Source of the DNA: a virus
Lineage: Duplodnaviria > Heunggongvirae > Uroviricota > Caudoviricetes
DNA length: 64,000 nt
IMG/VR virus record: IMGVR_UViG_3300044825_003843
Coordinates: 1 to 64,000 of that record
Reading direction: 5' to 3' (one strand)
A model generated the notes under the pieces. The model searched no databases and was not told the origin of the DNA. It saw only the letters and a program-made list of their open reading frames with translations. This document shows, one piece after another, positions 1 to 64,000 of the stretch (position 1 is its first letter; each line of letters begins with the position of its first letter). The position numbers were made by a program, and so were the translations under genes.

Positions 1-25
1 TCTACAATTCCGATTTTCTTGTTCA

Positions 26-343
26 TTATAACTTATTTAATATCCATGAAACTCTTCCCCACAGATTTTGTTGTCCTTCGTATCTTCTAATCTTGAAACA
101 AACCTTATCTGTCAACACAACAAGGTCTCCCTCCACAGGGTCAATAGATTTGTCTATGACAAGAATATTCCCTTTCTTTACACCGAGGGAATCGGGACCC
201 ATATACCTAAAATAAAATGTGGTATGAACGTTTTCGATAATCAGTTCATTAAGGTCTAACCTCTTGTCTACATACGACTCCGCAGGTGAAGCAAATCCTG
301 TTGTCCTTGACTTGATTTGAAGTTCCTTCTCTGTAGTATACAT
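26..343 (-). CDS. umuD: UmuD-like S24 peptidase (LexA C-terminal domain family)
   Basis: FASPAESYVDKRLDLNELIIENVHTTFYFRYMGPDSL closely parallels E. coli UmuD [36 protein letters not shown]; Ser (GPDSL) and Lys (FKIRR) of the catalytic dyad present. Confidence 0.75.
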   Translation of the reverse strand: MYTTEKELQIKSRTTGFASPAESYVDKRLDLNELIIENVHTTFYFRYMGPDSLGVKKGNILVIDKSIDPVEGDLVVLTDKVCFKIRRYEGQQNLWGRVSWILNKL

Positions 344-425
344 GATACAAATATAATAAAAAATTGTGACGATAAAAAGATATTGAACTGTTAGACAACC
401 AAAACTTTTTTGTTATATTTCCTAA

Positions 426-1202
426 ATGAAGACAATTAGACAATCACTGACTGAAATAGTTAACTTTGATTTTGTTAATGCATCACAAAAAGAAATTGAA
501 AATATACTTCCGACCTTTGGAATGAACAATGAATACATTAGTGAAATACCTCCCATGTTCTCGAAATATATGGGATGGGGCATTAAATTTTGGCAATACC
601 CAAACCAACTTAGTAAATTACTTTGTCATTTGAAAGGAAAGAAAATTAATTCATACTTAGAAATTGGTGTAAGGTATGGTGGTACATTTGTTTTAATAAA
701 CGAATTACTTAAAAGATATAATAACTACGTGGAATCTCATTGTGTCGATGTTATTCCTGCTTCTGAAATATTACACACCTATCAACATGAATTTGCAAGA
801 GATAGGTTTTATTATCACCAAACCCCATCACACAGTTCTACTTTCTTTGATACACTTACTGGTGTTGACCAAATATCTGTCGCCATTACTACAAAAAAAA
901 TTGATTTAGTATTCATCGACGGATGCCACACCTATCCTTGTGTTAAACAAGATTATGTAACCGCACTTATCTTAGGTGCAAAATACATTATCTTTCACGA
1001 CATAAGTAACACTAACTCGGAAAGTACTAGATTGATTTGGAGTGAAGTCAAAAAAAATCACAAGAAGACCTATGAATTTATTGACCAATATGAAGGTATG
1101 GACGCTAATTACTTAGGTATTGGACTTGTAGAAGTTTCACCTGAGGATGCAGTATTTCCGATGTTCGAATCAAATTATCCAGGTGTCGAGTTGTCGTTGT
1201 AA
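426..1202 (+). CDS. class I SAM-dependent methyltransferase, CmcI/cephalosporin-hydroxylase-like (sugar O-methyltransferase family)
   Basis: WQYPNQLSKLL...YLEIGVRYGGTFVL (motif I) and DLVFIDGCH match CmcI-family signature (Q.P.....IIE.G...GGS ... LVFIDSDH). Confidence 0.6.
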   Translation: MKTIRQSLTEIVNFDFVNASQKEIENILPTFGMNNEYISEIPPMFSKYMGWGIKFWQYPNQLSKLLCHLKGKKINSYLEIGVRYGGTFVLINELLKRYNNYVESHCVDVIPASEILHTYQHEFARDRFYYHQTPSHSSTFFDTLTGVDQISVAITTKKIDLVFIDGCHTYPCVKQDYVTALILGAKYIIFHDISNTNSESTRLIWSEVKKNHKKTYEFIDQYEGMDANYLGIGLVEVSPEDAVFPMFESNYPGVELSL

Positions 1203-2440
1203 TATTCTTCTATTTCCTCTGAGAAATTATCTTCGATGTATTTGGTTATATATGGGGCAAGTTTCTCCCTCATTTTCATTATTTCTTCATAGTTTTCCTC
1301 TCCTGAAGAAAGAGAAATTTCTCTAACAACATTGAAAATAATTCTTTCCATGTATTCGTCATAACTATTAAATGACCATGGTGCCAACCATTCATAGGTA
1401 TTTCTTATAAAATTAGGTAACATCTCAAACAATCTTCTTTTGAGATAAACAGGAATTACCGATTCTGTAACTAAATCATTGTTTGTACCACAGTGAGGAC
1501 AGATTGGTAAAGACTTTTTTCCTTTATGAATTGTTTGTGTAAACTTCTTTTTGCAGTTAACACACTTGACCCACTCCTCTCCTGATTTTTTTTCTTCCTT
1601 GATATTAATTTTGATTTTAACTTTGGTAACCTTTGGAGTTATACCTAAAAGTCTACAAACAGACAATCTTGTGTTTCCCGCAACTAAGTATGGTGGATGG
1701 TTGTCTGCGTATGCAACTATAGGTGTTTCAACTATTCCTCCATTTTTGAGCGGTTCCATCGAATGTTTAATTATCCTTTCCTCACTCCTACCCCATTGCC
1801 CATGTATAATATCGAACAAATCTTTATATGTTTCTATTGTCCAACTATCCGTATTTTCCATCTTCGACCATTCTTCATCAGTTAATGATTTCACATCAGC
1901 CCTTTCATAAGCACTATGAATATCATCAATAAGTTTGTCTAATTGTTTATTTGAAAAATGCTCAAAGTTTACTTGAAGAACGTCGTCTTGTAACCAATTA
2001 AGAAAATGATTCATAAATTCGTTTTCTTCCGTTTGGAACTCAGGTTTGACCCATTCGATTTTTTTTTCTTCTGAATTTTCATTAAGATTATCTACGTTTT
2101 TTCTATTCAAAATTTTAATAGACCTCAAAATCTGTTCATATTTTTCTCGACTGAGACTGAATTGACCCTCATTTGTCCAATATTGTATTGCTTCAGGTTT
2201 TGGATGTTTGATTGCATCGTAAACCCATTCTTGACCTTGTTCAGGATTTTTCAAGTTCCATAATGTAACTATATTCGAATCCCCTTCCCAATTTGATGGA
2301 ACTAATTCACCATTTACATGTGGTTCGGTGACCCACAAAACACCTTTGTTAACCAAATCAGAAAAATCAAATATTTCTCTTTCGGATTCACTTAAACCCA
2401 TCATCTCTTTAATTCTTAATATGTTTTCTTGTAAGTTCAT
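1175..2440 (-). CDS. hypothetical protein with conserved N-terminal MNLQENILRIKEMMG leader and C4 zinc ribbon (family member 1 of 3)
   Basis: Track ORF 1175..2518; conserved leader starts at internal Met (ATG 2438-2440); CVNCKKK...CPHCG zinc ribbon; start chosen by paralog alignment. Confidence 0.55.
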   Translation of the reverse strand: MNLQENILRIKEMMGLSESEREIFDFSDLVNKGVLWVTEPHVNGELVPSNWEGDSNIVTLWNLKNPEQGQEWVYDAIKHPKPEAIQYWTNEGQFSLSREKYEQILRSIKILNRKNVDNLNENSEEKKIEWVKPEFQTEENEFMNHFLNWLQDDVLQVNFEHFSNKQLDKLIDDIHSAYERADVKSLTDEEWSKMENTDSWTIETYKDLFDIIHGQWGRSEERIIKHSMEPLKNGGIVETPIVAYADNHPPYLVAGNTRLSVCRLLGITPKVTKVKIKINIKEEKKSGEEWVKCVNCKKKFTQTIHKGKKSLPICPHCGTNNDLVTESVIPVYLKRRLFEMLPNFIRNTYEWLAPWSFNSYDEYMERIIFNVVREISLSSGEENYEEIMKMREKLAPYITKYIEDNFSEEIEEYYNDNSTPG

Positions 2441-2441
2441 A

Positions 2442-3587
2442 TTATTTTTCACTTCGATAAATAACTTTGAATCTTTGTTTTTCCTCAATAGGTAATTCCA
2501 ACTTTTCGAACTTTTCATTTTCTACTTGGAATCTTTCTTCATCTTTGTATTTCCACTGACCATAAAAAGAATAAACTTTACCAGTTGTGGTATCAACTAC
2601 AGTATCTCCACCTCTCGGTTCTAACCCTTCATATTTTTTGATTTTATCTTCTATAGACATTTCAGGGTTTTCCTCTAAACTATCAAACCAATTCGTAAAA
2701 TCTTCACCCAACTTTTCTTTTAATTCAGGTGATATTCGTACAGATTTTTTATCGGTAAATTTATTCGATACAAAATCATTAAATATTTTTTTAACATCTT
2801 CGTTAATGTTTTCATCTATAACCAACACATGTTGTTGTAACAATAAAGACATCAAATTATAATCAGGGTTTGATAATAAATCTTGATATATCATTTTAAT
2901 TTCCGCCGAACTCCCCATACCACTTGTAATGTATCCAAGTTTCCTAATCATCGCCAAATAAATTAAAGTTCCTAATTTTTTTCCTCTTAATTTTTCGGGT
3001 ACTCCTTTATAAAAATGAATCCTATTTTGCGAAGGTTCCAAGTTCACGTAAGTTGTTCTATCTTTAACATCTAATTCTTTAGCACATTCGTAAGGAAATT
3101 TAATTCTATAAACCTTACCACCTTCCTGAGTAACACCATAAGCTCTTTCTAAAGATTTTTCATCTTTAGCTACCAGTGGACCAATAATTTCGAAATTGGA
3201 GGGGTCACAATTCACAACTTCAGATTTTGGTTTTTGTTTTCCCCTCAAACCATAATAATCCGAAAATATTGAATACAGCAATGAGTTGAATTTTTTTGAA
3301 CCATGGGATATCATATAGTTCAGGTATTTGTTGTCTAAATTTTGTAAATCTTTAGATAAAACAGGTTTCTTTACAAATGGGTCTTTATCAATTACAACTG
3401 AGTTTTTGAATTTAACAAAATCACCATCAGATGATTGTAGTTTATCTTGTAATAAATTTGAAATCTCCTTCTTGTATTTAGGAAAATTTTTTATATTCAT
3501 CATAACATAAGAATCTGATGGTACATCTAAGGTTTCATTGATACCCATCATTTCCTTAATCCTTTGTATGTTTTCTTGTAGGTTCAT
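2442..3587 (-). CDS. hypothetical protein with MNLQENIQRIKEMMG leader (family member 2), possible GNAT-like motif
   Basis: Track ORF 2442..3608; leader at internal Met; 1-nt spacing to neighbours; RGKKLGTLIYLAMIRKLGY resembles acetyltransferase motif A (weak). Confidence 0.5.
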   Translation of the reverse strand: MNLQENIQRIKEMMGINETLDVPSDSYVMMNIKNFPKYKKEISNLLQDKLQSSDGDFVKFKNSVVIDKDPFVKKPVLSKDLQNLDNKYLNYMISHGSKKFNSLLYSIFSDYYGLRGKQKPKSEVVNCDPSNFEIIGPLVAKDEKSLERAYGVTQEGGKVYRIKFPYECAKELDVKDRTTYVNLEPSQNRIHFYKGVPEKLRGKKLGTLIYLAMIRKLGYITSGMGSSAEIKMIYQDLLSNPDYNLMSLLLQQHVLVIDENINEDVKKIFNDFVSNKFTDKKSVRISPELKEKLGEDFTNWFDSLEENPEMSIEDKIKKYEGLEPRGGDTVVDTTTGKVYSFYGQWKYKDEERFQVENEKFEKLELPIEEKQRFKVIYRSEK

Positions 3588-3588
3588 A

Positions 3589-4065
3589 TTACTTTTTCTT
3601 TTTAACACAATTGGGGTATCTTTTACCGAACATTGTTTTCATTCCTTTCTGAGTATATCCTTTCCAACATCTCTCAGTAATTTCTGATTCGTTCTGTTCT
3701 TCTTTCATATCTGAATCTGACATATATTCGGAACAAGTTGTTTGGTAAATATCAATCAAATACTGACCAAAGAAAATTCTTGACATACTTCTCAAATAAT
3801 CCATAACATCACTAATGTAGTCCTGCTCGAATATGTTTTCGTCCACATCATCCAATAATTTATCAACTGCATAATCAATTACAGCGTCTGCATATTCATA
3901 TCCATCCTCAAAATCATCACACAGAGTTGGATATTCTACTTCTGCTCTGAATATATATTCTTTCAGTGTCTCACGATTAGCTCTCCTTTTAATTGAGTTT
4001 GGAATAGTGGACTCAGTTATACCCATCATCTCTTTAATCCTATGTATGTTTTCTTGTAAGTTCAT
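3589..4065 (-). CDS. hypothetical acidic protein with MNLQENIHRIKEMMG leader (family member 3)
   Basis: Track ORF 3589..4149; leader begins at internal Met (ATG 4063-4065); nucleotide sequence atgaacttacaagaaaacat conserved in all three. Confidence 0.5.
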   Translation of the reverse strand: MNLQENIHRIKEMMGITESTIPNSIKRRANRETLKEYIFRAEVEYPTLCDDFEDGYEYADAVIDYAVDKLLDDVDENIFEQDYISDVMDYLRSMSRIFFGQYLIDIYQTTCSEYMSDSDMKEEQNESEITERCWKGYTQKGMKTMFGKRYPNCVKKKK

Positions 4066-4116
4066 ATTATGTCTATAAAGATAAATATCTTTGTATTTAT
4101 TACTAAACAAAGCTAA

Positions 4117-4503
4117 ATGCGATATATTATAAGTCCATCTCAATTTCATTCCTTGGTTTACAGATACCTTACGGAAATTTTCTCAAAAGAAGATTTCAGG
4201 AATTACAAAAACCCTCATGTTGAAGATGGTAGCGTATGGAGAGTTGAAATTCATACTGACGACGGGGAACGTTCAATGAGTTATTTTTGGTATGGTCCTG
4301 GTGAAGACGACGATGGAAATCTACATAATGGTATGGGTAGTCTTTACATTGACTCCAATTTGGTCGACAACCTAAGAATAAATCTTAACGTAAGAGAAAG
4401 TAAAATAATTGATATTCTTGCAGATTGGGTTAGTGAAAAATTGAATGTTGAAATAGATGAAGTAGGTATTACTCGTGAACCTGGTAATCGTTCAGTTTAT
4501 TAA
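4117..4503 (+). CDS. hypothetical protein
   Basis: 128-aa ORF, strand switch island, no recognisable motif. Confidence 0.4.
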   Translation: MRYIISPSQFHSLVYRYLTEIFSKEDFRNYKNPHVEDGSVWRVEIHTDDGERSMSYFWYGPGEDDDGNLHNGMGSLYIDSNLVDNLRINLNVRESKIIDILADWVSEKLNVEIDEVGITREPGNRSVY

Positions 4504-4507
4504 TTTC

Positions 4508-4846
4508 CTATTTCTCCAATCTTTGAGTTGAGTTTCCCGAAAGGTCTTTGAATTGAACACCAAAAAACGTTTGACTTGCCCTTTTAACTCCAAAGTTTTC
4601 TACAACCCACTCTCTGATTATTTTTTTCAAGTCTCTGATGTCATCAAAGAAAAATGTGTTAGTGATATGGTCAATAATACTTTTGTCGATTACGACTCTG
4701 TTAGGATAAATTGTCATCATCACTTGACCGTCTACGTATATATTTCTACCATCGCCTTCGAACTTCATTTTGTAACCCGTAAAGTTATCCGCCAAAATAT
4801 TATAAATCAATGAATCAGATTGACCTTCGGTGATGATAATTTTCAT
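4508..4846 (-). CDS. hypothetical protein
   Basis: 112-aa ORF. Confidence 0.4.
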   Translation of the reverse strand: MKIIITEGQSDSLIYNILADNFTGYKMKFEGDGRNIYVDGQVMMTIYPNRVVIDKSIIDHITNTFFFDDIRDLKKIIREWVVENFGVKRASQTFFGVQFKDLSGNSTQRLEK

Positions 4847-4864
4847 ATCTTATAAATAGATATA

Positions 4865-5152
4865 TTAAGAAAAAGAATCATGTCCATTTTTAATAACTGC
4901 TTCCAAAATACCTATGGATTCTTTATCTTTTTTACTTTTATTTGGTTTCGATTTGAGTTCTCTCAGGGTTCTTTGTAAATCGTTCTCAGGTTTTTTTGTA
5001 GGTTTTGGTTTTACTTGAGTGACCTTGTTCGGTTTGACCTGTTTAAGTTTTTGATATGAAAATTCGTCCTCGAATAATATCTTGTAAACTTTAGCAGTGA
5101 TTATTGGGTCTTTGAGAAGGAGTTTGAGTGTAAGGTATTGTAATAGTTTCAT
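4865..5152 (-). CDS. hypothetical lysine-rich protein
   Basis: 95-aa ORF, K/P-rich C-terminal half. Confidence 0.35.
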   Translation of the reverse strand: MKLLQYLTLKLLLKDPIITAKVYKILFEDEFSYQKLKQVKPNKVTQVKPKPTKKPENDLQRTLRELKSKPNKSKKDKESIGILEAVIKNGHDSFS

Positions 5153-5181
5153 ACCACAAATATACTAAATTAAATTCTAAA

Positions 5182-5529
5182 TTACTTATCGAAATAAAGT
5201 TGGTAAAGTGTAGTTTTCTCCCTCTTCAATGGGATTTTTTCGATTTTAACTTTTTTTGGTAATTTACTTATTAGAGAAATCCAAGCTCTTTCCGCCTCTT
5301 CACTACGAAACACTGAATTTATTTTTATTGATGGTATCTCAGAAAGTAATTTCAAAATTGCTCTTTGATACAACCCCTTTCCTCTAAAACTTGGTATTAT
5401 GTTTGCATCAATGATAGTAAATTCATTACCCCTGACATCTTTTTCTAATGTCATATACCCAACTTCTTCCTCATCTTGAATTAGAGAAACATTCAAACCA
5501 AAATCATCTCTAATAATTTCTATATCCAT
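5182..5529 (-). CDS. small GNAT-like acetyltransferase (putative)
   Basis: SFRGKGLYQRAILKLL resembles GNAT motif A (R-x-x-G-x-G/A). Confidence 0.35.
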   Translation of the reverse strand: MDIEIIRDDFGLNVSLIQDEEEVGYMTLEKDVRGNEFTIIDANIIPSFRGKGLYQRAILKLLSEIPSIKINSVFRSEEAERAWISLISKLPKKVKIEKIPLKREKTTLYQLYFDK

Positions 5530-5549
5530 ATTGATAAATATTTAATAGT

Positions 5550-5819
5550 ATGTATTACATTATAACAGAGGAACAGGTAAAAAGATTAGTCAAAGGTTGG
5601 AAAGTCAGTGAAGGACAGTTAACAAAAACTTTCAATTTCAAAACTTATAAAGATGTTTTGAAATTTGTTAATAAGGTAGGTTCAATTGCTGAAAAACAAA
5701 ACCATCATCCTGAAATGTTAGTTAAATATAATTCAGTAAAAGTTTCACTGTTTGACCACGGAGCCAATAAAGTTTCGGACAAATGCCACAAGTTAGCCGA
5801 CCTAATCAATAAGACCTAA
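5550..5819 (+). CDS. pterin-4-alpha-carbinolamine dehydratase (PCD/DCoH family)
   Basis: FNFKTYKDVLKFVNKVGSIAEKQNHHPEMLVKYNSVKVSLFDHGANKVSDKCHKLADLI matches PCD core (F.F..F..A..F..V...AE...HHP......Y..V...L.TH). Confidence 0.7.
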   Translation: MYYIITEEQVKRLVKGWKVSEGQLTKTFNFKTYKDVLKFVNKVGSIAEKQNHHPEMLVKYNSVKVSLFDHGANKVSDKCHKLADLINKT

Positions 5820-6007
5820 GTCTTTTCTTTCGGTATCAACCTAAAGGTACATGCACGTTTACCGTTGATGGTCGGCATACCATATTCATCAATTCCTATT
5901 GTTTTAACTGTCGTCTTCTTGTTTTTGAATCTCCCTGTATAAATTACATCACCAACATTCAAAGGCACAAATATACCCGATATTCTATTTTTATTATCTT
6001 CTTTCAT
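5816..6007 (-). CDS. hypothetical protein
   Basis: 63-aa ORF overlapping PCD stop by 4 nt. Confidence 0.3.
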   Translation of the reverse strand: MKEDNKNRISGIFVPLNVGDVIYTGRFKNKKTTVKTIGIDEYGMPTINGKRACTFRLIPKEKT

Positions 6008-6262
6008 TTAATTAATGATTTTTATTTACTCACTGAATTAAAAATTTAATATTAATATATGATTAAAAAAATATTGTTTTTCCTGTTGATAGTATCCTTA
6101 TTTTCTTCATGTTTCATAATGAAGAAAAGGGATTATTATACAAATTACAAAAAGAATGGTAGAAATCTAACCAAAGGGAGAAGTTCTTGTAATATGTTCC
6201 CATACCCAATCAAGGAAATGAGAAAATCTCGTTAATTGAAAAAGAAAACGAATACTGTTTTG

Positions 6263-6454
6263 TTAATAGAAAGTTTTTTTCTTTTTCTTCCTGTTAACCA
6301 TTAACTCTATGGTATATCCTATGAAATAAGAGACAATTAGAGCAAATCCCCAAAATATTTTGTCCCTCCAATCCATTTTAATCCAACTAACTAAAAAGTA
6401 TGCTCCGACAATTATCAGTATCCCAACGATAAGTCTTCCTATATGATGTAACAT
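6263..6454 (-). CDS. small membrane protein
   Basis: two hydrophobic helices (LIVGILIIVGAYFLVSW ; IFWGFALIVSYFIGYTI). Confidence 0.35.
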   Translation of the reverse strand: MLHHIGRLIVGILIIVGAYFLVSWIKMDWRDKIFWGFALIVSYFIGYTIELMVNRKKKKKTFY

Positions 6455-6491
6455 CGGATTTTAGTTTTTTTATGAATATAAAGATACAAAT

Positions 6492-6779
6492 TTAGATTAT
6501 GATAATCAATTTGTCATCGTGTAAAACTATTTGACCATCTTTGGTCTCCAATTCACAAATTGTATTTTCATCAATGAGTTTCGAAAGTAAAAATTCAGTG
6601 ATAGGATAATAATCTATAAACCCAACTTCTAAGTTATTACCAACTTTATTTGTGTATTTTACGTATCCTACTTGGTTAGGTAAGTTTTCCCCTTTGTTAG
6701 GTTTGAAGAAGATATACGAACCCTCCTGAACCAAATATCCTTTAATCTTCCCCGTAGATAGTTTTTTTGTATTTTTCAT
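6492..6779 (-). CDS. hypothetical protein
   Basis: 95-aa ORF. Confidence 0.35.
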   Translation of the reverse strand: MKNTKKLSTGKIKGYLVQEGSYIFFKPNKGENLPNQVGYVKYTNKVGNNLEVGFIDYYPITEFLLSKLIDENTICELETKDGQIVLHDDKLIIII

Positions 6780-7146
6780 TTTCTTTCTCGAACTTTTTGA
6801 ACATTATACCACTCAAAATATTAGCTAAATTTTCGTCAGGACCACCTATATTTTGTTTCTTTTCCTTCTCAGTTAGACCTAATTTTTGGTGTTGGTATTC
6901 ATGAACCCACTCATGAGTAATTGTTCTAAGTATGTCAACTAAAAGTCTGTCTTTTGCCAAAACAATAATCCCCATAGGCCTCATTCTCAGACCTGTTGTC
7001 ATATTAAATTGTCTGTTGTCTGTAAATTGAATATTGACCCCTTGTGATAATGGTAATTGTTTTTGAAGGAAAACAATAAACTCTTTTATCACTTCCGTTT
7101 CCTCGGAGTTGAAAAAGTTTCTTATATTTTTGAGTGGTAATTTCAC
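6742..7146 (-). CDS. putative zinc metallopeptidase (HExxH motif)
   Basis: ITHEWVHEYQH contains HExxH plus downstream His. Confidence 0.35.
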   Translation of the reverse strand: MKLPLKNIRNFFNSEETEVIKEFIVFLQKQLPLSQGVNIQFTDNRQFNMTTGLRMRPMGIIVLAKDRLLVDILRTITHEWVHEYQHQKLGLTEKEKKQNIGGPDENLANILSGIMFKKFEKENEKYKKTIYGED

Positions 7147-7186
7147 AAATATAAATACAAATATTTGTGGTTTAATTTCAACTAAC

Positions 7187-8275
7187 CTATTTTATCTTAT
7201 CCACTAATTTTAATGCAGAAGCAATAATTTGGTGCATATCGTAGTAAATATAATTTGCCAATCTACCTCCAAAGAAAATGTTTTTTTCTTTTTTTGATAA
7301 CTCGGAATATTTCTCATAGAGTGAGCTGTTTACTGAGTCTCTTATTGGATAGTATGGTTCATTATATCCTGTGTAGTTTTCTGGGTATTCATAACTCACA
7401 ATTGTACCTTTTTGTTGTTGGAAATCAAACCATTTGTGTTCTACTATTCTTGTGTAAGGGATGTCTTTGTCGGTATAGTTCATAACAGGCACACCTTGAA
7501 AGTTATCGTCCTCCAAATGTTTTTCTTCCCATCTTAAACTTCTGTATTCTAACTTTCCGAATCTGTAGTCGTAAAATCTATCAATTTCTCCTGTGAATAT
7601 TACTTTACTACATAGTGAATTATATTTCTCCCTACTTTCGAAATAATCGACCCCTAATTCAACATCAATCCCATGCAACATTTTTTCAAATATTTGGGTG
7701 TAACCACCTATTGGCATTCCAACGTATTTGTCATCGAAATAACTACTGTTCCATGTAAATCTTACAGGTAATCTTTTTATAATATATGAAGGTAACTCAT
7801 CACAAGACTTGTTCCATTGTTTTTCCGTATATCCCTGTATTAATATTCTATATATGTCTTCCCCAACTAATGATTTTGCTTGTTGTTCTAAATTGACAAT
7901 TTCCCCTTTGTATTTTTGATTTTCAATAACATTTCTCGCATCAATTTCGTTATTAACCCCCCATATTTGATTGAAGGTCCACAAATTGAACGGTAAGGAA
8001 TATATTTTGTCTTTATAGTTAGCTAAAACATTATGTGTATATTGTTTGAATTCCGCGAATTGATTTACATAGTCCCATAGGTATTTTTCATTGGTATGAA
8101 AAATATGAGCCCCATGTTTGTGAACATGAATTCCATTGATGTTTTCAGTATAACAATTACCTCCAATAACATTCCTCTTATCAATCACTAAACATTTATA
8201 TCCTAATTTAGTCAATTCATATGCACAAGTTGTGCCGAAAATTCCCGAACCCACAATAAGGAAATCATACATCAT
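7187..8275 (-). CDS. glf: UDP-galactopyranose mutase
   Basis: N-terminal FAD fold DFLIVGSGIFGTTCAYEL...VIDKRNVIGGNCYTE...GIHVHKHGAHIFHTN and near full-length colinearity with bacterial Glf (YTEKQW, RFTWNSSYFDDKYVGMPIGGYT, YTRIVEHKWF, YYPI). Confidence 0.93.
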   Translation of the reverse strand: MMYDFLIVGSGIFGTTCAYELTKLGYKCLVIDKRNVIGGNCYTENINGIHVHKHGAHIFHTNEKYLWDYVNQFAEFKQYTHNVLANYKDKIYSLPFNLWTFNQIWGVNNEIDARNVIENQKYKGEIVNLEQQAKSLVGEDIYRILIQGYTEKQWNKSCDELPSYIIKRLPVRFTWNSSYFDDKYVGMPIGGYTQIFEKMLHGIDVELGVDYFESREKYNSLCSKVIFTGEIDRFYDYRFGKLEYRSLRWEEKHLEDDNFQGVPVMNYTDKDIPYTRIVEHKWFDFQQQKGTIVSYEYPENYTGYNEPYYPIRDSVNSSLYEKYSELSKKEKNIFFGGRLANYIYYDMHQIIASALKLVDKIK

Positions 8276-9438
8276 GAAAAACTAAAAGAAAAACTGTTTA
8301 AATTTATAGTCGGTCTTGATAATTTATTTGTATATGTTTCTTTTAAGGTATTTAACAAGGTACCAGTATTGTGATAAATTCTATCGTCAATCAAAAAACA
8401 AAGATTCGGGTATGGGTTCGGTCTATCAACAGAAGCCATAAATTCTACTAAGTTTAACGCTTCTTGATATCTACCTTGAGCGTCCAAAATTTCTACTTTG
8501 TGGAACAGGTGTTCATTTCTATTAGGACAAAAATCTTCAGCAAAATCAAAATATTTGAATGTTTTGTCTTTTTCACCCATGAATTCATATGCTTGTGCCA
8601 TCAAGATTAGTGCAAAATACGCCATTTCATTATTTGATGTTGCAATTGGGTTTTCAGGTGTCCATCCGTGAACTAACTCCAAATACCTTTCGAAATACCA
8701 TATACCCCTCCTCGCATACTCGTCCGAGTGTTGCTTACCAAAAGCTAATTCATCAGGTCTACCATAACAGTCAGTATAACTTTTTGCAATATACCATAAA
8801 TGATATAAATCATGTTTAACTTTATCACCAACAATGTTATCAATTTCCAATTCTAAAGCATCTCTCAGAAACTTTCTTGGAACGTGCCAAGTTTGCCCAT
8901 CTTGAGAAACCCTGTGTCTAAATGATTGAGGTAAAGTTACTCTTTGGAAGTTTTCACCAATATTGGGTAAATGAATAGTTTCATGTCTTTTATCTAATTG
9001 GAAAAACCAAGGTAATTTAGCGTTCCACATCCATGTTCTCATGTATCTTGTACCTCCATTCACAGCATTAACATTCCAACTCTCTACTTTGGTATCATCT
9101 AATATACTCCAATCAAAATCGTTATCAATCTCTAAAGTTTCGTCCGCATCCATTCTCAAAATCCAGTCACAACCATGGTCAGTTTGTAATGCAACTTGTA
9201 AAGTATGATTCCTATTCCAGCCAGGAAAGTTCCATTCAATAAAATAAGTAAACCCTTTGATTCCTTTTTGTTTAAAAAAGGTGTCAATTATTTCTCTCGT
9301 GTTGTCTCCTTTACCATTACATTGTATTACATAATAATCGATATATGGTGCCACAGACTCCAACATTCTTGTTATTGTCGGGGCTTCATCACCGACCATC
9401 GCATTCAAACAAATTTTAGTTTTTTTATTCATATACAT
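8272..9438 (-). CDS. glycosyltransferase (GT-A/GT2-like N-terminal domain) with C-terminal TPR-like region
   Basis: ICLNAMVGDEAPTITRMLESV...YYVIQCNGKGDNTREII and RMDADE (DxD-like); helical repeat C-terminus. Confidence 0.5.
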   Translation of the reverse strand: MYMNKKTKICLNAMVGDEAPTITRMLESVAPYIDYYVIQCNGKGDNTREIIDTFFKQKGIKGFTYFIEWNFPGWNRNHTLQVALQTDHGCDWILRMDADETLEIDNDFDWSILDDTKVESWNVNAVNGGTRYMRTWMWNAKLPWFFQLDKRHETIHLPNIGENFQRVTLPQSFRHRVSQDGQTWHVPRKFLRDALELEIDNIVGDKVKHDLYHLWYIAKSYTDCYGRPDELAFGKQHSDEYARRGIWYFERYLELVHGWTPENPIATSNNEMAYFALILMAQAYEFMGEKDKTFKYFDFAEDFCPNRNEHLFHKVEILDAQGRYQEALNLVEFMASVDRPNPYPNLCFLIDDRIYHNTGTLLNTLKETYTNKLSRPTINLNSFSFSFS

Positions 9439-10672
9439 AATTCATTTTTTGTTCTTCATCATAAAACTTTCTTATGGAAACACTATTTTGAAATTTTTGA
9501 GAGTGTCCTTCTTCTTCTATCCAATTCCAATCAAAAAATCCTAAGTAATTAATTCTTTCATGAATTGCTAAATCATAGTAATCTCTTATTAATCTTGCTC
9601 TTCGATTGATATCCTGAGCGTTGTTGTCTGTTGTAGTGTCTCTACTACTATATTGAAAATATAAAACTTTTTTCACATGTATCATCCTTGTATTCAAAAA
9701 AGTCCTGATGAGTATTTCCAAATCATCTGCTACAGGTGTATTTTTATTGTGTCCTCCGATTTCATGATACAGATTTCTTTCCCACATTCTTACGTGGTTG
9801 GGCATACTAATGTTGAATCTTATAGACAAAGGGTTGATATCAGGATATCTGTGTGCTAATATTTCATTTCCATCAACAGTTTCCCATTCATGTCCAGCAT
9901 AACCAAAATCGAAAAAGTTATCATGTCTTGCATACCAATTACCTGTCCAATCGTGGTCATAATATTTAAACTCACCTGTTTCATAGAACTCACAACAATC
10001 TGAATATAAAAATCCCGCGTCAGGAAATCGTAGAATAGCATCGTCTGCAACCGCCAAACAATTTGTGGTAAGACAATCGTCATGGTCAAGTTCTATTAAC
10101 CAATCACCATCACACAACATTGCCGCTCTATGTTTTGCCAAACCAACATTCCCACCCGTTATTGGATTTAGTTTGTATATTTTAACACGGTAATCTAACG
10201 ACTCTATGTCTTTTAGAATTTTGAAGGTTTCTTCGTTTGGTGAGTCATCAACAACAACCCATTGCCAATTCTTAAGTGTTTGATTTTTTAAACTTTCATA
10301 CGTTCTATAAATTCTTTCACCCGTATTATACGTGGGGGTAAAAATTGAGAACCTTGGTCTTATAACCTCACAGGATTTAAACACGGTTTGACAAACAATA
10401 TCATTAGCCAAAACACTATCAGGTAATTGTTGTTGATAGTATCTATAAATCCTAAGTAATCTGTAATTGTTTATTGGAATATCCTGACCAAACGAGATAA
10501 TTAAGTCAGGTTTATACTTTGTGAAATCAAGTTCCATGTTACCATCATAAGTAAGTGAATAAACTTCAACACTTTCATGTAACCCTTCCTCCCAATATAC
10601 ATCAGAAGTCAATGTGTGGTGACCAATTCGGTCCCAACCATATACAATAGCCGTAGGTTTTTTTGTTTTCAT
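9425..10672 (-). CDS. family 2 glycosyltransferase
   Basis: FSIFTPTYNTGERIYRTYESLKNQTLKNWQWVVVDDSPNE ... IELDHDD (GT2 DxD motifs). Confidence 0.7.
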   Translation of the reverse strand: MKTKKPTAIVYGWDRIGHHTLTSDVYWEEGLHESVEVYSLTYDGNMELDFTKYKPDLIISFGQDIPINNYRLLRIYRYYQQQLPDSVLANDIVCQTVFKSCEVIRPRFSIFTPTYNTGERIYRTYESLKNQTLKNWQWVVVDDSPNEETFKILKDIESLDYRVKIYKLNPITGGNVGLAKHRAAMLCDGDWLIELDHDDCLTTNCLAVADDAILRFPDAGFLYSDCCEFYETGEFKYYDHDWTGNWYARHDNFFDFGYAGHEWETVDGNEILAHRYPDINPLSIRFNISMPNHVRMWERNLYHEIGGHNKNTPVADDLEILIRTFLNTRMIHVKKVLYFQYSSRDTTTDNNAQDINRRARLIRDYYDLAIHERINYLGFFDWNWIEEEGHSQKFQNSVSIRKFYDEEQKMNYVYE

Positions 10673-10709
10673 GGATTAAATTTAAAGAAAAAAAAGATAC
10701 CTGTAAAGT

Positions 10710-11042
10710 CTAATCACCATCATCATTCCAAGATGTTAATATGAATTCTAAATTTATGTAATTGATTTGATTATACTTGTTTTTTGTTACGGATGCCTTC
10801 ATTCCTCCTGTTGCGGTGAAGAATGACTCCCAAGGTCTCAAAGTTTTACTTTCGAGCGCCCCTTTAATCGCATTATCAATCAAATATCTAGCATTACTTT
10901 TCAAATCGTCAACATTTGGAACTCCCCGACCAGGAACACCAGCCCATGTCCAATTCAAAAATCTCATAGTTTTTTCTGTTTTTTCCCAATTGAAATGCTC
11001 CATGACGGTTTCAATCATGTCCTCGAGTTTCTTTCGTTTCAT
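10710..11042 (-). CDS. hypothetical protein
   Basis: 110-aa ORF. Confidence 0.4.
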   Translation of the reverse strand: MKRKKLEDMIETVMEHFNWEKTEKTMRFLNWTWAGVPGRGVPNVDDLKSNARYLIDNAIKGALESKTLRPWESFFTATGGMKASVTKNKYNQINYINLEFILTSWNDDGD

Positions 11043-11061
11043 ATTTTTTTGTTTAAAGGAA

Positions 11062-11079
11062 AACTCCCCGAAGGGAGTT
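11062..11079 (-). terminator. putative rho-independent terminator hairpin
   Basis: aactccccgaagggagtt stem-loop immediately downstream of the 11084..11824 gene, followed on minus strand by T-rich tract. Confidence 0.4.
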
Positions 11080-11083
11080 CTAA

Positions 11084-11824
11084 TTAACTTACCGCATCTA
11101 ACGCCATGGACATATCACCATCCCACTTAATGATTTTGGACTTCGGAACCCAAAACTCCATCTCTCCAATCTCTTCTACTCTTTTCAAATATTCCTCTCT
11201 AAATCTGTTCGCTTGGGACTTGTCTGTGATATACTCAACTCCCATGTGACCAGCACAAATCTTACCCATACGAGTCAACATTGAGAACTCATCAGTCAAA
11301 GTTTTAGCACAACACATACAAACGTCCCCTCTTTTAACTGTCATCTTTCCTGAGAACTTAACCGCCTTCGGAGAAATTGCCAATATCTTAGTGATATCAA
11401 GAAGGATTGGATTGAACTTCAAACCATACTTCTCTTTCAATCCCTGACCCACAGTTCTTCCCACTTTGATGGTTTCACCTGGTGTCGGCCACTTGACATG
11501 GATAGTTTCGTTTTTGTCTTTCTCTTTCTGAATTGTTTTGGTTGCTGCTTCAACCTGCTTGTTAGTGAGTGTCCCGTAAGTAATCAACTTTTTCTTGATG
11601 TCAGCTACAAACGCACTTGGACCATTGTAATCAGCAATAATTTTGAGTTCTTCAGGTAACTCCTGAACGTTCACTTTAACTTCTGAATTCAAACACTTCT
11701 CAACCGCGGCTTCTTGTGCGGGAGTCAAACCTCCGTAACGTGAAATTGTTTCTTTCATTTTCATAACAAAACTGTTTGAACCTTGATAGTTTCTTACTTT
11801 GCTAACGGTGTTAATTGTTGTCAT
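11084..11824 (-). CDS. hypothetical protein (possible virion protein), preceded by conserved promoter motif
   Basis: 246-aa ORF with internal YGxLTxxQ repeats; conserved upstream motif 11836..11857. Confidence 0.5.
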   Translation of the reverse strand: MTTINTVSKVRNYQGSNSFVMKMKETISRYGGLTPAQEAAVEKCLNSEVKVNVQELPEELKIIADYNGPSAFVADIKKKLITYGTLTNKQVEAATKTIQKEKDKNETIHVKWPTPGETIKVGRTVGQGLKEKYGLKFNPILLDITKILAISPKAVKFSGKMTVKRGDVCMCCAKTLTDEFSMLTRMGKICAGHMGVEYITDKSQANRFREEYLKRVEEIGEMEFWVPKSKIIKWDGDMSMALDAVS

Positions 11825-11835
11825 ATAGTGGTGAT

Positions 11836-11857
11836 TTGTGAATACAAAGATACGACC
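11836..11857 (-). promoter_or_regulatory. conserved upstream element, Bacteroidetes-type promoter (TAnnTTTG) plus palindrome TTTGTATTCACAAA
   Basis: minus-strand reading GTCGTATCTTTGTATTCACAAA about 15-35 nt upstream of ATG; identical 22-mer at 12487..12508 and related copy at 44536..44554. Confidence 0.55.
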
Positions 11858-12002
11858 TTTTTCTCATTCCGCCAAATAAAAAATCCCTCAATTTGAGGGA
11901 CCTTTTTTCCTAAATTTTCCAGCAAAATTGTCAAAAACTATGATACAAACAAGAATCAGTGGTACACTGAAAAGATACAACAAAATCGAAATCTTGAAGA
12001 TA

Positions 12003-12476
12003 TTAATTATTTCTAAAAGCATAATCAGCCCAAGTTTTAGCGTTTACAAGTTCCCACAATTTCATGTCACACATATCAGGGAAAGAAGTTCTCATATCAC
12101 CTACGGTCAAAACTTTCAGGAAACCCAAATCTATACTATACCATTTACCCCCTTTGGTTGTTAGAACATTAAACCAAAGAACCTTACCGTTATCGTAGGT
12201 GTGTTTAACTTGAATATTTACGAGACCGTTTTTGGACCAAGGAGAAATAACGTCCTTGGGAGTTCCTGTTATATCAGTAATATTGACAAATCCCGCTTTA
12301 CATTTAGCCGCCACACGGAACTCATACTGTTTATTGTCATCCTTGAGATGGTTAGAAACCATAACTGAGGTTCTCTTACCTTTGATTGTGGTATCGAAAG
12401 AACCGTAAAAAACATCTCCTGACATTACTGGGTCTGTACTAACTTTAACTGCGGGGGTGGTAGTGATTGTGTTCAT
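12003..12476 (-). CDS. hypothetical protein (beta-rich, possible structural)
   Basis: 157-aa ORF preceded by same conserved upstream motif. Confidence 0.45.
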   Translation of the reverse strand: MNTITTTPAVKVSTDPVMSGDVFYGSFDTTIKGKRTSVMVSNHLKDDNKQYEFRVAAKCKAGFVNITDITGTPKDVISPWSKNGLVNIQVKHTYDNGKVLWFNVLTTKGGKWYSIDLGFLKVLTVGDMRTSFPDMCDMKLWELVNAKTWADYAFRNN

Positions 12477-12486
12477 ATGTTGTTTT

Positions 12487-12508
12487 TTGTGAATACAAAG
12501 ATACGACT
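12487..12508 (-). promoter_or_regulatory. second copy of conserved promoter-like element
   Basis: tttgtgaatacaaagatacgac identical to copy at 11836..11857. Confidence 0.55.
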
Positions 12509-12614
12509 TTCTATATTGTCAGCCAAAACTTTTTTTTGTATTGATTTTCAGTTAGTTATGTTTTCTACTGAGGGGAAAACTGTAGATTTTTAGTCAATTG
12601 TTGTATTTATTGGA

Positions 12615-13529
12615 ATGAGTAATAGGTTAAAAAAACTTGCAAGTATTATTAGTGATGAATTCAGTGATAATTTAACAAAAATCTACGGTTCAGTTTTGAC
12701 TTTTCAGTCAGAAAATCCTGATTATTTTGTACCAACTTTTACCGCCAATGATACAATTAAATTGGTATATTATATCTATTCTCTCAAAAAAACTGATGGT
12801 TTTGACTTTGCTGAAAAAATTATCCCTGAGTTACATCTTGCACAATTTTTTGATTATAATAAAGTAAGTGTACATCAGGAAAATTGTGATAATTGTGATG
12901 GTGATGGAAATGAGACATGTCAATATTGTGATGGAAATGGGCAGATAAGTTGTGACAGTTGTGAGGGCGAAGGTGAAGTAGATTGTAATATGTGCGATGG
13001 AGAGGGTAGAACAGAATGTAGTGAATGCGATGGTGAAGGTGATATCGATGGAGAAACATGTGATAATTGTAGTGGGAACGGTGAAGTTGAGTGTGATACT
13101 TGTGGAGGTGGTGGTAAAAAAACTTGTAATAGTTGTGGTGGTGATGGGTATGAAAGTTGTGATGAATGTAGTGGCAACGGGTCAATAAATTGTGATTACT
13201 GCGATAATGATGGTCAAATAGATACTGAAGATTTCGATTATATAATACATGAATATCTGATATTTGACGATGACCTTATAGATGGTCTTTACAGGGATTG
13301 GCAAAATAACACACCCTTAGGTCATACCCTCGAGTTCAAGGGAAGACCAACAGTTCTCTTAATCAATAGTAGATGGGAATATGGTCAATTCGACCCATCA
13401 GTTAAAGAGTATGAAAAATATTGTTTCAACATATCCCCATTCAATTCAACAAGACTATTCTACAAAAGAAAAGGTGTATCAGTTGAAGGAATTAGTGCAA
13501 ATGACGAACCAGATACTTTATTGATTTAA
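12615..13529 (+). CDS. protein with about 14 tandem DnaJ-type CxxCxGxG zinc-finger repeats
   Basis: CDNCDGDGNETCQYCDGNGQISCDSCEGEGEVDCNMCDGEGRTECSECDGEGD...; N- and C-terminal flanks paralogous to 14205..15050. Confidence 0.65.
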   Translation: MSNRLKKLASIISDEFSDNLTKIYGSVLTFQSENPDYFVPTFTANDTIKLVYYIYSLKKTDGFDFAEKIIPELHLAQFFDYNKVSVHQENCDNCDGDGNETCQYCDGNGQISCDSCEGEGEVDCNMCDGEGRTECSECDGEGDIDGETCDNCSGNGEVECDTCGGGGKKTCNSCGGDGYESCDECSGNGSINCDYCDNDGQIDTEDFDYIIHEYLIFDDDLIDGLYRDWQNNTPLGHTLEFKGRPTVLLINSRWEYGQFDPSVKEYEKYCFNISPFNSTRLFYKRKGVSVEGISANDEPDTLLI

Positions 13530-13793
13530 ATTATCAATCCAATCCTGTAAAGGTTGATGGTCACCATTGTAAAGTTCCCTTCTCAAATCATGTTGAATAT
13601 GTTGTTCTTCTGTTGGAGTTTGTCCGTTTGTCAGAAGTTCTGTGTGTCTTTGACCTTGAATAAATTGTATGATATTTTGATAACATCGAGCAGAATAAAC
13701 GAAGTTCTCACACTCAAAAACAACATATTTTGTAAACTCTTCAGGTGAAATCAGAGTTCTTATAAAAGTAAATCCAGTAGTTTCGTAACTCAT
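13518..13793 (-). CDS. hypothetical protein
   Basis: 91-aa ORF. Confidence 0.35.
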   Translation of the reverse strand: MSYETTGFTFIRTLISPEEFTKYVVFECENFVYSARCYQNIIQFIQGQRHTELLTNGQTPTEEQHIQHDLRRELYNGDHQPLQDWIDNLNQ

Positions 13794-13798
13794 AGTTT

Positions 13799-14140
13799 TT
13801 ATTTATAATTACACACGTTTGATTGAAAACAACCCTGTCCCGCACCTTCAACATAACCGACTCTTGTATCAATATGAGTATAGGTTTTGTAAGGTGACAC
13901 TTTACCACAGACAACACATTTATCATATCCGTTTTCTACATAAGAATCTTTTTTTGGTAAATGTATTCCCTTGACCAATCCGTCTTCATCAGCAATAATC
14001 ATAAACTTTTCGTCATCATATTCACGGATAGATTCCTCTTCTTTTTCTTCCCAATACATTTTTCTTACTTTTTCACCCAATTCTGCATCGTTAGGTGTAT
14101 TCAAAATTTCGTTTTCAGACAAATTAATAGTTATTGACAT
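13799..14140 (-). CDS. hypothetical protein with putative zinc ribbon
   Basis: CVVCGKV...GQGCFQSNVC. Confidence 0.4.
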   Translation of the reverse strand: MSITINLSENEILNTPNDAELGEKVRKMYWEEKEEESIREYDDEKFMIIADEDGLVKGIHLPKKDSYVENGYDKCVVCGKVSPYKTYTHIDTRVGYVEGAGQGCFQSNVCNYK

Positions 14141-14204
14141 ATAATTTAGTTTTTTGAAAACATAATCAAACTAATTCAATTTTCCAAAGCTATTTATAGT
14201 TTGA

Positions 14205-15050
14205 ATGAAAAATACAATCAAGAAAATTTGTTTAACATTGTTAGAGGATTGTCCTGAATCCCTCAATGGAATTTATTTGGAAGTGAAAAAACAACTTAAA
14301 TCACAACCTAATTATTTCTCGAGATTTTCTACTGCTGAAAAGTTTGAAATCGTTTACGGTATTTTTTCTCTCAAACAAACAGGACGTTTTGATTTGGCTG
14401 AACAAATTTTACCAAATATCAAGTTAGTTTCAATCTTCAATTTTTTATCAGATGATTTTGCAGAAATCGATTGTCCAAAGTGTGAAGGAGGTGAAAACCG
14501 ATGCAAGGAATGTAACATGTTCGGTGTAGTCAAATGTGATGATTGTGATGGTGAGGGTAGCCAATTTTGTTACAAATGCTATGGGACAGGTGAATACGGA
14601 AATGCCGATTGTGATAATTGCAGAGGAACTGGTCAAATTAGATGTAAGGTGTGTAATGGAGATTCAATGTTAACTTGTCCTGAATGTGGTGGTGACAAAG
14701 TTTTAACCTGTAACGAATGTGGTGGACAAGGAATGTTAGAATCTGAACAAGTGAACTTTAACCTATACGATTATATAATTTACGATAAAAATATATTACG
14801 ATATCTGTTCGATAGAGCCGAGTTGTTCAAACCTATCGGAGAAAATTCGAGCTTTTCTGATTCAATATCTTCGAATGAGAATATACTTCATTTAGGGTTA
14901 AGGTTTGATACCTTTGAACCAAAATCATTTGTTCAAGAAAAAGATTATTGTTATTTCATAGGTTCTATTAACGACGAAGAAAAAATAAATTGGAATATTT
15001 CTCCATCACCAATAGTCTCGACATTACCTCACAAGTATGTAAAAAAATAA
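14205..15050 (+). CDS. paralogous CxxCxGxG zinc-finger repeat protein
   Basis: DCPKCEGGENRCKECNMFGVVKCDDCDGEGSQFCYKCYGTGEYGNADCDNCRGTGQIRCKVCNGDSMLTCPECGGDKVLTCNECGGQG; shares flanking domains with 12615..13529. Confidence 0.65.
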   Translation: MKNTIKKICLTLLEDCPESLNGIYLEVKKQLKSQPNYFSRFSTAEKFEIVYGIFSLKQTGRFDLAEQILPNIKLVSIFNFLSDDFAEIDCPKCEGGENRCKECNMFGVVKCDDCDGEGSQFCYKCYGTGEYGNADCDNCRGTGQIRCKVCNGDSMLTCPECGGDKVLTCNECGGQGMLESEQVNFNLYDYIIYDKNILRYLFDRAELFKPIGENSSFSDSISSNENILHLGLRFDTFEPKSFVQEKDYCYFIGSINDEEKINWNISPSPIVSTLPHKYVKK

Positions 15051-15052
15051 AA

Positions 15053-15072
15053 AGAGAGACCGTAGTCTCTCT
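15053..15072. terminator. bidirectional terminator hairpin between convergent genes
   Basis: agagagaccgtagtctctct perfect 8-bp stem, A-run upstream and T-rich downstream. Confidence 0.5.
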
Positions 15073-15116
15073 TTATTGGGACTGCCCGATAAGGGACAAT
15101 CGCTCCACCACCAAGT

Positions 15117-15395
15117 TTAACTTGGAAAAATCAACTCGTTTATGATTCTTTCTGTCTCTTGAGCAGATACCCAAGCCATCACATCATCTTTTAGGTCAGG
15201 AAAATATTTCTTGGTTACAAATTCTTTTGTCTGTTTGTCTATGAGAGCAATTTCAAAATCATTCTCGAAATCACCATATAAACCTGGTCTACCACCTACA
15301 ATAGAAATCATAAATGAGTCTGACTCGATTATTGTTTGTTTTGCATCATCGGGTCTTGTCGTTGCGAGAGATACTACGTCTTGAATCGTTATCAT
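15117..15395 (-). CDS. hypothetical protein
   Basis: 92-aa ORF. Confidence 0.4.
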   Translation of the reverse strand: MITIQDVVSLATTRPDDAKQTIIESDSFMISIVGGRPGLYGDFENDFEIALIDKQTKEFVTKKYFPDLKDDVMAWVSAQETERIINELIFPS

Positions 15396-15401
15396 ATGTT
15401 A

Positions 15402-15686
15402 TTATTTTGAGACTGGTGACTCTATTTTAGATTTATTGATAAGTTGGTCAGTCAATGTTAAATAGTGTGTTTTAGTGGTTATTACGGACTCCACAAGGGT
15501 CTTGTAGGGAACGTGAATCAAGAAGTCTACCCCATTGAAAAAAGTAAGGTCTTCTTTCATGGTCAAACAACCTTGAATCATCTTCAAAAAAAGTTTGAAC
15601 TGAGATGGATTGACAAAATCTTCATCAACCAAAGTGCCGTAGGTTTCATTGATAACCCTGATGTTGTAGTGACTCATTGTATTCAT
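15402..15686 (-). CDS. hypothetical protein
   Basis: 94-aa ORF. Confidence 0.4.
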   Translation of the reverse strand: MNTMSHYNIRVINETYGTLVDEDFVNPSQFKLFLKMIQGCLTMKEDLTFFNGVDFLIHVPYKTLVESVITTKTHYLTLTDQLINKSKIESPVSK

Positions 15687-15722
15687 ATTACAAAGATATG
15701 GAAAAAAACATTACCAAAAAAA

Positions 15723-16268
15723 TTATTCTTGAGTGTTTTGTATAATTGGGGTGAAATTTTTACCCGAATCACTCATTATTCTGAAAGTTTGTATTTCTCC
15801 CAAATCGGGGAAACTTACCTGTTCTACAGTAATTCCCCACTTCTCCACCTGTTCGTTAATCTCAGGTGTTACCACACTACTCAAATCATACAAATCAGCC
15901 CATTTACAACCTTCAACTATATCACGAATAATTCCCTGTGTTGTATCAACCAAGACATCATTAGCATGCATTACTCCTAACAAAAACTTTCTAACGTCGT
16001 GAATATGGTATCGAACAATACTTGTGAGAACGACACTTTTCTCATCTTCAGAAGTCACAGTTTGGGGTGATAAGTTTACAGTCTGAGTTATTACAGGAGT
16101 TGTGATTATTTGGTCAAAGAAAGGAATTTTCCAATTCAAACCCGGTTCCACAACCTTTATGAATTTACCTACTCTGAGATGAACACCCATTTCCCATTGG
16201 TCAACAATTTTGAAGGGTAAAAAATCTCCAATAAAAGTTACGATTAAATCGATGAGTTTGTCAAACAT
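15723..16268 (-). CDS. SPFH/band-7 domain protein (stomatin/HflC-like)
   Basis: IVDQWEMGVHLRVGKFIKVVEPGLNWKIPFFDQI...KSVVLTSIVRYHIHDVRKF...WGITVEQVSFPDL fits SPFH core. Confidence 0.65.
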   Translation of the reverse strand: MFDKLIDLIVTFIGDFLPFKIVDQWEMGVHLRVGKFIKVVEPGLNWKIPFFDQIITTPVITQTVNLSPQTVTSEDEKSVVLTSIVRYHIHDVRKFLLGVMHANDVLVDTTQGIIRDIVEGCKWADLYDLSSVVTPEINEQVEKWGITVEQVSFPDLGEIQTFRIMSDSGKNFTPIIQNTQE

Positions 16269-16332
16269 TTTATGTAATTTTGAAACACAAAGTTACTTAA
16301 AATAATCCAAATCACAAATATTTATAAAAACC

Positions 16333-16605
16333 ATGGAAAAAGATTTTGAAGTTTTGAAAAAAATTCTTAAAGAAATGAATTTCGCTGAAGGATTCATTGA
16401 TATGTTACTGAGTTTTGTAAAAAAACAAATGTTATCATATAATTTTGATAAATTGACACCAAACTTCCTTTACACTATTTTGATGTACGAAATTGGTAGG
16501 AATAATGCAAGAGACGTTTCTGAATATTTTGAAGATTATTTGAAAAAGGGAACTTACAAAACTAAACTGCAAGACTTATTGGATAAGTCTCCGTGGATGA
16601 GATAA
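16333..16605 (+). CDS. hypothetical protein
   Basis: 90-aa ORF followed by strong terminator. Confidence 0.4.
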   Translation: MEKDFEVLKKILKEMNFAEGFIDMLLSFVKKQMLSYNFDKLTPNFLYTILMYEIGRNNARDVSEYFEDYLKKGTYKTKLQDLLDKSPWMR

Positions 16606-16608
16606 TAA

Positions 16609-16633
16609 AAACCCTCCGTTTGGAGGGTTTTTT
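16609..16633. terminator. bidirectional rho-independent terminator
   Basis: aaaccctccgtttggagggtttttt: 6-bp GC-rich stem, GTTT loop, T-run; between convergent genes. Confidence 0.7.
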
Positions 16634-16635
16634 AT

Positions 16636-17823
16636 TTATTGTTGTTGTCTATTTCTCATCCTCTCAACCTTACGTTGTTGTTGAGGTGTTAAGTTAGTTT
16701 GTGGTACTTGAAATGTTGGTGCTTGTGTCGATAAATTCTGTGGTATTTGATTAGATATTTGTGTGTTTCTGTCAGGTCTATCTAATTTCACTGGTTGTTC
16801 CAACTCTCTTTTAGTAGGTATTGGTTCTTCCTGAGATGGATTTTGTTGTCCTTTACTTGCTAAATAAGCTTTTTTAATCTCTTCATCTTGCCATGCTCTA
16901 CTTGTATTTGGTCCAAATTTACCGAAGCCTTTTTGAACATTACCACCAAGTGTTTGATATTTAGAATGCCATCCAGGTTTATTTGTATCCAACCAAGTTT
17001 GGAAATCCTGAACTCCTTTTACATCCACTAATTCAGAAGGAATTTCATAACTTGTTGATGAGCTTGAACTTGTTCCATAACCAGTTACTGGTGTGTCTTG
17101 CGGTGGTTGTTCTGGTTGTCCTTCAGATTGAACTCCATTATCTTTAGCAAATTGCCAAAGAACCGCACCTGTTATACCTATACCAGCAGCAAACGCTAAG
17201 GTTTTTTTCCACCCTTTTGTTTTTAGTGAAGTCAACAAATTATCTTTATATTTTGTTAGATTCTCTTTAGCCTTTGTCAAACCTTCTTTGGTTTTTTGAA
17301 TCAATGATTTTTTGCCTTGTTGTATTGGTGGTGGTGCAATACTATCATATTTTTTCATAATTCTTTTGATACCATCATCAGAATATCCATTTTGTTTTAA
17401 TAAAACTTTTCTATCTGCCGCTGAAGCATTTTGGAATTGTACAGCCTTTGTTCCTTTTGAATTTGCTAGTTGTTTTGCATAACCCTCGGCCGCTGCATCA
17501 GCAAGTCCAACCAATTCATCTGTTTGTTTCGCATTTTTTAAGAGACCTTGCTGTAATTCTTGCATGACGTTTGCTGATGCCTTACCCTGTTTAGCTAATG
17601 CTAATACTTTTTCAGCACCACCAGCATTTTTCAAAGAAGGTATTATATTGTCTAATTGTGCTGAAATTGTCTTAATAAAATCATCACTATATCCTTGAAT
17701 TAGTTTAGCAAAAAAACCTGATTCGACTAATAAGTCAAGATTTTCAGTAAGAGTTAGCTCTGTTTTATAATTTGAAAGAATTCTCATTCTTTCCAATTCT
17801 TCTTTCAATAAATTCTCTGTCAT
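16636..17823 (-). CDS. hypothetical membrane-anchored protein with Q/P-rich C-terminus (possible internal virion/ejection protein)
   Basis: one TM segment (TLAFAAGIGITGAVLWQF), low-complexity S/Q/P-rich tail. Confidence 0.4.
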   Translation of the reverse strand: MTENLLKEELERMRILSNYKTELTLTENLDLLVESGFFAKLIQGYSDDFIKTISAQLDNIIPSLKNAGGAEKVLALAKQGKASANVMQELQQGLLKNAKQTDELVGLADAAAEGYAKQLANSKGTKAVQFQNASAADRKVLLKQNGYSDDGIKRIMKKYDSIAPPPIQQGKKSLIQKTKEGLTKAKENLTKYKDNLLTSLKTKGWKKTLAFAAGIGITGAVLWQFAKDNGVQSEGQPEQPPQDTPVTGYGTSSSSSTSYEIPSELVDVKGVQDFQTWLDTNKPGWHSKYQTLGGNVQKGFGKFGPNTSRAWQDEEIKKAYLASKGQQNPSQEEPIPTKRELEQPVKLDRPDRNTQISNQIPQNLSTQAPTFQVPQTNLTPQQQRKVERMRNRQQQ

Positions 17824-17842
17824 TTTTATTTTTTTTTATTTT

Positions 17843-19075
17843 TTATAAAGATTGATTGAAATCTATACCTGTATCATCGAATGATACAGAAGAATAATCT
17901 TGAGGGGTAGAAGTCTTACCGCCACCACCACCACTAGATAACCCATAAGCAAGCCCTGTTGATAACCCAACACCTACCGCGCCTTGTGATATTTTAGCAG
18001 CGTTCGGTGCGGAGGCACCAAGTTTTTGAGCTGTTTTCGTAACTATTTTACCAGGAGCATTAACCACTGCAGCACCTCCCTTTATAGCACCTTGACCTAA
18101 ATAAGCCAAAGTGTCAACTATTTTTTTAATAAATCCTGAAACTTTAGTAATAAGTCCACTAACCCATTTATGTATTGTTGGTGATTTTGTTGCCAACCAT
18201 TGTGAAGCTTGACTTAATAAACCCGGTACCTTGTCTAAAGAACTTTTTATTTTATCTACTATTTTAATCATAGCTGGAGATTTTTGAATTCCAGCTCTCA
18301 TTGTTTGTAAATTTTTTCCGAACCCCCTTACGAAAGCACCAACCACACCCTTTGCTGTTTTAGCCGCAACGCCAGCGAAAACCAGCCCTATCATATCGAC
18401 TCCAGTGAACAACAACTTTGTATACAAATTCTGTCCTTCAGGATAATCTCCACTTACCAATTCATAGATATCCAATGCAACAACGATTGCCCATACAACA
18501 AATTGAGCAGCTTTTCCAATTCCCGATGCAACTAAAATAGCATCTAAAACCATACCTACAGGATGATAGAGAGCATCTCTCAATTTTCTTGCCAAATATA
18601 AAGTGCCTTTTTTAACAATATCCAAAGCTTGCATCCACTCACTTTGACTGAATTTTGAATAAGCATCTTTTGCTCCTTGTATTGTTTTTTGAATGACCTG
18701 CTTAGTACCTTGAACCGCCTCTTTCCCTTTTTGATATGCCCAATCCATGAAACCTTCTTCATTCAATAAAATAAATTGAGACTTGAGAAACTGTAGTTGT
18801 GTTTTACTTTCTAATAATACTATTGAATTGATATCTTTTTTAATCTGAATTAAGTTTTCATTCAGAGTTTTCGGAACATCGTTGAAGAATACTTTGAAGT
18901 TATCAAAACTTTCCCAAATGTTTCCAAGATGTTTTTTATTTTTCAAATCATACATCTCATCAAGGAAAATTGCATAGTTTTCATTCAAAGATACCAAAGC
19001 AGTTATCGCAATCTTTTCTCTTTCGATATTATATTGTGAAAGTATTTCTCTTTTTTCACTTTCTGAGATAATCAT
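17843..19075 (-). CDS. hypothetical Gly/Ala-rich membrane-associated protein
   Basis: hydrophobic helices (AAQFVVWAIVVALDI, VDMIGLVFAGVAA) and GGGGGK tract; weak similarity to 24218..25351. Confidence 0.4.
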   Translation of the reverse strand: MIISESEKREILSQYNIEREKIAITALVSLNENYAIFLDEMYDLKNKKHLGNIWESFDNFKVFFNDVPKTLNENLIQIKKDINSIVLLESKTQLQFLKSQFILLNEEGFMDWAYQKGKEAVQGTKQVIQKTIQGAKDAYSKFSQSEWMQALDIVKKGTLYLARKLRDALYHPVGMVLDAILVASGIGKAAQFVVWAIVVALDIYELVSGDYPEGQNLYTKLLFTGVDMIGLVFAGVAAKTAKGVVGAFVRGFGKNLQTMRAGIQKSPAMIKIVDKIKSSLDKVPGLLSQASQWLATKSPTIHKWVSGLITKVSGFIKKIVDTLAYLGQGAIKGGAAVVNAPGKIVTKTAQKLGASAPNAAKISQGAVGVGLSTGLAYGLSSGGGGGKTSTPQDYSSVSFDDTGIDFNQSL

Positions 19076-19138
19076 CTTTTTTTACTATAAATACCCATAA
19101 GAACAAAAAAGTTTTTTTCTCATCCTATTTATTTATAC

Positions 19139-19468
19139 ATGAAAAACTTAAAAAAGTATTTGGATGAGATTTCAGGTAAAGAAATTCATAGTGTGTCAGT
19201 GTTCATAAGACTTCCATACGATTCAAGAAAAACTAAATTATCATTTAGTTTAAAAATAGAAAGTGCAAAGCTAACTGAGGTTTTGACTATTAAATTCAAT
19301 ATTTTTAATAGAAAAGTGAACGATGAGTCAGATGACCCAACGTTCGAATACTTATTCAGTAAAAATTCATTTCAAGAAGAATTTCAACGAGATACTTATG
19401 AAAACTATAACTTAGTAATCTTTGGTGTCGAGTTAGAAGATTTGGAATTGGTTTACGTGTTCAAATGA
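19139..19468 (+). CDS. hypothetical protein
   Basis: 109-aa ORF. Confidence 0.35.
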   Translation: MKNLKKYLDEISGKEIHSVSVFIRLPYDSRKTKLSFSLKIESAKLTEVLTIKFNIFNRKVNDESDDPTFEYLFSKNSFQEEFQRDTYENYNLVIFGVELEDLELVYVFK

Positions 19469-19474
19469 TTTTTA

Positions 19475-20329
19475 TTAAATTATTTCTATCTGAACCGAGT
19501 CAATTCGTTTTATACTTAACTCAAAATATTCTTTAGAAATTTCACTACCGATAAATTTTCTTCCTGTAAGTATTGAAGCTTTAGCAGTAGTTCCACTTCC
19601 CATAAATGGGTCATAAATAAGTTCTTCAGGGTTCGACCAACTAAGAATATGGTCTTTCACTAGTTGTATTGGAAATATTGCAGGATGTTGATATGCTATT
19701 TCGTCTTCTTGTCCGTTTTTCGATGTCTTATATGTCCAAACATTATATCTTTGTCCGTACTCATCAATTATTTTCTTTTTCCTTTCAATCATACTTCCGT
19801 CAACCTGCCTTGATGTATTTTTTCCCCAACTACCGACTTGTCCTCCGTAGACGTTTTTCCTGTCTTTTATTGAATTAAAAGTTTTTGGTTTACCCTTAGA
19901 AAACACAAACATATATTCAAAAATCTGATGATACCTGTTTGAAGATGGATTTGAAAAATTATTCTTCATGTAAATCATAGTATCATGGATATTGAATCCA
20001 ATTTCTTTGAAGAAAAGAGCCTGTCTGAATGAAGTGCCAGTTTCACTCCCTTTTTCCGTTCCATCTCCAACGACCCATACAACAACCCCGCCTTGTTTAG
20101 TGGTTCGATAAAGTTCCTTTGCAATATTTTCGAAATCAAATGAATAACCATTGAATTCGGTTTTTATACCTGAAATATGATTATTGTAAGTTCTTAAATC
20201 ATCATATGGTGGTGAAGTTATTGTTACGTCAATAGTATTATCAGCAATTTTACCTAAGGTTGTAAGACAATTTTCTTGATATATTTTATTAAATTGAATC
20301 ATAAATTTCGTAAAATTTTTTTGCTGCAA
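19475..20329 (-). CDS. DNA methyltransferase, beta-class (N4-cytosine or N6-adenine), SPPY motif
   Basis: motif IV TSPPY near N-terminus and motif I DPFMGSGTT near C-terminus: beta-class permutation as in M.PvuII. Confidence 0.8.
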   Translation of the reverse strand: MQQKNFTKFMIQFNKIYQENCLTTLGKIADNTIDVTITSPPYDDLRTYNNHISGIKTEFNGYSFDFENIAKELYRTTKQGGVVVWVVGDGTEKGSETGTSFRQALFFKEIGFNIHDTMIYMKNNFSNPSSNRYHQIFEYMFVFSKGKPKTFNSIKDRKNVYGGQVGSWGKNTSRQVDGSMIERKKKIIDEYGQRYNVWTYKTSKNGQEDEIAYQHPAIFPIQLVKDHILSWSNPEELIYDPFMGSGTTAKASILTGRKFIGSEISKEYFELSIKRIDSVQIEII

Positions 20330-20738
20330 TTGATTTATTTACTCCTATTGGGAGATGGTTTAGGTCATCTTTAGAAACCTCTATTAAATCAACACTACCG
20401 CTATGTAAACATCTTAAATCTAATAATAAGTAACTATCCAACGAATTCAACTTTTGTTCAAACCCTTCATTTGTTACACTTCTTCCGTAGCCAACTTCCT
20501 TAGAAGAGGCAAAACTTACCTGAGTTGTAATTGAACGAACCTCAACTCTTTTTCCATCTTTATCCTTCACATCAAATGGTGAATTTTCATTTTGTCTTTC
20601 TCCCTCGTGCCAAAATTCACCTACTCTACCCATAATTCTTCCATCATCACAAAATTTACGAGCTTCATATTCATTCTTGAATCCGAACCCTTTAGCAATT
20701 GCTTTAAAATCAAGTTTTCTACTACCAATTTGTTTCAT
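20289..20738 (-). CDS. putative PvuII-like type II restriction endonuclease
   Basis: 149 aa; NSPFDVKDKDGKRVEVRSIT parallels R.PvuII catalytic segment NDAVDNAGQEYELKSIN (D..D...E.E[LV][KR]SI); overlaps MTase gene by 41 nt. Confidence 0.45.
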   Translation of the reverse strand: MKQIGSRKLDFKAIAKGFGFKNEYEARKFCDDGRIMGRVGEFWHEGERQNENSPFDVKDKDGKRVEVRSITTQVSFASSKEVGYGRSVTNEGFEQKLNSLDSYLLLDLRCLHSGSVDLIEVSKDDLNHLPIGVNKSIAAKKFYEIYDSI

Positions 20739-20772
20739 TAGAAAATGATAATAAAATTTTTGACTACAACCA

Positions 20773-20806
20773 AATAAAAAACCCCATTTGTAGAAACAAA
20801 AGGGGT
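20773..20806 (-). terminator. putative terminator (minus strand)
   Basis: minus-strand CCCCTTTTG-loop-CAAATGGGG followed by TTTTTTTATTT. Confidence 0.45.
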
Positions 20807-20829
20807 CAATTAGTTAAAAAAACTTTGAG

Positions 20830-21780
20830 AATACAAGTTCTATTTGAGAATCTTTAGAAGGATTATGGTTTCCCTCCGTTTCCACTTCCTTTTGAGAAGT
20901 AATCCTCAGTGACGATTAATTAGGTTAATCAAACCTTGAGTTGTCAGATACTCTCTTGATACTTGCTACTCCTCGATGATGCCTCACCAATACTTCCTTG
21001 CGAGAATAGAGAACTTTTTCAAAAATCGTGTCGGGTTTGGGACCCTTCACGGCCGTGAACTTCTCACGACTATGTAGTCACCTTTCACTGACAACTGACG
21101 GACACTTTTCCGTTTGTAATTATTATTGTTAATAACATTTAACAAATGAATTGGTTTGTGGATTTGGAAAGTAGCGGTCCGTCAACCTGCTTCCCCATCT
21201 TTTGAACGAGGAAATACTGAACTACTCTCTGAGACATCCCTGCCTCCATACTTCAAGTTTACTTCATAACTCATGCCTTGGTAGGCTAAGGTTAAGGAGA
21301 ACAACAGCACCACCTGTACGAACTCATACCTTTCGGTTTTAAGTCAACTCTGATATTGAATCACGCAATTGTATAGTTGGATGACCATACTTCTTGCAGG
21401 AGTTCTACGGGTTATTCTTATCGGTGTTCCCACCTCAACCAAACGACCCACATCGCTTGGTCATCATTCCATTTCGCCTACAGTGTCACCCTCAGCTACT
21501 CAGGGACAATGATATCCCGCTTGTCTACTCAAGCTCAACAGAGGACACCCCTATCGAGCCGCAACCTACTTCAACCGAGGTAGGTCACTTTATACTGCTT
21601 TCACAGTTTATTTTATGGACTATAGACCGCCCAATATCTTGAATCAAAGAACTATCAAGTTTGAAGGAAAAAGGTATTTTTACGACCTGAAACCTTTCAG
21701 GAACCTTTACAACCCGTTTCCTTCAATTGTTCTACAAAACTAAGAAGGGTTTTTGATACTTCCAAATTTTATTAGAACTT
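20830..21780 (-). ncRNA. candidate large structured non-coding RNA (ORF-free, GC-elevated block downstream of tRNA); strand uncertain
   Basis: about 1 kb with stops in all six frames, markedly higher GC than flanks, many local helices (e.g. TTCACGGCCGTGAA at 21046..21059); no known ncRNA family recognised by eye. Confidence 0.3.
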
Positions 21781-21788
21781 TTTTTTGT

Positions 21789-21860
21789 TGCGTGAGTAAG
21801 AATCGAACTTACGACCTAAAGGTTATGAGCCTTCCGAGCTACCGCTGCTCTATCACGCGA
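21789..21860 (-). tRNA. tRNA-Met (anticodon CAT), initiator-like
   Basis: 72-nt cloverleaf CGCGTGA-TA-GAGC-AGCGGTA-GCTC-G-GAAGG-CTCATAA-CCTTT-AGGTC-GTAAG-TTCGATT-CTTAC-TCACGCA-A; C1:A72 mismatch and A11:U24 typical of bacterial initiator tRNA. Confidence 0.8.
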
Positions 21861-22166
21861 TGTTAAGTTAAATTCTACCCATTCCCCGTCGTCACCATCC
21901 AAGTCATGCTCTGGTTGTACATGGGTAGAATCAATATATTAAAGAACTTTATTCGATTAAAAAGTCCCACAAATCTACGATACTTTTCTCAAACTACCAA
22001 ATTCGTGGGACTAAGGGGGGAGAGATGTTTGACCATCTCATTTGTTTCACAAAGTTAAGAAGAATTTCTCAATTCGTCAAATTTTTTCTTGTGAAACTTT
22101 TTTTGTGGGGTGTTCACCTTTTTACAGGTGTGGATATATAAATATCACATTAATTTGTAAAGTCAA

Positions 22167-22589
22167 TTATTTTCCCAAAATAATTTGAAGTAATTTGTAT
22201 AAATGTGTTCCTGTCGAAAGTTCGTCCATTTGTTCTGCAGTAAAATATTTACATTCAGAATGTTCTTCACCATCCGAAGCATTTTCCAAATCAGGATTTA
22301 TTTCTTGGTCGGTGTTCAGAACGTATGTGTACATTCTCCCCTTAACTTTTTTACCGTCTCTAGTATGTCTTGGTAGAATACCTGTGAAAGTTAATTCTTT
22401 ATCAGAAATATCCAAATTAGTTTCCTCAAAGAATTCTCGCTTAGCACCTTCAAGAGTATCTTCCTCTTTTTCTAATTTGCCTGCTGGTATAGACCACATA
22501 CCAGGGTATGAGCCTTTACTATTTCTCTTACATAGTAAACATTTCTCCTTATGTTTTACTATTATTCCTACATATGTTTGTTGTTCCAT
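22167..22589 (-). CDS. Nudix hydrolase
   Basis: Nudix box GKLEKEEDTLEGAKREFFEETNL (Gx5Ex7REUxEExGU). Confidence 0.8.
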   Translation of the reverse strand: MEQQTYVGIIVKHKEKCLLCKRNSKGSYPGMWSIPAGKLEKEEDTLEGAKREFFEETNLDISDKELTFTGILPRHTRDGKKVKGRMYTYVLNTDQEINPDLENASDGEEHSECKYFTAEQMDELSTGTHLYKLLQIILGK

Positions 22590-22604
22590 CGTATTTATAT
22601 ATAT

Positions 22605-22952
22605 ATGAAAGTAAAAATAAATGAAAATATCTTCAAGGTCAAAACTTTAATTGATGAAAATTCACAAACCCTTGGAATGCAGAATAAAAGTTTTGATAAT
22701 ACTTTCGATGGGTTGCTTTTTCTGATGGGTGGAAAAGAACAATGTTTTTGGATGAAAGACTGTATTATACCCTTGGATATAATAATGATTAAAAATAACG
22801 TTATAGTTAATATTCACCACGACTGTCCTCCATGTAAAGGTGATGACTGTCCTTCTTACTGTGGTAAAGGTAATATTGTTTTAGAACTTGAGGGTGGTAC
22901 TTGTGAAGAGGTAGGTATTGAACCAGGTGATTCAATAGAATATATTTTCTAG
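22605..22952 (+). CDS. DUF192 family protein
   Basis: GLLFLMGGKEQCFWMKDCIIPLDIIMI...VLELEGGTCEEVGIEPGDSI fits DUF192/COG1430; start moved to MKVKINE (ATG 22605) to avoid overlap with divergent gene. Confidence 0.55.
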   Translation: MKVKINENIFKVKTLIDENSQTLGMQNKSFDNTFDGLLFLMGGKEQCFWMKDCIIPLDIIMIKNNVIVNIHHDCPPCKGDDCPSYCGKGNIVLELEGGTCEEVGIEPGDSIEYIF

Positions 22953-23506
22953 TTTGACTTCCAAACTTTTTCTTCTACACCAATAACAAATCCAACGTAT
23001 CTTGAAAGAACAAATAGATAGTCACTTAATCTATTCAGGTAAATTAAAATTTCGTTAGGAACTGATTCCAAAACACAAAGTCTTTCTGCTCTTCTACAGA
23101 CAGTTCTACATACGTGAGCAGTAGAAACATATATGTGACCACCAGGTAGTATAAAGTTTTTCAATTCAGGAAGAACATTATCCATTTTGTCAATCCAATT
23201 TTCTAAAGATTTCACATCTTCTGAATCAACTGATGATAATTCGAAACCTAACTTAGCATTTGGGTCTTTAGAAACTACAGAACCTATTTTGAATAGGTTA
23301 TTTTGAATGATATTCAATTGCAGTTGTTGTTCCATAAATTTAGACTTATCTGAAAATAAATGGTCAGAGAGTAACCCAATAAATGAGTTCAATTCGTCTA
23401 TGGTTCCGTATGCTTCTATTCTTAAATTGTTTTTTGGGACTTTTGTTCCACCTAATAAAGAAGTATACCCTTTGTCTCCTGTCTTTGTGTATACTTTTTT
23501 ACTCAT
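22949..23506 (-). CDS. ATP:cob(I)alamin adenosyltransferase, PduO-type
   Basis: VYTKTGDKGYTSLLGGTKVPKNNLRIEAYGTIDELNSFIGL matches PduO/MMAB N-terminus (YTKTGDKGETSL...R.EAYGT.DELNS.IG). Confidence 0.8.
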   Translation of the reverse strand: MSKKVYTKTGDKGYTSLLGGTKVPKNNLRIEAYGTIDELNSFIGLLSDHLFSDKSKFMEQQLQLNIIQNNLFKIGSVVSKDPNAKLGFELSSVDSEDVKSLENWIDKMDNVLPELKNFILPGGHIYVSTAHVCRTVCRRAERLCVLESVPNEILIYLNRLSDYLFVLSRYVGFVIGVEEKVWKSN

Positions 23507-23521
23507 ATGGTTATTTGAACA

Positions 23522-23830
23522 CTACAGACTTAACACAATTTCTTTACCTTTTCCGATTAACTTACCGTTTTTGTTTATTATCATGAATTTTTCTTTGTCT
23601 TTCAAATGGTCGGCAGTTACAGGACCTATTTTTTTTGTTTTACCAGGAAACATTTCAGATTCCAAATATATATATTTTTTTCCGTTTTCTACTTTTACAA
23701 AAGCTTGAGAAGAACCTCCATCACGAATTGGAAGTTTCAATAAAGGTGGTCTCTGTTCTTCTATTACTTTATTTATAATGCGGGCCAAGTCTTCCTCGTT
23801 CAATCTGATTACTTTTGGATTGTTTTTCAT
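23522..23830 (-). CDS. hypothetical protein
   Basis: 102-aa ORF. Confidence 0.4.
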   Translation of the reverse strand: MKNNPKVIRLNEEDLARIINKVIEEQRPPLLKLPIRDGGSSQAFVKVENGKKYIYLESEMFPGKTKKIGPVTADHLKDKEKFMIINKNGKLIGKGKEIVLSL

Positions 23831-23833
23831 GAA

Positions 23834-24205
23834 TTAGTGCTTAAGAGTTAACAAGTATTTCAATTTATTTGTCATACCTAAAATTTCATCCCTAAGGTTG
23901 AGTAGGTCAGTATCATATCTAGAATCTAGATGGTCACTTAAACCCACCAAAAATTCAGTTATGCCATCTAAAAAATTTTGAATAGTCAACTTGGAGATGT
24001 CTTGAAACATGATTGAAAATTCAGAATCAAATTGATATCTACCGTACTTACCCATGGTTATTTCTGCAAATTCGTCTAAAAAATCACCCAATTGTTCGTA
24101 AGTCTCACCATATGCACGATGTTTAGCATCACCATATGTTTGCCAATGTAAAAATCTGAATTGATTTTGGATTTGTACTAATTTTAAAATAATTTCTTCC
24201 TTCAT
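23834..24205 (-). CDS. hypothetical protein
   Basis: 123-aa ORF. Confidence 0.4.
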   Translation of the reverse strand: MKEEIILKLVQIQNQFRFLHWQTYGDAKHRAYGETYEQLGDFLDEFAEITMGKYGRYQFDSEFSIMFQDISKLTIQNFLDGITEFLVGLSDHLDSRYDTDLLNLRDEILGMTNKLKYLLTLKH

Positions 24206-24217
24206 ACTTTATAAATA

Positions 24218-25351
24218 TTAAACCGCACCTAAAGCTGCACCTTTTACTCTACCTAAAACTAAAGATTGAACCATTTGTTGAATTACATCTCCTTTTGGAC
24301 TTTGTGTATCCGTAGATTGTGATTGTCCTTGAGTTTCAGGTGTAGTTTCATCTACGCCATGCTCGTCTGCGAAATTCTGCTGAGACTGAGGAGTTTTTTG
24401 ATAGTTTGCTAACATCTTTTCAAATTCCGTATCTCCAACTTTATTTTTAAATTCTTCAGGACCTACAAAATTAGCAACACCAACGTAATCTAAAAACCCT
24501 AACCACCATTTACTTTTTCTCATCAAAGCTCTTACAGACTTATTCCTTCCCATAAGTTGAGGCATCCCTCCCCATATATTTTTCCACGAAAGTATTTTAT
24601 TAGGAGTTCGATATGATTTGAAAAAATTTGTTTCGTCCGCAATTTGCTTCAATGCTTTCAGTTTACTCAACTGTTCTGTCTTAGATAATGTAGGTAATTT
24701 TGCCGCTAAATTTTGACCATAAATTCTCAACGGTTTTCCTGCTTTAGCTCCCTTCTCGAAAAGTTCTATCCATTGTAAAATAGTATTTTTAACACCTTTG
24801 AACAATCCTCCAGGACTTCTAAGAATCATTTCTTTCAATTTACCAGATAACTTTCCGAAACCTTGTACAAATTTTGCAACAGTACCATCAGTTTTACTTA
24901 TTCTAGCAAGTTCAGCTGAAGCTCTGGCTGTATCACCAGCCTTTGCCAACCCCATCACATTTTTCAAACCTTTCACAGATGGACCTCCAACTCTCAACGA
25001 AGCCATTACAGGTTTTGCTACAGCGTCACCAATATATGGGACTGCAGAAATAAGTGATAAAAATCCGAATAATTGGTCTCCCTGTAATATATATGAAACA
25101 CCGTTTACAAAATCCACAACACCTGTTGGGTCAAAGATTCCTATCACATCACCGAGAGTATTCAACCAATGAGCTTCGTTTATATATTTTACTTTTTCAG
25201 GATACCAATTTTTGAAAGTTTCAACTACAAATTCTTTTTGTTCTTTTGTGAAATTTTCCCAATTTTCGAGAGCAAGATTATATTTTTGTTGAAATTCAAT
25301 CTCATTTGTTATGTGTTCAAGTTGTTCTTTTTTAAGGATATAGTCAGGCAT
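24218..25351 (-). CDS. hypothetical Gly-rich membrane-associated protein
   Basis: 377-aa ORF, hydrophobic segment LFGFLSLISAVPYIG, Gly/Lys-rich middle. Confidence 0.4.
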   Translation of the reverse strand: MPDYILKKEQLEHITNEIEFQQKYNLALENWENFTKEQKEFVVETFKNWYPEKVKYINEAHWLNTLGDVIGIFDPTGVVDFVNGVSYILQGDQLFGFLSLISAVPYIGDAVAKPVMASLRVGGPSVKGLKNVMGLAKAGDTARASAELARISKTDGTVAKFVQGFGKLSGKLKEMILRSPGGLFKGVKNTILQWIELFEKGAKAGKPLRIYGQNLAAKLPTLSKTEQLSKLKALKQIADETNFFKSYRTPNKILSWKNIWGGMPQLMGRNKSVRALMRKSKWWLGFLDYVGVANFVGPEEFKNKVGDTEFEKMLANYQKTPQSQQNFADEHGVDETTPETQGQSQSTDTQSPKGDVIQQMVQSLVLGRVKGAALGAV

Positions 25352-25388
25352 TGAAATACTTTTAAAATAAATATCAACAAATAAAAAA

Positions 25389-25404
25389 AGGGTCTATTGA
25401 CCCT
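25389..25404 (-). terminator. rho-independent terminator overlapping stop codon of MTase gene
   Basis: minus-strand AGGGTCAATAGACCCT followed by TTTTTTTATTT. Confidence 0.55.
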
Positions 25405-26263
25405 CTTTTAAATCCAATTCCAATTGTTTCTTCTTATCTATGAAACCCTGAACTCTTTTCTTAGCTATTTCACAATAGTTTTCACTCAGTTCAATCCCTA
25501 CCCATCTTCTGTCTAAGATTTCCGCAGCAACCAAACTAGTTCCACTACCAGCAAACGGGTCAAGTATCAAATCATTTTTATATGAGAGTATTTTGATTGC
25601 TTTCGTTGGAATATCCATTGAGAATGTTGCCTTGGTAAGTGACTTTGTATCTGCGAAGTAATCCCACTGACCGAAGACCAACTCCATAAATTCTTTCTTA
25701 CTTTCGTCCGTATAGACCATTTTTTTCTTTGAGGTGCCATCCTCATTCTCAATTAAGGTTTCTTCTCCTTTCCATTGTGGTTCACCTTTAACCTTCTTAA
25801 TATGATTGTTTTTGTAAGCTAAAATTATACACTCTTTGGGATTATAAATGTAAGGAGATGATGGCGACATCCACGACCCCCATGCCGTAGTCTTGCTTCT
25901 ATGTGGAGAATTTTCTTCTAAATCCACAATTCCGAAGAATTTGAAACCAATACTTTGCATGATTGACCATAGTTCTGCCGCCATAAAGATTCGACCCCCT
26001 TTCGATTGTCTGTTAATCTCATAGGGTATATTGAGAGCTATTCTCCCATCGTTTTTTAATACTTTATAGGCTTCTGTTAACCAACTCTTTGAAAACTTTT
26101 TATATTCTTCAAAATCAATATCATCATCATGTGTGTCGTAATCAATTCCAACTCCATAGGGTGGTGAGGTAACAATTAAATCAATAGAATTCTCAGGAAT
26201 GTCTTTCATAACTTCAATACAATCCCCATTCAGTATTTTACCAACGTATTTTTCCATAAACAA
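25394..26263 (-). CDS. DNA methyltransferase, beta-class (SPPY)
   Basis: N-terminal IVTSPPYGVGIDYD and C-terminal DPFAGSGTSLVAA. Confidence 0.8.
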   Translation of the reverse strand: MFMEKYVGKILNGDCIEVMKDIPENSIDLIVTSPPYGVGIDYDTHDDDIDFEEYKKFSKSWLTEAYKVLKNDGRIALNIPYEINRQSKGGRIFMAAELWSIMQSIGFKFFGIVDLEENSPHRSKTTAWGSWMSPSSPYIYNPKECIILAYKNNHIKKVKGEPQWKGEETLIENEDGTSKKKMVYTDESKKEFMELVFGQWDYFADTKSLTKATFSMDIPTKAIKILSYKNDLILDPFAGSGTSLVAAEILDRRWVGIELSENYCEIAKKRVQGFIDKKKQLELDLKEGQ

Positions 26264-26282
26264 AATATAAAAAATTTTTTGA

Positions 26283-26687
26283 CTATAACAAACCTTCGTT
26301 TCGAAGTTCTTGTCTGATTTTTGTTGCTGATATCTCTTTGATGTCGTCAGGTGGAATGTGTTCTATGATATCATATCCAACACCCCTTCCAAAATTAATT
26401 GATTCGATATCAGGTATAATAATAACTTTTACCCTTTCATCACCTAAAAGTTGCCATAGGTCTCGTTTAATTTTTATTTCCACTTCTTGTGCGGTGAAAG
26501 GATTTTTTTCATCGGGTTTTATGTCCCTGACACAAATCAAAACATTTTTTCCTTCTTCGATACATTGATTTACTAACCATTTGTGACCATCATGAAAAGG
26601 TTGGAATCGTCCCACAATCATGGAGTATTGTTTACCTCCTGTGTTTTTGAGTTTCGGGTCACCTTCTACGTGAATTTTTTTCATCAC
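26283..26687 (-). CDS. nicotinamide-nucleotide adenylyltransferase, archaeal NadM-type (HxGH nucleotidyltransferase)
   Basis: VGRFQPFHDGH, ...KNPFTAQE..., ISATKIRQEL parallel archaeal NMNAT IGRFQPFHKGH / ENPFTAGER / ISGTEIRRRM. Confidence 0.65.
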   Translation of the reverse strand: MMKKIHVEGDPKLKNTGGKQYSMIVGRFQPFHDGHKWLVNQCIEEGKNVLICVRDIKPDEKNPFTAQEVEIKIKRDLWQLLGDERVKVIIIPDIESINFGRGVGYDIIEHIPPDDIKEISATKIRQELRNEGLL

Positions 26688-26690
26688 TTA

Positions 26691-27125
26691 TTACATTATT
26701 CGAGTTAATATATACGACACACATTCTTCAGGTGTGATATCATCCGTACATAAACTTAAATAGTTCTCTGATGGTTCTTCATATTCTTTAACAAAGTAAT
26801 TCTCCCTTCCTCTTATTTGTGTTGTATGAACGTAAACCTCCAAAATATCTTTACCCATCTTATCTTTGAACTTATCTCTTTGGTCTTTGTAAGGAGAAAC
26901 CAATGAGACTACAGGATGAAACCCTTTTCTATGAAGAAACTCTGCAATATGTTGTGCCAGTTCAATATTCTTTCTCCTACCAACTTCACTATAGTCCTTG
27001 TTTTGGAAGATTTCTCTGAGGTCGTCTCCATCTATATTGATGAATGTACCCGTACTATCTGAAACAAGTTCATTAGCGATTGTAGATTTTCCACTACCTG
27101 GTTGTCCTGTTAACCAAATTATCAT
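26691..27125 (-). CDS. APS-kinase-like P-loop kinase
   Basis: IIWLTGQPGSGKSTIA...IDGDDLRE...RRKNIELAQHIAEFLHRKGFHPVVSLVSPYKDQRDKF...ILEVYVHT colinear with CysC (VLWFTGLSGSGKSTVA...LDGDNVR...ENIRRVGEVA...LTAFISP...FIEVFVDT). Confidence 0.7.
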   Translation of the reverse strand: MIIWLTGQPGSGKSTIANELVSDSTGTFINIDGDDLREIFQNKDYSEVGRRKNIELAQHIAEFLHRKGFHPVVSLVSPYKDQRDKFKDKMGKDILEVYVHTTQIRGRENYFVKEYEEPSENYLSLCTDDITPEECVSYILTRIM

Positions 27126-27304
27126 TCCTCGTCCTCCATACTTTCTATAGACATCTGTTTAATGTAGGCTATTGCAATCCAAGCCATACATGATAATTGC
27201 CAAATAAATGGTTCACCTTCGTAAAAATCTATTAGGGAACTTATTCCTGCAGAAATGAATCCCAAAAACATGAATAATTTATCAAAAATTCTATAATTTT
27301 TCAT
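27122..27304 (-). CDS. small membrane protein
   Basis: 60 aa, two hydrophobic helices. Confidence 0.35.
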   Translation of the reverse strand: MKNYRIFDKLFMFLGFISAGISSLIDFYEGEPFIWQLSCMAWIAIAYIKQMSIESMEDEE

Positions 27305-27770
27305 TTTTGAGATTTTGAATTTTTCTGTTTAGATAAAAAACCGCCTTTTCCAAATCCTCGATTTCTTTAGATGGATTTTTCTTACCGGCTCTTGCAACAT
27401 ATTTTACCACATTGAACAGGTAAGCATCTTTGTCTAAATCCCATGCCTCGCATACTTTGATAACTTCATAAGTATTTTTTTCTCCTCCGTAGTGATTAGG
27501 GTGATTTACTGATTCAGAGGATTTTGGTAATAATTGTCTAATATTTGTGACGACATAATTTTCAGTGATGTCATTCATGTGAACTTCGTATTCAACCTCC
27601 ATTCCTTTTCCATCATTATTAAAAAAATCAAAATGTTGATTACAAATCTCTTGTTCTTCACCATGAAGTTCTATTCCCTCAGACCATATTCCGTTGTATA
27701 AAACAGTGTAAACATACCACTTTGGTGGAGTGAGGAGTGTGTTGTTGAATTTTAATAATCCTTCGGGCAT
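27291..27770 (-). CDS. phage protein with DUF3310-like C-terminal domain
   Basis: NHPNHYGGEKNTYEVIKVCEAWDLDKDAYLFNVVKYVARAGKKNPSKEIEDLEKAVFYLNRKI matches DUF3310 (HY...E.I......F...N.IKY..R...K....EDL.KA..YL). Confidence 0.55.
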   Translation of the reverse strand: MPEGLLKFNNTLLTPPKWYVYTVLYNGIWSEGIELHGEEQEICNQHFDFFNNDGKGMEVEYEVHMNDITENYVVTNIRQLLPKSSESVNHPNHYGGEKNTYEVIKVCEAWDLDKDAYLFNVVKYVARAGKKNPSKEIEDLEKAVFYLNRKIQNLKNEKL

Positions 27771-27780
27771 ATTATTTTTT

Positions 27781-28560
27781 TTAAAATGTGTAATAAGGCA
27801 TGTTTTTTTTCTTTATGATAGGACAATAATATTTTTTCCATTCAGGGTACCAATATATTAAACCATCCGTTCTTTGTCTGTCCGTTGAATCTATAAAATC
27901 CAAATCAATCGGCTGAAACTCAACCTCTCCCCACTTAGTTATTATTTCAAAATCCTCGTCCGTCATATGGAGTCCTTTTTCATCATCTCTCGGATTATTG
28001 AAGTATGAAAAGATTCCATTCTCTTTGAGAATACTACGAACTTTCATCAAAAAGTCACCTCCGTCGTCTTCCCAAGTGTCAAAATATATTCCATCAAACA
28101 TGGGTAGATATTTGAAATACCACTGCCAATCACCAAACAATATCTTTACTTTAGGTTTCAAGTGCCAACCATCATCGAACATTTTTTTATACACGTCTTT
28201 GTGTGGTTCTATAATCCAATGTTCAGTGATATTTTGTTCTTGGATGTAACTATCAATGATACCCATCCCAAAACCAACGTTCAAAACTTTCCCACCATTT
28301 CTACAAACTAACTCTGCAGACTTTTTCATTATGGGTCTTTCCCACTCCATCATGACTGCGTTACCATATTCATCTAACAACCTACCATCAGATGAATATG
28401 TTAACTTTTGGTCTTTGTATGGTTTCACATCATTCATTTGGAATTTTACTGTGGTCGAAAAAGAAACTATCCAAACTTTTTTTGTAATACTCTTGAGAAG
28501 TCGTGTCTTCAACTGAAGGAGTAGGTAATTCTTTCTCTCCTTTGTTAGTAAGTCCAACAA
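27781..28560 (-). CDS. guanidinoacetate N-methyltransferase-like (GAMT/RMT2 family) SAM-dependent methyltransferase
   Basis: MEWERPIMKKSAELVCRNGGKVLNVGFGMGIIDSYIQEQNITEHWIIEPHKDVYKKM...FDGIYFDTW colinear with GAMT (MERWETPYMHALA...[39 protein letters not shown]...FDGILYDTY). Confidence 0.75.
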   Translation of the reverse strand: MLDLLTKERKNYLLLQLKTRLLKSITKKVWIVSFSTTVKFQMNDVKPYKDQKLTYSSDGRLLDEYGNAVMMEWERPIMKKSAELVCRNGGKVLNVGFGMGIIDSYIQEQNITEHWIIEPHKDVYKKMFDDGWHLKPKVKILFGDWQWYFKYLPMFDGIYFDTWEDDGGDFLMKVRSILKENGIFSYFNNPRDDEKGLHMTDEDFEIITKWGEVEFQPIDLDFIDSTDRQRTDGLIYWYPEWKKYYCPIIKKKNMPYYTF

Positions 28561-28735
28561 TTGTTAAGCCAATTATAAGAGAAAATAACATTGCAAAAAA
28601 GAACTCTTTATTTTTCATTCTTACCCCATTTTTTCTCCATATATTCGATATACTTGTGACCCTTATTGCCGTTATACAACATCCAAACGAAATAATAGTC
28701 TACGAACCATTCAACTTTTCTAATAAAACTTTTCA

Positions 28736-28990
28736 TTAGTCTTTGTTTTTATGTTTTTCAGACCTTTGCCCTTTTTTATAAGGTTTTTTCTCAACTTGCT
28801 CGTTTTCAACTTGGTCCTGACTTGGTTCCAACTTGGTTCCAACTTGGTTCCTTGTGGACTTTTTCCATTCTGTTTTTGGAATATACTTCCAAGAAAGTCC
28901 TACCATGTTAAATGCCGTTTTGTCATCAACACGTCTGATTTCACCTGACTTGAACTCTTTACCATCCTTAATTGCCATGATTGTCTTCAT
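28736..28990 (-). CDS. hypothetical basic protein
   Basis: 84-aa K-rich ORF. Confidence 0.3.
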   Translation of the reverse strand: MKTIMAIKDGKEFKSGEIRRVDDKTAFNMVGLSWKYIPKTEWKKSTRNQVGTKLEPSQDQVENEQVEKKPYKKGQRSEKHKNKD

Positions 28991-29171
28991 ATATTCTATT
29001 TTTGATTTCTTCCGTAGTTATACCGCTTTTGAATAATTCAAAAACTTTGGAGCTGACATCGTCCATAAAAATAAGTGATTCGGATGAATAAAGCACAGAA
29101 AGTTCATCTGAATTCAGATAAGATTTGGTTACTTGTTCAGTAATAATTCGTCTGTGAAAGCCCATAAACAA
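28968..29171 (-). CDS. hypothetical protein
   Basis: 67-aa ORF. Confidence 0.3.
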   Translation of the reverse strand: MFMGFHRRIITEQVTKSYLNSDELSVLYSSESLIFMDDVSSKVFELFKSGITTEEIKNRIYEDNHGN

Positions 29172-29182
29172 AATTAATGAAT

Positions 29183-29959
29183 CTATTTGACAGAATCAAT
29201 AACTTGGGTCTTTTTGAAATTAACAATTTGGAAAACGTAAGCCATAATTTTTCTTCTCATCATTGGGATGAAGGCTTCTTGCATTGGATATTTCTGTGAA
29301 CATTTAATTTCGAATACAGGAAATTTTTTGTGTTCTTCTGTCTCTTTCCATGTTGTATTGGAATAAAGAACATCATTCATGGTTTTGTCCTCTGTTGGTC
29401 CTTCGTATATTTTGGTTAGATATGTTTTGGAGATTTGCTGTTTTCCTGCGTTTTTGATTGTATACTCCCAAACATGTAGAGTTTCGTCCTCTTTGGAATA
29501 ATAAAATGAATATCCTTTTGTCGACTCAATATTTTCTTTGTTCTTTTTGATACTGAGGTTCATACTATCGTGAACAACGTTCCATATTGATTTTCCAATA
29601 TTAAAAACATCGAACACTTTAGTTGTTGAATACTTAATAGTCTTATCTATTTCTGCCTGTTCTTCTTCATTAAGTTTTGGTGGAACTTTTGGGTATAATT
29701 CTTTAAGTAATATTTCATCGTCAGGGTCTTCGAACTTTTTCTCAGTCAATAATAATGTATTTTCTTTCAGTAAAGATTGTAAATTAGCAAAGTGCAATGA
29801 TAACTCAACAAAGTCTGGATAGATTTCAAATTTCTCGAATCTATTTTCACATTTCTGCAAATAACCCAATAGTGTGTATTTGTTATATTCAAAATCTATG
29901 GGTTCCTTGAACATCCATTCAGGATTAAGTCTGAATGCCATTTTCTTTTTTCTTGCCAT
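29183..29959 (-). CDS. hypothetical protein
   Basis: 258-aa ORF. Confidence 0.45.
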   Translation of the reverse strand: MARKKKMAFRLNPEWMFKEPIDFEYNKYTLLGYLQKCENRFEKFEIYPDFVELSLHFANLQSLLKENTLLLTEKKFEDPDDEILLKELYPKVPPKLNEEEQAEIDKTIKYSTTKVFDVFNIGKSIWNVVHDSMNLSIKKNKENIESTKGYSFYYSKEDETLHVWEYTIKNAGKQQISKTYLTKIYEGPTEDKTMNDVLYSNTTWKETEEHKKFPVFEIKCSQKYPMQEAFIPMMRRKIMAYVFQIVNFKKTQVIDSVK

Positions 29960-29977
29960 ATTGAAATATAAAAAACT

Positions 29978-31729
29978 TTAATCAAGTCTGAATACATAAA
30001 TCCATTTGTCATTGATGTTATATTCTTCGTAGTTCCCGTCATACGGACAAAGAACCCCCCAACCATCCTCGTCAACCACCGCGTCTACAAACGATTGTCT
30101 GTCTATAAACTCTGTAATTTCCATTCCATGTTCCCTTATATAATACAATGGACTACTTCTCACGTCTTCAATCATTTCTTCAACCTTCTCATCAATTAAT
30201 TCTTGTGGAAAATCACCTTCAGGGTCTGATTCTATTTCCTCTATTTCCGATTCAAGTTCTTCAATATTAGATTCGAATTCTTCAATTTTCGAAGTAATTT
30301 CATCTTCTTCCTCATCATCTAAACGAGCCTCCAACGTTTGGATTACTGTTCTATAATATTGAATTTGTTTTTTCAGGTGAGATATTTGGTCATTCTGTCC
30401 ATCTGATAACATTCTACTTTCATCATCAAAATACGCATCAGGACTATTGTTAATATCATCCTCCCAAAAATCTCTGAAGTGGTCTGCAACCATATCTGCG
30501 TCGACGTGGTCTTCAACAAATGAAGCTCTAAAACCTTCATAACCAACATCATCCACTAGTTGATTCACATAATCTACCACTGCATCTGCCATTTCTTGTT
30601 GTGTACCAGCTGCATACGTATGCCCGTCTGTAATCAACTCAAATTGCGATAACCCATAATAGTCATAGGTCAATGGAATAATCGAATATAAATCAATATA
30701 TTCCGAATACCCTTCGAGTTCATCCTCCAATTCAGAAATACTATCTAATAAGTCAGTTCTAACATCTTCACTCTGATTGTATTCGTTATTTAATCTTTCG
30801 ATTTCTGATTTCAACGAAGCAATATATTCTCTATCTTCATTGGTTATTATGTTATGGTTGTTTGTATCATCTATAAACCTTAAAACTCCATTTGCCTTTA
30901 GACATTCTTCATCACAATTACCACTATTCAAATCCCATTCGTTATCCAACCTTCTTTCTTCAGCTTGTGCCTCTTTTGCCATTTGTTCTCTTCTCCTCCT
31001 CAACGCTTCAATTCTTTCTTTTTCCTTCTTTACCCTTTCCTTGTCAGCAAAAATAGCCAATTGTTCAGAGAATTCAGAGTTCATGTAATCTAGAATCTCC
31101 TTGATAAGTTTACTAACAATTTCTTCACCAAATATTTCTTTAGGTTTATGAAGAACTTCATCTTTAGCATCATAGAATATTTCTTCCCCATCAAATTTTT
31201 TCAATAAGGCTATTTTATACATTGGGTCATTTGCCGCCTTGGTTTTGTCTAAAATATAAAAAAGTTTGCCGTCATCGTTGTATTTTACAAACTGATTATT
31301 AGTCTCAGCTGCCGTACACCATTTGGTTCCCTTACCATAATAACAAGAAGCGGTAGGTGTCAATGGGTTTACGACAAAAAATCTATCATCTTCATAAACA
31401 ACATTACCACCCTCCACTTGTTTGTATGACCTTCTTGGTCTTTCTACATAAGCTTTGATAGCAGTTGCTAATTCATCAATACTCTTATATTGTGAGATAT
31501 CTGTTTTTGGTAGATTGGTTGAATATTTTTTGAACAAATCTATGTTTTGTTTGACTTTCATTAAGTTTTGGTCAAAGTTCATAGTTTCTAACACCTGACC
31601 AACCCAATTCAGAAATTTTGGTTCAATCAAATCAACAATCCTTTGGACATTTTCTTGACCAAACTTTCTTGTGAATTGTTGTTTGAAATTATCTTCCCTA
31701 CTTTCTTTTAAAATATCCAAAAATTTCAT
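29978..31729 (-). CDS. hypothetical large protein with acidic coiled-coil region; shares a Cys/Trp-containing domain (KGTKWCTAAE) with 43115..44512
   Basis: 583-aa ORF; segment ASCYYGKGTKWCTAAETNNQFVKYNDDGKLFYIL aligns with AACFYGG...GETRWCTSAPGLSWFDRYIKDGPLYVVI. Confidence 0.5.
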   Translation of the reverse strand: MKFLDILKESREDNFKQQFTRKFGQENVQRIVDLIEPKFLNWVGQVLETMNFDQNLMKVKQNIDLFKKYSTNLPKTDISQYKSIDELATAIKAYVERPRRSYKQVEGGNVVYEDDRFFVVNPLTPTASCYYGKGTKWCTAAETNNQFVKYNDDGKLFYILDKTKAANDPMYKIALLKKFDGEEIFYDAKDEVLHKPKEIFGEEIVSKLIKEILDYMNSEFSEQLAIFADKERVKKEKERIEALRRRREQMAKEAQAEERRLDNEWDLNSGNCDEECLKANGVLRFIDDTNNHNIITNEDREYIASLKSEIERLNNEYNQSEDVRTDLLDSISELEDELEGYSEYIDLYSIIPLTYDYYGLSQFELITDGHTYAAGTQQEMADAVVDYVNQLVDDVGYEGFRASFVEDHVDADMVADHFRDFWEDDINNSPDAYFDDESRMLSDGQNDQISHLKKQIQYYRTVIQTLEARLDDEEEDEITSKIEEFESNIEELESEIEEIESDPEGDFPQELIDEKVEEMIEDVRSSPLYYIREHGMEITEFIDRQSFVDAVVDEDGWGVLCPYDGNYEEYNINDKWIYVFRLD

Positions 31730-31800
31730 CCTTTTTTATTTGATAAATATTAGGCACAATTTATATTTATTGGTATAATAAACATTTAAAAATAAATGCT

Positions 31801-31968
31801 ATGGGTTGCGGATGTAAAGGTAAACAACAACCAGCTCCAGCTCCTTCTACTCAAACTACCCAAACTACTTCGGGTCAAACTACTAAAACTGTCGTAAATG
31901 AGAGTGTTAAACAAGCTATCAAGAAGACAGTAGAAAAGTATTATTACGTTAACAAATCTTCACAGTAG
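31801..31968 (+). CDS. small S/T/Q-rich protein (55 aa) starting MGCGCKG
   Basis: below 60-aa track cutoff; own AT-rich upstream region and strong downstream terminator. Confidence 0.3.
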   Translation: MGCGCKGKQQPAPAPSTQTTQTTSGQTTKTVVNESVKQAIKKTVEKYYYVNKSSQ

Positions 31969-31993
31969 AAAGGGGAGGAACAATTAGTTAGAA

Positions 31994-32020
31994 GGGGCGT
32001 TAAAAAACGTCCCTTTTTTT
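31994..32020 (+). terminator. rho-independent terminator
   Basis: ggggcgtt-aaaa-aacgtccc stem followed by ttttttt. Confidence 0.6.
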
Positions 32021-32033
32021 GTATTTATAACAT

Positions 32034-33068
32034 ATGTCAACTTGGAAAGATTATATTGAAGAATTCAACTCAGGAGATACAGACTTTTTAGGAAACTTTG
32101 GAGATGATATTGGTCTGTTCGTAGATTTAATAACTCAGAAAGGATTACTTAAATACTTGAACGTTAATGCAAGTATGGAACCTGAAGTTGAGAATAAAGT
32201 TGTGTTGGCCTTTTATGAACATCACATGCCAAGTTATATAGAATTTTTACAAGAGAATTTGAGTGATGTAGAATTTGAAAATGGAGTGTTTTATTTTGTC
32301 GGTGACCCTTCAGATTTATCTACTCTTTTTGATGAAGGTAGAAATACCTTGCAGAAAAAAACTGTAGAAAAAATTTTGAGTGGTGAAGGTTTAGACTTTG
32401 AATTTTTTGACTACACAACAGACAACGTTTATTCCGACGTTGTTGAAGAATTGAATATTGTAAATTTGCAATCCTTATATGAAGCCGTTCTTTACTTTTC
32501 CAAAGACGTTCAAATAGAACCAAGTACAGAACTTTTAGAATTGATTGCTGAAGAACAAGGTCACCCTGATTTTGTAATCATAGACAAAAACAATGTTGAA
32601 AGAATTGTCGATGACAGAGAAACTTTCGAATCACTTCTTAATGATGAATTATCTGATTTGAAGGGTAATCTCATAAACCTTCATCATTGGGCTTACAATT
32701 CAGCATATGAAGAAGAAGTTTACGAGGAAGTTTGGAATCAGCTTGATAAGTTTTTTGTCACTGACCAAAAGAAATGGGTTTCAGTACCAATGTATACAGG
32801 ACCTGCTGGTTCACAAAAGATTGCAAGTACTATAGAAAGAATGAAATTACCAATAAGAAATTTACCCGAAATAATAAATGATTATCTAAGATGGAATGTG
32901 GAAGCTACATATCCAGAATCAGTTAGGTATTATGGTAACTACTCAGCAATATTGACATGGGTTCTCGACGAAAACCGTGATTATTCAAAGGTATATCCCC
33001 CTGATTTTCCTGATAGTTCTAAAGTTGATAAAAACATCAACGAAATGTTCAACGATTATATATACTAA
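32034..33068 (+). CDS. hypothetical acidic protein
   Basis: 344-aa ORF, only long plus-strand gene near the fibre module. Confidence 0.5.
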
Positions 33069-35152
33069 CCATTAAGTTTGTCTTCTATCTTTTTTAACTT
33101 ATCCTCTACCTGAGTCAATAATCTATATTGTTCTTTAATTGCTTGAGTGCAAATTGCAACAATCTCAGAGTATTTTACTTTATATCCATTTTTTTCGTCA
33201 CCATATACAACCTGTGGTAAAACCTCTTGAAGTTCTTGTGCAATGAAACCTATATCATCATCGTCTTTCTTGTGAATATGATATTTTTCTGGGTTCTTCC
33301 ACTTAAATCTAACACCCCTCAATTTTTGGATTATACTAACAGCATCCTCTATTACTTTGATATTTTTCTTCATCCTTGAATCAGACGGTGGTCCGATTGC
33401 ACCTGTTCTACCTGTCTGTCCAATATTACCTTGAGCACCTTGAGCTCCTTGTGGACCAGGTCCTCCACTTTGTCCTTGAGCTCCTTGGGCACCTGTTGCT
33501 CCTTGTGCACCTTGAGGACCCGCGGGATTACCCGCAAGGTTATTACCTTGGTCACCAAAATTTCCTTGAGCACCCTGAGTACCTGGTGGGCCAGGAGTTG
33601 GTTGACCTTGAGCACCTTGAAATCCTTGACCACCAACAGGTCCTTGAGCACCTTGAGCACCGGGGGGACCTGTATTCCCTTGTGGTCCAGGTGCTCCTAT
33701 AGGACCTGGTGCACCTGGCGGACTAAGTCCTGGTGCTCCTTGAGCCCCTTGAGCACCTTTCGAACCCTGACTTCCTGCGACTCCAGGAGTTCCTTGTGCA
33801 CCTTGTGGTCCTTGTGGTCCGAGAGCTCCAGGATTACCTGTAGGTCCTTGAGCACCTTGTGCTCCTTGCCCTCCTTGAGCTCCTTGAGGTCCCTGAGCTC
33901 CTTGAGCTCCCTGAGCACCCTGAGCACCCTGAGGTCCTAAAGCACCTTGTGCACCTTGACCACCCCGTGGGCCTTGAGGACCCGCAGTCAAAGATTGAGC
34001 TCCTTGAGCACCTTGACCTCCTTGAGCACCAACAGCTCCTTGTGCTCCCTGCGCTCCCTGAGCTCCCTGTCCTCCTTGAGCACCTTGAGCGCCTTGACCT
34101 CCTTGAGCACCTTGACCTCCTTGAGCACCTTGGCCTCCTTGAGCACCTTGACCTCCTTGAGGACCAACAGCTCCCTGCGCTCCTTGTATTCCTTGAGCAC
34201 CTTGACCACCTTGAGCTCCTTGAGCACCTTGACCTCCTTGAGCACCTTGTATTCCTTGAGCACCTTGACCTCCTTGAGCGCCTTGAGCACCTTGACCTCC
34301 TTGAGCACCTTGAGCACCTTGACCTCCCTGAGCACCTTGAGCACCCTGTCCTCCTTGAGCACCCTGTCCTCCTTGAGCACCCTGTCCTCCCTGTGCTCCA
34401 ATGTTTGCCCCTGGGGCACCTGTATTTCCTTGAGCACCTTGAGCTCCTTGAGCACCTTGAGCTCCTGTTGCTCCTTGAGCACCTTGAGCACCCTGTCCTC
34501 CTTGAGCACCCTGTCCTCCTTGGGCACCTTGTCCTCCTTGGGCACCAACGTTACCCACAGCACCCTGAGCACCTTGACCTCCCTGAGCACCTTGAGCACC
34601 CTGTCCTCCTTGAGCACCCTGTCCTCCTTGAGCACCCTGTCCTCCTTGAGCACCCTGTCCTCCTTGAGCACCTTGAGCTCCTGTTGCTCCTTGAGCACCT
34701 TGTCCTCCTTGAGCACCTTGTCCTCCTTGAGCACCAACGTTACCCGCAACACCCTGAGCACCTTGACCTCCCTGAGCACCTTGAGCACCTTGTGCACCTT
34801 GAGCACCTTGACCTCCCTGAGCACCTTGAGCACCTTGTGCTCCTTGGGGCCCTTGTGTACCTGAAGAACCTTTTGCACCTTGAGCTCCTTGGGGTCCTTG
34901 TGGTTGTCTGTTACCCTGCCATGCCGTCGTATTAATCAAAGTTCCAGCATCATTAATAAGAGTATTGGTTAATCGTAAATCTGCATTTGTAACTCTGAAA
35001 TTAGGATAAGTATTATCCAAGGACAGATAAGTAGTAACCCCTCTTCTAAATTGTAAACTAGCTGAGGTTACAACCAAATCAGTTTGGGTCGTTGCAGAGT
35101 CATAAAAGGAAATCGTCCCCGTACCAGGCGTTATCTTAATATCTTCAGGCAA
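33065..35152 (-). CDS. collagen-like triple-helix repeat tail fibre protein with C-terminal intramolecular chaperone (peptidase S74-like) domain
   Basis: about 480 aa of G-X-Y repeats ([10 protein letters not shown]...) and C-terminal [32 protein letters not shown] (SDxRxK self-cleavage motif). Confidence 0.85.
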
Positions 35153-38100
35153 TCAATTTTGTTTTTAAATATTTTATTTTTTCATAAATAGAATTTATCC
35201 TTTTTTGTTGTTCTTGAATTGAACCGATACAAAGAGCAACAATTAAACCATATTCCAATCTTTTATATCCATCGTCCTCCGTCCACACAACTTGTGGTAA
35301 TACCATTTCTACCTCCTGAGCAATATATCCAACAGAATCTTTTTCATAATAGTGTTCTTGAGCTGGGTTGAGATAGTTTTGAACTTTATCATTTTTTTCA
35401 TCCCAAGTAAAGTAAACACTTTGAAGTTTCAAAATTGTATCAATACTGTTTTTCAAAGTCTGAACTTTTGACTTCAATCTTCTATCTGAAGTAGGTCCAG
35501 TTGGTCCTTGCGGTCCTTGAGAACCTTGAACCCCTTGAGCACCTTGAGCTCCCTGTGGTCCCTGTGGACCAGCACCTGCAGTTGCAGGTGCACCAACACT
35601 ACCTTGAGCTCCTTGTGCACCTTGAGCCCCTTGCGGGGCACTTAACCCTTGGGTTCCTTGAGCACCTTGAGCACCCTGAGGTCCTCGAGGTCCAGTTGGA
35701 GAGGCACCCTGAGCACCTTGTGCACCCTGAACCGTACCTTGCGGTCCAGCAGCTCCCGAGTTACCTGTCACACCTTGAGCTCCTTGTGGACCTTGTGGAC
35801 CTTGGGCACCTTGAACACCTTGAACACCTTGTGGTCCCTGAGCACCTTGCCCACCTTGGGCACCTTGGGCACCTTGGGCACCTTGTGTAGTATTTGTAGT
35901 TCCTGGTGCGCCAGGATTACCGACCACAGCACTTGCACTTCCTTGGGCTCCTTGAGGTCCTTTCGCACCTTGCGCTCCTGTGTTAGCACCTGACGCACCT
36001 GTGTTACCTGTCCCTCCAGGGACACCTTGAGCTCCGGTCGCACCCACGGGTCCTTGAAGTCCTTGAGCTCCTTGGTTTCCTTGGAATCCTTGTGGTCCTT
36101 GTGGTCCAGGTGCTCCAGGCGTTGTGTTGGCAGCACCTTGAGCACCTTGTCCTCCTTGCGCCCCTTGAGCACCCTGAGCACCTGTATTTGCACCCTGAGC
36201 TCCTTGAGCACCTGTCGCTCCTTGCACCCCTTGAGCACCCTGAGCACCTGTATTTGCACCCTGAGCTCCTTGAGCACCTTGAGCTCCTTGTTGTCCAACT
36301 GCGCCGGTATTTAGACCCTGAGCTCCCTGAGCGCCTGTTGCTCCTTGTATCCCTAATGCACCCTGAGCACCTGTATTTGCCCCTTGAGCACCTTGTGCAC
36401 CTTGTCCTCCCTGAGCACCTTGTGCACCTTGTCCACCCTGAGCTCCTGTATTCGCACCTTGAGCACCTTGTGCACCTTGTGCACCTTGTGCACCTTGTAC
36501 ACCTTGTGCACCTGTATTTACACCTTGAGCTCCTTGAGCCCCTGTTGCTCCTTGAGCTCCTTGTCCACCCTGAGCACCTGTATTTGCCCCTTGAGCACCT
36601 TGTGCACCTTGTCCTCCCTGAGCGCCTTGTGCTCCCTGAGCACCTGTATTTGCTCCCTGAGCTCCCTGAGCACCTTGTCCTCCCTGAGTGCCTTGTGCTC
36701 CCTGAGCACCTGTATTTGCTCCCTGAGCACCTTGAGCTCCTTGAGCACCTTGAGCTCCTTGAGCACCTTGAGCTCCTGTGTTTGCTCCCTGAGCACCTTG
36801 AGCTCCCTGAGCACCTTGTCCTCCCTGAGCACCTTGAGCACCTGTATTTGCTCCCTGAGCACCTTGTCCTCCCTGAGCACCTTGTCCTCCCTGAGCACCT
36901 TGAGCTCCTGTGTTTGCTCCCTGAGCACCTTGTGCTCCTTGCACACCAATACTTCCTTGAGCACCTTGGGCTCCCTGCACACCAATACTTCCTTGAGCAC
37001 CTTGAGGTCCTTGTGACCCCTGAGCACCTTGAGCTCCTTGTCCTCCTTGGAACCCAATAATATTTGTTGTTGGTCCTACCCAAATGGCAGAACTATTAAC
37101 AAATAAAGTATTTCCAACATACAATCCACCTGAATTTAGGCTAGCCCCTGATGATAATATATTTTGTGGCCCTATTTGAAATCCCGTGGAAACTGTTGAA
37201 GATGAGAGTTGTAAAAACAAATTTTCAACATTCAACTGTAACTTGTTTGTACCATCATCGAATATGATGAATGGTTTCAGAACTGAAGCATTACCTTGAG
37301 GATATATTATTATATTAGCCATTTATTTTACTTTCTAATTCTTTTACTTCGATAAGAAGTTTTTCTATTTCTCTTTGATGCTCTTTTATCGCTTCAACCA
37401 CAACCGCGTTCAATTTGGTGTATTCCACGTAATAATATCCAGACTTATTGACACCAACGGCCTCAGGGAAATATTTCTTAAGGTCTTGGGCTATCAATCC
37501 GATAGACTGTAGTTTACCTACCTGAGAAAGATAATCATATTTGTTAGGGTCTATTTTATCATTCCATTCAAATTGAATTACTTTCAGTTTATTAATACTC
37601 TCTAACACATTTTCAAGGTTAGATACTTTCTTTTTCAATCTTTTATCTGAGAAACCTGGTGGACCTGGGAAACCAGGGTCCCCTTTAGCACCTTGAGCCC
37701 CTTGAGCACCCGTATTTCCTGTCGGTCCTCCACTTGCAGGACCTTGAGCTCCTTGTGCACCTTGAGCTCCGGTGTCCCCTTGAGCACCAAATTTTGCACC
37801 TGTAGCACCTTGAGCACCTTGTGCACCTTGAAACCCTGTTGGTCCTTGAGGTCCGAGAGTTCCTGGAGCACCTTGAGCCCCATTGGGTCCGAATGCACCT
37901 GGTCCTCCTTGAAAACCTATATTGCCTGGCGCACCTGGCCTTCCGACGAATCCTTGTGCTCCTTGTAGTCCTTGTATTCCTGTAGCACCTTGAGCCCCTT
38001 GAGCACCTTGACCTCCTTGGGCCCCTTGAGCACCTGTAGGACCATTAGGTCCAGGTGGACCTTGGACTCCTTGTGCTCCTGCAGCTCCCTGAGCACCTTG

Positions 38101-39130
38101 TGGACCTTGTTGTCCCTGAGCACCTTGCGGTCCCAAAGGGCCTTGAGCACCTTGTGGACCTGTGGGTCCTGCGGCTCCTTGGAAATTTTGAGGTCCTTTC
38201 GCACCTTGAGCACCTTGTGAACCTTGAGCACCTTGAATACCCGGAGGTCCAATAGGTCCTATAGGTCCTTGAGCACCTTGAGCACCTTGAGCACCTTGAG
38301 CACCTTGTCCACCTTGAGCACCTTGTGGACCTTTGGAACCCTGAGCTCCCTGAGCTCCTTGTGCTCCCTGAGCTCCTTGTGCTCCTTGTGGACCTTTGGA
38401 ACCCTGAGCTCCCTGAGCACCTTGTGGCCCTTGAGCTCCTTGTGGTCCTGATGGTCCTTTGGCCCCTTGAGCCCCTTGAGCTCCTTGACCTCCTTGAGCT
38501 CCTTGTGGACCCCGTGGACCTTGAGCACCCACAGAACCCTGTGCACCTGTACTTCCCACAGCACCTTGAGCTCCTTGAGGTCCCCGTGGACCTTGAGCAC
38601 CTTGACCACCTTGAGCACCCTGCCCTCCTTGAGCTCCTTGTGGACCTCTTGGTCCTTGAGCACCTTGTCCTCCTTGAGCTCCTTGCGGACCTTGAGCTCC
38701 TTGAGGTCCCCGTGGACCTTGAGCACCTTGAGCACCTTGGCCACCTTGAGCACCTTGAGCTCCTTGTGGACCTCTTGGTCCTTGAGCACCTTGTCCACCT
38801 TGAGCTCCTTGTCCACCTTGGGCTCCTTGAGGTCCGGCAAAACCTATATTCCCTTGAGCACCTTGCCCACCTTGAGCACCTTGAGCACCTTGTGGCCCTT
38901 TCGAACCCTGTGCACCCTGAGCTCCCTGAGCACCCTGACCTCCTTGAGCACCTTGTGGCCCTTTCGAACCCTGTGCACCCTGAGCTCCCTGAGCACCCTG
39001 ACCTCCTTGAGCACCTTGTGGCCCTTTCGAACCCTGTGCACCTTGAGCACCTTGTCCTCCCTGAGCACCTTGAGCGCCTTGTCCTCCCTGAGCACCTTGA
39101 GCACCGATATTTCCTATAAATCCCACATTT
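33400..39130. repeat. highly repetitive 9-nt periodic DNA (GXY-encoding ccttgagca/ccttgtgca units) spanning three genes
   Basis: visible tandem near-identical 9/18/27-nt units; all six frames open. Confidence 0.9.
35145..37322 (-). CDS. collagen-like tail fibre protein with C-terminal S74-like chaperone domain (paralog 2)
   Basis: [20 protein letters not shown] repeats; C-terminal [30 protein letters not shown]; overlaps neighbours by 8 nt. Confidence 0.85.
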
Positions 39131-39447
39131 CCTGGCGCACCTTGAGCCCCTTGTCCTCCCGCAATATTTGTGGTTGGTCCGACCCAATTCAAAGTATTAT
39201 TTAATATCTGTATTCCACCAACACTCATGAAATTTCTAATATTCAAAGTGTATCCTGAAATATTAGTGTTCGAAGGATTAACTGATAATATATTACTTTG
39301 AGTTGCAGAACTAAAAGTCACTACAGCACCCGATAAAACTTTCAATGAAATGGGTACATCACCGACATTATTTATAAAGTCGATAAAAGGAATTCTGTCA
39401 GGTTGTTGAACCAACCGACTCGGAACTATTTTAATGTTTAGACCCAT
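37315..39447 (-). CDS. collagen-like tail fibre protein with C-terminal S74-like chaperone domain (paralog 3)
   Basis: [16 protein letters not shown] repeats; C-terminal [30 protein letters not shown]. Confidence 0.85.
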
Positions 39448-39569
39448 CTGATAATACTATACGATAAATACCTTACAATAAAACTTTATATAGTAATTAA
39501 ACTATCATTCATATTGTTACAAAAAATAGTTATACTTCCACTCACAATAAATAAATAAAATACTCATTT

Positions 39570-40232
39570 ATGAACTTATCAGGTAAGACAAACCTAAACC
39601 TTTATGTAAACTTTTTATTAGAAAGTTTACCATCGAATGTTGAAAGTTTTTTTGAAGTGTGTGATTGTAACAATTTTGTGGTGGTCAAAGGTGAAACCTC
39701 TCATACTGAAGTACTGAACTTAATAGACTTGAATAAAAAATTCGAAGAAAAATATCCTGAAACTAAATTGAAAGGAACCATAGATTTGATAAAATATAAT
39801 GTAGTATTTGAACCGAAAAAAACCTATGAATTTATTTTTTATAACACACCGAATCTGAAGTTAAGTGCCGATAGTAATAATTCTTTATTTACATTATCTG
39901 AATTTCCATGGGGTTCGTCTTGGAATCAAGGGAAACTATTATATTTTTATTTCAAATTTATAACTTATAAAATACCGTCAACCTATGTGTTCGATTGGCT
40001 AAAATATAAAGTAGAGGTTAGTTCGGATAATCAAATTGATTTCACGATAGAAGATAACTTTGTTAATAATCACAACGATGTTTTGAAATCTGCAATCTTG
40101 GATTGTTTCGATTTCAATTTGTATGATTTTGAAACTCACGCAAGAAAAATGGATTTAGAAAATTTAATTCTAAACCCATTCAATAAAGAAGATATTTCAG
40201 ATATCTCTGTAAAAGATTTTATAATCGTTTAA
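39570..40232 (+). CDS. hypothetical protein
   Basis: 220-aa ORF. Confidence 0.45.
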   Translation: MNLSGKTNLNLYVNFLLESLPSNVESFFEVCDCNNFVVVKGETSHTEVLNLIDLNKKFEEKYPETKLKGTIDLIKYNVVFEPKKTYEFIFYNTPNLKLSADSNNSLFTLSEFPWGSSWNQGKLLYFYFKFITYKIPSTYVFDWLKYKVEVSSDNQIDFTIEDNFVNNHNDVLKSAILDCFDFNLYDFETHARKMDLENLILNPFNKEDISDISVKDFIIV

Positions 40233-40525
40233 CCTAACAATTTTTTTCGATGTCCTTGAATGATTTTCATGGCTTCTTTAAGTTCATTATAATCCCTCTC
40301 AGGTGCATATAGGAAACTTTCATATTTGTCTCCTTCACTTTCAATCAGAAGCAGAGCCGGAATGTATTCATTTTCCGTAATTTCAACGTAAGTTTCGTAT
40401 TCCTCATCGTACTCTTCAATGTCTCTATCGTGGAATTCTACATTTTCTTCCTGTAACATTTTTTTAAAATCATCACAGAAAGGACATCCTTTCATTGTAT
40501 AAACAACTACCGTTAGTTCTTTCAT
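40229..40525 (-). CDS. glutaredoxin/NrdH-like redoxin
   Basis: VVVYTMKGCPFCDDFKKML (CPFC active site at start of helix 1). Confidence 0.55.
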   Translation of the reverse strand: MKELTVVVYTMKGCPFCDDFKKMLQEENVEFHDRDIEEYDEEYETYVEITENEYIPALLLIESEGDKYESFLYAPERDYNELKEAMKIIQGHRKKLLG

Positions 40526-40526
40526 T

Positions 40527-40844
40527 TTAATTCAATAAACTAATTAATTCCGGTGCAGACATTACACCAGTCTTAGAATGGTATTCTTTACCATTCTTAT
40601 AAAATTTTACTGTCGGTACACTTCTTATACCTAATTCATTCATTGCAAATTCTCTATCTTGGTCGATATCGAACTTATAGAAAGCGTAGTCAGAATTTTT
40701 ACTTTCAGTAAGCATGGTTGAAGCTTTCTCCATATTATTCAACATTACTTTACAAGGTCCACACCAAGTGGCGTATAAATCCAAAACAAAGTTTTCATTT
40801 GAGTTCATTTTTTCTTTGAGTTGTTCTGATGTTAATTGTGTCAT
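40527..40844 (-). CDS. thioredoxin
   Basis: FVLDLYATWCGPCKVM (WCGPC), SVPTVKFYKNGK. Confidence 0.85.
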   Translation of the reverse strand: MTQLTSEQLKEKMNSNENFVLDLYATWCGPCKVMLNNMEKASTMLTESKNSDYAFYKFDIDQDREFAMNELGIRSVPTVKFYKNGKEYHSKTGVMSAPELISLLN

Positions 40845-40845
40845 A

Positions 40846-41166
40846 TTATTTATTTATAAATTTTAAGAAAATTATTATTTCGTTGATTTGGTTTGGTAAA
40901 TGATAAATAGTTAATTCATATTTGGAAATACCTTCATTAGTTAAATGTTTTTTCACATAGACATAAAAGCCAATACTACTTGAAAATAATTTACATTTAT
41001 AATCTATTTTATTTTGAACAAACTCAGATTCGCAGTAAACTAACTTCAGGTTAGGATTTTTATTCAATTTATCGACCTGAAAAGTTTCGAGTAAAAGTTG
41101 ATTATCTAAGACTGAGAATATTAAATCTTCAGTCTCTATTTTTTTTATAAATTCTATTTTATTCAT
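40846..41166 (-). CDS. hypothetical protein
   Basis: 106-aa ORF. Confidence 0.4.
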   Translation of the reverse strand: MNKIEFIKKIETEDLIFSVLDNQLLLETFQVDKLNKNPNLKLVYCESEFVQNKIDYKCKLFSSSIGFYVYVKKHLTNEGISKYELTIYHLPNQINEIIIFLKFINK

Positions 41167-42775
41167 AATACGATGTTATATCTACCGAACTCCACTTAAG
41201 GTAACCCTCTTCATCCCAATAAGTATCAGAACAAAGTTTCTTACCATTCTGAAATTTTTTTTCTATTTTGACAGGTTCAAAATTATCCTTACCTAAGGAT
41301 TTAGCGAATCTTAACAACAATTTCTGAATAGCTGGTTCCCATAGTTGAGATAAAGATTGATTGTATTTCCCCAATGCCTGTTTAACCCTGAAGTATGGTA
41401 CATCCGTACCGAACTTAGTAAGATAAAATTCAATTGTAGCCCTATCATTTGAATTTTTATCATCCCTTCTAAGTGAAACAATGTATGAGCTCGGATTACC
41501 TATGTATGTTTTTACACAATTACTTTGAACCGTACTTTCACTTACATATTCATCAGTATCCTTGATAAGGATTGGATAAAATAAATCATCTTCAGTAACT
41601 ATTGGCATTTCGATTAAATCGGTGAAGTTTTTTGGGTAAATTCTAACATAAAAACCTTTTTTATGATATTCTACTTTTGAGGCCAATTTCGAATGTTCCT
41701 CGTTAAACTCGTGGATATTAGTTGCTTTCCAACTTATATCATTCTCACCTATCAACTTCAACTCTTTTATCATCCTAAGGTGGTCCATGAATGTAGAAAC
41801 ACCGAACATGGATATTTTAAGAACATATTCCCTCAAAAAGTTGAACGCTCTCCTTTTTTCAGATTGTGTTAAAAAATCAATATTTGTAATCCTTGTTTCG
41901 AACATATCTGAATAATAAAGTTTACTATTCAAACAATATAGTAATAACTCATAATCTTGATTGACCCAATCTTGCCCAAACAATCCCGATACTAGTTTTA
42001 GGATTCTCAAATTGACGTTTTCACAATTATGGAGCGCTTTTTTTATTACCCTTCCGAATAATTGATTTTTTTCCATGAAAGCATCAATAAACTTCCCTTT
42101 GAATTTCCTTATTTCTTTTAATTTTAGTAAGTTATCTTTTTCTCTTATGAAATACCAAATGTTATCAGGATATTTTATTCCTTTCTTGTTTGCATAATAT
42201 TTCAATAATTGAACATTAATGTTGAAATTAGGTGTGTCAACATAATCAATATTTAGTTCCTTAAAGAAAACATATACTATTTGTTGGTACAATTCTTGAT
42301 TTTTTGACATAGTCTCAGGATTCGAATTACTTTTGAGACATGAGTAAATTGACAAAAAATCATCATTAGAAAAATTATTTTTACTGAATGTTTTTTTAAC
42401 TTTTCTTTTTTTGTGGTAGTTTACAAGTCTTCCTGTATATAAATCACCAGTCTTCTTGGACATAGTTATAAACTGACAGAGTGTTGATTTACGAAAGTAA
42501 TTGGTGAAAGACCTTCTATATCTGCTTCCACTGAAAAGTTTAAGGGAGACCTTATTTTCATCTGAAGTAATAACTACAAGTTGGTAGTTGTGATGTAACT
42601 CACTTAGTGGATTTCCGTAGTTATCAACGAAATCTTTCTCAGTGATTTTAGTTCCAATGATTTTGGAAACAAGTCTATTTTTTTTTCGGAATGGTAGTTC
42701 AGAACCTAAGTTGGAGTGGTCTTGATAAATTATTGTAGAATAGTTGTCGTTTTTGAATTTGAAAAGTTCTTTCAT
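41159..42775 (-). CDS. PcfJ-like protein
   Basis: C-terminal SNCVKTYIGNPSSYIVSLRR...ATIEFYLTKFGTDVPYFRVKQALGKYNQS resembles PcfJ core (HCVGSY...LR...TIE....Q.RGK.N). Confidence 0.5.
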   Translation of the reverse strand: MKELFKFKNDNYSTIIYQDHSNLGSELPFRKKNRLVSKIIGTKITEKDFVDNYGNPLSELHHNYQLVVITSDENKVSLKLFSGSRYRRSFTNYFRKSTLCQFITMSKKTGDLYTGRLVNYHKKRKVKKTFSKNNFSNDDFLSIYSCLKSNSNPETMSKNQELYQQIVYVFFKELNIDYVDTPNFNINVQLLKYYANKKGIKYPDNIWYFIREKDNLLKLKEIRKFKGKFIDAFMEKNQLFGRVIKKALHNCENVNLRILKLVSGLFGQDWVNQDYELLLYCLNSKLYYSDMFETRITNIDFLTQSEKRRAFNFLREYVLKISMFGVSTFMDHLRMIKELKLIGENDISWKATNIHEFNEEHSKLASKVEYHKKGFYVRIYPKNFTDLIEMPIVTEDDLFYPILIKDTDEYVSESTVQSNCVKTYIGNPSSYIVSLRRDDKNSNDRATIEFYLTKFGTDVPYFRVKQALGKYNQSLSQLWEPAIQKLLLRFAKSLGKDNFEPVKIEKKFQNGKKLCSDTYWDEEGYLKWSSVDITSYYE

Positions 42776-42818
42776 TTTACAAATATAACAACTTTTCGGG
42801 AATCGATAAAGTTTTTAA

Positions 42819-43103
42819 TTAATTCAAACAGAATTCCCCATACTTAGTTCTGTATATAGGTCCACTGATATGTGTAATTTCAAATGGTTTTTCATTTGTA
42901 TTGATTTCAATGCAAATATCAATCATTTGTTTTTGTGTGATTGTAACTTCCTCTCCCTTTTCACAATTTTGCAAAGCTTTCTCACGAATTTTTGTGAAAA
43001 AGATTTCTTTCTTGTCTTGTGGGATTAGACTTTGTAAGTCTTTAGGATTTTCGTTGAAAAATTTAATCACCCCATTCATGTAAATTTCAACATCCAAATT
43101 CAT
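42819..43103 (-). CDS. hypothetical protein
   Basis: 94-aa ORF. Confidence 0.4.
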   Translation of the reverse strand: MNLDVEIYMNGVIKFFNENPKDLQSLIPQDKKEIFFTKIREKALQNCEKGEEVTITQKQMIDICIEINTNEKPFEITHISGPIYRTKYGEFCLN

Positions 43104-43114
43104 ATTATAAGTTT

Positions 43115-44512
43115 TTATAAGTCATCATCTTCTAACGCAAAGTCCCACATACCCTCTTTCTTCCAATTGCTTCCTTGTGGTGTTCTTGCCTTTTCTTTAA
43201 TCTTTTGTGGAACCTCCACGTTATTTGAACCCATCAAGTTCAACATAAGGATTTTCGGCATATCTGCAATACACTCAGGTACTGTTCTCAACTCAGGACA
43301 ATTCAAGATTGTAATAAAGTTGAGTTTTCTCAATTGACAAATAGAATCAGGTATACTACTAACACAATTATTTAAAATTATTGTCTTCAAGTTTTGGAAA
43401 CGAGAAATACTTTCAGGTATTTTTATGTTTACATTTAAGTTTTTGTCGTTGTTGGTCATTGAAAATGATTTTATGCTGTTAGGAATAGAATCAATTAGTT
43501 CGTCCAACCCGTAAAGAGCAATAAATTTACCAACAGGACCTGTTGTGAAACTATCCACTACAAACTTTTCACCACCAACGGTCAAACCTTTGGCAAACTC
43601 ATGTTTGAAAATATCTTTAAGCTCTGACATAGAACCGTTCAACAATTGAACCAAATCAACACTTCTATCATGAACGTCCATGAATTGATTAGAAGGGAAA
43701 TGGAACTGATATCTTTCAGCAGGTAGATTTGATTTTATACCTCTCTGTCCTTCCCAATTATTTGGGATTACAACATATAATGGACCGTCTTTAATATATC
43801 TGTCGAACCAACTCAGACCAGGGGCAGATGTACACCATCTTGTTTCACCCTTCGATGGTTCTAAGTAATTACCTCCGTAGAAACAAGCTGCATCTTTACC
43901 CAACGCACCGGTATCGGAAACTCTTGCTACTGTCCATTGGTCTCCCCTGAATATTACATCACCACCAGGGTGTTCATATGTTTCTTGAGCCTTCTTTTTT
44001 TCTTCTGCGGATGCTTTAACTTTTTCTAATGAGAAATCCTTCACTTTATCATAAAGTTGTGATGGCTTCATTTTATTCAAGTCTCTCTCACCTTCAATTC
44101 TACCCTTGAACCTCTTAAACTTCATTAAATCATTAGTTAATTTGAAGAGGTCTTCAAAGTAAACTTCTCTTTGTCTGAGTAATGCAGACTTGTATTGTTC
44201 ACTTTGTGGGTCTAGTGAAAGATACTCCTCAGGTATTTCAGGCTTCAAATAATGTCTTATAATCCATTCAGAGTATCCACCTGGTTTAATCTGCATCAAT
44301 TCCTTTTCGTCAGCCGTCGCAGGGTCAACATTATTCATCTTTGTATCTGGGTCTGCTTGTATTAGTTGCAGAAACATATCTTTACTCAAAAGCGGTTTCA
44401 CTTTTTTTCCTTCTTTATCTAATTTCGGTTTTGTGTATTTGTCAAGAAGTGCATCCATTTTAGCACCTTCTACAATTAGACTTTTCAATATGGTAGTAAA
44501 CCTTGTTGCCAT
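43115..44512 (-). CDS. hypothetical protein with C-terminal leucine-rich repeats and a shared WCT domain
   Basis: LRR-like IPNSIKSFSMTNNDKNLNVNIKIPESISRFQNLKTIILNNCVSSIPDSICQLRKLNFITILNCPELRTVPE; domain shared with 29978..31729; conserved promoter motif upstream. Confidence 0.5.
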   Translation of the reverse strand: MATRFTTILKSLIVEGAKMDALLDKYTKPKLDKEGKKVKPLLSKDMFLQLIQADPDTKMNNVDPATADEKELMQIKPGGYSEWIIRHYLKPEIPEEYLSLDPQSEQYKSALLRQREVYFEDLFKLTNDLMKFKRFKGRIEGERDLNKMKPSQLYDKVKDFSLEKVKASAEEKKKAQETYEHPGGDVIFRGDQWTVARVSDTGALGKDAACFYGGNYLEPSKGETRWCTSAPGLSWFDRYIKDGPLYVVIPNNWEGQRGIKSNLPAERYQFHFPSNQFMDVHDRSVDLVQLLNGSMSELKDIFKHEFAKGLTVGGEKFVVDSFTTGPVGKFIALYGLDELIDSIPNSIKSFSMTNNDKNLNVNIKIPESISRFQNLKTIILNNCVSSIPDSICQLRKLNFITILNCPELRTVPECIADMPKILMLNLMGSNNVEVPQKIKEKARTPQGSNWKKEGMWDFALEDDDL

Positions 44513-44535
44513 TATTTTTGTTTAATATAAATACT

Positions 44536-44554
44536 TTGTGAATACAAAAATAAC
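44536..44554 (-). promoter_or_regulatory. third copy of conserved promoter-like element (TAnnTTTG + TTTGTATTCACAAA)
   Basis: tttgtgaatacaaaaataa upstream of 43115..44512 start. Confidence 0.45.
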
Positions 44555-45393
44555 TAATAATTCAATATCAACAGCTCTTCACCCAAATTTTGTTTTACCC
44601 CTTTTTTCGCTGAAGCTGCTTTTGCAAAACTTTTTTTCTCCCACCTATACCTATCTTCAGGAAACCACTCGTGTAGCTGGGGAAAATCATAATAAGAAAG
44701 ACTGAATTTGGAATGTACTTGATTTAGTACATTTGCCAACCTTTCGTGGTCATTTCTATCAAAATCGTGATTAGAATAATAATTCTCAGTTTTCCAATAA
44801 GGTGGGTCAAGGTATATGTATGTGTTTTTACTATCGAATTCACCAATAACTTCTTGAAAATCCATATTCCTTACCTCAGTTATTTTTAAAAAATGTTCCA
44901 CCCAATCAGGCTTAGATAATTTGTCCCTGAATGAGAGATATTTTGACCTGTACTTACCTTTCAAATCGATAAATGATGAAGTTTCTGGTTTACTGCCACT
45001 AAAGACCTGAGTTACAACGTAAACGTATTTTGCTGCGATGATATAGTCAGGATAATTAATCGTAAGACCTGAATGAAAAATTTCAAATTGGAAGTCTTCA
45101 AACCTTGATTTGTATACTGGGTCTGTACTATACTCTCCAAGTCTCTGTACAGGTATCATATCGAGAGCCCTTTGAAGTTCTGAAGGGTTCTGTACACATT
45201 TGAAAAGATTGTAATTTAAAGGATTGAAATCGTTGTATACAACTTGTTTTAGATTTGGGAACTTGGAAAGGTCCATATTAAAAAAACACCAAAACATTCC
45301 TCCGAATGTTTCCAAGTAAACTTCCATATCTTGTGGATAAAGGTCCACAATCCATTTACCTATTTTTGATTTACCACCGATATAACTTAACAT
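44554..45393 (-). CDS. Dam-family (alpha-class) N6-adenine DNA methyltransferase
   Basis: N-terminal YIGGKSK and ETFGG (SAM binding) followed by YIYLDPPY (catalytic DPPY). Confidence 0.8.
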   Translation of the reverse strand: MLSYIGGKSKIGKWIVDLYPQDMEVYLETFGGMFWCFFNMDLSKFPNLKQVVYNDFNPLNYNLFKCVQNPSELQRALDMIPVQRLGEYSTDPVYKSRFEDFQFEIFHSGLTINYPDYIIAAKYVYVVTQVFSGSKPETSSFIDLKGKYRSKYLSFRDKLSKPDWVEHFLKITEVRNMDFQEVIGEFDSKNTYIYLDPPYWKTENYYSNHDFDRNDHERLANVLNQVHSKFSLSYYDFPQLHEWFPEDRYRWEKKSFAKAASAKKGVKQNLGEELLILNY

Positions 45394-45428
45394 GTAGTAA
45401 TGATAAATAAAAAAATTGAAAAGGCAAA

Positions 45429-45659
45429 TTACTTATAACAATTTTTGTATGGTCTACAAGAAGCTTTTTGTGTAAATCCCATTTTATTACATGGAGTTGA
45501 TTCACAATAGGATTTACTATATTTCCTTGGTTTTTTAAATTTGTTTGAGTTTTTTTCCTCAAGATATTGATGAATAATCCTTCTTATAATCTGCTCGTTA
45601 ATCATACTTATAAATATGTCAGAAAAAAAATGTAGTTCCTGCAAAAAACCACTTATCAA
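45429..45659 (-). CDS. hypothetical small Cys-containing protein
   Basis: 76-aa ORF in intergenic gap; alternative overlapping ORF 45371..45562. Confidence 0.2.
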   Translation of the reverse strand: MISGFLQELHFFSDIFISMINEQIIRRIIHQYLEEKNSNKFKKPRKYSKSYCESTPCNKMGFTQKASCRPYKNCYK

Positions 45660-45752
45660 CGTAGAGTATAAAATAGTAATATTATCAACCTATATAATAG
45701 GAACTTCCATATACGGAACGATTGAGTTACTAAAAAAACTTATTTCGTTATT

Positions 45753-46670
45753 CTAATCTCTTTCGAATCTAACGTTAAGTTTTACATACATATCTCCACC
45801 ATTGTATCCTTTACCCTTTAATCTCAAGGGTTTAGAACTATCAAATAGTTTCGGAGCATTAACATTCAATTCCCCTTGTGGGTGAGGTATGGTATAAGTT
45901 TGTTTCTTCAAATCTTCATAATTCAAATATAAATTATATACAAGGTCATTATTCATTTTTTCATACATCTCATCTCTCGTCATAACAATTTGAATTACCA
46001 AGTCGCCGAACACACCGTTTGCATAATCACCATGATTCTCCAATTTCAAAAATTGTCCATCGTCAACACCATGAGGTAATTTTATCTTAACTTCATTTGC
46101 TTCTGATTTAACCCCCCTACCGTCACAGTAATAACACTTGTCAACTAAAGTGAAACCTTTACCACCACACCCATCACACACTGTCCTAACTTGTTGAACA
46201 AGAAAACCAGTACCGAATGTTCTAATGTGCCCCCCACTACCTCCACATGATGTACAAGTTTTCTGTTCTCCACCACCACCCTTACAACTATTACATGGAT
46301 TATTCTTAAAGTATGTCAAGGTCTTTTCAGAACCTAAAAATGAATCTATTGGTGTAACGTTTAGTTTTATAATTTTATCTGGTGCATTTTTTCTCCTCTG
46401 TTGGTTGAATGGGTTATTCATGTTAAACATACTATTGAATATGTCGTTAAAGTTACCTCCATTAAAAGGGTTTTTTCTTTTGGCATCATATTCCGCTCTC
46501 TTGGTTGGATTGCCAACAAAGTCGTATGCTTCAGCAATTTCTTTAAACTTCTCCCCCCCTTGAGGATTTACATCAGGATGGAACTTCTTAGATAAATTTC
46601 TATATTGTTTTTTTATCTCATCTTCTGTCGCATTCTCTTCAACTCCTAAAATTTTATAGTAATCTTTCAT
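45753..46670 (-). CDS. dnaJ: DnaJ-like co-chaperone (J domain + CxxCxGxG zinc finger + C-terminal domain)
   Basis: DYYKILGVEENATEDEIKKQYRNLSKKFHPDVN (HPD), CNSCKGGGG...CTSCGGSGG...CDGCGGKG...CYYCDGRG. Confidence 0.85.
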   Translation of the reverse strand: MKDYYKILGVEENATEDEIKKQYRNLSKKFHPDVNPQGGEKFKEIAEAYDFVGNPTKRAEYDAKRKNPFNGGNFNDIFNSMFNMNNPFNQQRRKNAPDKIIKLNVTPIDSFLGSEKTLTYFKNNPCNSCKGGGGEQKTCTSCGGSGGHIRTFGTGFLVQQVRTVCDGCGGKGFTLVDKCYYCDGRGVKSEANEVKIKLPHGVDDGQFLKLENHGDYANGVFGDLVIQIVMTRDEMYEKMNNDLVYNLYLNYEDLKKQTYTIPHPQGELNVNAPKLFDSSKPLRLKGKGYNGGDMYVKLNVRFERD

Positions 46671-46671
46671 T

Positions 46672-47325
46672 ATGGAAAACTATTTGATTGTTTTATTCAA
46701 AAATAAAGTTAGGTATAAAATACTAAAAAAATATATTACCTTCAAGAAGGCAAAAAACTATTTTGAAAGTTTGAAAAAAGAAAGTCAAGAAGTTATTTTC
46801 GACAAATTGATTGTAGATGGACACGAAACAAACTTTGAAATTGGATTAGTCGAAAAAAGTTCTGTTCAGTTAATACCAGTCTACATTACAGACGAAATGG
46901 GTAGAAATGTGAGGGTTAAATTGGAAAACGAAGGAATGACATTAATTGAAATTTCAGGGTTCAAAATAGAAGAAGAAATTTATGATTTACAACAAAATAG
47001 AAAAATTAAAACTAAGGAATTAATAAAAATATATCTAAGAGATGGAGGGGTTAAGATGATTTCATCTCTAAACAATAAGGTTATAATACAGAATGATGAT
47101 GAGATTTACTTATTTTCAACAAAAAACTCATTAGAGTCTGAAAGGTTTTTAGATTGTCTTTCGAATCACTTTTACAACATAAAAAGAAGAGATTGTCTTT
47201 TTATTAAGGATGTTTCAACACCACAAAAGAAGTATTTATATTCTTTCTTGGAATCTAAAGGTTTCGATAAAAAATTATTGTATAGAAAATTTACAACTTA
47301 TCCTCGACAGGTTGGTCCAAAATAA
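46672..47325 (+). CDS. hypothetical protein
   Basis: 217-aa ORF. Confidence 0.45.
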   Translation: MENYLIVLFKNKVRYKILKKYITFKKAKNYFESLKKESQEVIFDKLIVDGHETNFEIGLVEKSSVQLIPVYITDEMGRNVRVKLENEGMTLIEISGFKIEEEIYDLQQNRKIKTKELIKIYLRDGGVKMISSLNNKVIIQNDDEIYLFSTKNSLESERFLDCLSNHFYNIKRRDCLFIKDVSTPQKKYLYSFLESKGFDKKLLYRKFTTYPRQVGPK

Positions 47326-47530
47326 AGACAAAATCGGTCCCTGAAATCTCTATAGTAAATTGTTTGTGATGTCTATCTATTTCTCGAAAATGATTTATTA
47401 CCTGTGAATATTCGTCTTTTGGTAATTCAAATATTATTGTGGTCTTCCCTTTGAATAGGGTTTGTACAGAATCAGTTATCAATGCTAACTTTTCTAATGT
47501 CCCCAAATCACCATCTTTATTTTCTGCCAT
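47291..47530 (-). CDS. hypothetical protein
   Basis: 79-aa ORF. Confidence 0.35.
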   Translation of the reverse strand: MAENKDGDLGTLEKLALITDSVQTLFKGKTTIIFELPKDEYSQVINHFREIDRHHKQFTIEISGTDFVFILDQPVEDKL

Positions 47531-47641
47531 AATGTGAGTTTTTTCGGTTCAGGAAAAAAATCTTTTTTGGAATATTTTTTTATTTCCGTAATAAATTTCT
47601 CCTTATCTTTTTCTATTTGGATTTGGTCTTTCCTGCTTTCT

Positions 47642-48073
47642 TTATTCAGCCAATCCAATAATTTCTGACTCCTGTCCATCTTCTTCTTCGTTTAGTTCAG
47701 TTACATCGGTTTCAAAATCGAAATATAATTTTTTTAATTTATCTAAATCGGTTTTCTCAAATGTCTGTTTGAGTTTTTCTATAGTTTCTTTAAAGAGTCT
47801 ATCTTTAATTTCTCGGTCTTTGTTTAATTTAATTGCTTTACCTATTTTAGATAAAACTTCATTTATTTCCTTTTCATTTATTTGACACACAAAAGAAAAC
47901 CCCTTTAAATTGTCATCACCAGTTTCAAAAGGTACCAACTTCCCTTCCTCTAAATAACTTTTAGGTAAACCCCATTTAGTGGGAAATTTCATGTCAAAAC
48001 TTAAAAAACTTTCTAGTTTTCTAATCGAATGAATATAATCCAAATACTCTACAAAAACTTTATGAAAATCCAT
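47642..48073 (-). CDS. hypothetical protein
   Basis: 143-aa ORF. Confidence 0.4.
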   Translation of the reverse strand: MDFHKVFVEYLDYIHSIRKLESFLSFDMKFPTKWGLPKSYLEEGKLVPFETGDDNLKGFSFVCQINEKEINEVLSKIGKAIKLNKDREIKDRLFKETIEKLKQTFEKTDLDKLKKLYFDFETDVTELNEEEDGQESEIIGLAE

Positions 48074-48253
48074 TATTTGAAACTTAAATAGGTAATTAAA
48101 TAACTTATGATTAATCCGGTAAAAATTAGTTCCCTGTTACTCAGGACCAATGGTTTCGGTTCTTTTTGTAACAGGGTACCTAAAAATTTGAATAAAATTC
48201 TACTAATAACTAAAATACTGAACACGAATGTATAATAAAACACTGCGTCAACA

Positions 48254-48436
48254 TTAAGCATTTTCTTCTGATTTTTTGTGTTCTAAAATCTCACCTCTGA
48301 ATTTCTGAAGTAAAGCTTTCAGTTCTTGAGCAGATTTTCTTGCTCTGGTTCCCGCACTTTTATTCCCGTTAAAAAATTTTGACGCATCAACAGAAAGTTG
48401 TTCTGTAAGAGCCTTAATTTGTTCTAAAGTTTCCAT
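48254..48436 (-). CDS. Bacteroidetes-type histone H1-like small DNA-binding protein
   Basis: 60 aa, FFNGNKSAGTRARKSAQELKALLQKFR resembles the NKAAGTRARK...ELK.LLQ.FR pattern of Bacteroidetes histone H1-like proteins (from memory). Confidence 0.45.
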   Translation of the reverse strand: METLEQIKALTEQLSVDASKFFNGNKSAGTRARKSAQELKALLQKFRGEILEHKKSEENA

Positions 48437-48510
48437 ATTAATGTAATTTGTTTTTTTTATTATTGGCTAATAATAACAAGAATTTTCAATAAAATAAAGA
48501 TATCAAAAGA

Positions 48511-48978
48511 CTATTCCGTATTTTTTTCGAACATATTATAAAGTTCAGTTAATATATCCAAATCACTTTTGGTGAATGGTTTATCTAAATTAAAAACATC
48601 TTCTATAAATTCAGGTATCGCCACTTTTAAATTTTTTTGAGTTGAGTCATAGAATGAATCCAAAAAAAAGGATTTGAAGTAATCCTTATGTTGTCCTTCG
48701 TGTTTTATGATAATATTTTCTTTTTTGAAATCTTCTAAAACCTTATTCCAACACCATTCGAAGTGAGCAATTTTATCTTCTTCTTTTAAACTTATTCTTG
48801 TTTCTAACTCATCATCACCCAAATAGGTGTCAATAATAGTTTGATATAATGATTTTACTAAATCACCATATAGTTCAATTTTCTCATAGTTTAAATTATG
48901 AATATTGAACCAAATCAACACTTCTTCTTTCGATATTGGGTTTGACATCCACCTAAAAAAATTCTCCATAGAACTCAT
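48511..48978 (-). CDS. hypothetical protein
   Basis: 155-aa ORF. Confidence 0.45.
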   Translation of the reverse strand: MSSMENFFRWMSNPISKEEVLIWFNIHNLNYEKIELYGDLVKSLYQTIIDTYLGDDELETRISLKEEDKIAHFEWCWNKVLEDFKKENIIIKHEGQHKDYFKSFFLDSFYDSTQKNLKVAIPEFIEDVFNLDKPFTKSDLDILTELYNMFEKNTE

Positions 48979-49016
48979 CTATGGAGAATATAATTTAATA
49001 ATTGATAATGTGAATT

Positions 49017-50252
49017 TTATTGAGTTTTGGAATTATATTTGATGATATTCATCATCTTTGAAATTTCCTCGTTAACCATCTTTTCTTTTTTGTTCTCCGT
49101 TGATTCCAACTTTGCAAACATTTTATCTAATGATTTCTCTCCCTTATCCTCACCGGCAGTATCTACAGGTTGTTTAACTCTTTTGTATGACCTGTCTTTT
49201 TCTTTTTGATAAAGATTCGCCTTTCTTTTGTTGTTAGCCTTTTCACCTACTTCAGTTTTTACGGCATTTGCCCACTCAGGATTATTTCCTGTTCTAGATG
49301 AACCTATTAAATTATCTTCCAACCATTTATCATTTGGCTTTATTTCATCATAATGAGTGTTTTCTAAACCTGGATATGCGAAGTTTTCGATATATTCTTC
49401 AACAGCGTCAGAAGGCTTATAAGCTTTTTTCGTCATTTTTTCATCTAACTCTCCATTACCTTCTGGGAAATGTTTAGGGTCCATGGTAAAATCTTCTTTG
49501 GACCCATCTTTCAAATATTCTTTGAGTTTTTTTGTGACATCTTTAACTTGTTGTGATGTTTCTTGTCCAGTTTTTTTGTTCGCCTTTTCAACTTCTCTTA
49601 GACCGATAGGTATTTTCATCTGAATATTACTTTTTGTTTTTTGTTCAGATATGATTTTTTCAATCATGTCAATCAATTCATCTTCAGTAAGTTGTAAAGT
49701 TTGTGTGTTCTCTTTTAACCCTTTCAAGGTTAATGCTAAATTAACTTGTTTCAAAAGTTTTGAATCGGAAGCAGATAGTTTTTTATCTCCTTCACCCTTT
49801 TTCATCAATTCTTTTTTCAAAGATTTGAGTTTAGCCTCAGGTATTTTTTCGTCTTCAGGAACATTTAATTTTTTGTGTAATGCACCTTTTTTCATATCTG
49901 TTTTCTGAATCCACTTTTTTTCTTCTTTATTTTCTTTTTTCTTAACAGATTCTTTGACATCATATTTCTTTCCATCAACTTCAAATGAATCTTTACCCTC
50001 TTCCTTGGCTTTAGCCAAAGCGCCAGAAAATGCATTACCTTCTTCAGTTTCTTGTTCCTCGACATCTTCCTCTTCTTTCATATCACCTAACTTTTTGAAA
50101 TCCGCCTTTGTTAATTTACCTTTTGGTTTTGCAACATCTAATTTGTGTTGGTCTCCGTGAAGTTTCTCATTCATTTCATCAGACTTTTTTTCTATTTCTT
50201 CCAATAAAATTTTAGAAACCATTCTATCTATTTTTTCTTGAAAATCTTTCAT
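49017..50252 (-). CDS. hypothetical highly charged K/E-rich protein
   Basis: 411 aa, low-complexity charged composition. Confidence 0.45.
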   Translation of the reverse strand: MKDFQEKIDRMVSKILLEEIEKKSDEMNEKLHGDQHKLDVAKPKGKLTKADFKKLGDMKEEEDVEEQETEEGNAFSGALAKAKEEGKDSFEVDGKKYDVKESVKKKENKEEKKWIQKTDMKKGALHKKLNVPEDEKIPEAKLKSLKKELMKKGEGDKKLSASDSKLLKQVNLALTLKGLKENTQTLQLTEDELIDMIEKIISEQKTKSNIQMKIPIGLREVEKANKKTGQETSQQVKDVTKKLKEYLKDGSKEDFTMDPKHFPEGNGELDEKMTKKAYKPSDAVEEYIENFAYPGLENTHYDEIKPNDKWLEDNLIGSSRTGNNPEWANAVKTEVGEKANNKRKANLYQKEKDRSYKRVKQPVDTAGEDKGEKSLDKMFAKLESTENKKEKMVNEEISKMMNIIKYNSKTQ

Positions 50253-50273
50253 TTTTTTTTATTTATAAATATC

Positions 50274-51257
50274 TTATTTCGTTTGTTTATTCAATTTCTC
50301 TATTTCATATTGTAATATTGCCTTGATAGTCGTTTCACTTAGGTTGAGTTTTTTTGATACATTCGAAATTGCATCATGGACGTTTTCGTTTTGATAAATG
50401 TTCAAAGCATTGATGTCTCCTTTATTACAATAAGGAAACTTTGTGCATTTTTTCTTTACAGAAACGAAAGCTCCACCTGGTATCTGTGTTTTCGATTTAC
50501 CTCTCCAATCTTTTTTACCTGTAGATTTCGCCCAAGCGGCAGGACTTTCATACGAACCTACAGAACCAGATGTAGTTGCTTCTTTAGCCTCAATCTTTTC
50601 AACTTTACTATCGACAGGTTTTGGATTTTCACTTTTACTTTTTTTCCAAAATTCGTCATTACCTCCAAATACAGGAGCCGAGTATGCCCCTACTGAACCT
50701 GACCCTGTTGCTTCTTTTGATTCAGTCTTTTTATTTGTTTTAAATCCACATGATTTCATAAATTTGTCATGGTCAAAATCTACTTTTTCTCTTTTCAATT
50801 TTTCCAACATGTTTTTTGCAATTGATTTTCTATTTGTAAGATTTTTGACCTGTTTAACTATTTCGATTATTCCATTAACCATATCTTTTTCATTTTGAGT
50901 CGAGTTAACTTCTTCAGTTTCTTTCGTCTCTATTTTAGATAATTTATCGTAATATTTTGGGTCTTCAAATATATGGTCCATTGCAATCTCTCTTGCCTTT
51001 TTTTTATTATCAGTATGTTCTAATTCAACCTTAATACCAATTTGTAATTGTTTTTTTAATTCTGAGATATCTTTCATTTTGTGTTTACGAGCTAAATCCT
51101 GTAAACTTTTTTTATCTGCCAGTCCCCCTTGTAGAATTTCATTTTCTTTCATACTGTTTTTCAAATTACTTAAAGTCGCAACTACTTCAGGACTTAGTTC
51201 CACTCCTGCAGATGATTTATCAATTGAATTTCTAAAAATGTCTTTAGATGATTTCAT
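50274..51257 (-). CDS. hypothetical charged protein with internal duplication
   Basis: repeated KEATGSGSVGAYSAPVFGG / KEATTSGSVGSYESPAAWA modules. Confidence 0.45.
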   Translation of the reverse strand: MKSSKDIFRNSIDKSSAGVELSPEVVATLSNLKNSMKENEILQGGLADKKSLQDLARKHKMKDISELKKQLQIGIKVELEHTDNKKKAREIAMDHIFEDPKYYDKLSKIETKETEEVNSTQNEKDMVNGIIEIVKQVKNLTNRKSIAKNMLEKLKREKVDFDHDKFMKSCGFKTNKKTESKEATGSGSVGAYSAPVFGGNDEFWKKSKSENPKPVDSKVEKIEAKEATTSGSVGSYESPAAWAKSTGKKDWRGKSKTQIPGGAFVSVKKKCTKFPYCNKGDINALNIYQNENVHDAISNVSKKLNLSETTIKAILQYEIEKLNKQTK

Positions 51258-51259
51258 AA

Positions 51260-51505
51260 TTATGCGTTTTTAAGTCTTGGTTCCCAATAGCTTCTATTCA
51301 TCCACATGAATTGATAGAATTCTCGGAACATTTTCAGTGTTATCTCCTTTACCTCACCCTCTAATTTGCCACGTTTAATTTCTTTTTGTATCTTTTCCAT
51401 CAACTTATCTTCGAACTGTCTGATTGTATTATTTTCCATAAAGTTTCTTATTTCTTTACGAACCACAGTTTGAATTTCTCTCATTTCAGATGCAGTCAGT
51501 GCCAT
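51260..51505 (-). CDS. hypothetical protein
   Basis: 81-aa ORF. Confidence 0.35.
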   Translation of the reverse strand: MALTASEMREIQTVVRKEIRNFMENNTIRQFEDKLMEKIQKEIKRGKLEGEVKEITLKMFREFYQFMWMNRSYWEPRLKNA

Positions 51506-51924
51506 TATTTAATAATTAATAAAACAGCCAAAATTGCGGTTAAAGAACTACCAACTATTTTGGTAAGTTTATTTTTGAATTTTTCTTTTTTCAATTCTTT
51601 ACTCACTTCAGATATTTTATCATCCATGATTTTAATTTTACTATCTTTTTCTAACAGAATTTTGTCATAGATTAAAAATTTATCTTCTTGTTTGACTATA
51701 ATACTGTCTTTCAGAGAAACGAGTTTTTCAGTATGTTTCAGTTGTTCCTCGGTCAATTTGAGCTGAGCCTTAGCTGAATCACCACTAATCAAATCTTTGA
51801 TGATTAGTTTGACTACAGGTATTGGAAAACTTTTAGTTGGTATACTGTCTACCGTACCTGCTTGAGAAAAAGCTGTCGAGCTCATCATTAGTGAACTTAT
51901 CAACACTATTAATTTTGTTTTCAT
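51505..51924 (-). CDS. secreted protein with Bacteroidetes-style signal peptide
   Basis: MKTKLIVLISSLMMSSTAFSQ N-terminal signal. Confidence 0.45.
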   Translation of the reverse strand: MKTKLIVLISSLMMSSTAFSQAGTVDSIPTKSFPIPVVKLIIKDLISGDSAKAQLKLTEEQLKHTEKLVSLKDSIIVKQEDKFLIYDKILLEKDSKIKIMDDKISEVSKELKKEKFKNKLTKIVGSSLTAILAVLLIIK

Positions 51925-52204
51925 AATACTCTTTAATGATTACTTTTTGATTTTTAACTGAACCTATTGTAGACTCAACTTCGAAAACTTCCCCTTTCAA
52001 TTCAGAAATGTTCTCATCTACTTGTTTTTGTTGTTCCCTTAAGAGAACAATCTTATTATCTATAGAATCAATTTTATTTTTGAAAGTGTTAATTCCGTCC
52101 AATTTCGGAGAAAATATAGCACTGAACCAATAAAATATTACACCTACAATTATAATAAGTGCAAAATCCCTTCTATACTTTTTTATAAAATCAAACATTT
52201 TCAT
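51833..52204 (-). CDS. membrane-anchored protein
   Basis: N-terminal TM helix FALIIIVGVIFYWFSAIF then coiled-coil. Confidence 0.4.
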   Translation of the reverse strand: MKMFDFIKKYRRDFALIIIVGVIFYWFSAIFSPKLDGINTFKNKIDSIDNKIVLLREQQKQVDENISELKGEVFEVESTIGSVKNQKVIIKEYYENKINSVDKFTNDELDSFFSSRYGRQYTN

Positions 52205-52763
52205 TCGGTTTTGTTCTTTTTCTTGAGGCCAATATTTTTGACCATTTTGATTTGAATTTTTCGTAAAACTGTTGAAGTTTATTGACCATATTCAAAAATT
52301 CCTCATCTACTTTGATTGCCGTTCCATTTACGTAGATTCCACTGTCCTCTCCTATAGTCAAAATAAATTCAACATCCTCATCGATAATTTTACCAGACCA
52401 CTCCACACTATTCGAATAAACATTCAACTCGTTGAAGTCAACTAAATCAGAGACTTCATCAACAAACTCATCCATCGTTTCTTGGAATGCTAACTTCTCT
52501 TCTGATGTGATTTCAACATCGCTTTTTTCTTTACCGTGCATTGATATTATTCCACCCGATATTCTATATTTTTGAACTACGTCATCTGGTGATTCTTCTT
52601 TTTCTACTTTTGCAGTTTCGAACTCATCATTATCTTGGTCTATCTTATCTTCAATACTTTTAGCAATATTGTCTTTTTGTATTGTAACTTGTTCTTTAAG
52701 TAATCTTGACTTATTCAATAAAGATTTTATTTGGTCGTATTTTTCATCATGATAGTTACCCAT
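52191..52763 (-). CDS. hypothetical acidic protein
   Basis: 190-aa ORF. Confidence 0.4.
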   Translation of the reverse strand: MGNYHDEKYDQIKSLLNKSRLLKEQVTIQKDNIAKSIEDKIDQDNDEFETAKVEKEESPDDVVQKYRISGGIISMHGKEKSDVEITSEEKLAFQETMDEFVDEVSDLVDFNELNVYSNSVEWSGKIIDEDVEFILTIGEDSGIYVNGTAIKVDEEFLNMVNKLQQFYEKFKSKWSKILASRKRTKPNENV

Positions 52764-53424
52764 GTTCTATTTTTTTTAAAAATTTTTCAAAATCGAAAGC
52801 TGGACTCAAATCCGTAAATCTTGTATCGAAATTACTCCTTGATACTATGCCCTCGAAGTTTTTTATTCCTTCTATTTTAGTGTTATGTCCTGTACATTTT
52901 TTGGAAATTTCTAAATTTTCACAAATCTCTTTACACAACTCAGAAAGACTTTCCATTTGCTGTTCAGGATAAAAGTCCCAAAAAAAATAATCTCTCCATT
53001 TTTTTTCGAAAACTTCTCCTTTATAAATACTCTTGTTCCAGTTAATGTAGTCAGATGAAAGCGGTTTTCTCTCAAGCCACCCTAAATTCTCGAGACTAAT
53101 TACTATAGAATTTTTGTTTATCTTCTCTTCTTCGAATATGTTAGAAAATTTGTTATTCTGGAGGGTGTTCAAAATATCACCCTTTTTGGTTATTATATAA
53201 TGCGGAATTTTATTATATTTCCCATTATATCTAAATTTAAGGGAGGTCAAATATTCATTGACCTCCCTTGATGTATGACACAGAATTATTTGTGACTTTC
53301 TTTTGTGTATACCCTCAGACTTAAACTCTTCTAAAAGGTAAGTTTTATCCATTTCTATTGATATAAGATAATCTTTTAATAGTTGTCCCACTTTCTCCCT
53401 GTTGAATGTCTTCAGGTTCTTCAA
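52756..53424 (-). CDS. N-acetylmuramoyl-L-alanine amidase (T7 lysozyme-like endolysin)
   Basis: IILCHTS, IPHYIITKKGDIL, NKNSIVISLENLG, YPEQQMESLSELCKEICENL, SPAFDF colinear with T7 lysozyme IFVHCSAT, VGYHFIIKRDGTV, NHNSIGVCLVGG, FTPAQMQSLRSLLV, CPSFDL; true start may be internal Met. Confidence 0.6.
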   Translation of the reverse strand: MKNLKTFNREKVGQLLKDYLISIEMDKTYLLEEFKSEGIHKRKSQIILCHTSREVNEYLTSLKFRYNGKYNKIPHYIITKKGDILNTLQNNKFSNIFEEEKINKNSIVISLENLGWLERKPLSSDYINWNKSIYKGEVFEKKWRDYFFWDFYPEQQMESLSELCKEICENLEISKKCTGHNTKIEGIKNFEGIVSRSNFDTRFTDLSPAFDFEKFLKKIEHG

Positions 53425-54133
53425 TCGTCATTTCTTCGGGATTAAGAGGTTCTTGTTTTGTAACAACCTCAGGAGTTTCTTCCAAAGTCTTGAATTTATT
53501 TTGATTGATTTCCTTAAGGGCTCTTTCCAACTCGGCCAATTGTTGTTCGGTGGGTACGAACTTCTCACTTTCTATTTTTGCTTCTTCCTTACCTGCAAGA
53601 ATACTCAACTCATCTATGTTTTTTTCTTCAATTTGTTGTGGTATCGCTTGTAGTTCTCCTTTTTTCTTTTTTTCTTCTTCTTCAAATTTTACAAGCATAT
53701 GTAAGAATGAAAGAGAAATTATTGGTAACATCCCACCAGAAAAAAGTGCCAAGAACCTCTTATGGCCGACCATGTCACCAGACTCTACCCCCATAAAACT
53801 TACAATTGGGTCAACTAGCTCAACCCAATCGATGAAAGATTCCGAGGTAATATCTATAAATTGATAAGAAAAATATATGTTACCTAAGAATTGTATCAAG
53901 GTAACAATCGCAAAAGGAAAATAAACTTTTTTACCCATTTGGGCTGAAATTGCAGCTAACGCCGAGAGAGCTGCAATTTCAATACCAATGGAAAGATATA
54001 TCGCCCAACTAAGTGGATTCGAAATACCATACCATGTAGTTACGTGTGATATTGAAACAAACGCAACTGCAAGTATCGGAACTAAGAATGCGGTATAAAT
54101 TAGTGTTTTGAAATTTCTTTGAAACCAATTCAT
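53345..54133 (-). CDS. polytopic membrane protein with charged C-terminal tail (holin-like candidate)
   Basis: four to five hydrophobic helices in first 140 aa; adjacent to amidase. Confidence 0.35.
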   Translation of the reverse strand: MNWFQRNFKTLIYTAFLVPILAVAFVSISHVTTWYGISNPLSWAIYLSIGIEIAALSALAAISAQMGKKVYFPFAIVTLIQFLGNIYFSYQFIDITSESFIDWVELVDPIVSFMGVESGDMVGHKRFLALFSGGMLPIISLSFLHMLVKFEEEEKKKKGELQAIPQQIEEKNIDELSILAGKEEAKIESEKFVPTEQQLAELERALKEINQNKFKTLEETPEVVTKQEPLNPEEMTIEEPEDIQQGESGTTIKRLSYINRNG

Positions 54134-54138
54134 TTTTG

Positions 54139-54414
54139 TTATTTAAGTTTTTTTATCTCTTCCTCGATTTCAGTTTGTCTTCTAACATCTAATAGTTTTC
54201 TATCAGTTGCCTGAATCATCCTTTTTTCCGCTTCTAAACCAGAAATTTTCAATTCTTTCAAAAGTTCCGTTTTGGTATAGGTTGAATCTTTGATGGACTT
54301 TATTTCATTTTTAATTTTAGAAATTTCTCTTGAATCACTACAACCCTTGAAAAAGGCTAGTAGGGAAATTACAAGAACAATTACAGTAAAATTTTCTTTA
54401 ATAAATTTTTTCAT
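54139..54414 (-). CDS. small signal-anchored protein
   Basis: N-terminal hydrophobic VIVLVISLLAFFKGC (possible lipobox) then coiled-coil. Confidence 0.35.
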   Translation of the reverse strand: MKKFIKENFTVIVLVISLLAFFKGCSDSREISKIKNEIKSIKDSTYTKTELLKELKISGLEAEKRMIQATDRKLLDVRRQTEIEEEIKKLK

Positions 54415-54427
54415 GATAAATAATATC

Positions 54428-54835
54428 TTAGTGTTTGTTGAACCTATACACAGGAACTTTTAATCCTATAGTTCTCAATCTGTCGTTAAAAGAACTTGTA
54501 AATGCAAGTCTAACCTGTTCAGAAATTCTAACATCTACTCCGAATATTGGTTCGAATTTATGATTCTGTAAATAACAACCAGCAAGCATGAAACCTACGT
54601 TGTTTTTCCATGCTGAATGTCTGAAACCTACAGTTGACATGTCTTGTCCTGCAAGAACTTTCGAATATGTTCCGACTGCAGTCAATTCTTTTGTTATGTT
54701 TCCACTAACCTCCAACTGAGAAAAACCGTAGTTTTTTCCTCTGTAAGTTACGTTTCCACCTTGTACTGAAACCAATTGTGCTTTGGACACCATGAATGAT
54801 AGTGTCATCAAAAATGCGAATAAAATTTTTTTCAT
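54428..54835 (-). CDS. secreted outer-membrane beta-barrel-like protein
   Basis: signal peptide MKKILFAFLMTLSFMVSKAQ and alternating amphipathic beta pattern ending in aromatic residue. Confidence 0.4.
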   Translation of the reverse strand: MKKILFAFLMTLSFMVSKAQLVSVQGGNVTYRGKNYGFSQLEVSGNITKELTAVGTYSKVLAGQDMSTVGFRHSAWKNNVGFMLAGCYLQNHKFEPIFGVDVRISEQVRLAFTSSFNDRLRTIGLKVPVYRFNKH

Positions 54836-54874
54836 AATTTTTTATTTTCTTAATAAATACTAAAAATTTCAGGA

Positions 54875-55672
54875 TTATAAATAATCAAACAAAGAACCTG
54901 ACTCATTTCTAAGTTTTCTAAGTGCCTTTTCTTTGATTTGTCTGACCCTTTCTTTAGTTAATTCGAAATCATTTCCAATGTCTTCTAATGTTCTTGTATT
55001 ACCTGATAAACCGAAATAATCTTCAATTATTATACGTTCTCTTTCGTCCAAAACATCGAGCATCGATAGTAATTTATCTTTTAAAGTATGTTCGGTATTT
55101 AATCCTGAATCAGGACTTTCGACGTTAGGGTTTATTACAACATCCATCAAGGTATCTCCGTCTTCATTAAGTGGTGTTTCAAGGTCAACAGTATATGGTA
55201 AGTTAGCAAACCTATCAGATAACTCTTCTCCATTTATTTCTTGTTCCTTTTTTGCCTTATGTAATTCTTGAACTACGTTCACAGGGAACCTAATGGTTCT
55301 CGCGTTCTCATTTAGCGACTGTAATATAGATTGTCTAATCCACCAAACAGCATATGATATAAACCTCAAATTTTTCGACCAATCAAAGTTCTCTATCGCC
55401 TTTAAAAGACCATAGTTACCTTCAGCAATTAAATCTGAAAGGTCTAGTCCTTGGTTTTGATATTGTTTACTTACAGTAATAACAAACCTCAGGTTACCTT
55501 CTAATATTTCTTTTTTAATCTCTTCCTTTTGTCTTGGAGTTACACTTCCAGAAAGCATAAGTTTTGCCAACTCTTTTTCTCTTTCAGGTGTCATGACAGT
55601 CAACTTCCTGATGTCTTTAAGATAAACTGAAATCTCTTCTTGATTAATTGGAATTACTGATTTTTCTTTCAT
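54875..55672 (-). CDS. RNA polymerase sigma-70 family factor
   Basis: region 2 LRFVITVSKQYQNQGLDLSDLIAEGNYGLLKAIENFD...FISYAVWWIRQSI; region 4 TLEDIGNDFELTKERVRQIKEKALRKLR. Confidence 0.85.
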   Translation of the reverse strand: MKEKSVIPINQEEISVYLKDIRKLTVMTPEREKELAKLMLSGSVTPRQKEEIKKEILEGNLRFVITVSKQYQNQGLDLSDLIAEGNYGLLKAIENFDWSKNLRFISYAVWWIRQSILQSLNENARTIRFPVNVVQELHKAKKEQEINGEELSDRFANLPYTVDLETPLNEDGDTLMDVVINPNVESPDSGLNTEHTLKDKLLSMLDVLDERERIIIEDYFGLSGNTRTLEDIGNDFELTKERVRQIKEKALRKLRNESGSLFDYL

Positions 55673-55675
55673 TTT

Positions 55676-56203
55676 TTATTTTTTTGAATATTCTGACAAA
55701 ACGTCTTTTTCATAACTGGTTAGTGAATCAATACCTTTATCTTTTATCTTGTCTAATATTGAATCTAATGATGGTTTTTTATCATTCTTGATTAACTCCA
55801 AAAGTGATGCCAAATTTTCATATTCAGACTCATCTTCTTCTTCGAATTGAGCTCGAGTAGTGTTTTGACTCAATCTGATTTCAGAAGAATTATCAGACTC
55901 TAAATCCATTAAATGTTCATATGTTACTTGTGGAAAAGAAACTGACACCTTGTCATTCATTTCTGTCAAAATAAATGACATACCCACTCCATCACTTTCA
56001 ATACATGATTTAATATAATAATTGATTTCCTCCATGGGTACCTCTGTTCCAAAGTGGAAAACCGATGCACCCTTACTGAATTGAAACTTAATCTGTGGTG
56101 TATCCACAAGTGGTGTTAGAGAAATTGCAAAATTTTTCAAATAATTAATGCTCTCAGAATCCTGTAAATAATCACCAAATACTACTAATAAAAATTTTTT
56201 CAT
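55676..56203 (-). CDS. hypothetical acidic protein immediately downstream of sigma factor
   Basis: 175-aa ORF, 3-nt spacing to sigma gene. Confidence 0.4.
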   Translation of the reverse strand: MKKFLLVVFGDYLQDSESINYLKNFAISLTPLVDTPQIKFQFSKGASVFHFGTEVPMEEINYYIKSCIESDGVGMSFILTEMNDKVSVSFPQVTYEHLMDLESDNSSEIRLSQNTTRAQFEEEDESEYENLASLLELIKNDKKPSLDSILDKIKDKGIDSLTSYEKDVLSEYSKK

Positions 56204-56223
56204 AATCTATAACACAAATTTAA

Positions 56224-56868
56224 TTAAACTCTTTTAGAATGCGAAATAACTTGATAAAAATCTTTTTTCCCTTCACAATAACTTTTGACTAAAATTAACA
56301 AATCCTTGAACATAAATGCCTTTGGATTTTGTTTTTCGCACTTGATAAATAACTCTATCATTATACATAAAAATTCAATACTATATTCTCCCAACATACC
56401 TAAGGTAGAATACTTAGAATCGAATTTTTGCAAATATCTAATCTGATAATTGTTCCTTTCTTCCACAGAACTGAATGGGTTAATTATATCGTAGTGTTCT
56501 AACCAATCATTGACAAAATTCAAAACCTGAGGTTTGGCGTTCTCACTTTTTATCAATAAATCAACAACCCAATGTGTGTGTGATGGAGCTCTTAGTCTTT
56601 TATTTGGTGAAAGATATTTTACAACAAAATCTAATTCGGGGTTTGACCCTCTATTCCCTTGATATATTGCGACGAAAGTACCATCTCTCAATTCCCAATA
56701 TTTTAAGGGGAGATGTTCTGCTCCCGTTTTTTTAAATTGCAACTTCTTCATATAGATAAACTCTACCTTTTTGTCCTGAATGTTGTTCGTACCATTTTTC
56801 ATTCTCATCCATCCAAACATATGGTGAGGATGGGTCGACGTTCCATTTATACCTACTGTAAAACTCAA
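56224..56868 (-). CDS. hypothetical protein
   Basis: 214-aa ORF; likely true start at a downstream Met to limit overlap. Confidence 0.4.
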   Translation of the reverse strand: MSFTVGINGTSTHPHHMFGWMRMKNGTNNIQDKKVEFIYMKKLQFKKTGAEHLPLKYWELRDGTFVAIYQGNRGSNPELDFVVKYLSPNKRLRAPSHTHWVVDLLIKSENAKPQVLNFVNDWLEHYDIINPFSSVEERNNYQIRYLQKFDSKYSTLGMLGEYSIEFLCIMIELFIKCEKQNPKAFMFKDLLILVKSYCEGKKDFYQVISHSKRV

Positions 56869-57223
56869 AGTCTTTCTTCAACAAGTTTGCTTTATGTGAA
56901 TCGTGAAATTTAGTTTCACCCCACCATTTTGGATAATAAATTGCTTCATTTACGTCTTCACGTACCATAGTATTTTTGAATCCTCTTTTAATCCATTCCT
57001 CGAGCGATAAGTTGTAATAAACTTTGAGAAGTGGAACATATTTTCTCCACATTACAGAACAAGGATGATTTAACCATCCCTTGTATGGGGTTCCATCTAA
57101 TTTTGGTCTACCTGTAATTGCAGACAAGATTTGATATGTTTCGACTCTCTGTTTACCTAATCGTTTGTTATCAAGAACTTCTAATGATTTTATTAAGTCG
57201 GGGTAGGGTAAAAATGTTTGCAT
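56732..57223 (-). CDS. putative pyrimidine-dimer DNA glycosylase (DenV/Pdg-like)
   Basis: LPYPDLIKSLEVLDNKRLGKQRVETYQIL...GWLNHPCSVMW...LEEWIKRGFKN parallels WSLHPKYLD.KGLVALWREALLAQ..L...GY..HPQ and T4 endoV ECLKRGFNIK. Confidence 0.45.
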   Translation of the reverse strand: MQTFLPYPDLIKSLEVLDNKRLGKQRVETYQILSAITGRPKLDGTPYKGWLNHPCSVMWRKYVPLLKVYYNLSLEEWIKRGFKNTMVREDVNEAIYYPKWWGETKFHDSHKANLLKKDFEFYSRYKWNVDPSSPYVWMDENEKWYEQHSGQKGRVYLYEEVAI

Positions 57224-57691
57224 TTAATTTAGTATTAATTCTGATAAACCTTTAACTTCAATATCAAATTTAAGATAAATCTCATAGTTCAAATATGATG
57301 AGTTATTTCTTGCAAAGATACTAACTTTCTGATGTTCTTCCTTCGTTAATTTTACAGTTGAGCAGTATTTTTTTAGACAAAAAATGAATTCTTCTTGAGA
57401 CATATTTTCATTCCTATCTAATTCAGAAAAAATAAATTTCATCGCAAAACTTCTTTGAATGTAATGGTCATCGACTAATTCTGCAACAGGAATTTTTTTT
57501 CCTTCTTCTGAAACTAATTTAGTTTTAAAATATACCGCTTGAGAAATATCCCAAACAGGATTTCTGTTTCTAACGAAGAAACTCCTACTTTTGACTTCAT
57601 CGTTTTTGATTTTTCTATATCTTGGTAATAATGCTTTAAAATCTTCTAACGTTTCAGATATTTTATCCAACTGATTATTATTCATTCTCAT
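57224..57691 (-). CDS. hypothetical protein
   Basis: 155-aa ORF. Confidence 0.4.
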   Translation of the reverse strand: MRMNNNQLDKISETLEDFKALLPRYRKIKNDEVKSRSFFVRNRNPVWDISQAVYFKTKLVSEEGKKIPVAELVDDHYIQRSFAMKFIFSELDRNENMSQEEFIFCLKKYCSTVKLTKEEHQKVSIFARNNSSYLNYEIYLKFDIEVKGLSELILN

Positions 57692-57727
57692 GGAGAAAAG
57701 TTTATATATTCGAAGATATGGAAAATT

Positions 57728-58660
57728 TTAATAAGTTGAGTATTTTTTTTCGAATTCGTTAAGAAAATCAATTTTTTCCTGATAACCTAAGAATAAAGGT
57801 GCAAAGTCTATTGGAATTTCACCTGGTCCTGTTCTTTCATGAATCATTTTGGAAAGTACATGGTCCCTTACTTTATAGAACATATCGTCTCTTCTTGCAA
57901 TAACATAATCACCATTCTCAACGGTATTTGAAGCTCTTTTCTGAATACCGAATGATGTTCCATCTCTAACCCACATATCACTAGCAGAAGTAAACCAATA
58001 GGATAATTCATCATTTTGGTGCCCCCATAAAAAATCGTAATGTATTTTTAAATCTTCACCAACTATAACTTCAGGGTCGTATCTATAACTTTCAGCAACT
58101 TTTCTTGAGAAAAGAACTAACCTTGCATAGTTTGGGTTACTTATACCATCAACTAGCGGGTCTTTACCAAAAAACATATTACCTCTGTAATCAATGTAAT
58201 TTGCCCCCCAAAGACTGCCGAAATTACCTGATGCGAGTTGAGCATCGTTTCCATTTTTTCTTGGAAAAATTGAATCGCAAGGACATGTTGCCATCGCATC
58301 CGTGTTCGGATATTTTTTCAAATGTCTTTCTACTTGTTGTAAAAAGGTTGGATAAAAGAAATCATCTCCATCTAATTGTGTTAGATGTGTAAAGTCTTTA
58401 GTCATGAAATATTCGAATACAGTATTCTTACCTGTTGAAGGCGTGCCATCTGACTTGGTGACCACATAGGGTATATGGTTATTTTCACAATATTTTGCCA
58501 TTTGACTCACAAAACTACTATCTACACTATTGATTACCAAATGAACTTCATACTTTATAGAATAGTTTCTTTGGTTTAATGCTGTTTGTATACATCTAAT
58601 TGCTCTTGAGACATCCGAAGATACCAGAGGACAAATCATTAATTTTATTTCTTTACACAT
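57728..58660 (-). CDS. putative glycosyltransferase (GT-A-like)
   Basis: ICPLVSSD...EVHLVINSVD and LDGDDFFYP (DxD). Confidence 0.35.
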   Translation of the reverse strand: MCKEIKLMICPLVSSDVSRAIRCIQTALNQRNYSIKYEVHLVINSVDSSFVSQMAKYCENNHIPYVVTKSDGTPSTGKNTVFEYFMTKDFTHLTQLDGDDFFYPTFLQQVERHLKKYPNTDAMATCPCDSIFPRKNGNDAQLASGNFGSLWGANYIDYRGNMFFGKDPLVDGISNPNYARLVLFSRKVAESYRYDPEVIVGEDLKIHYDFLWGHQNDELSYWFTSASDMWVRDGTSFGIQKRASNTVENGDYVIARRDDMFYKVRDHVLSKMIHERTGPGEIPIDFAPLFLGYQEKIDFLNEFEKKYSTY

Positions 58661-61035
58661 TATTGACTTACTTTTGAAATGTTATCGCTTTTTGTTATTC
58701 TAACGACGTTATTAGCCCAATTATTGACTAATGGGTTATGAGTTATGACAAATATTTTTTCAAAATAATCCCTCATTTTAGTAAAAAATTCTCCCACCAT
58801 TTCTAAGTTTTCATTACTTATTTTACCGAAAACTTCATCCCAAACTATAATATTTGGTTTAGGTAGAGAACAGACTTTAGAAAGAACTGCCCTCAAAGCC
58901 ATAGCCGCAATACTTCTTTCGTATCCCGAACCTGAGGTTATTAATTTCTCAATACCGGTATTATTATCAATCATAATAAATTCTACCTCATTTTTTTCAT
59001 TGATTCTAATCTCCAAATTGAAGTATGCAGAATCCATCATCAACCTTTGAAGTTCTTGATTTATCAACGGCATCATGGTTTTCATTATATTTTTTGATAT
59101 TCCATTTTTACCGAAGACATCCAAGTATATTTTATAAACTTTCTCTCTTTCAAATTCCTCGACAATTTTAGTAATATTTTCATGATTTTTACTAATTCTG
59201 TCTTGGTAATTTTTGATACTAATTTGGTTGGAGGTAATTATTCTCTCATATCCTCTCTTCTCATTAATCAACTCATCAATTCTCATATTAGCCTTGATTA
59301 GTTGCCCATCTATTTCTTTATTCTTTTTAATCTTATCCTGAACTTCAAGGAACCTCCTTTTCTTATCTTTGAGTTGGTCTAACTTGATAGTAATAGATTC
59401 CAAGGTAATCTCAAACTTTTCTTTGATAAGTTTATTTTTTTCATACTCATCAAAGTCCTTCTTGAGCTGTATATATGATTTTTCCTTGTAATCTAAATCT
59501 TTCAGTTGTTTAGATAAGTTATCTACTTTTTTCTCCCAATCACCCAATTCATCAATCTTTTGTTTGGTCAAAGCCGCTTCCATCAGTTTTATACCACAAT
59601 GTTCACACTGTACCCCATTACCAAACTTTTTTATCAGTTGTTCAATATCCTCCACCTTATTCTGAGCAAGAATCAAATCATTATTTACTTTCTTGAATGA
59701 CTCCTTTATCTCATCGTGTTTATCTTCATGATAAAACTCTTTAGGTTCTACAATTTTTACCTCACTAATTTTTCTATTGGTATCAATTTTTCTTGCTTCA
59801 AAATCATTTATTTCAGAGTCCAAAACTACAGGATTCAAAACAACTAGCTCTTGTTCCAAATCATTGAATTTAGACTTTAGAAGGTTTTCTTTATAGTCTT
59901 GTCCCTTCTTTAGTCTACTATCAACGTCGTCGATGTTTTTATTGGAGCCTTCTATTTCAGACTGTAAACCTTCAATGTCTTTTGTGAGAGACTCTATTTC
60001 CTGTTTCAATGATTCCCTGTCATACAAGTTGGAAATCATACCTTTAGAGAAATTCGAATATAATTCTTTTCCTATTTCTTCTTTCTTTTTCAAAAATTCC
60101 AATCCGAGAAATCTTGATAAAACTTGTCCTCTTGCGGTTGGCTTTGATTCCAAGAGTTCTTCCAAATTAGAAGCTGTTGTCAGAATTGTCATCAAGAAGT
60201 CGTCCATAGTCCCGATTGACTTTTTGATAAAGTCTTCGGTTTCTCTTCTTTGTTCTCCGGTAAAATTCTGAAGTTGACCATCAGCTAGTTTTTTGAAAAA
60301 GTCCAATTCAGTTTTAACAGTCCAATCACCGTTTTTACTTTTTTTCCTTTCAATTTGTCGGACTAAAATATAGTCTTCTCCATCGATTTGAATCTCACCT
60401 CTAACTGAAACTTTATTCTTATCAGTAAACCTGTTGAATATTTCTTCGGCTTTGCTTGTCTTTGTTGTCGTATTAAAGAACAAAAAGATTAGTAAGTCTA
60501 CAGTTAAAACTGTTTTACCTCCGAAGTTTGGAGGGTTAGATTCGACAACAGTAATTCCATTACATTTATCAAAATCTAATACTTGATTTTCTCCGTAAGA
60601 AAGGAAGTTAGAAAATTCAATCTTCTTTATATACCACCTTTTGAAAGCAGTAACACTTGTGTCTTCGCTAATTATTTTATTTTCAACTGCCAAGTCAATA
60701 TTCATCACATCTTCGAAAGATTGGTCTAATCCTTTCGATAAAAGATAACTTCTAATCAACTCTCTTTGATAATTTTTATCTAAGATATTGAAAGATACAT
60801 CAACAGTTTGTTGGTTCTCCTCTGTAGATTTTACTTTGGTGATAACATTAACGTTAGTTGTAATATACTTTTTTTGAAAGTATTGTTTAACTGACTTCAA
60901 TCTTTCCTGTGTGAAGTTCTCGGGTGTATCTTCCCAAATTACTTGCACATAAGGATTGTCTAAACTCTCAATATCAATTTTTTTTGACATAGTGTTATAG
61001 TTAAATTCTGGAGTTGGATTGAATAAATCCCACAT
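58660..61035 (-). CDS. SbcC/Rad50-like recombination ATPase (T4 gp46-like)
   Basis: N-terminal P-loop region NFGGKT, long coiled coil with CxxC zinc hook (CEHCG), C-terminal signature SGSGYERS, Walker B IIVWDEV, H-loop ITHN. Confidence 0.75.
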   Translation of the reverse strand: MWDLFNPTPEFNYNTMSKKIDIESLDNPYVQVIWEDTPENFTQERLKSVKQYFQKKYITTNVNVITKVKSTEENQQTVDVSFNILDKNYQRELIRSYLLSKGLDQSFEDVMNIDLAVENKIISEDTSVTAFKRWYIKKIEFSNFLSYGENQVLDFDKCNGITVVESNPPNFGGKTVLTVDLLIFLFFNTTTKTSKAEEIFNRFTDKNKVSVRGEIQIDGEDYILVRQIERKKSKNGDWTVKTELDFFKKLADGQLQNFTGEQRRETEDFIKKSIGTMDDFLMTILTTASNLEELLESKPTARGQVLSRFLGLEFLKKKEEIGKELYSNFSKGMISNLYDRESLKQEIESLTKDIEGLQSEIEGSNKNIDDVDSRLKKGQDYKENLLKSKFNDLEQELVVLNPVVLDSEINDFEARKIDTNRKISEVKIVEPKEFYHEDKHDEIKESFKKVNNDLILAQNKVEDIEQLIKKFGNGVQCEHCGIKLMEAALTKQKIDELGDWEKKVDNLSKQLKDLDYKEKSYIQLKKDFDEYEKNKLIKEKFEITLESITIKLDQLKDKKRRFLEVQDKIKKNKEIDGQLIKANMRIDELINEKRGYERIITSNQISIKNYQDRISKNHENITKIVEEFEREKVYKIYLDVFGKNGISKNIMKTMMPLINQELQRLMMDSAYFNLEIRINEKNEVEFIMIDNNTGIEKLITSGSGYERSIAAMALRAVLSKVCSLPKPNIIVWDEVFGKISNENLEMVGEFFTKMRDYFEKIFVITHNPLVNNWANNVVRITKSDNISKVSQ

Positions 61036-61225
61036 ATTTTTTACTCGAATGATTCAGTTGCACCTGATTCAGTCATTTTTTTAATTTCTTCGAGCTGTTT
61101 TTTCATAGACTCGTTGAATAGTTTTTGCATTGCAGATTGAGCTGCTCCAATTTTCTGATTTCTTGATTGTACTTTTTGTCTGTGGGCTTTAGCTCCACCT
61201 CTAACTTTTGATTTTGCCATATTTT

Positions 61226-61576
61226 TTAATTTTTGTTTGGTCTATTTTCTTCGAACCACTCCACTATTGAATTAATTGCCCATGTTCCTCCTGATGCTAA
61301 CATACCATCAAAGAACCATGAAACAAAATTATTCACCCCGAGAAGTTCATGAACAGGTGAATATAAGAAAATTCCGAAAAAGAATCCAACCCAAGTTGGC
61401 GCACACATCATGCATTTCAACATATCGGAAAGAAAGACCCAAAACCCATGTAACGGAGCAAACTCATTTGCCGCCCATTTATTTATTTGATTCCTTGGTC
61501 CATTAAAAATACTTCCGTAAACTAATATGTTACTCATTCCATAAGATAACAATATCCATAAAATTAACTGTGTCAT
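61226..61576 (-). CDS. membrane protein
   Basis: 116 aa with three to four hydrophobic helices. Confidence 0.4.
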   Translation of the reverse strand: MTQLILWILLSYGMSNILVYGSIFNGPRNQINKWAANEFAPLHGFWVFLSDMLKCMMCAPTWVGFFFGIFLYSPVHELLGVNNFVSWFFDGMLASGGTWAINSIVEWFEENRPNKN

Positions 61577-61582
61577 ACTTTT

Positions 61583-62233
61583 TTATTTATATAATGTATC
61601 ATTCAGGTTTGACCCTCTCAAGAAAGCCGCACCCGCATTTTGTTTATAATTCTCAAAATTAGTGATTATTTTTTCTAATTCCTCAATTTTTTTATTTTTT
61701 TCTCCCAAATCGTGTTTCAGTTTTTGTAAGGTCTGAGTCAACATTTCTGTTTTACTGTTATCTTGGACAACAACTTCTTTTGTAATTTCTTTAATTACTT
61801 CTTTTTCAACCACCTGTGGTTCTCTATTCTCTAATTCTTTAATTTTATCCAACAGAATTTCAATCTCTGAGTTGTCGTAAACATTTACTATTTTTTCGAC
61901 AATTTTTTCTACAGGAACCTCTCTAATTACCTCTCTATCAACATATTCCACAACTCTAACTTCCGTGGGAGGTGTTGGGACTTCCTTGATAATTTCTACG
62001 GTCACTTCCTTAATCACTTCGACCTCTTTTACAACCTCTACGGGTCTATCAACATACTTGATAACTTCTTTTTCAGTTATGGTCCCACCTGAAGACAACA
62101 ACCCATACTTCTCAATCCTAAAACCTTGTAAATAAGAACTCTTGAGAACTTCATCCTCAACCAACCCATTCAAATCACAATAGGATTTCAGGTCTTTGTA
62201 TTCTTTAGTTGAAAGTGATATTGTTTTCTCCAC
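61583..62233 (-). CDS. hypothetical protein with VEVIKEV-type short repeats
   Basis: 216 aa, repeated (K/R)EV(I/P)(K/V)E motifs. Confidence 0.4.
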   Translation of the reverse strand: MEKTISLSTKEYKDLKSYCDLNGLVEDEVLKSSYLQGFRIEKYGLLSSGGTITEKEVIKYVDRPVEVVKEVEVIKEVTVEIIKEVPTPPTEVRVVEYVDREVIREVPVEKIVEKIVNVYDNSEIEILLDKIKELENREPQVVEKEVIKEITKEVVVQDNSKTEMLTQTLQKLKHDLGEKNKKIEELEKIITNFENYKQNAGAAFLRGSNLNDTLYK

Positions 62234-62241
62234 TTTGATTT

Positions 62242-63021
62242 TTAATAGTTTACCAGTTTTTCAGTTCCTTCTGTCAAAGACTCAAAAGAGTTGATATAAA
62301 AAGAAAGGAATGGTTTAGGATTTGGTAAATCAACAAATGTGTATTCATCAGTTTCTACATCATATACCCCATATCCATGATTTCTTACTGTCTCACCAAA
62401 GTTTTGTTGGATGGTTGACCCAACCATGTAAGCCTTCTTTTTGCCAGGTATATCGAAAACTTGTCTTTTATGGATATCACCACACAAAACTATATCGCAT
62501 CCTTTGAACTTATCTTTATCATACCCTTCCTCAAACTTATATCCAATATCAGTTGTGAGACCTTGTATAGGACCATGAAAAAGACCTATATTCTTTTTAC
62601 TACTTTTTGATATGTCGGGAGGTAGATTATGTTCAACCAATGAGTAAACACACCAATTTATATTTTGGTCTTCGTACACTCCTCGATTTTTGAGATAAAC
62701 AATATTTTCATCTTGGAGTGAATCTACGATAGGTGTGAGAGCATCTAGTCTTGAACTATTATTCTCCAAGAAGTCGTGATTACCGATTACAATGATAGTT
62801 TTAGCAATTTTAGAACATTCTGTGAGAACCCATGCAACAAACTCAACGAGTTCAGGTGTCATCTGATTCTTTGAATGTACCAAGTCACCGGTAAAAACAA
62901 TTCTATCAGGAGCAATGGAACCCCACTCACTGAACATTTGCTTCAGTATCTTTTTGTAGAGTTCGTGGTCTTTAAATAATCTGATATGTAGGTCCGAAAA
63001 ATGAACTAATCTTTTTATCAT
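62242..63021 (-). CDS. SbcD/Mre11-like nuclease (T4 gp47-like metallophosphoesterase)
   Basis: FSDLHIR (DxH), FTGDLVH (GDxxH), VIGNHDF (GNHD), LFHGPIQG, CGDIHKRQ. Confidence 0.75.
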   Translation of the reverse strand: MIKRLVHFSDLHIRLFKDHELYKKILKQMFSEWGSIAPDRIVFTGDLVHSKNQMTPELVEFVAWVLTECSKIAKTIIVIGNHDFLENNSSRLDALTPIVDSLQDENIVYLKNRGVYEDQNINWCVYSLVEHNLPPDISKSSKKNIGLFHGPIQGLTTDIGYKFEEGYDKDKFKGCDIVLCGDIHKRQVFDIPGKKKAYMVGSTIQQNFGETVRNHGYGVYDVETDEYTFVDLPNPKPFLSFYINSFESLTEGTEKLVNY

Positions 63022-63042
63022 ATTATAGTATAATATAGTAAA

Positions 63043-63891
63043 TTATTTTTTGAAATTCAAATATTTGTTCACATCCATATCCATCACTATATTAATGATG
63101 TCTTTAGGAACACGATATTCCTCAAAGGTTGCATCCTCTTTGAGATGTGTTATGATACAACCGTAAAGTTTGATGTTTTCGAATTTACTGCCTTCAAGCA
63201 TTTTAAGTAATAACTTACCGTATAAAGGTAACTGAACATAGTAGTGTCCAAGTGCAGTATTTGGATAGTTTTCAAATGGACTATACATTCTTTCAGTAAA
63301 ATCATTCTCAACAAAATTCTTAGGTTTATTGGTCTTCCAATCTGTAATCATCAGACCATATTCTGAATTTGTTTTGTTGTGTATCAACCAAACTTTATCG
63401 GGCTGACCGGTATACCCAAGTTCAGGATGTCCTAAGACCATTTCTGTATCCAATAGAACAGAACCTCTTTTTTTCATCAAATCAAGGTATACTCTGCCAG
63501 CACCAATCATCTTATCACTTTTCATAAGTTGGGTCAAGTCACACTCAAATATTGGTTGTCTAACGTCCTTGAAAGAACCGTACATGTCAACCAAAGCTTT
63601 TTCCAAAACGAAATGGACTCTACTTCCTAAGTTCGTAGAATATTCACCAGCCTTTGACCACTCTTCGAGTAGTTCTTGTTGTCTCTGTGGGTCACCTTTG
63701 GCTTTGTTAAAAGCTGCTTCTTCAGTTGGGAATTGTTTATAAAACATTTTCAAAACTTTAGAAACTGAAGGATAATCTGTCCTTCCATTCATTGTATAGA
63801 TATGGTCTTCCTCTTTGAAGGTAAGACCTAATTCTTTTTGTTTTTGGGAAACGATTTCACGTATTTCTTTGGAGATAGATTGTAAGTCCAT
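63043..63891 (-). CDS. putative PD-(D/E)xK exonuclease (YqaJ/lambda-exonuclease-like)
   Basis: HIYTMNG...YPSVSKVL, GLMITDWKTNK (D-x-K), YVQLPLYG (QxxxY). Confidence 0.4.
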   Translation of the reverse strand: MDLQSISKEIREIVSQKQKELGLTFKEEDHIYTMNGRTDYPSVSKVLKMFYKQFPTEEAAFNKAKGDPQRQQELLEEWSKAGEYSTNLGSRVHFVLEKALVDMYGSFKDVRQPIFECDLTQLMKSDKMIGAGRVYLDLMKKRGSVLLDTEMVLGHPELGYTGQPDKVWLIHNKTNSEYGLMITDWKTNKPKNFVENDFTERMYSPFENYPNTALGHYYVQLPLYGKLLLKMLEGSKFENIKLYGCIITHLKEDATFEEYRVPKDIINIVMDMDVNKYLNFKK

Positions 63892-64000
63892 GTTTTATTT
63901 TTGAAATTTTGGAGTGAGATATTGAATTAGGTATTTTGCGTAATCTGTCAACAAATCATGACCTTCGAATTTAAATACCTCTGTTTTGTTTTGGAGTGCG

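What the first reader, a model, noticed from the sequence alone, without database searches (positions are those of the whole stretch)
33065..39447. Tandem triplet of collagen-like fibre genes, each ending in a self-cleaving chaperone domain, embedded in nearly 6 kb of periodic 9-nt repeat DNA
Three overlapping paralogues of about 700 aa each have a distinct N-terminal domain of about 90 aa, then about 450-500 aa of G-X-Y repeats, then a C-terminal domain of about 110 aa with the SD(S/R/K)R(M/L)K...I..L..V.F.W motif of endosialidase-type intramolecular chaperones. The near-identical 9-nt DNA units across the three genes make a recombination or slippage hotspot. This could generate fibre-length or host-range variation. 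All six frames are open here, so automated gene callers will mis-annotate the region.
Basis: partly seen in the sequence, partly recalled or inferred. Interest (0 to 1): 0.6.

Follow-up and report, generated by a model that had tools for sequence, protein, structure and literature searches.

The report
Three length-matched phage collagen fibre genes
Three adjacent phage genes each encode a long collagen-like rod ending in a self-cleaving folding domain, and related phages keep the three rods almost exactly equal in length, which suggests they assemble together, possibly as a three-different-chain collagen not yet described outside animals.

Summary
Three overlapping minus-strand genes lie at 37315-39447 (C), 35145-37322 (B) and 33065-35152 (A). 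Each encodes a ~90-aa N-terminal domain, 504-522 aa of Gly-X-Y repeats and a C-terminal Peptidase_S74 chaperone domain with the Ser/Lys dyad intact.

Collagen followed by S74 is a known fibre architecture, so on that level this is an ordinary new member. Some first-reader details are overstated. The N-domains are homologous to each other. The repeat DNA spans 4.6 kb with 61-85% matches. Five frames are open, not six.

The new result is comparative. The same three-gene cassette, never more than three collagen genes, sits at one syntenic position in about 50 contigs of an uncultured large-phage lineage. Collagen length ranges from 98 to 362 triplets between genomes (about 65-72 in two-gene loci). 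Within a genome the three genes match: the median spread is 3 triplets and the window has 167/167/166. Indels are coordinated across the genes. The arrays share no long DNA identity, so gene conversion does not explain the match.

Only the B chain has a one-residue insertion every 7 triplets. I infer in-register co-assembly, most likely an A·B·C heterotrimer. Cleavage, virion location and heterotrimer formation are untested.

The parts
37315..39447 (-). Gene C (710 aa), first gene of the cassette: N-domain, collagen, S74 domain
   Evidence: ORF. Pfam Collagen E 2.8e-60 and Peptidase_S74 47.7 bits.
39160..39447 (-). C N-terminal domain (aa 1-96), type N_C, ending in [10 protein letters not shown]
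   Evidence: Orthologues occur in all related loci. AF2 model is all-beta with pLDDT 71 and has no fold match.
37648..39159 (-). C collagen array: 504 aa, 166 triplets, with a 63-nt (7-triplet) higher-order repeat carrying GSK/GPR every 7 triplets
37315..37647 (-). C S74 intramolecular chaperone domain (Ser600-Asp-Lys-Arg-Leu-Lys605 onward) plus stop codon
35145..37322 (-). Gene B (725 aa), second gene
   Evidence: ORF. Pfam Collagen E 1.4e-42 and Peptidase_S74 42 bits.
37056..37322 (-). B N-terminal domain (aa 1-89), type N_B ([11 protein letters not shown]...[11 protein letters not shown])
35490..37055 (-). B collagen array: 522 aa, 162 triplets, with 14 one-residue insertions (mostly GAN-T-GAQ) spaced mostly 7 triplets apart and a 66-nt repeat
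   Evidence: The same feature is present in 36 related arrays.
35145..35489 (-). B S74 domain (Ser612-Asp-Arg-Arg-Leu-Lys617 onward) plus stop codon
33065..35152 (-). Gene A (695 aa), third gene, with a TTG start
   Evidence: ORF. The start position corresponds to ATG (L004) or GTG (most relatives). Pfam Collagen E 7e-44 and Peptidase_S74 59.4 bits.
34898..35152 (-). A N-terminal domain (aa 1-85), type N_A ([10 protein letters not shown]...AWQGNRQPQ)
33386..34897 (-). A collagen array: 504 aa, 163 triplets, 9/18-nt periodicity
33065..33385 (-). A S74 domain (Ser590-Asp-Ser-Arg-Met-Lys595 onward) plus stop codon
37315..37322 (-). 8-nt overlap of the C stop and B start (ATGGCTAA)
   Evidence: Relatives have a TAATG overlap.
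35145..35152 (-). 8-nt overlap of the B stop and A start (TTGCCTGA)
   Evidence: Relatives have GTGGCTGA or ATGCCTGA at the same place.
39570..40232 (+). Conserved 220-aa gene of unknown function, transcribed divergently from the cassette in all relatives
   Evidence: No Pfam or PHROG hit.
32034..33068 (+). Conserved 344-aa gene of unknown function, convergent with gene A, with overlapping stop codons

Best explanation
The three genes form an ancient, translationally coupled cassette in a lineage of uncultured large phages. The organism assignment rests on phage-type neighbouring genes and syntenic viral contigs.

Each gene encodes one chain with three parts: a small beta-rich N-terminal domain, a collagen rod of about 167 triplets (about 144 nm at 0.286 nm per residue), and a C-terminal S74 intramolecular chaperone.

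By analogy with endosialidase, T5 and S16 tail-fibre chaperones, the S74 domains would trimerise and nucleate folding of the triple helix from the C-terminal, Pro-richer end. They would then cut themselves off at the conserved Ser, using the Ser/Lys dyad.

The three collagen arrays are held at the same number of triplets within every genome while varying several-fold between genomes. I therefore infer that the three chains are assembled in register with each other. The most likely form is one A, one B and one C chain in a single heterotrimeric triple helix. The three paralogous S74 domains (acidic C type, basic-headed A type, near-neutral B type) would act as the chain-selection module, much as the C-propeptides or C1q heads do in animal heterotrimeric collagens.

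The product would be an adhesion fibre on the virion. In relatives one chain adds a Cys-rich tip or a PA14 lectin domain. In this window the mature fibre would be the N-domains plus a bare rod.

Shown here: architecture, conservation, length matching, coordinated indels, and absence of DNA homogenisation.

Inferred: trimerisation, cleavage, heterotrimer formation and virion location.
For: Architecture:
- Pfam Collagen and Peptidase_S74 are both above cut-off in all three proteins.
- The S74 profile aligns to a solved phage long-tail-fibre distal subunit with its chaperone (6f45, E 4e-16), to another phage tail fibre protein and to MYRF, with S-D-x-R-x-K in register.
- The Ser and the Lys five residues later are kept in 96 of 97 distinct related C-terminal domains.

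Conservation:
- All 15 IMG/VR loci and 28 of the loci held in all (viral and metagenome scans together) carry the full three-gene cassette. No locus has more than three collagen genes. The cassette always lies between the same flanking genes.
- The three N-types and three C-types each have orthologues everywhere.

Length matching:
- There are 24 distinct length tuples, from 98/98/98 to 362/361/359 triplet-equivalents.
- The window has 167/167/166, with the A and C arrays both exactly 504 aa.
- The median within-genome spread is 3 triplets (2%), and 13 of 24 tuples fall within 3.
- Pairwise r is 0.98-0.99. Column-shuffle p is at most 5e-6.

Coordinated change:
- L005 and L006 differ by about 3 triplets in each of the three genes.
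- Compared with the window, its closest relative L020 (87% nt identity over the best 3.8-kb match) has +32 aa in B and +29 aa in A.
- Chains with inserts of 180-313 aa still keep a similar triplet count (L010 222/221/219; L018 147/140/137; L011 173/159/171).

Not gene conversion:
- The longest exact DNA shared between arrays is 30-42 nt, and 27-mer sharing is 1.2% or less.
- There is no clear lag-0 excess of synonymous matches.

Coupling: start/stop overlaps are conserved, and the A-type gene has a conserved non-ATG start.

Charge complementarity of the S74 types: C net -6.4, first 30 aa of A +5.4, B near neutral.

Adhesin role: there is a PA14 insert (E 2.6e-11) and a Cys-rich tip domain in relatives, and there are PHROG tail-fibre matches.

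The N-to-C domain connectivity is permuted in some lineages (class II) without loss of any domain type, and this is reproduced in independent assemblies. That would be neutral for a heterotrimer.
Against: - No experiment or multimer model tests heterotrimer formation.
- All solved S74 domains I know of are homotrimers (from knowledge).
- The B chain alone has a one-residue insertion every 7 triplets. This fits naturally in a B3 homotrimer. In an A·B·C helix it would require 14-40 single-chain bulges.
- Eight of 24 length tuples differ by more than 6 triplets (for example 131/160/145 and 100/141/119). Assemblies of one phage type also differ from each other, so either assemblies collapse repeats or the constraint is soft.
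- The cassette is not next to any recognisable capsid or tail gene within the 64-kb window.
- PHROG tail-fibre hits are driven largely by the low-complexity collagen part.
- The class II permutation has the form an assembler mis-traversal through repeats would give, although it recurs in independent samples.
Confidence: 0.5

Rival explanations
1. Each gene makes its own homotrimeric fibre (A3, B3, C3), as all characterised phage collagen-like and S74-bearing fibres do. The equal lengths are selected because the three fibres act side by side, for example bundled laterally in register or attached around one site and reaching one surface together. The three S74 types are kept distinct to prevent mixed trimers.
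For: [quoted passage not shown]
- A one-residue insertion repeated every 7 triplets in the B chain alone is sterically simplest if all three chains of a helix carry it.
- All three chain types have a 7- or 14-triplet periodicity. That could line up features along one face for lateral packing.
- The looser matching in a third of loci is easier to tolerate for separate fibres.
Against: - Matching within 1-3 triplets (about 1-3 nm in 84-310 nm), together with coordinated small indels, is much tighter than flexible independent fibres would need.
- The gene number is exactly three in every complete locus.
- Only one chain carries the tip or lectin domains.
- A homotrimer of the C-type S74 domain would carry about -19 net charge, and the A-type head about +16.
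Confidence: 0.33
2. The equal lengths carry no functional meaning. They would result from concerted evolution between tandem paralogues (gene conversion or unequal crossing-over) or from assembly artefacts in repeat DNA.
For: - The arrays are repeat-rich. Exact repeats within a gene reach 58-101 nt.
- Short-read assemblies break or collapse here.
- There is a weak collinear similarity between the C and B arrays at lag +1 (z about 2).
Against: - Arrays within a genome have different repeat structures (9/18, 66 and 63 nt). They share at most 42 nt of exact sequence and 1.2% or less of 27-mers, so they have not been homogenised.
- Assembly errors would break equality rather than create it.
- Equality is reproduced in independent samples (L014/L086, L009/L060, L065/L066, L015/L017/L087).
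Confidence: 0.05
3. The proteins are collagen-like but are not receptor-binding tail fibres. They could be capsid or neck 'hair' fibrils that decorate the particle, as in giant viruses, or a non-virion structure made in the infected cell.
For: - No recognisable tail or baseplate genes lie within 64 kb. The neighbours are redox, methylase and nuclease genes.
- The window's proteins have no distal globular domain after predicted cleavage.
- The N-domain has no fold match to known fibre anchors.
Against: - S74 domains are characteristic of tail fibres and spikes (PHROG annotations).
- Relatives carry PA14 and Cys-rich domains typical of adhesins.
- This rival concerns location and is compatible with either assembly model.
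Confidence: 0.12

Closest known systems
Endosialidase-type C-terminal intramolecular chaperone domains (Pfam PF13884, MEROPS S74) of phage tail fibres and spikes
   Same: - C-terminal position and an HMM match above the Pfam cut-off.
- S-D-x-R-x-K with the Ser and the Lys five residues later.
- A residue-by-residue alignment to a solved phage long-tail-fibre distal subunit (6f45) and to MYRF.
   Different: - Here the domain directly follows a collagen helix rather than a beta-helix or a receptor-binding tip.
- Three diverged paralogues (32-37% identity in the window) with different net charges are always present together.
- Cleavage has not been shown.
Collagen-plus-Peptidase_S74 fibre proteins of polinton-like viruses and phages (PMC12220804; PHROG tail-fibre families 6320, 5073, 819)
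   Same: The architecture is the same: collagen repeats fused to a C-terminal endosialidase chaperone, read as trimeric fibres.
   Different: Those are described as single genes. No length-matched three-paralogue cassette, chain-specific periodic insertion or dedicated N-domain family is reported in the papers I could search.
Prophage collagen-like side-tail proteins of E. coli O157:H7 (EPclA/EPclB; PMC3368898)
   Same: They are phage-encoded collagen triple helices with a C-terminal trimerisation module and a likely adhesion-fibre role.
   Different: - EPcl proteins are experimentally shown trimers of one gene product with short collagen domains, a coiled coil and PfN/PfC domains.
- They have no S74 domain and no matched paralogue set.
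Animal heterotrimeric collagens with chain selection by C-terminal non-collagenous domains (C1q A/B/C, collagen I, IV)
   Same: - Three paralogous chains with collagen domains of equal length.
- C-terminal domains positioned to choose the partners.
- Removal of the C-terminal module after folding, as in procollagen.
- A single-chain one-residue Thr insertion exists in the C1q A chain (recalled from knowledge, not tested here).
   Different: - There is no sequence relation in the non-collagen domains.
- Removal would be autocatalytic rather than by a separate protease.
- The chains are Pro-poor and Gln/Ala-rich.
- Heterotrimer formation here is inferred only from length co-variation.
Bacterial collagen-like surface proteins (Scl1/2, BclA)
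   Same: They have long Gly-X-Y arrays whose length varies between strains, and they form surface filaments.
   Different: - They are homotrimers (PMC8968730).
- Their trimerisation domains differ (V domain, C1q-like).
- They have no S74 domain and no matched paralogues.

Membership tests
Peptidase_S74 / endosialidase-type intramolecular chaperone (PF13884) | Profile match above the curated threshold, at the C-terminus | tested here: met
   Scores of 59.4, 42.0 and 47.7 bits against a cut-off of 22. Matches cover aa 590-650, 612-679 and 600-664 of 695, 725 and 710. PDB profile hits are 6f45 at E 4e-16 and MYRF at 5e-5.
Peptidase_S74 / endosialidase-type intramolecular chaperone (PF13884) | Catalytic Ser and a Lys five residues downstream (Ser911/Lys916 in endoNF, from knowledge) | tested here: met
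   SDSRMK, SDRRLK and SDKRLK are present. Both residues are kept in 96 of 97 distinct related domains.
Peptidase_S74 / endosialidase-type intramolecular chaperone (PF13884) | Autoproteolytic release after trimer folding | not testable with these tools
   Needs protein expression with Ser and Lys mutants and mass spectrometry.
Collagen triple-helix repeat proteins (PF01391) | Long uninterrupted Gly-X-Y runs and a profile match above threshold | tested here: met
   E values of 7e-44, 1.4e-42 and 2.8e-60. There are runs of up to 108 triplets and 162-166 triplets per protein.
Collagen triple-helix repeat proteins (PF01391) | Formation of a stable triple helix | not testable with these tools
   Pro is only about 5-10% of the collagen part and GAQ is the dominant triplet. 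Stability must be measured by circular dichroism and melting.
Phage tail fibre proteins | Similarity to annotated tail-fibre families | tested here: inconclusive
   PHROG 6320, 5073, 819 and 8745 match at E 1e-35 to 1e-105. Most matched stretches are the low-complexity collagen or the S74 domain. The N-domain has no annotated relative.
Phage tail fibre proteins | Presence in the virion, on the tail | not testable with these tools
   No structural module is recognisable nearby.
Heterotrimeric collagens (a 'works like' comparison, not homology) | Three distinct chains with collagen domains of equal length | tested here: met
   The window has 167/167/166 triplet-equivalents. The median spread is 3 across 24 lineages ranging from 98 to 362.
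Heterotrimeric collagens (a 'works like' comparison, not homology) | Interruptions at matching positions in the partner chains | tested here: not met
   The periodic one-residue insertions occur in the B-type chain only. In the window they are in phase with K/R triplets of chain C, but chain C is not interrupted there.
Heterotrimeric collagens (a 'works like' comparison, not homology) | Physical association of one chain of each kind | not testable with these tools
   No multimer prediction or experiment is available. The complementary charges of the three S74 types are only suggestive.

The most novel reading that the evidence does not exclude
This cassette encodes a natural heterotrimeric collagen outside animals. 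One A, one B and one C chain would form a single triple helix of about 144 nm. Its composition and register would be set by three paralogous, charge-complementary, self-cleaving S74 chaperone domains. The B chain would contribute a one-residue bulge every 7 triplets (about 6 nm). Phage lineages would tune fibre length from about 56 to 310 nm by compensating repeat-unit indels in all three genes.
Probability: 0.45. Interest if true: 0.85.

Novelty: new variant of a known kind. Interest (0 to 1): 0.68.

Why it matters
Heterotrimeric collagens are regarded as an animal feature. Their chain selection and register control are hard to study and hard to engineer.

A compact microbial system would give a directly testable and potentially portable solution. 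In it, three co-translated chains would be selected by small self-removing domains.

For phage biology, the result defines a conserved fibre module with three properties. Its length is evolutionarily tunable but internally constrained. It is systematically mis-assembled and mis-annotated in metagenomes. Its array lengths could serve as a read-out of selection on fibre reach.

If the homotrimer rival is correct instead, the near-exact length matching of three separate fibres would itself be an unexplained structural constraint.

Tried and rejected
1. Cultured relatives. tblastn of the N-domain against 50,697 phage records found nothing. Flanking proteins gave only distant hits, at 22-32% identity, to huge uncultured phages, SPO1-like phages and PA5oct. 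No characterised relative is available.

3. Gene conversion as the cause of equal lengths. Rejected on k-mer sharing and on the synonymous-site lag analysis.

4. Frameshift fusion of B to A. Rejected because the A start aligns with ATG or GTG starts in relatives, and a fusion would bury an S74 domain mid-protein.

5. Giant-virus origin. Rejected on the sigma-70, SbcCD, methylase and PHROG content and on synteny with IMG/VR phage contigs.

6. Promoter and terminator scan. Only consensus-level matches, not informative.

7. Pfam search of the Cys-rich tip and other inserts of relatives. Only the L011 insert matched, as PA14.

8. In-register periodic features between chains. In the window, B insertions and C K/R triplets stay in phase through a shared 8-step irregularity. 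This may reflect common ancestry of the arrays, so I treat it as suggestive only.

9. Host. One 2.7-kb fragment sits in a Betaproteobacteria MAG. This is too weak to use.

10. Literature. I found no paper describing a length-matched three-gene collagen cassette or a viral or prokaryotic heterotrimeric collagen. The library is incomplete, so absence is not proof.


Full report
**What is there**

The region holds three minus-strand ORFs exactly at the reported limits:
- C: 37315-39447, 710 aa.
- B: 35145-37322, 725 aa.
- A: 33065-35152, 695 aa, TTG start.

Adjacent genes overlap by 8 nt: ATGGCTAA at the C/B junction and TTGCCTGA at the B/A junction. G+C rises from about 32% in the flanks to about 50% across the region.

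Each protein has three parts:
- A ~85-96-aa N-terminal domain.
- A Gly-X-Y region of 504 (C), 522 (B) and 504 (A) residues, containing 166, 162 and 163 triplets dominated by GAQ, GGQ and GPQ.
- A ~106-114-aa C-terminal domain.

Pfam gives Collagen (E 1e-42 to 3e-60) and Peptidase_S74 (42-59 bits, cut-off 22) for all three.

A profile of the three C-terminal domains aligns to a solved phage long-tail-fibre distal subunit (6f45, E 4e-16), to another phage tail fibre protein (8jov) and to human MYRF (7dc3). The S-D-x-R-x-K motif is in register in these alignments.

**Corrections to the description**

- The N-terminal domains are homologous to each other. They are 23-39% identical and share an N-terminal I-x-I-x-P motif and a W-x-G motif (W-V-G-P in B and C) just before the collagen. 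The C-terminal domains are 32-37% identical.
- The collagen-coding DNA totals 4.6 kb, not 6 kb.
- Tandem Repeats Finder sees the 9-nt period at only 64-80% matches (61-85% over all rows of the region). It also finds higher-order periods of 66 nt in B and 63 nt in C.
- The GAQ triplet is written with 11-12 different 9-mers per gene. The longest exact repeats are 58-101 nt within a gene and only 30-42 nt between genes.
- Five of the six frames are almost stop-free across the arrays. The sixth has 68-85 stops.
- Public gene calls in related contigs are wrong-frame or truncated. Database entries for these genes are mostly fragments. Short-read contigs of this same phage end inside gene A. The mis-annotation prediction is therefore borne out.

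**Genomic setting**

The window is phage-like. It contains:
- An SbcC/SbcD-like pair.
- A sigma-70 factor.
- Several DNA methyltransferases.
- Thioredoxin and glutaredoxin.
- A UDP-galactopyranose mutase with two GT2 glycosyltransferases.
- One tRNA-Met.

There is no close relative among 50,697 deposited phage genomes. The best protein hits are 22-32% identical, to huge uncultured phages and jumbo phages. No capsid or tail gene is recognisable within the 64 kb.

**Relatives**

A profile of the N-domain finds only 13 proteins in 5.8 billion clusters, and 75 in 1.84 billion representatives. The match is always at the extreme N-terminus and is followed by collagen.

Scans with the B-type N-domain returned 15 IMG/VR contigs (21-317 kb), 80 metagenome contigs and one MAG fragment.

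Every locus long enough carries the same cassette between the same flanking genes. Three N-domain types and three S74 types are each present once, and no locus has more than three collagen genes.

The start/stop overlaps are conserved. The A-type gene starts with GTG, ATG or TTG at the same position. Ser and Lys of the S74 motif are kept in 96 of 97 distinct domains.

**The main new result: matched lengths**

Collagen length differs greatly between genomes but hardly within a genome. In triplet-equivalents:

| Locus | Three genes, in locus order |
|---|---|
| window | 167/167/166 |
| L009 | 98/98/98 |
| L074 | 119/118/117 |
| L006 | 157/157/156 |
| L012 | 214/216/215 |
| L010 | 222/221/219 |
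| L014 | 269/269/270 |
| L065 | 362/361/359 |

Statistics over the 24 distinct tuples:
- The median spread is 3 triplets (2%).
- 13 tuples lie within 3 triplets and 16 within 6.
- Pairwise correlations are 0.98-0.99.
- None of 200,000 column shuffles reaches the observed median spread.

An earlier 16-locus set gave an intraclass correlation of 0.987.

Changes are coordinated at fine scale:
- L005 and L006 differ by about three triplets in each of the three genes.
- The window's closest relative, L020 (87% nt identity over the best 3.8-kb match), is longer by 32 aa in B and 29 aa in A.
- Chains that carry non-collagen inserts of 180-313 aa still keep a similar number of triplets (L010 222/221/219; L018 147/140/137; L011 173/159/171).

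The arrays are not homogenised:
- They have different repeat structures.
- 27-mer sharing is 1.2% or less.
- There is no convincing excess of synonymous matches at lag 0.

Equal length is therefore maintained by selection, not by gene conversion.

**Further anatomy**

- The collagen attached to the B-type S74 domain carries a one-residue insertion (G-A-N/S, then T or Q, then G). There are 509 such insertions in 36 arrays. The inserted residue is T in 54% and Q in 36%. The spacing is exactly 7 triplets in 68% of cases and 14 in 16%.
- The A- and C-type collagens are nearly uninterrupted.
- In the window, chain C has a GSK or GPR triplet every 7 triplets. These stay in phase with the B insertions through a shared 8-step irregularity.
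- All three chain types show 7- or 14-triplet periodicity in most lineages.
- In most relatives, the chain with the C-type S74 domain has a Cys-rich ~90-aa domain between collagen and S74. The window and its nearest relatives lack it.
- One lineage has a PA14 lectin domain inserted in mid-collagen.
- In some lineages the N-domains are joined to different collagen/S74 units (N_C+Ct_B, N_A+Ct_C, N_B+Ct_A). This is reproduced in independent samples. An assembler mis-traversal would give the same pattern, so I treat it with caution.
- The S74 types differ consistently in charge: C net -6.4, the first 30 aa of A +5.4, B near neutral.

**Interpretation**

The established part is ordinary. These are collagen-like fibre proteins with an endosialidase-type chaperone, an architecture already described for phage and polinton-like-virus fibres (PHROG families).

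By analogy with characterised S74 domains, the C-terminal domains would trimerise, nucleate folding and release themselves at the conserved Ser. The collagen ends nearest the S74 domain are the Pro-richest parts, as expected for a nucleation site.

The unusual part has three elements: exactly three paralogues, translational coupling, and collagen lengths held equal to within about 1-3 nm while evolving from about 84 to 310 nm (about 56 nm in the shortest two-gene loci). The simplest reading is that the chains pair residue by residue, as an A·B·C heterotrimer. The three S74 paralogues would then act as chain selectors.

The main counter-argument is the B-only periodic insertion, which fits a B3 homotrimer more naturally. 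The main rival is therefore three homotrimeric fibres that pack or act in register.

A third of loci match less well, and assemblies of one phage type differ by whole repeat units (123-252 nt). This could be repeat collapse or real polymorphism, and it limits certainty.

**Verdict**

The finding is a genuine feature, and its basic interpretation is largely right though partly overstated. It is a new variant of a known kind. The length-matched three-chain cassette is the point worth following up. Cleavage, virion location, host range and heterotrimer formation remain untested.

Noticed in passing
window 7187-10672 (-): A UDP-galactopyranose mutase (GLF, E 1.6e-74) is followed by two family-2 glycosyltransferases. 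Together these are a phage-encoded galactofuranose glycan pathway. Whether it modifies the Thr-rich collagen fibres is pure speculation.
   Followed up: no
window 40229-40844 (-): Thioredoxin and a glutaredoxin-like gene lie one to two genes upstream of the cassette in all related loci examined. This is curious because the fibre in most relatives carries a Cys-rich domain.
   Followed up: partly
window 39570-40232 (+) and 32034-33068 (+): Two conserved genes of unknown function bracket the cassette in every relative, at 30-42% identity. Neither has a Pfam or PHROG match. The 344-aa gene's stop overlaps gene A's stop, in convergent orientation.
   Followed up: partly
window 43115-44512 (-): A 465-aa ORF has a weak LRR-like signal and 32% identity over 188 aa to an annotated 'structural protein' of jumbo phage PA5oct. 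It is conserved in relatives and is the only hint of a virion gene near the cassette.
   Followed up: no
window 54875-55672 (-), 58660-61035 (-), 62242-63021 (-): A phage-encoded sigma-70 family factor and an SbcC-like/SbcD-like nuclease pair.
   Followed up: no
window 21787-21859 (-): A single tRNA-Met (CAT anticodon).
   Followed up: no
L011 7017-9998 and L040/L041 (first cassette gene): A PA14 carbohydrate-binding domain (E 2.6e-11 in L011) is inserted in the middle of the collagen array of one chain. L040/L041 carry a 180-aa insert of the same size that was not itself scanned. L010, L018 and L065 have other beta-rich inserts of 230-310 aa after the first few triplets.
   Followed up: partly
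L007, L034, L036, L037, L038: Contigs from different samples are 98-100% identical in the unique parts of the genes. They differ in array length by clean in-frame blocks of 123, 126, 129 and 252 nt, which are whole higher-order repeat units. This is either true population length polymorphism or repeat collapse by assemblers.
   Followed up: partly
L003 8451-9224; L004 5888-7894: Public gene calls inside the collagen arrays are spurious wrong-frame ORFs, or the true gene is split by a frameshift. Some database fragments carry misleading names such as 'RecR' or 'Rrp4'.
   Followed up: yes
P0151/P0153 (metagenome proteins): In more distant relatives, the same N-terminal domain is followed by only three or four Gly-X-Y triplets and then a non-collagen C-terminal region. 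The N-domain is therefore a module in its own right.
   Followed up: no
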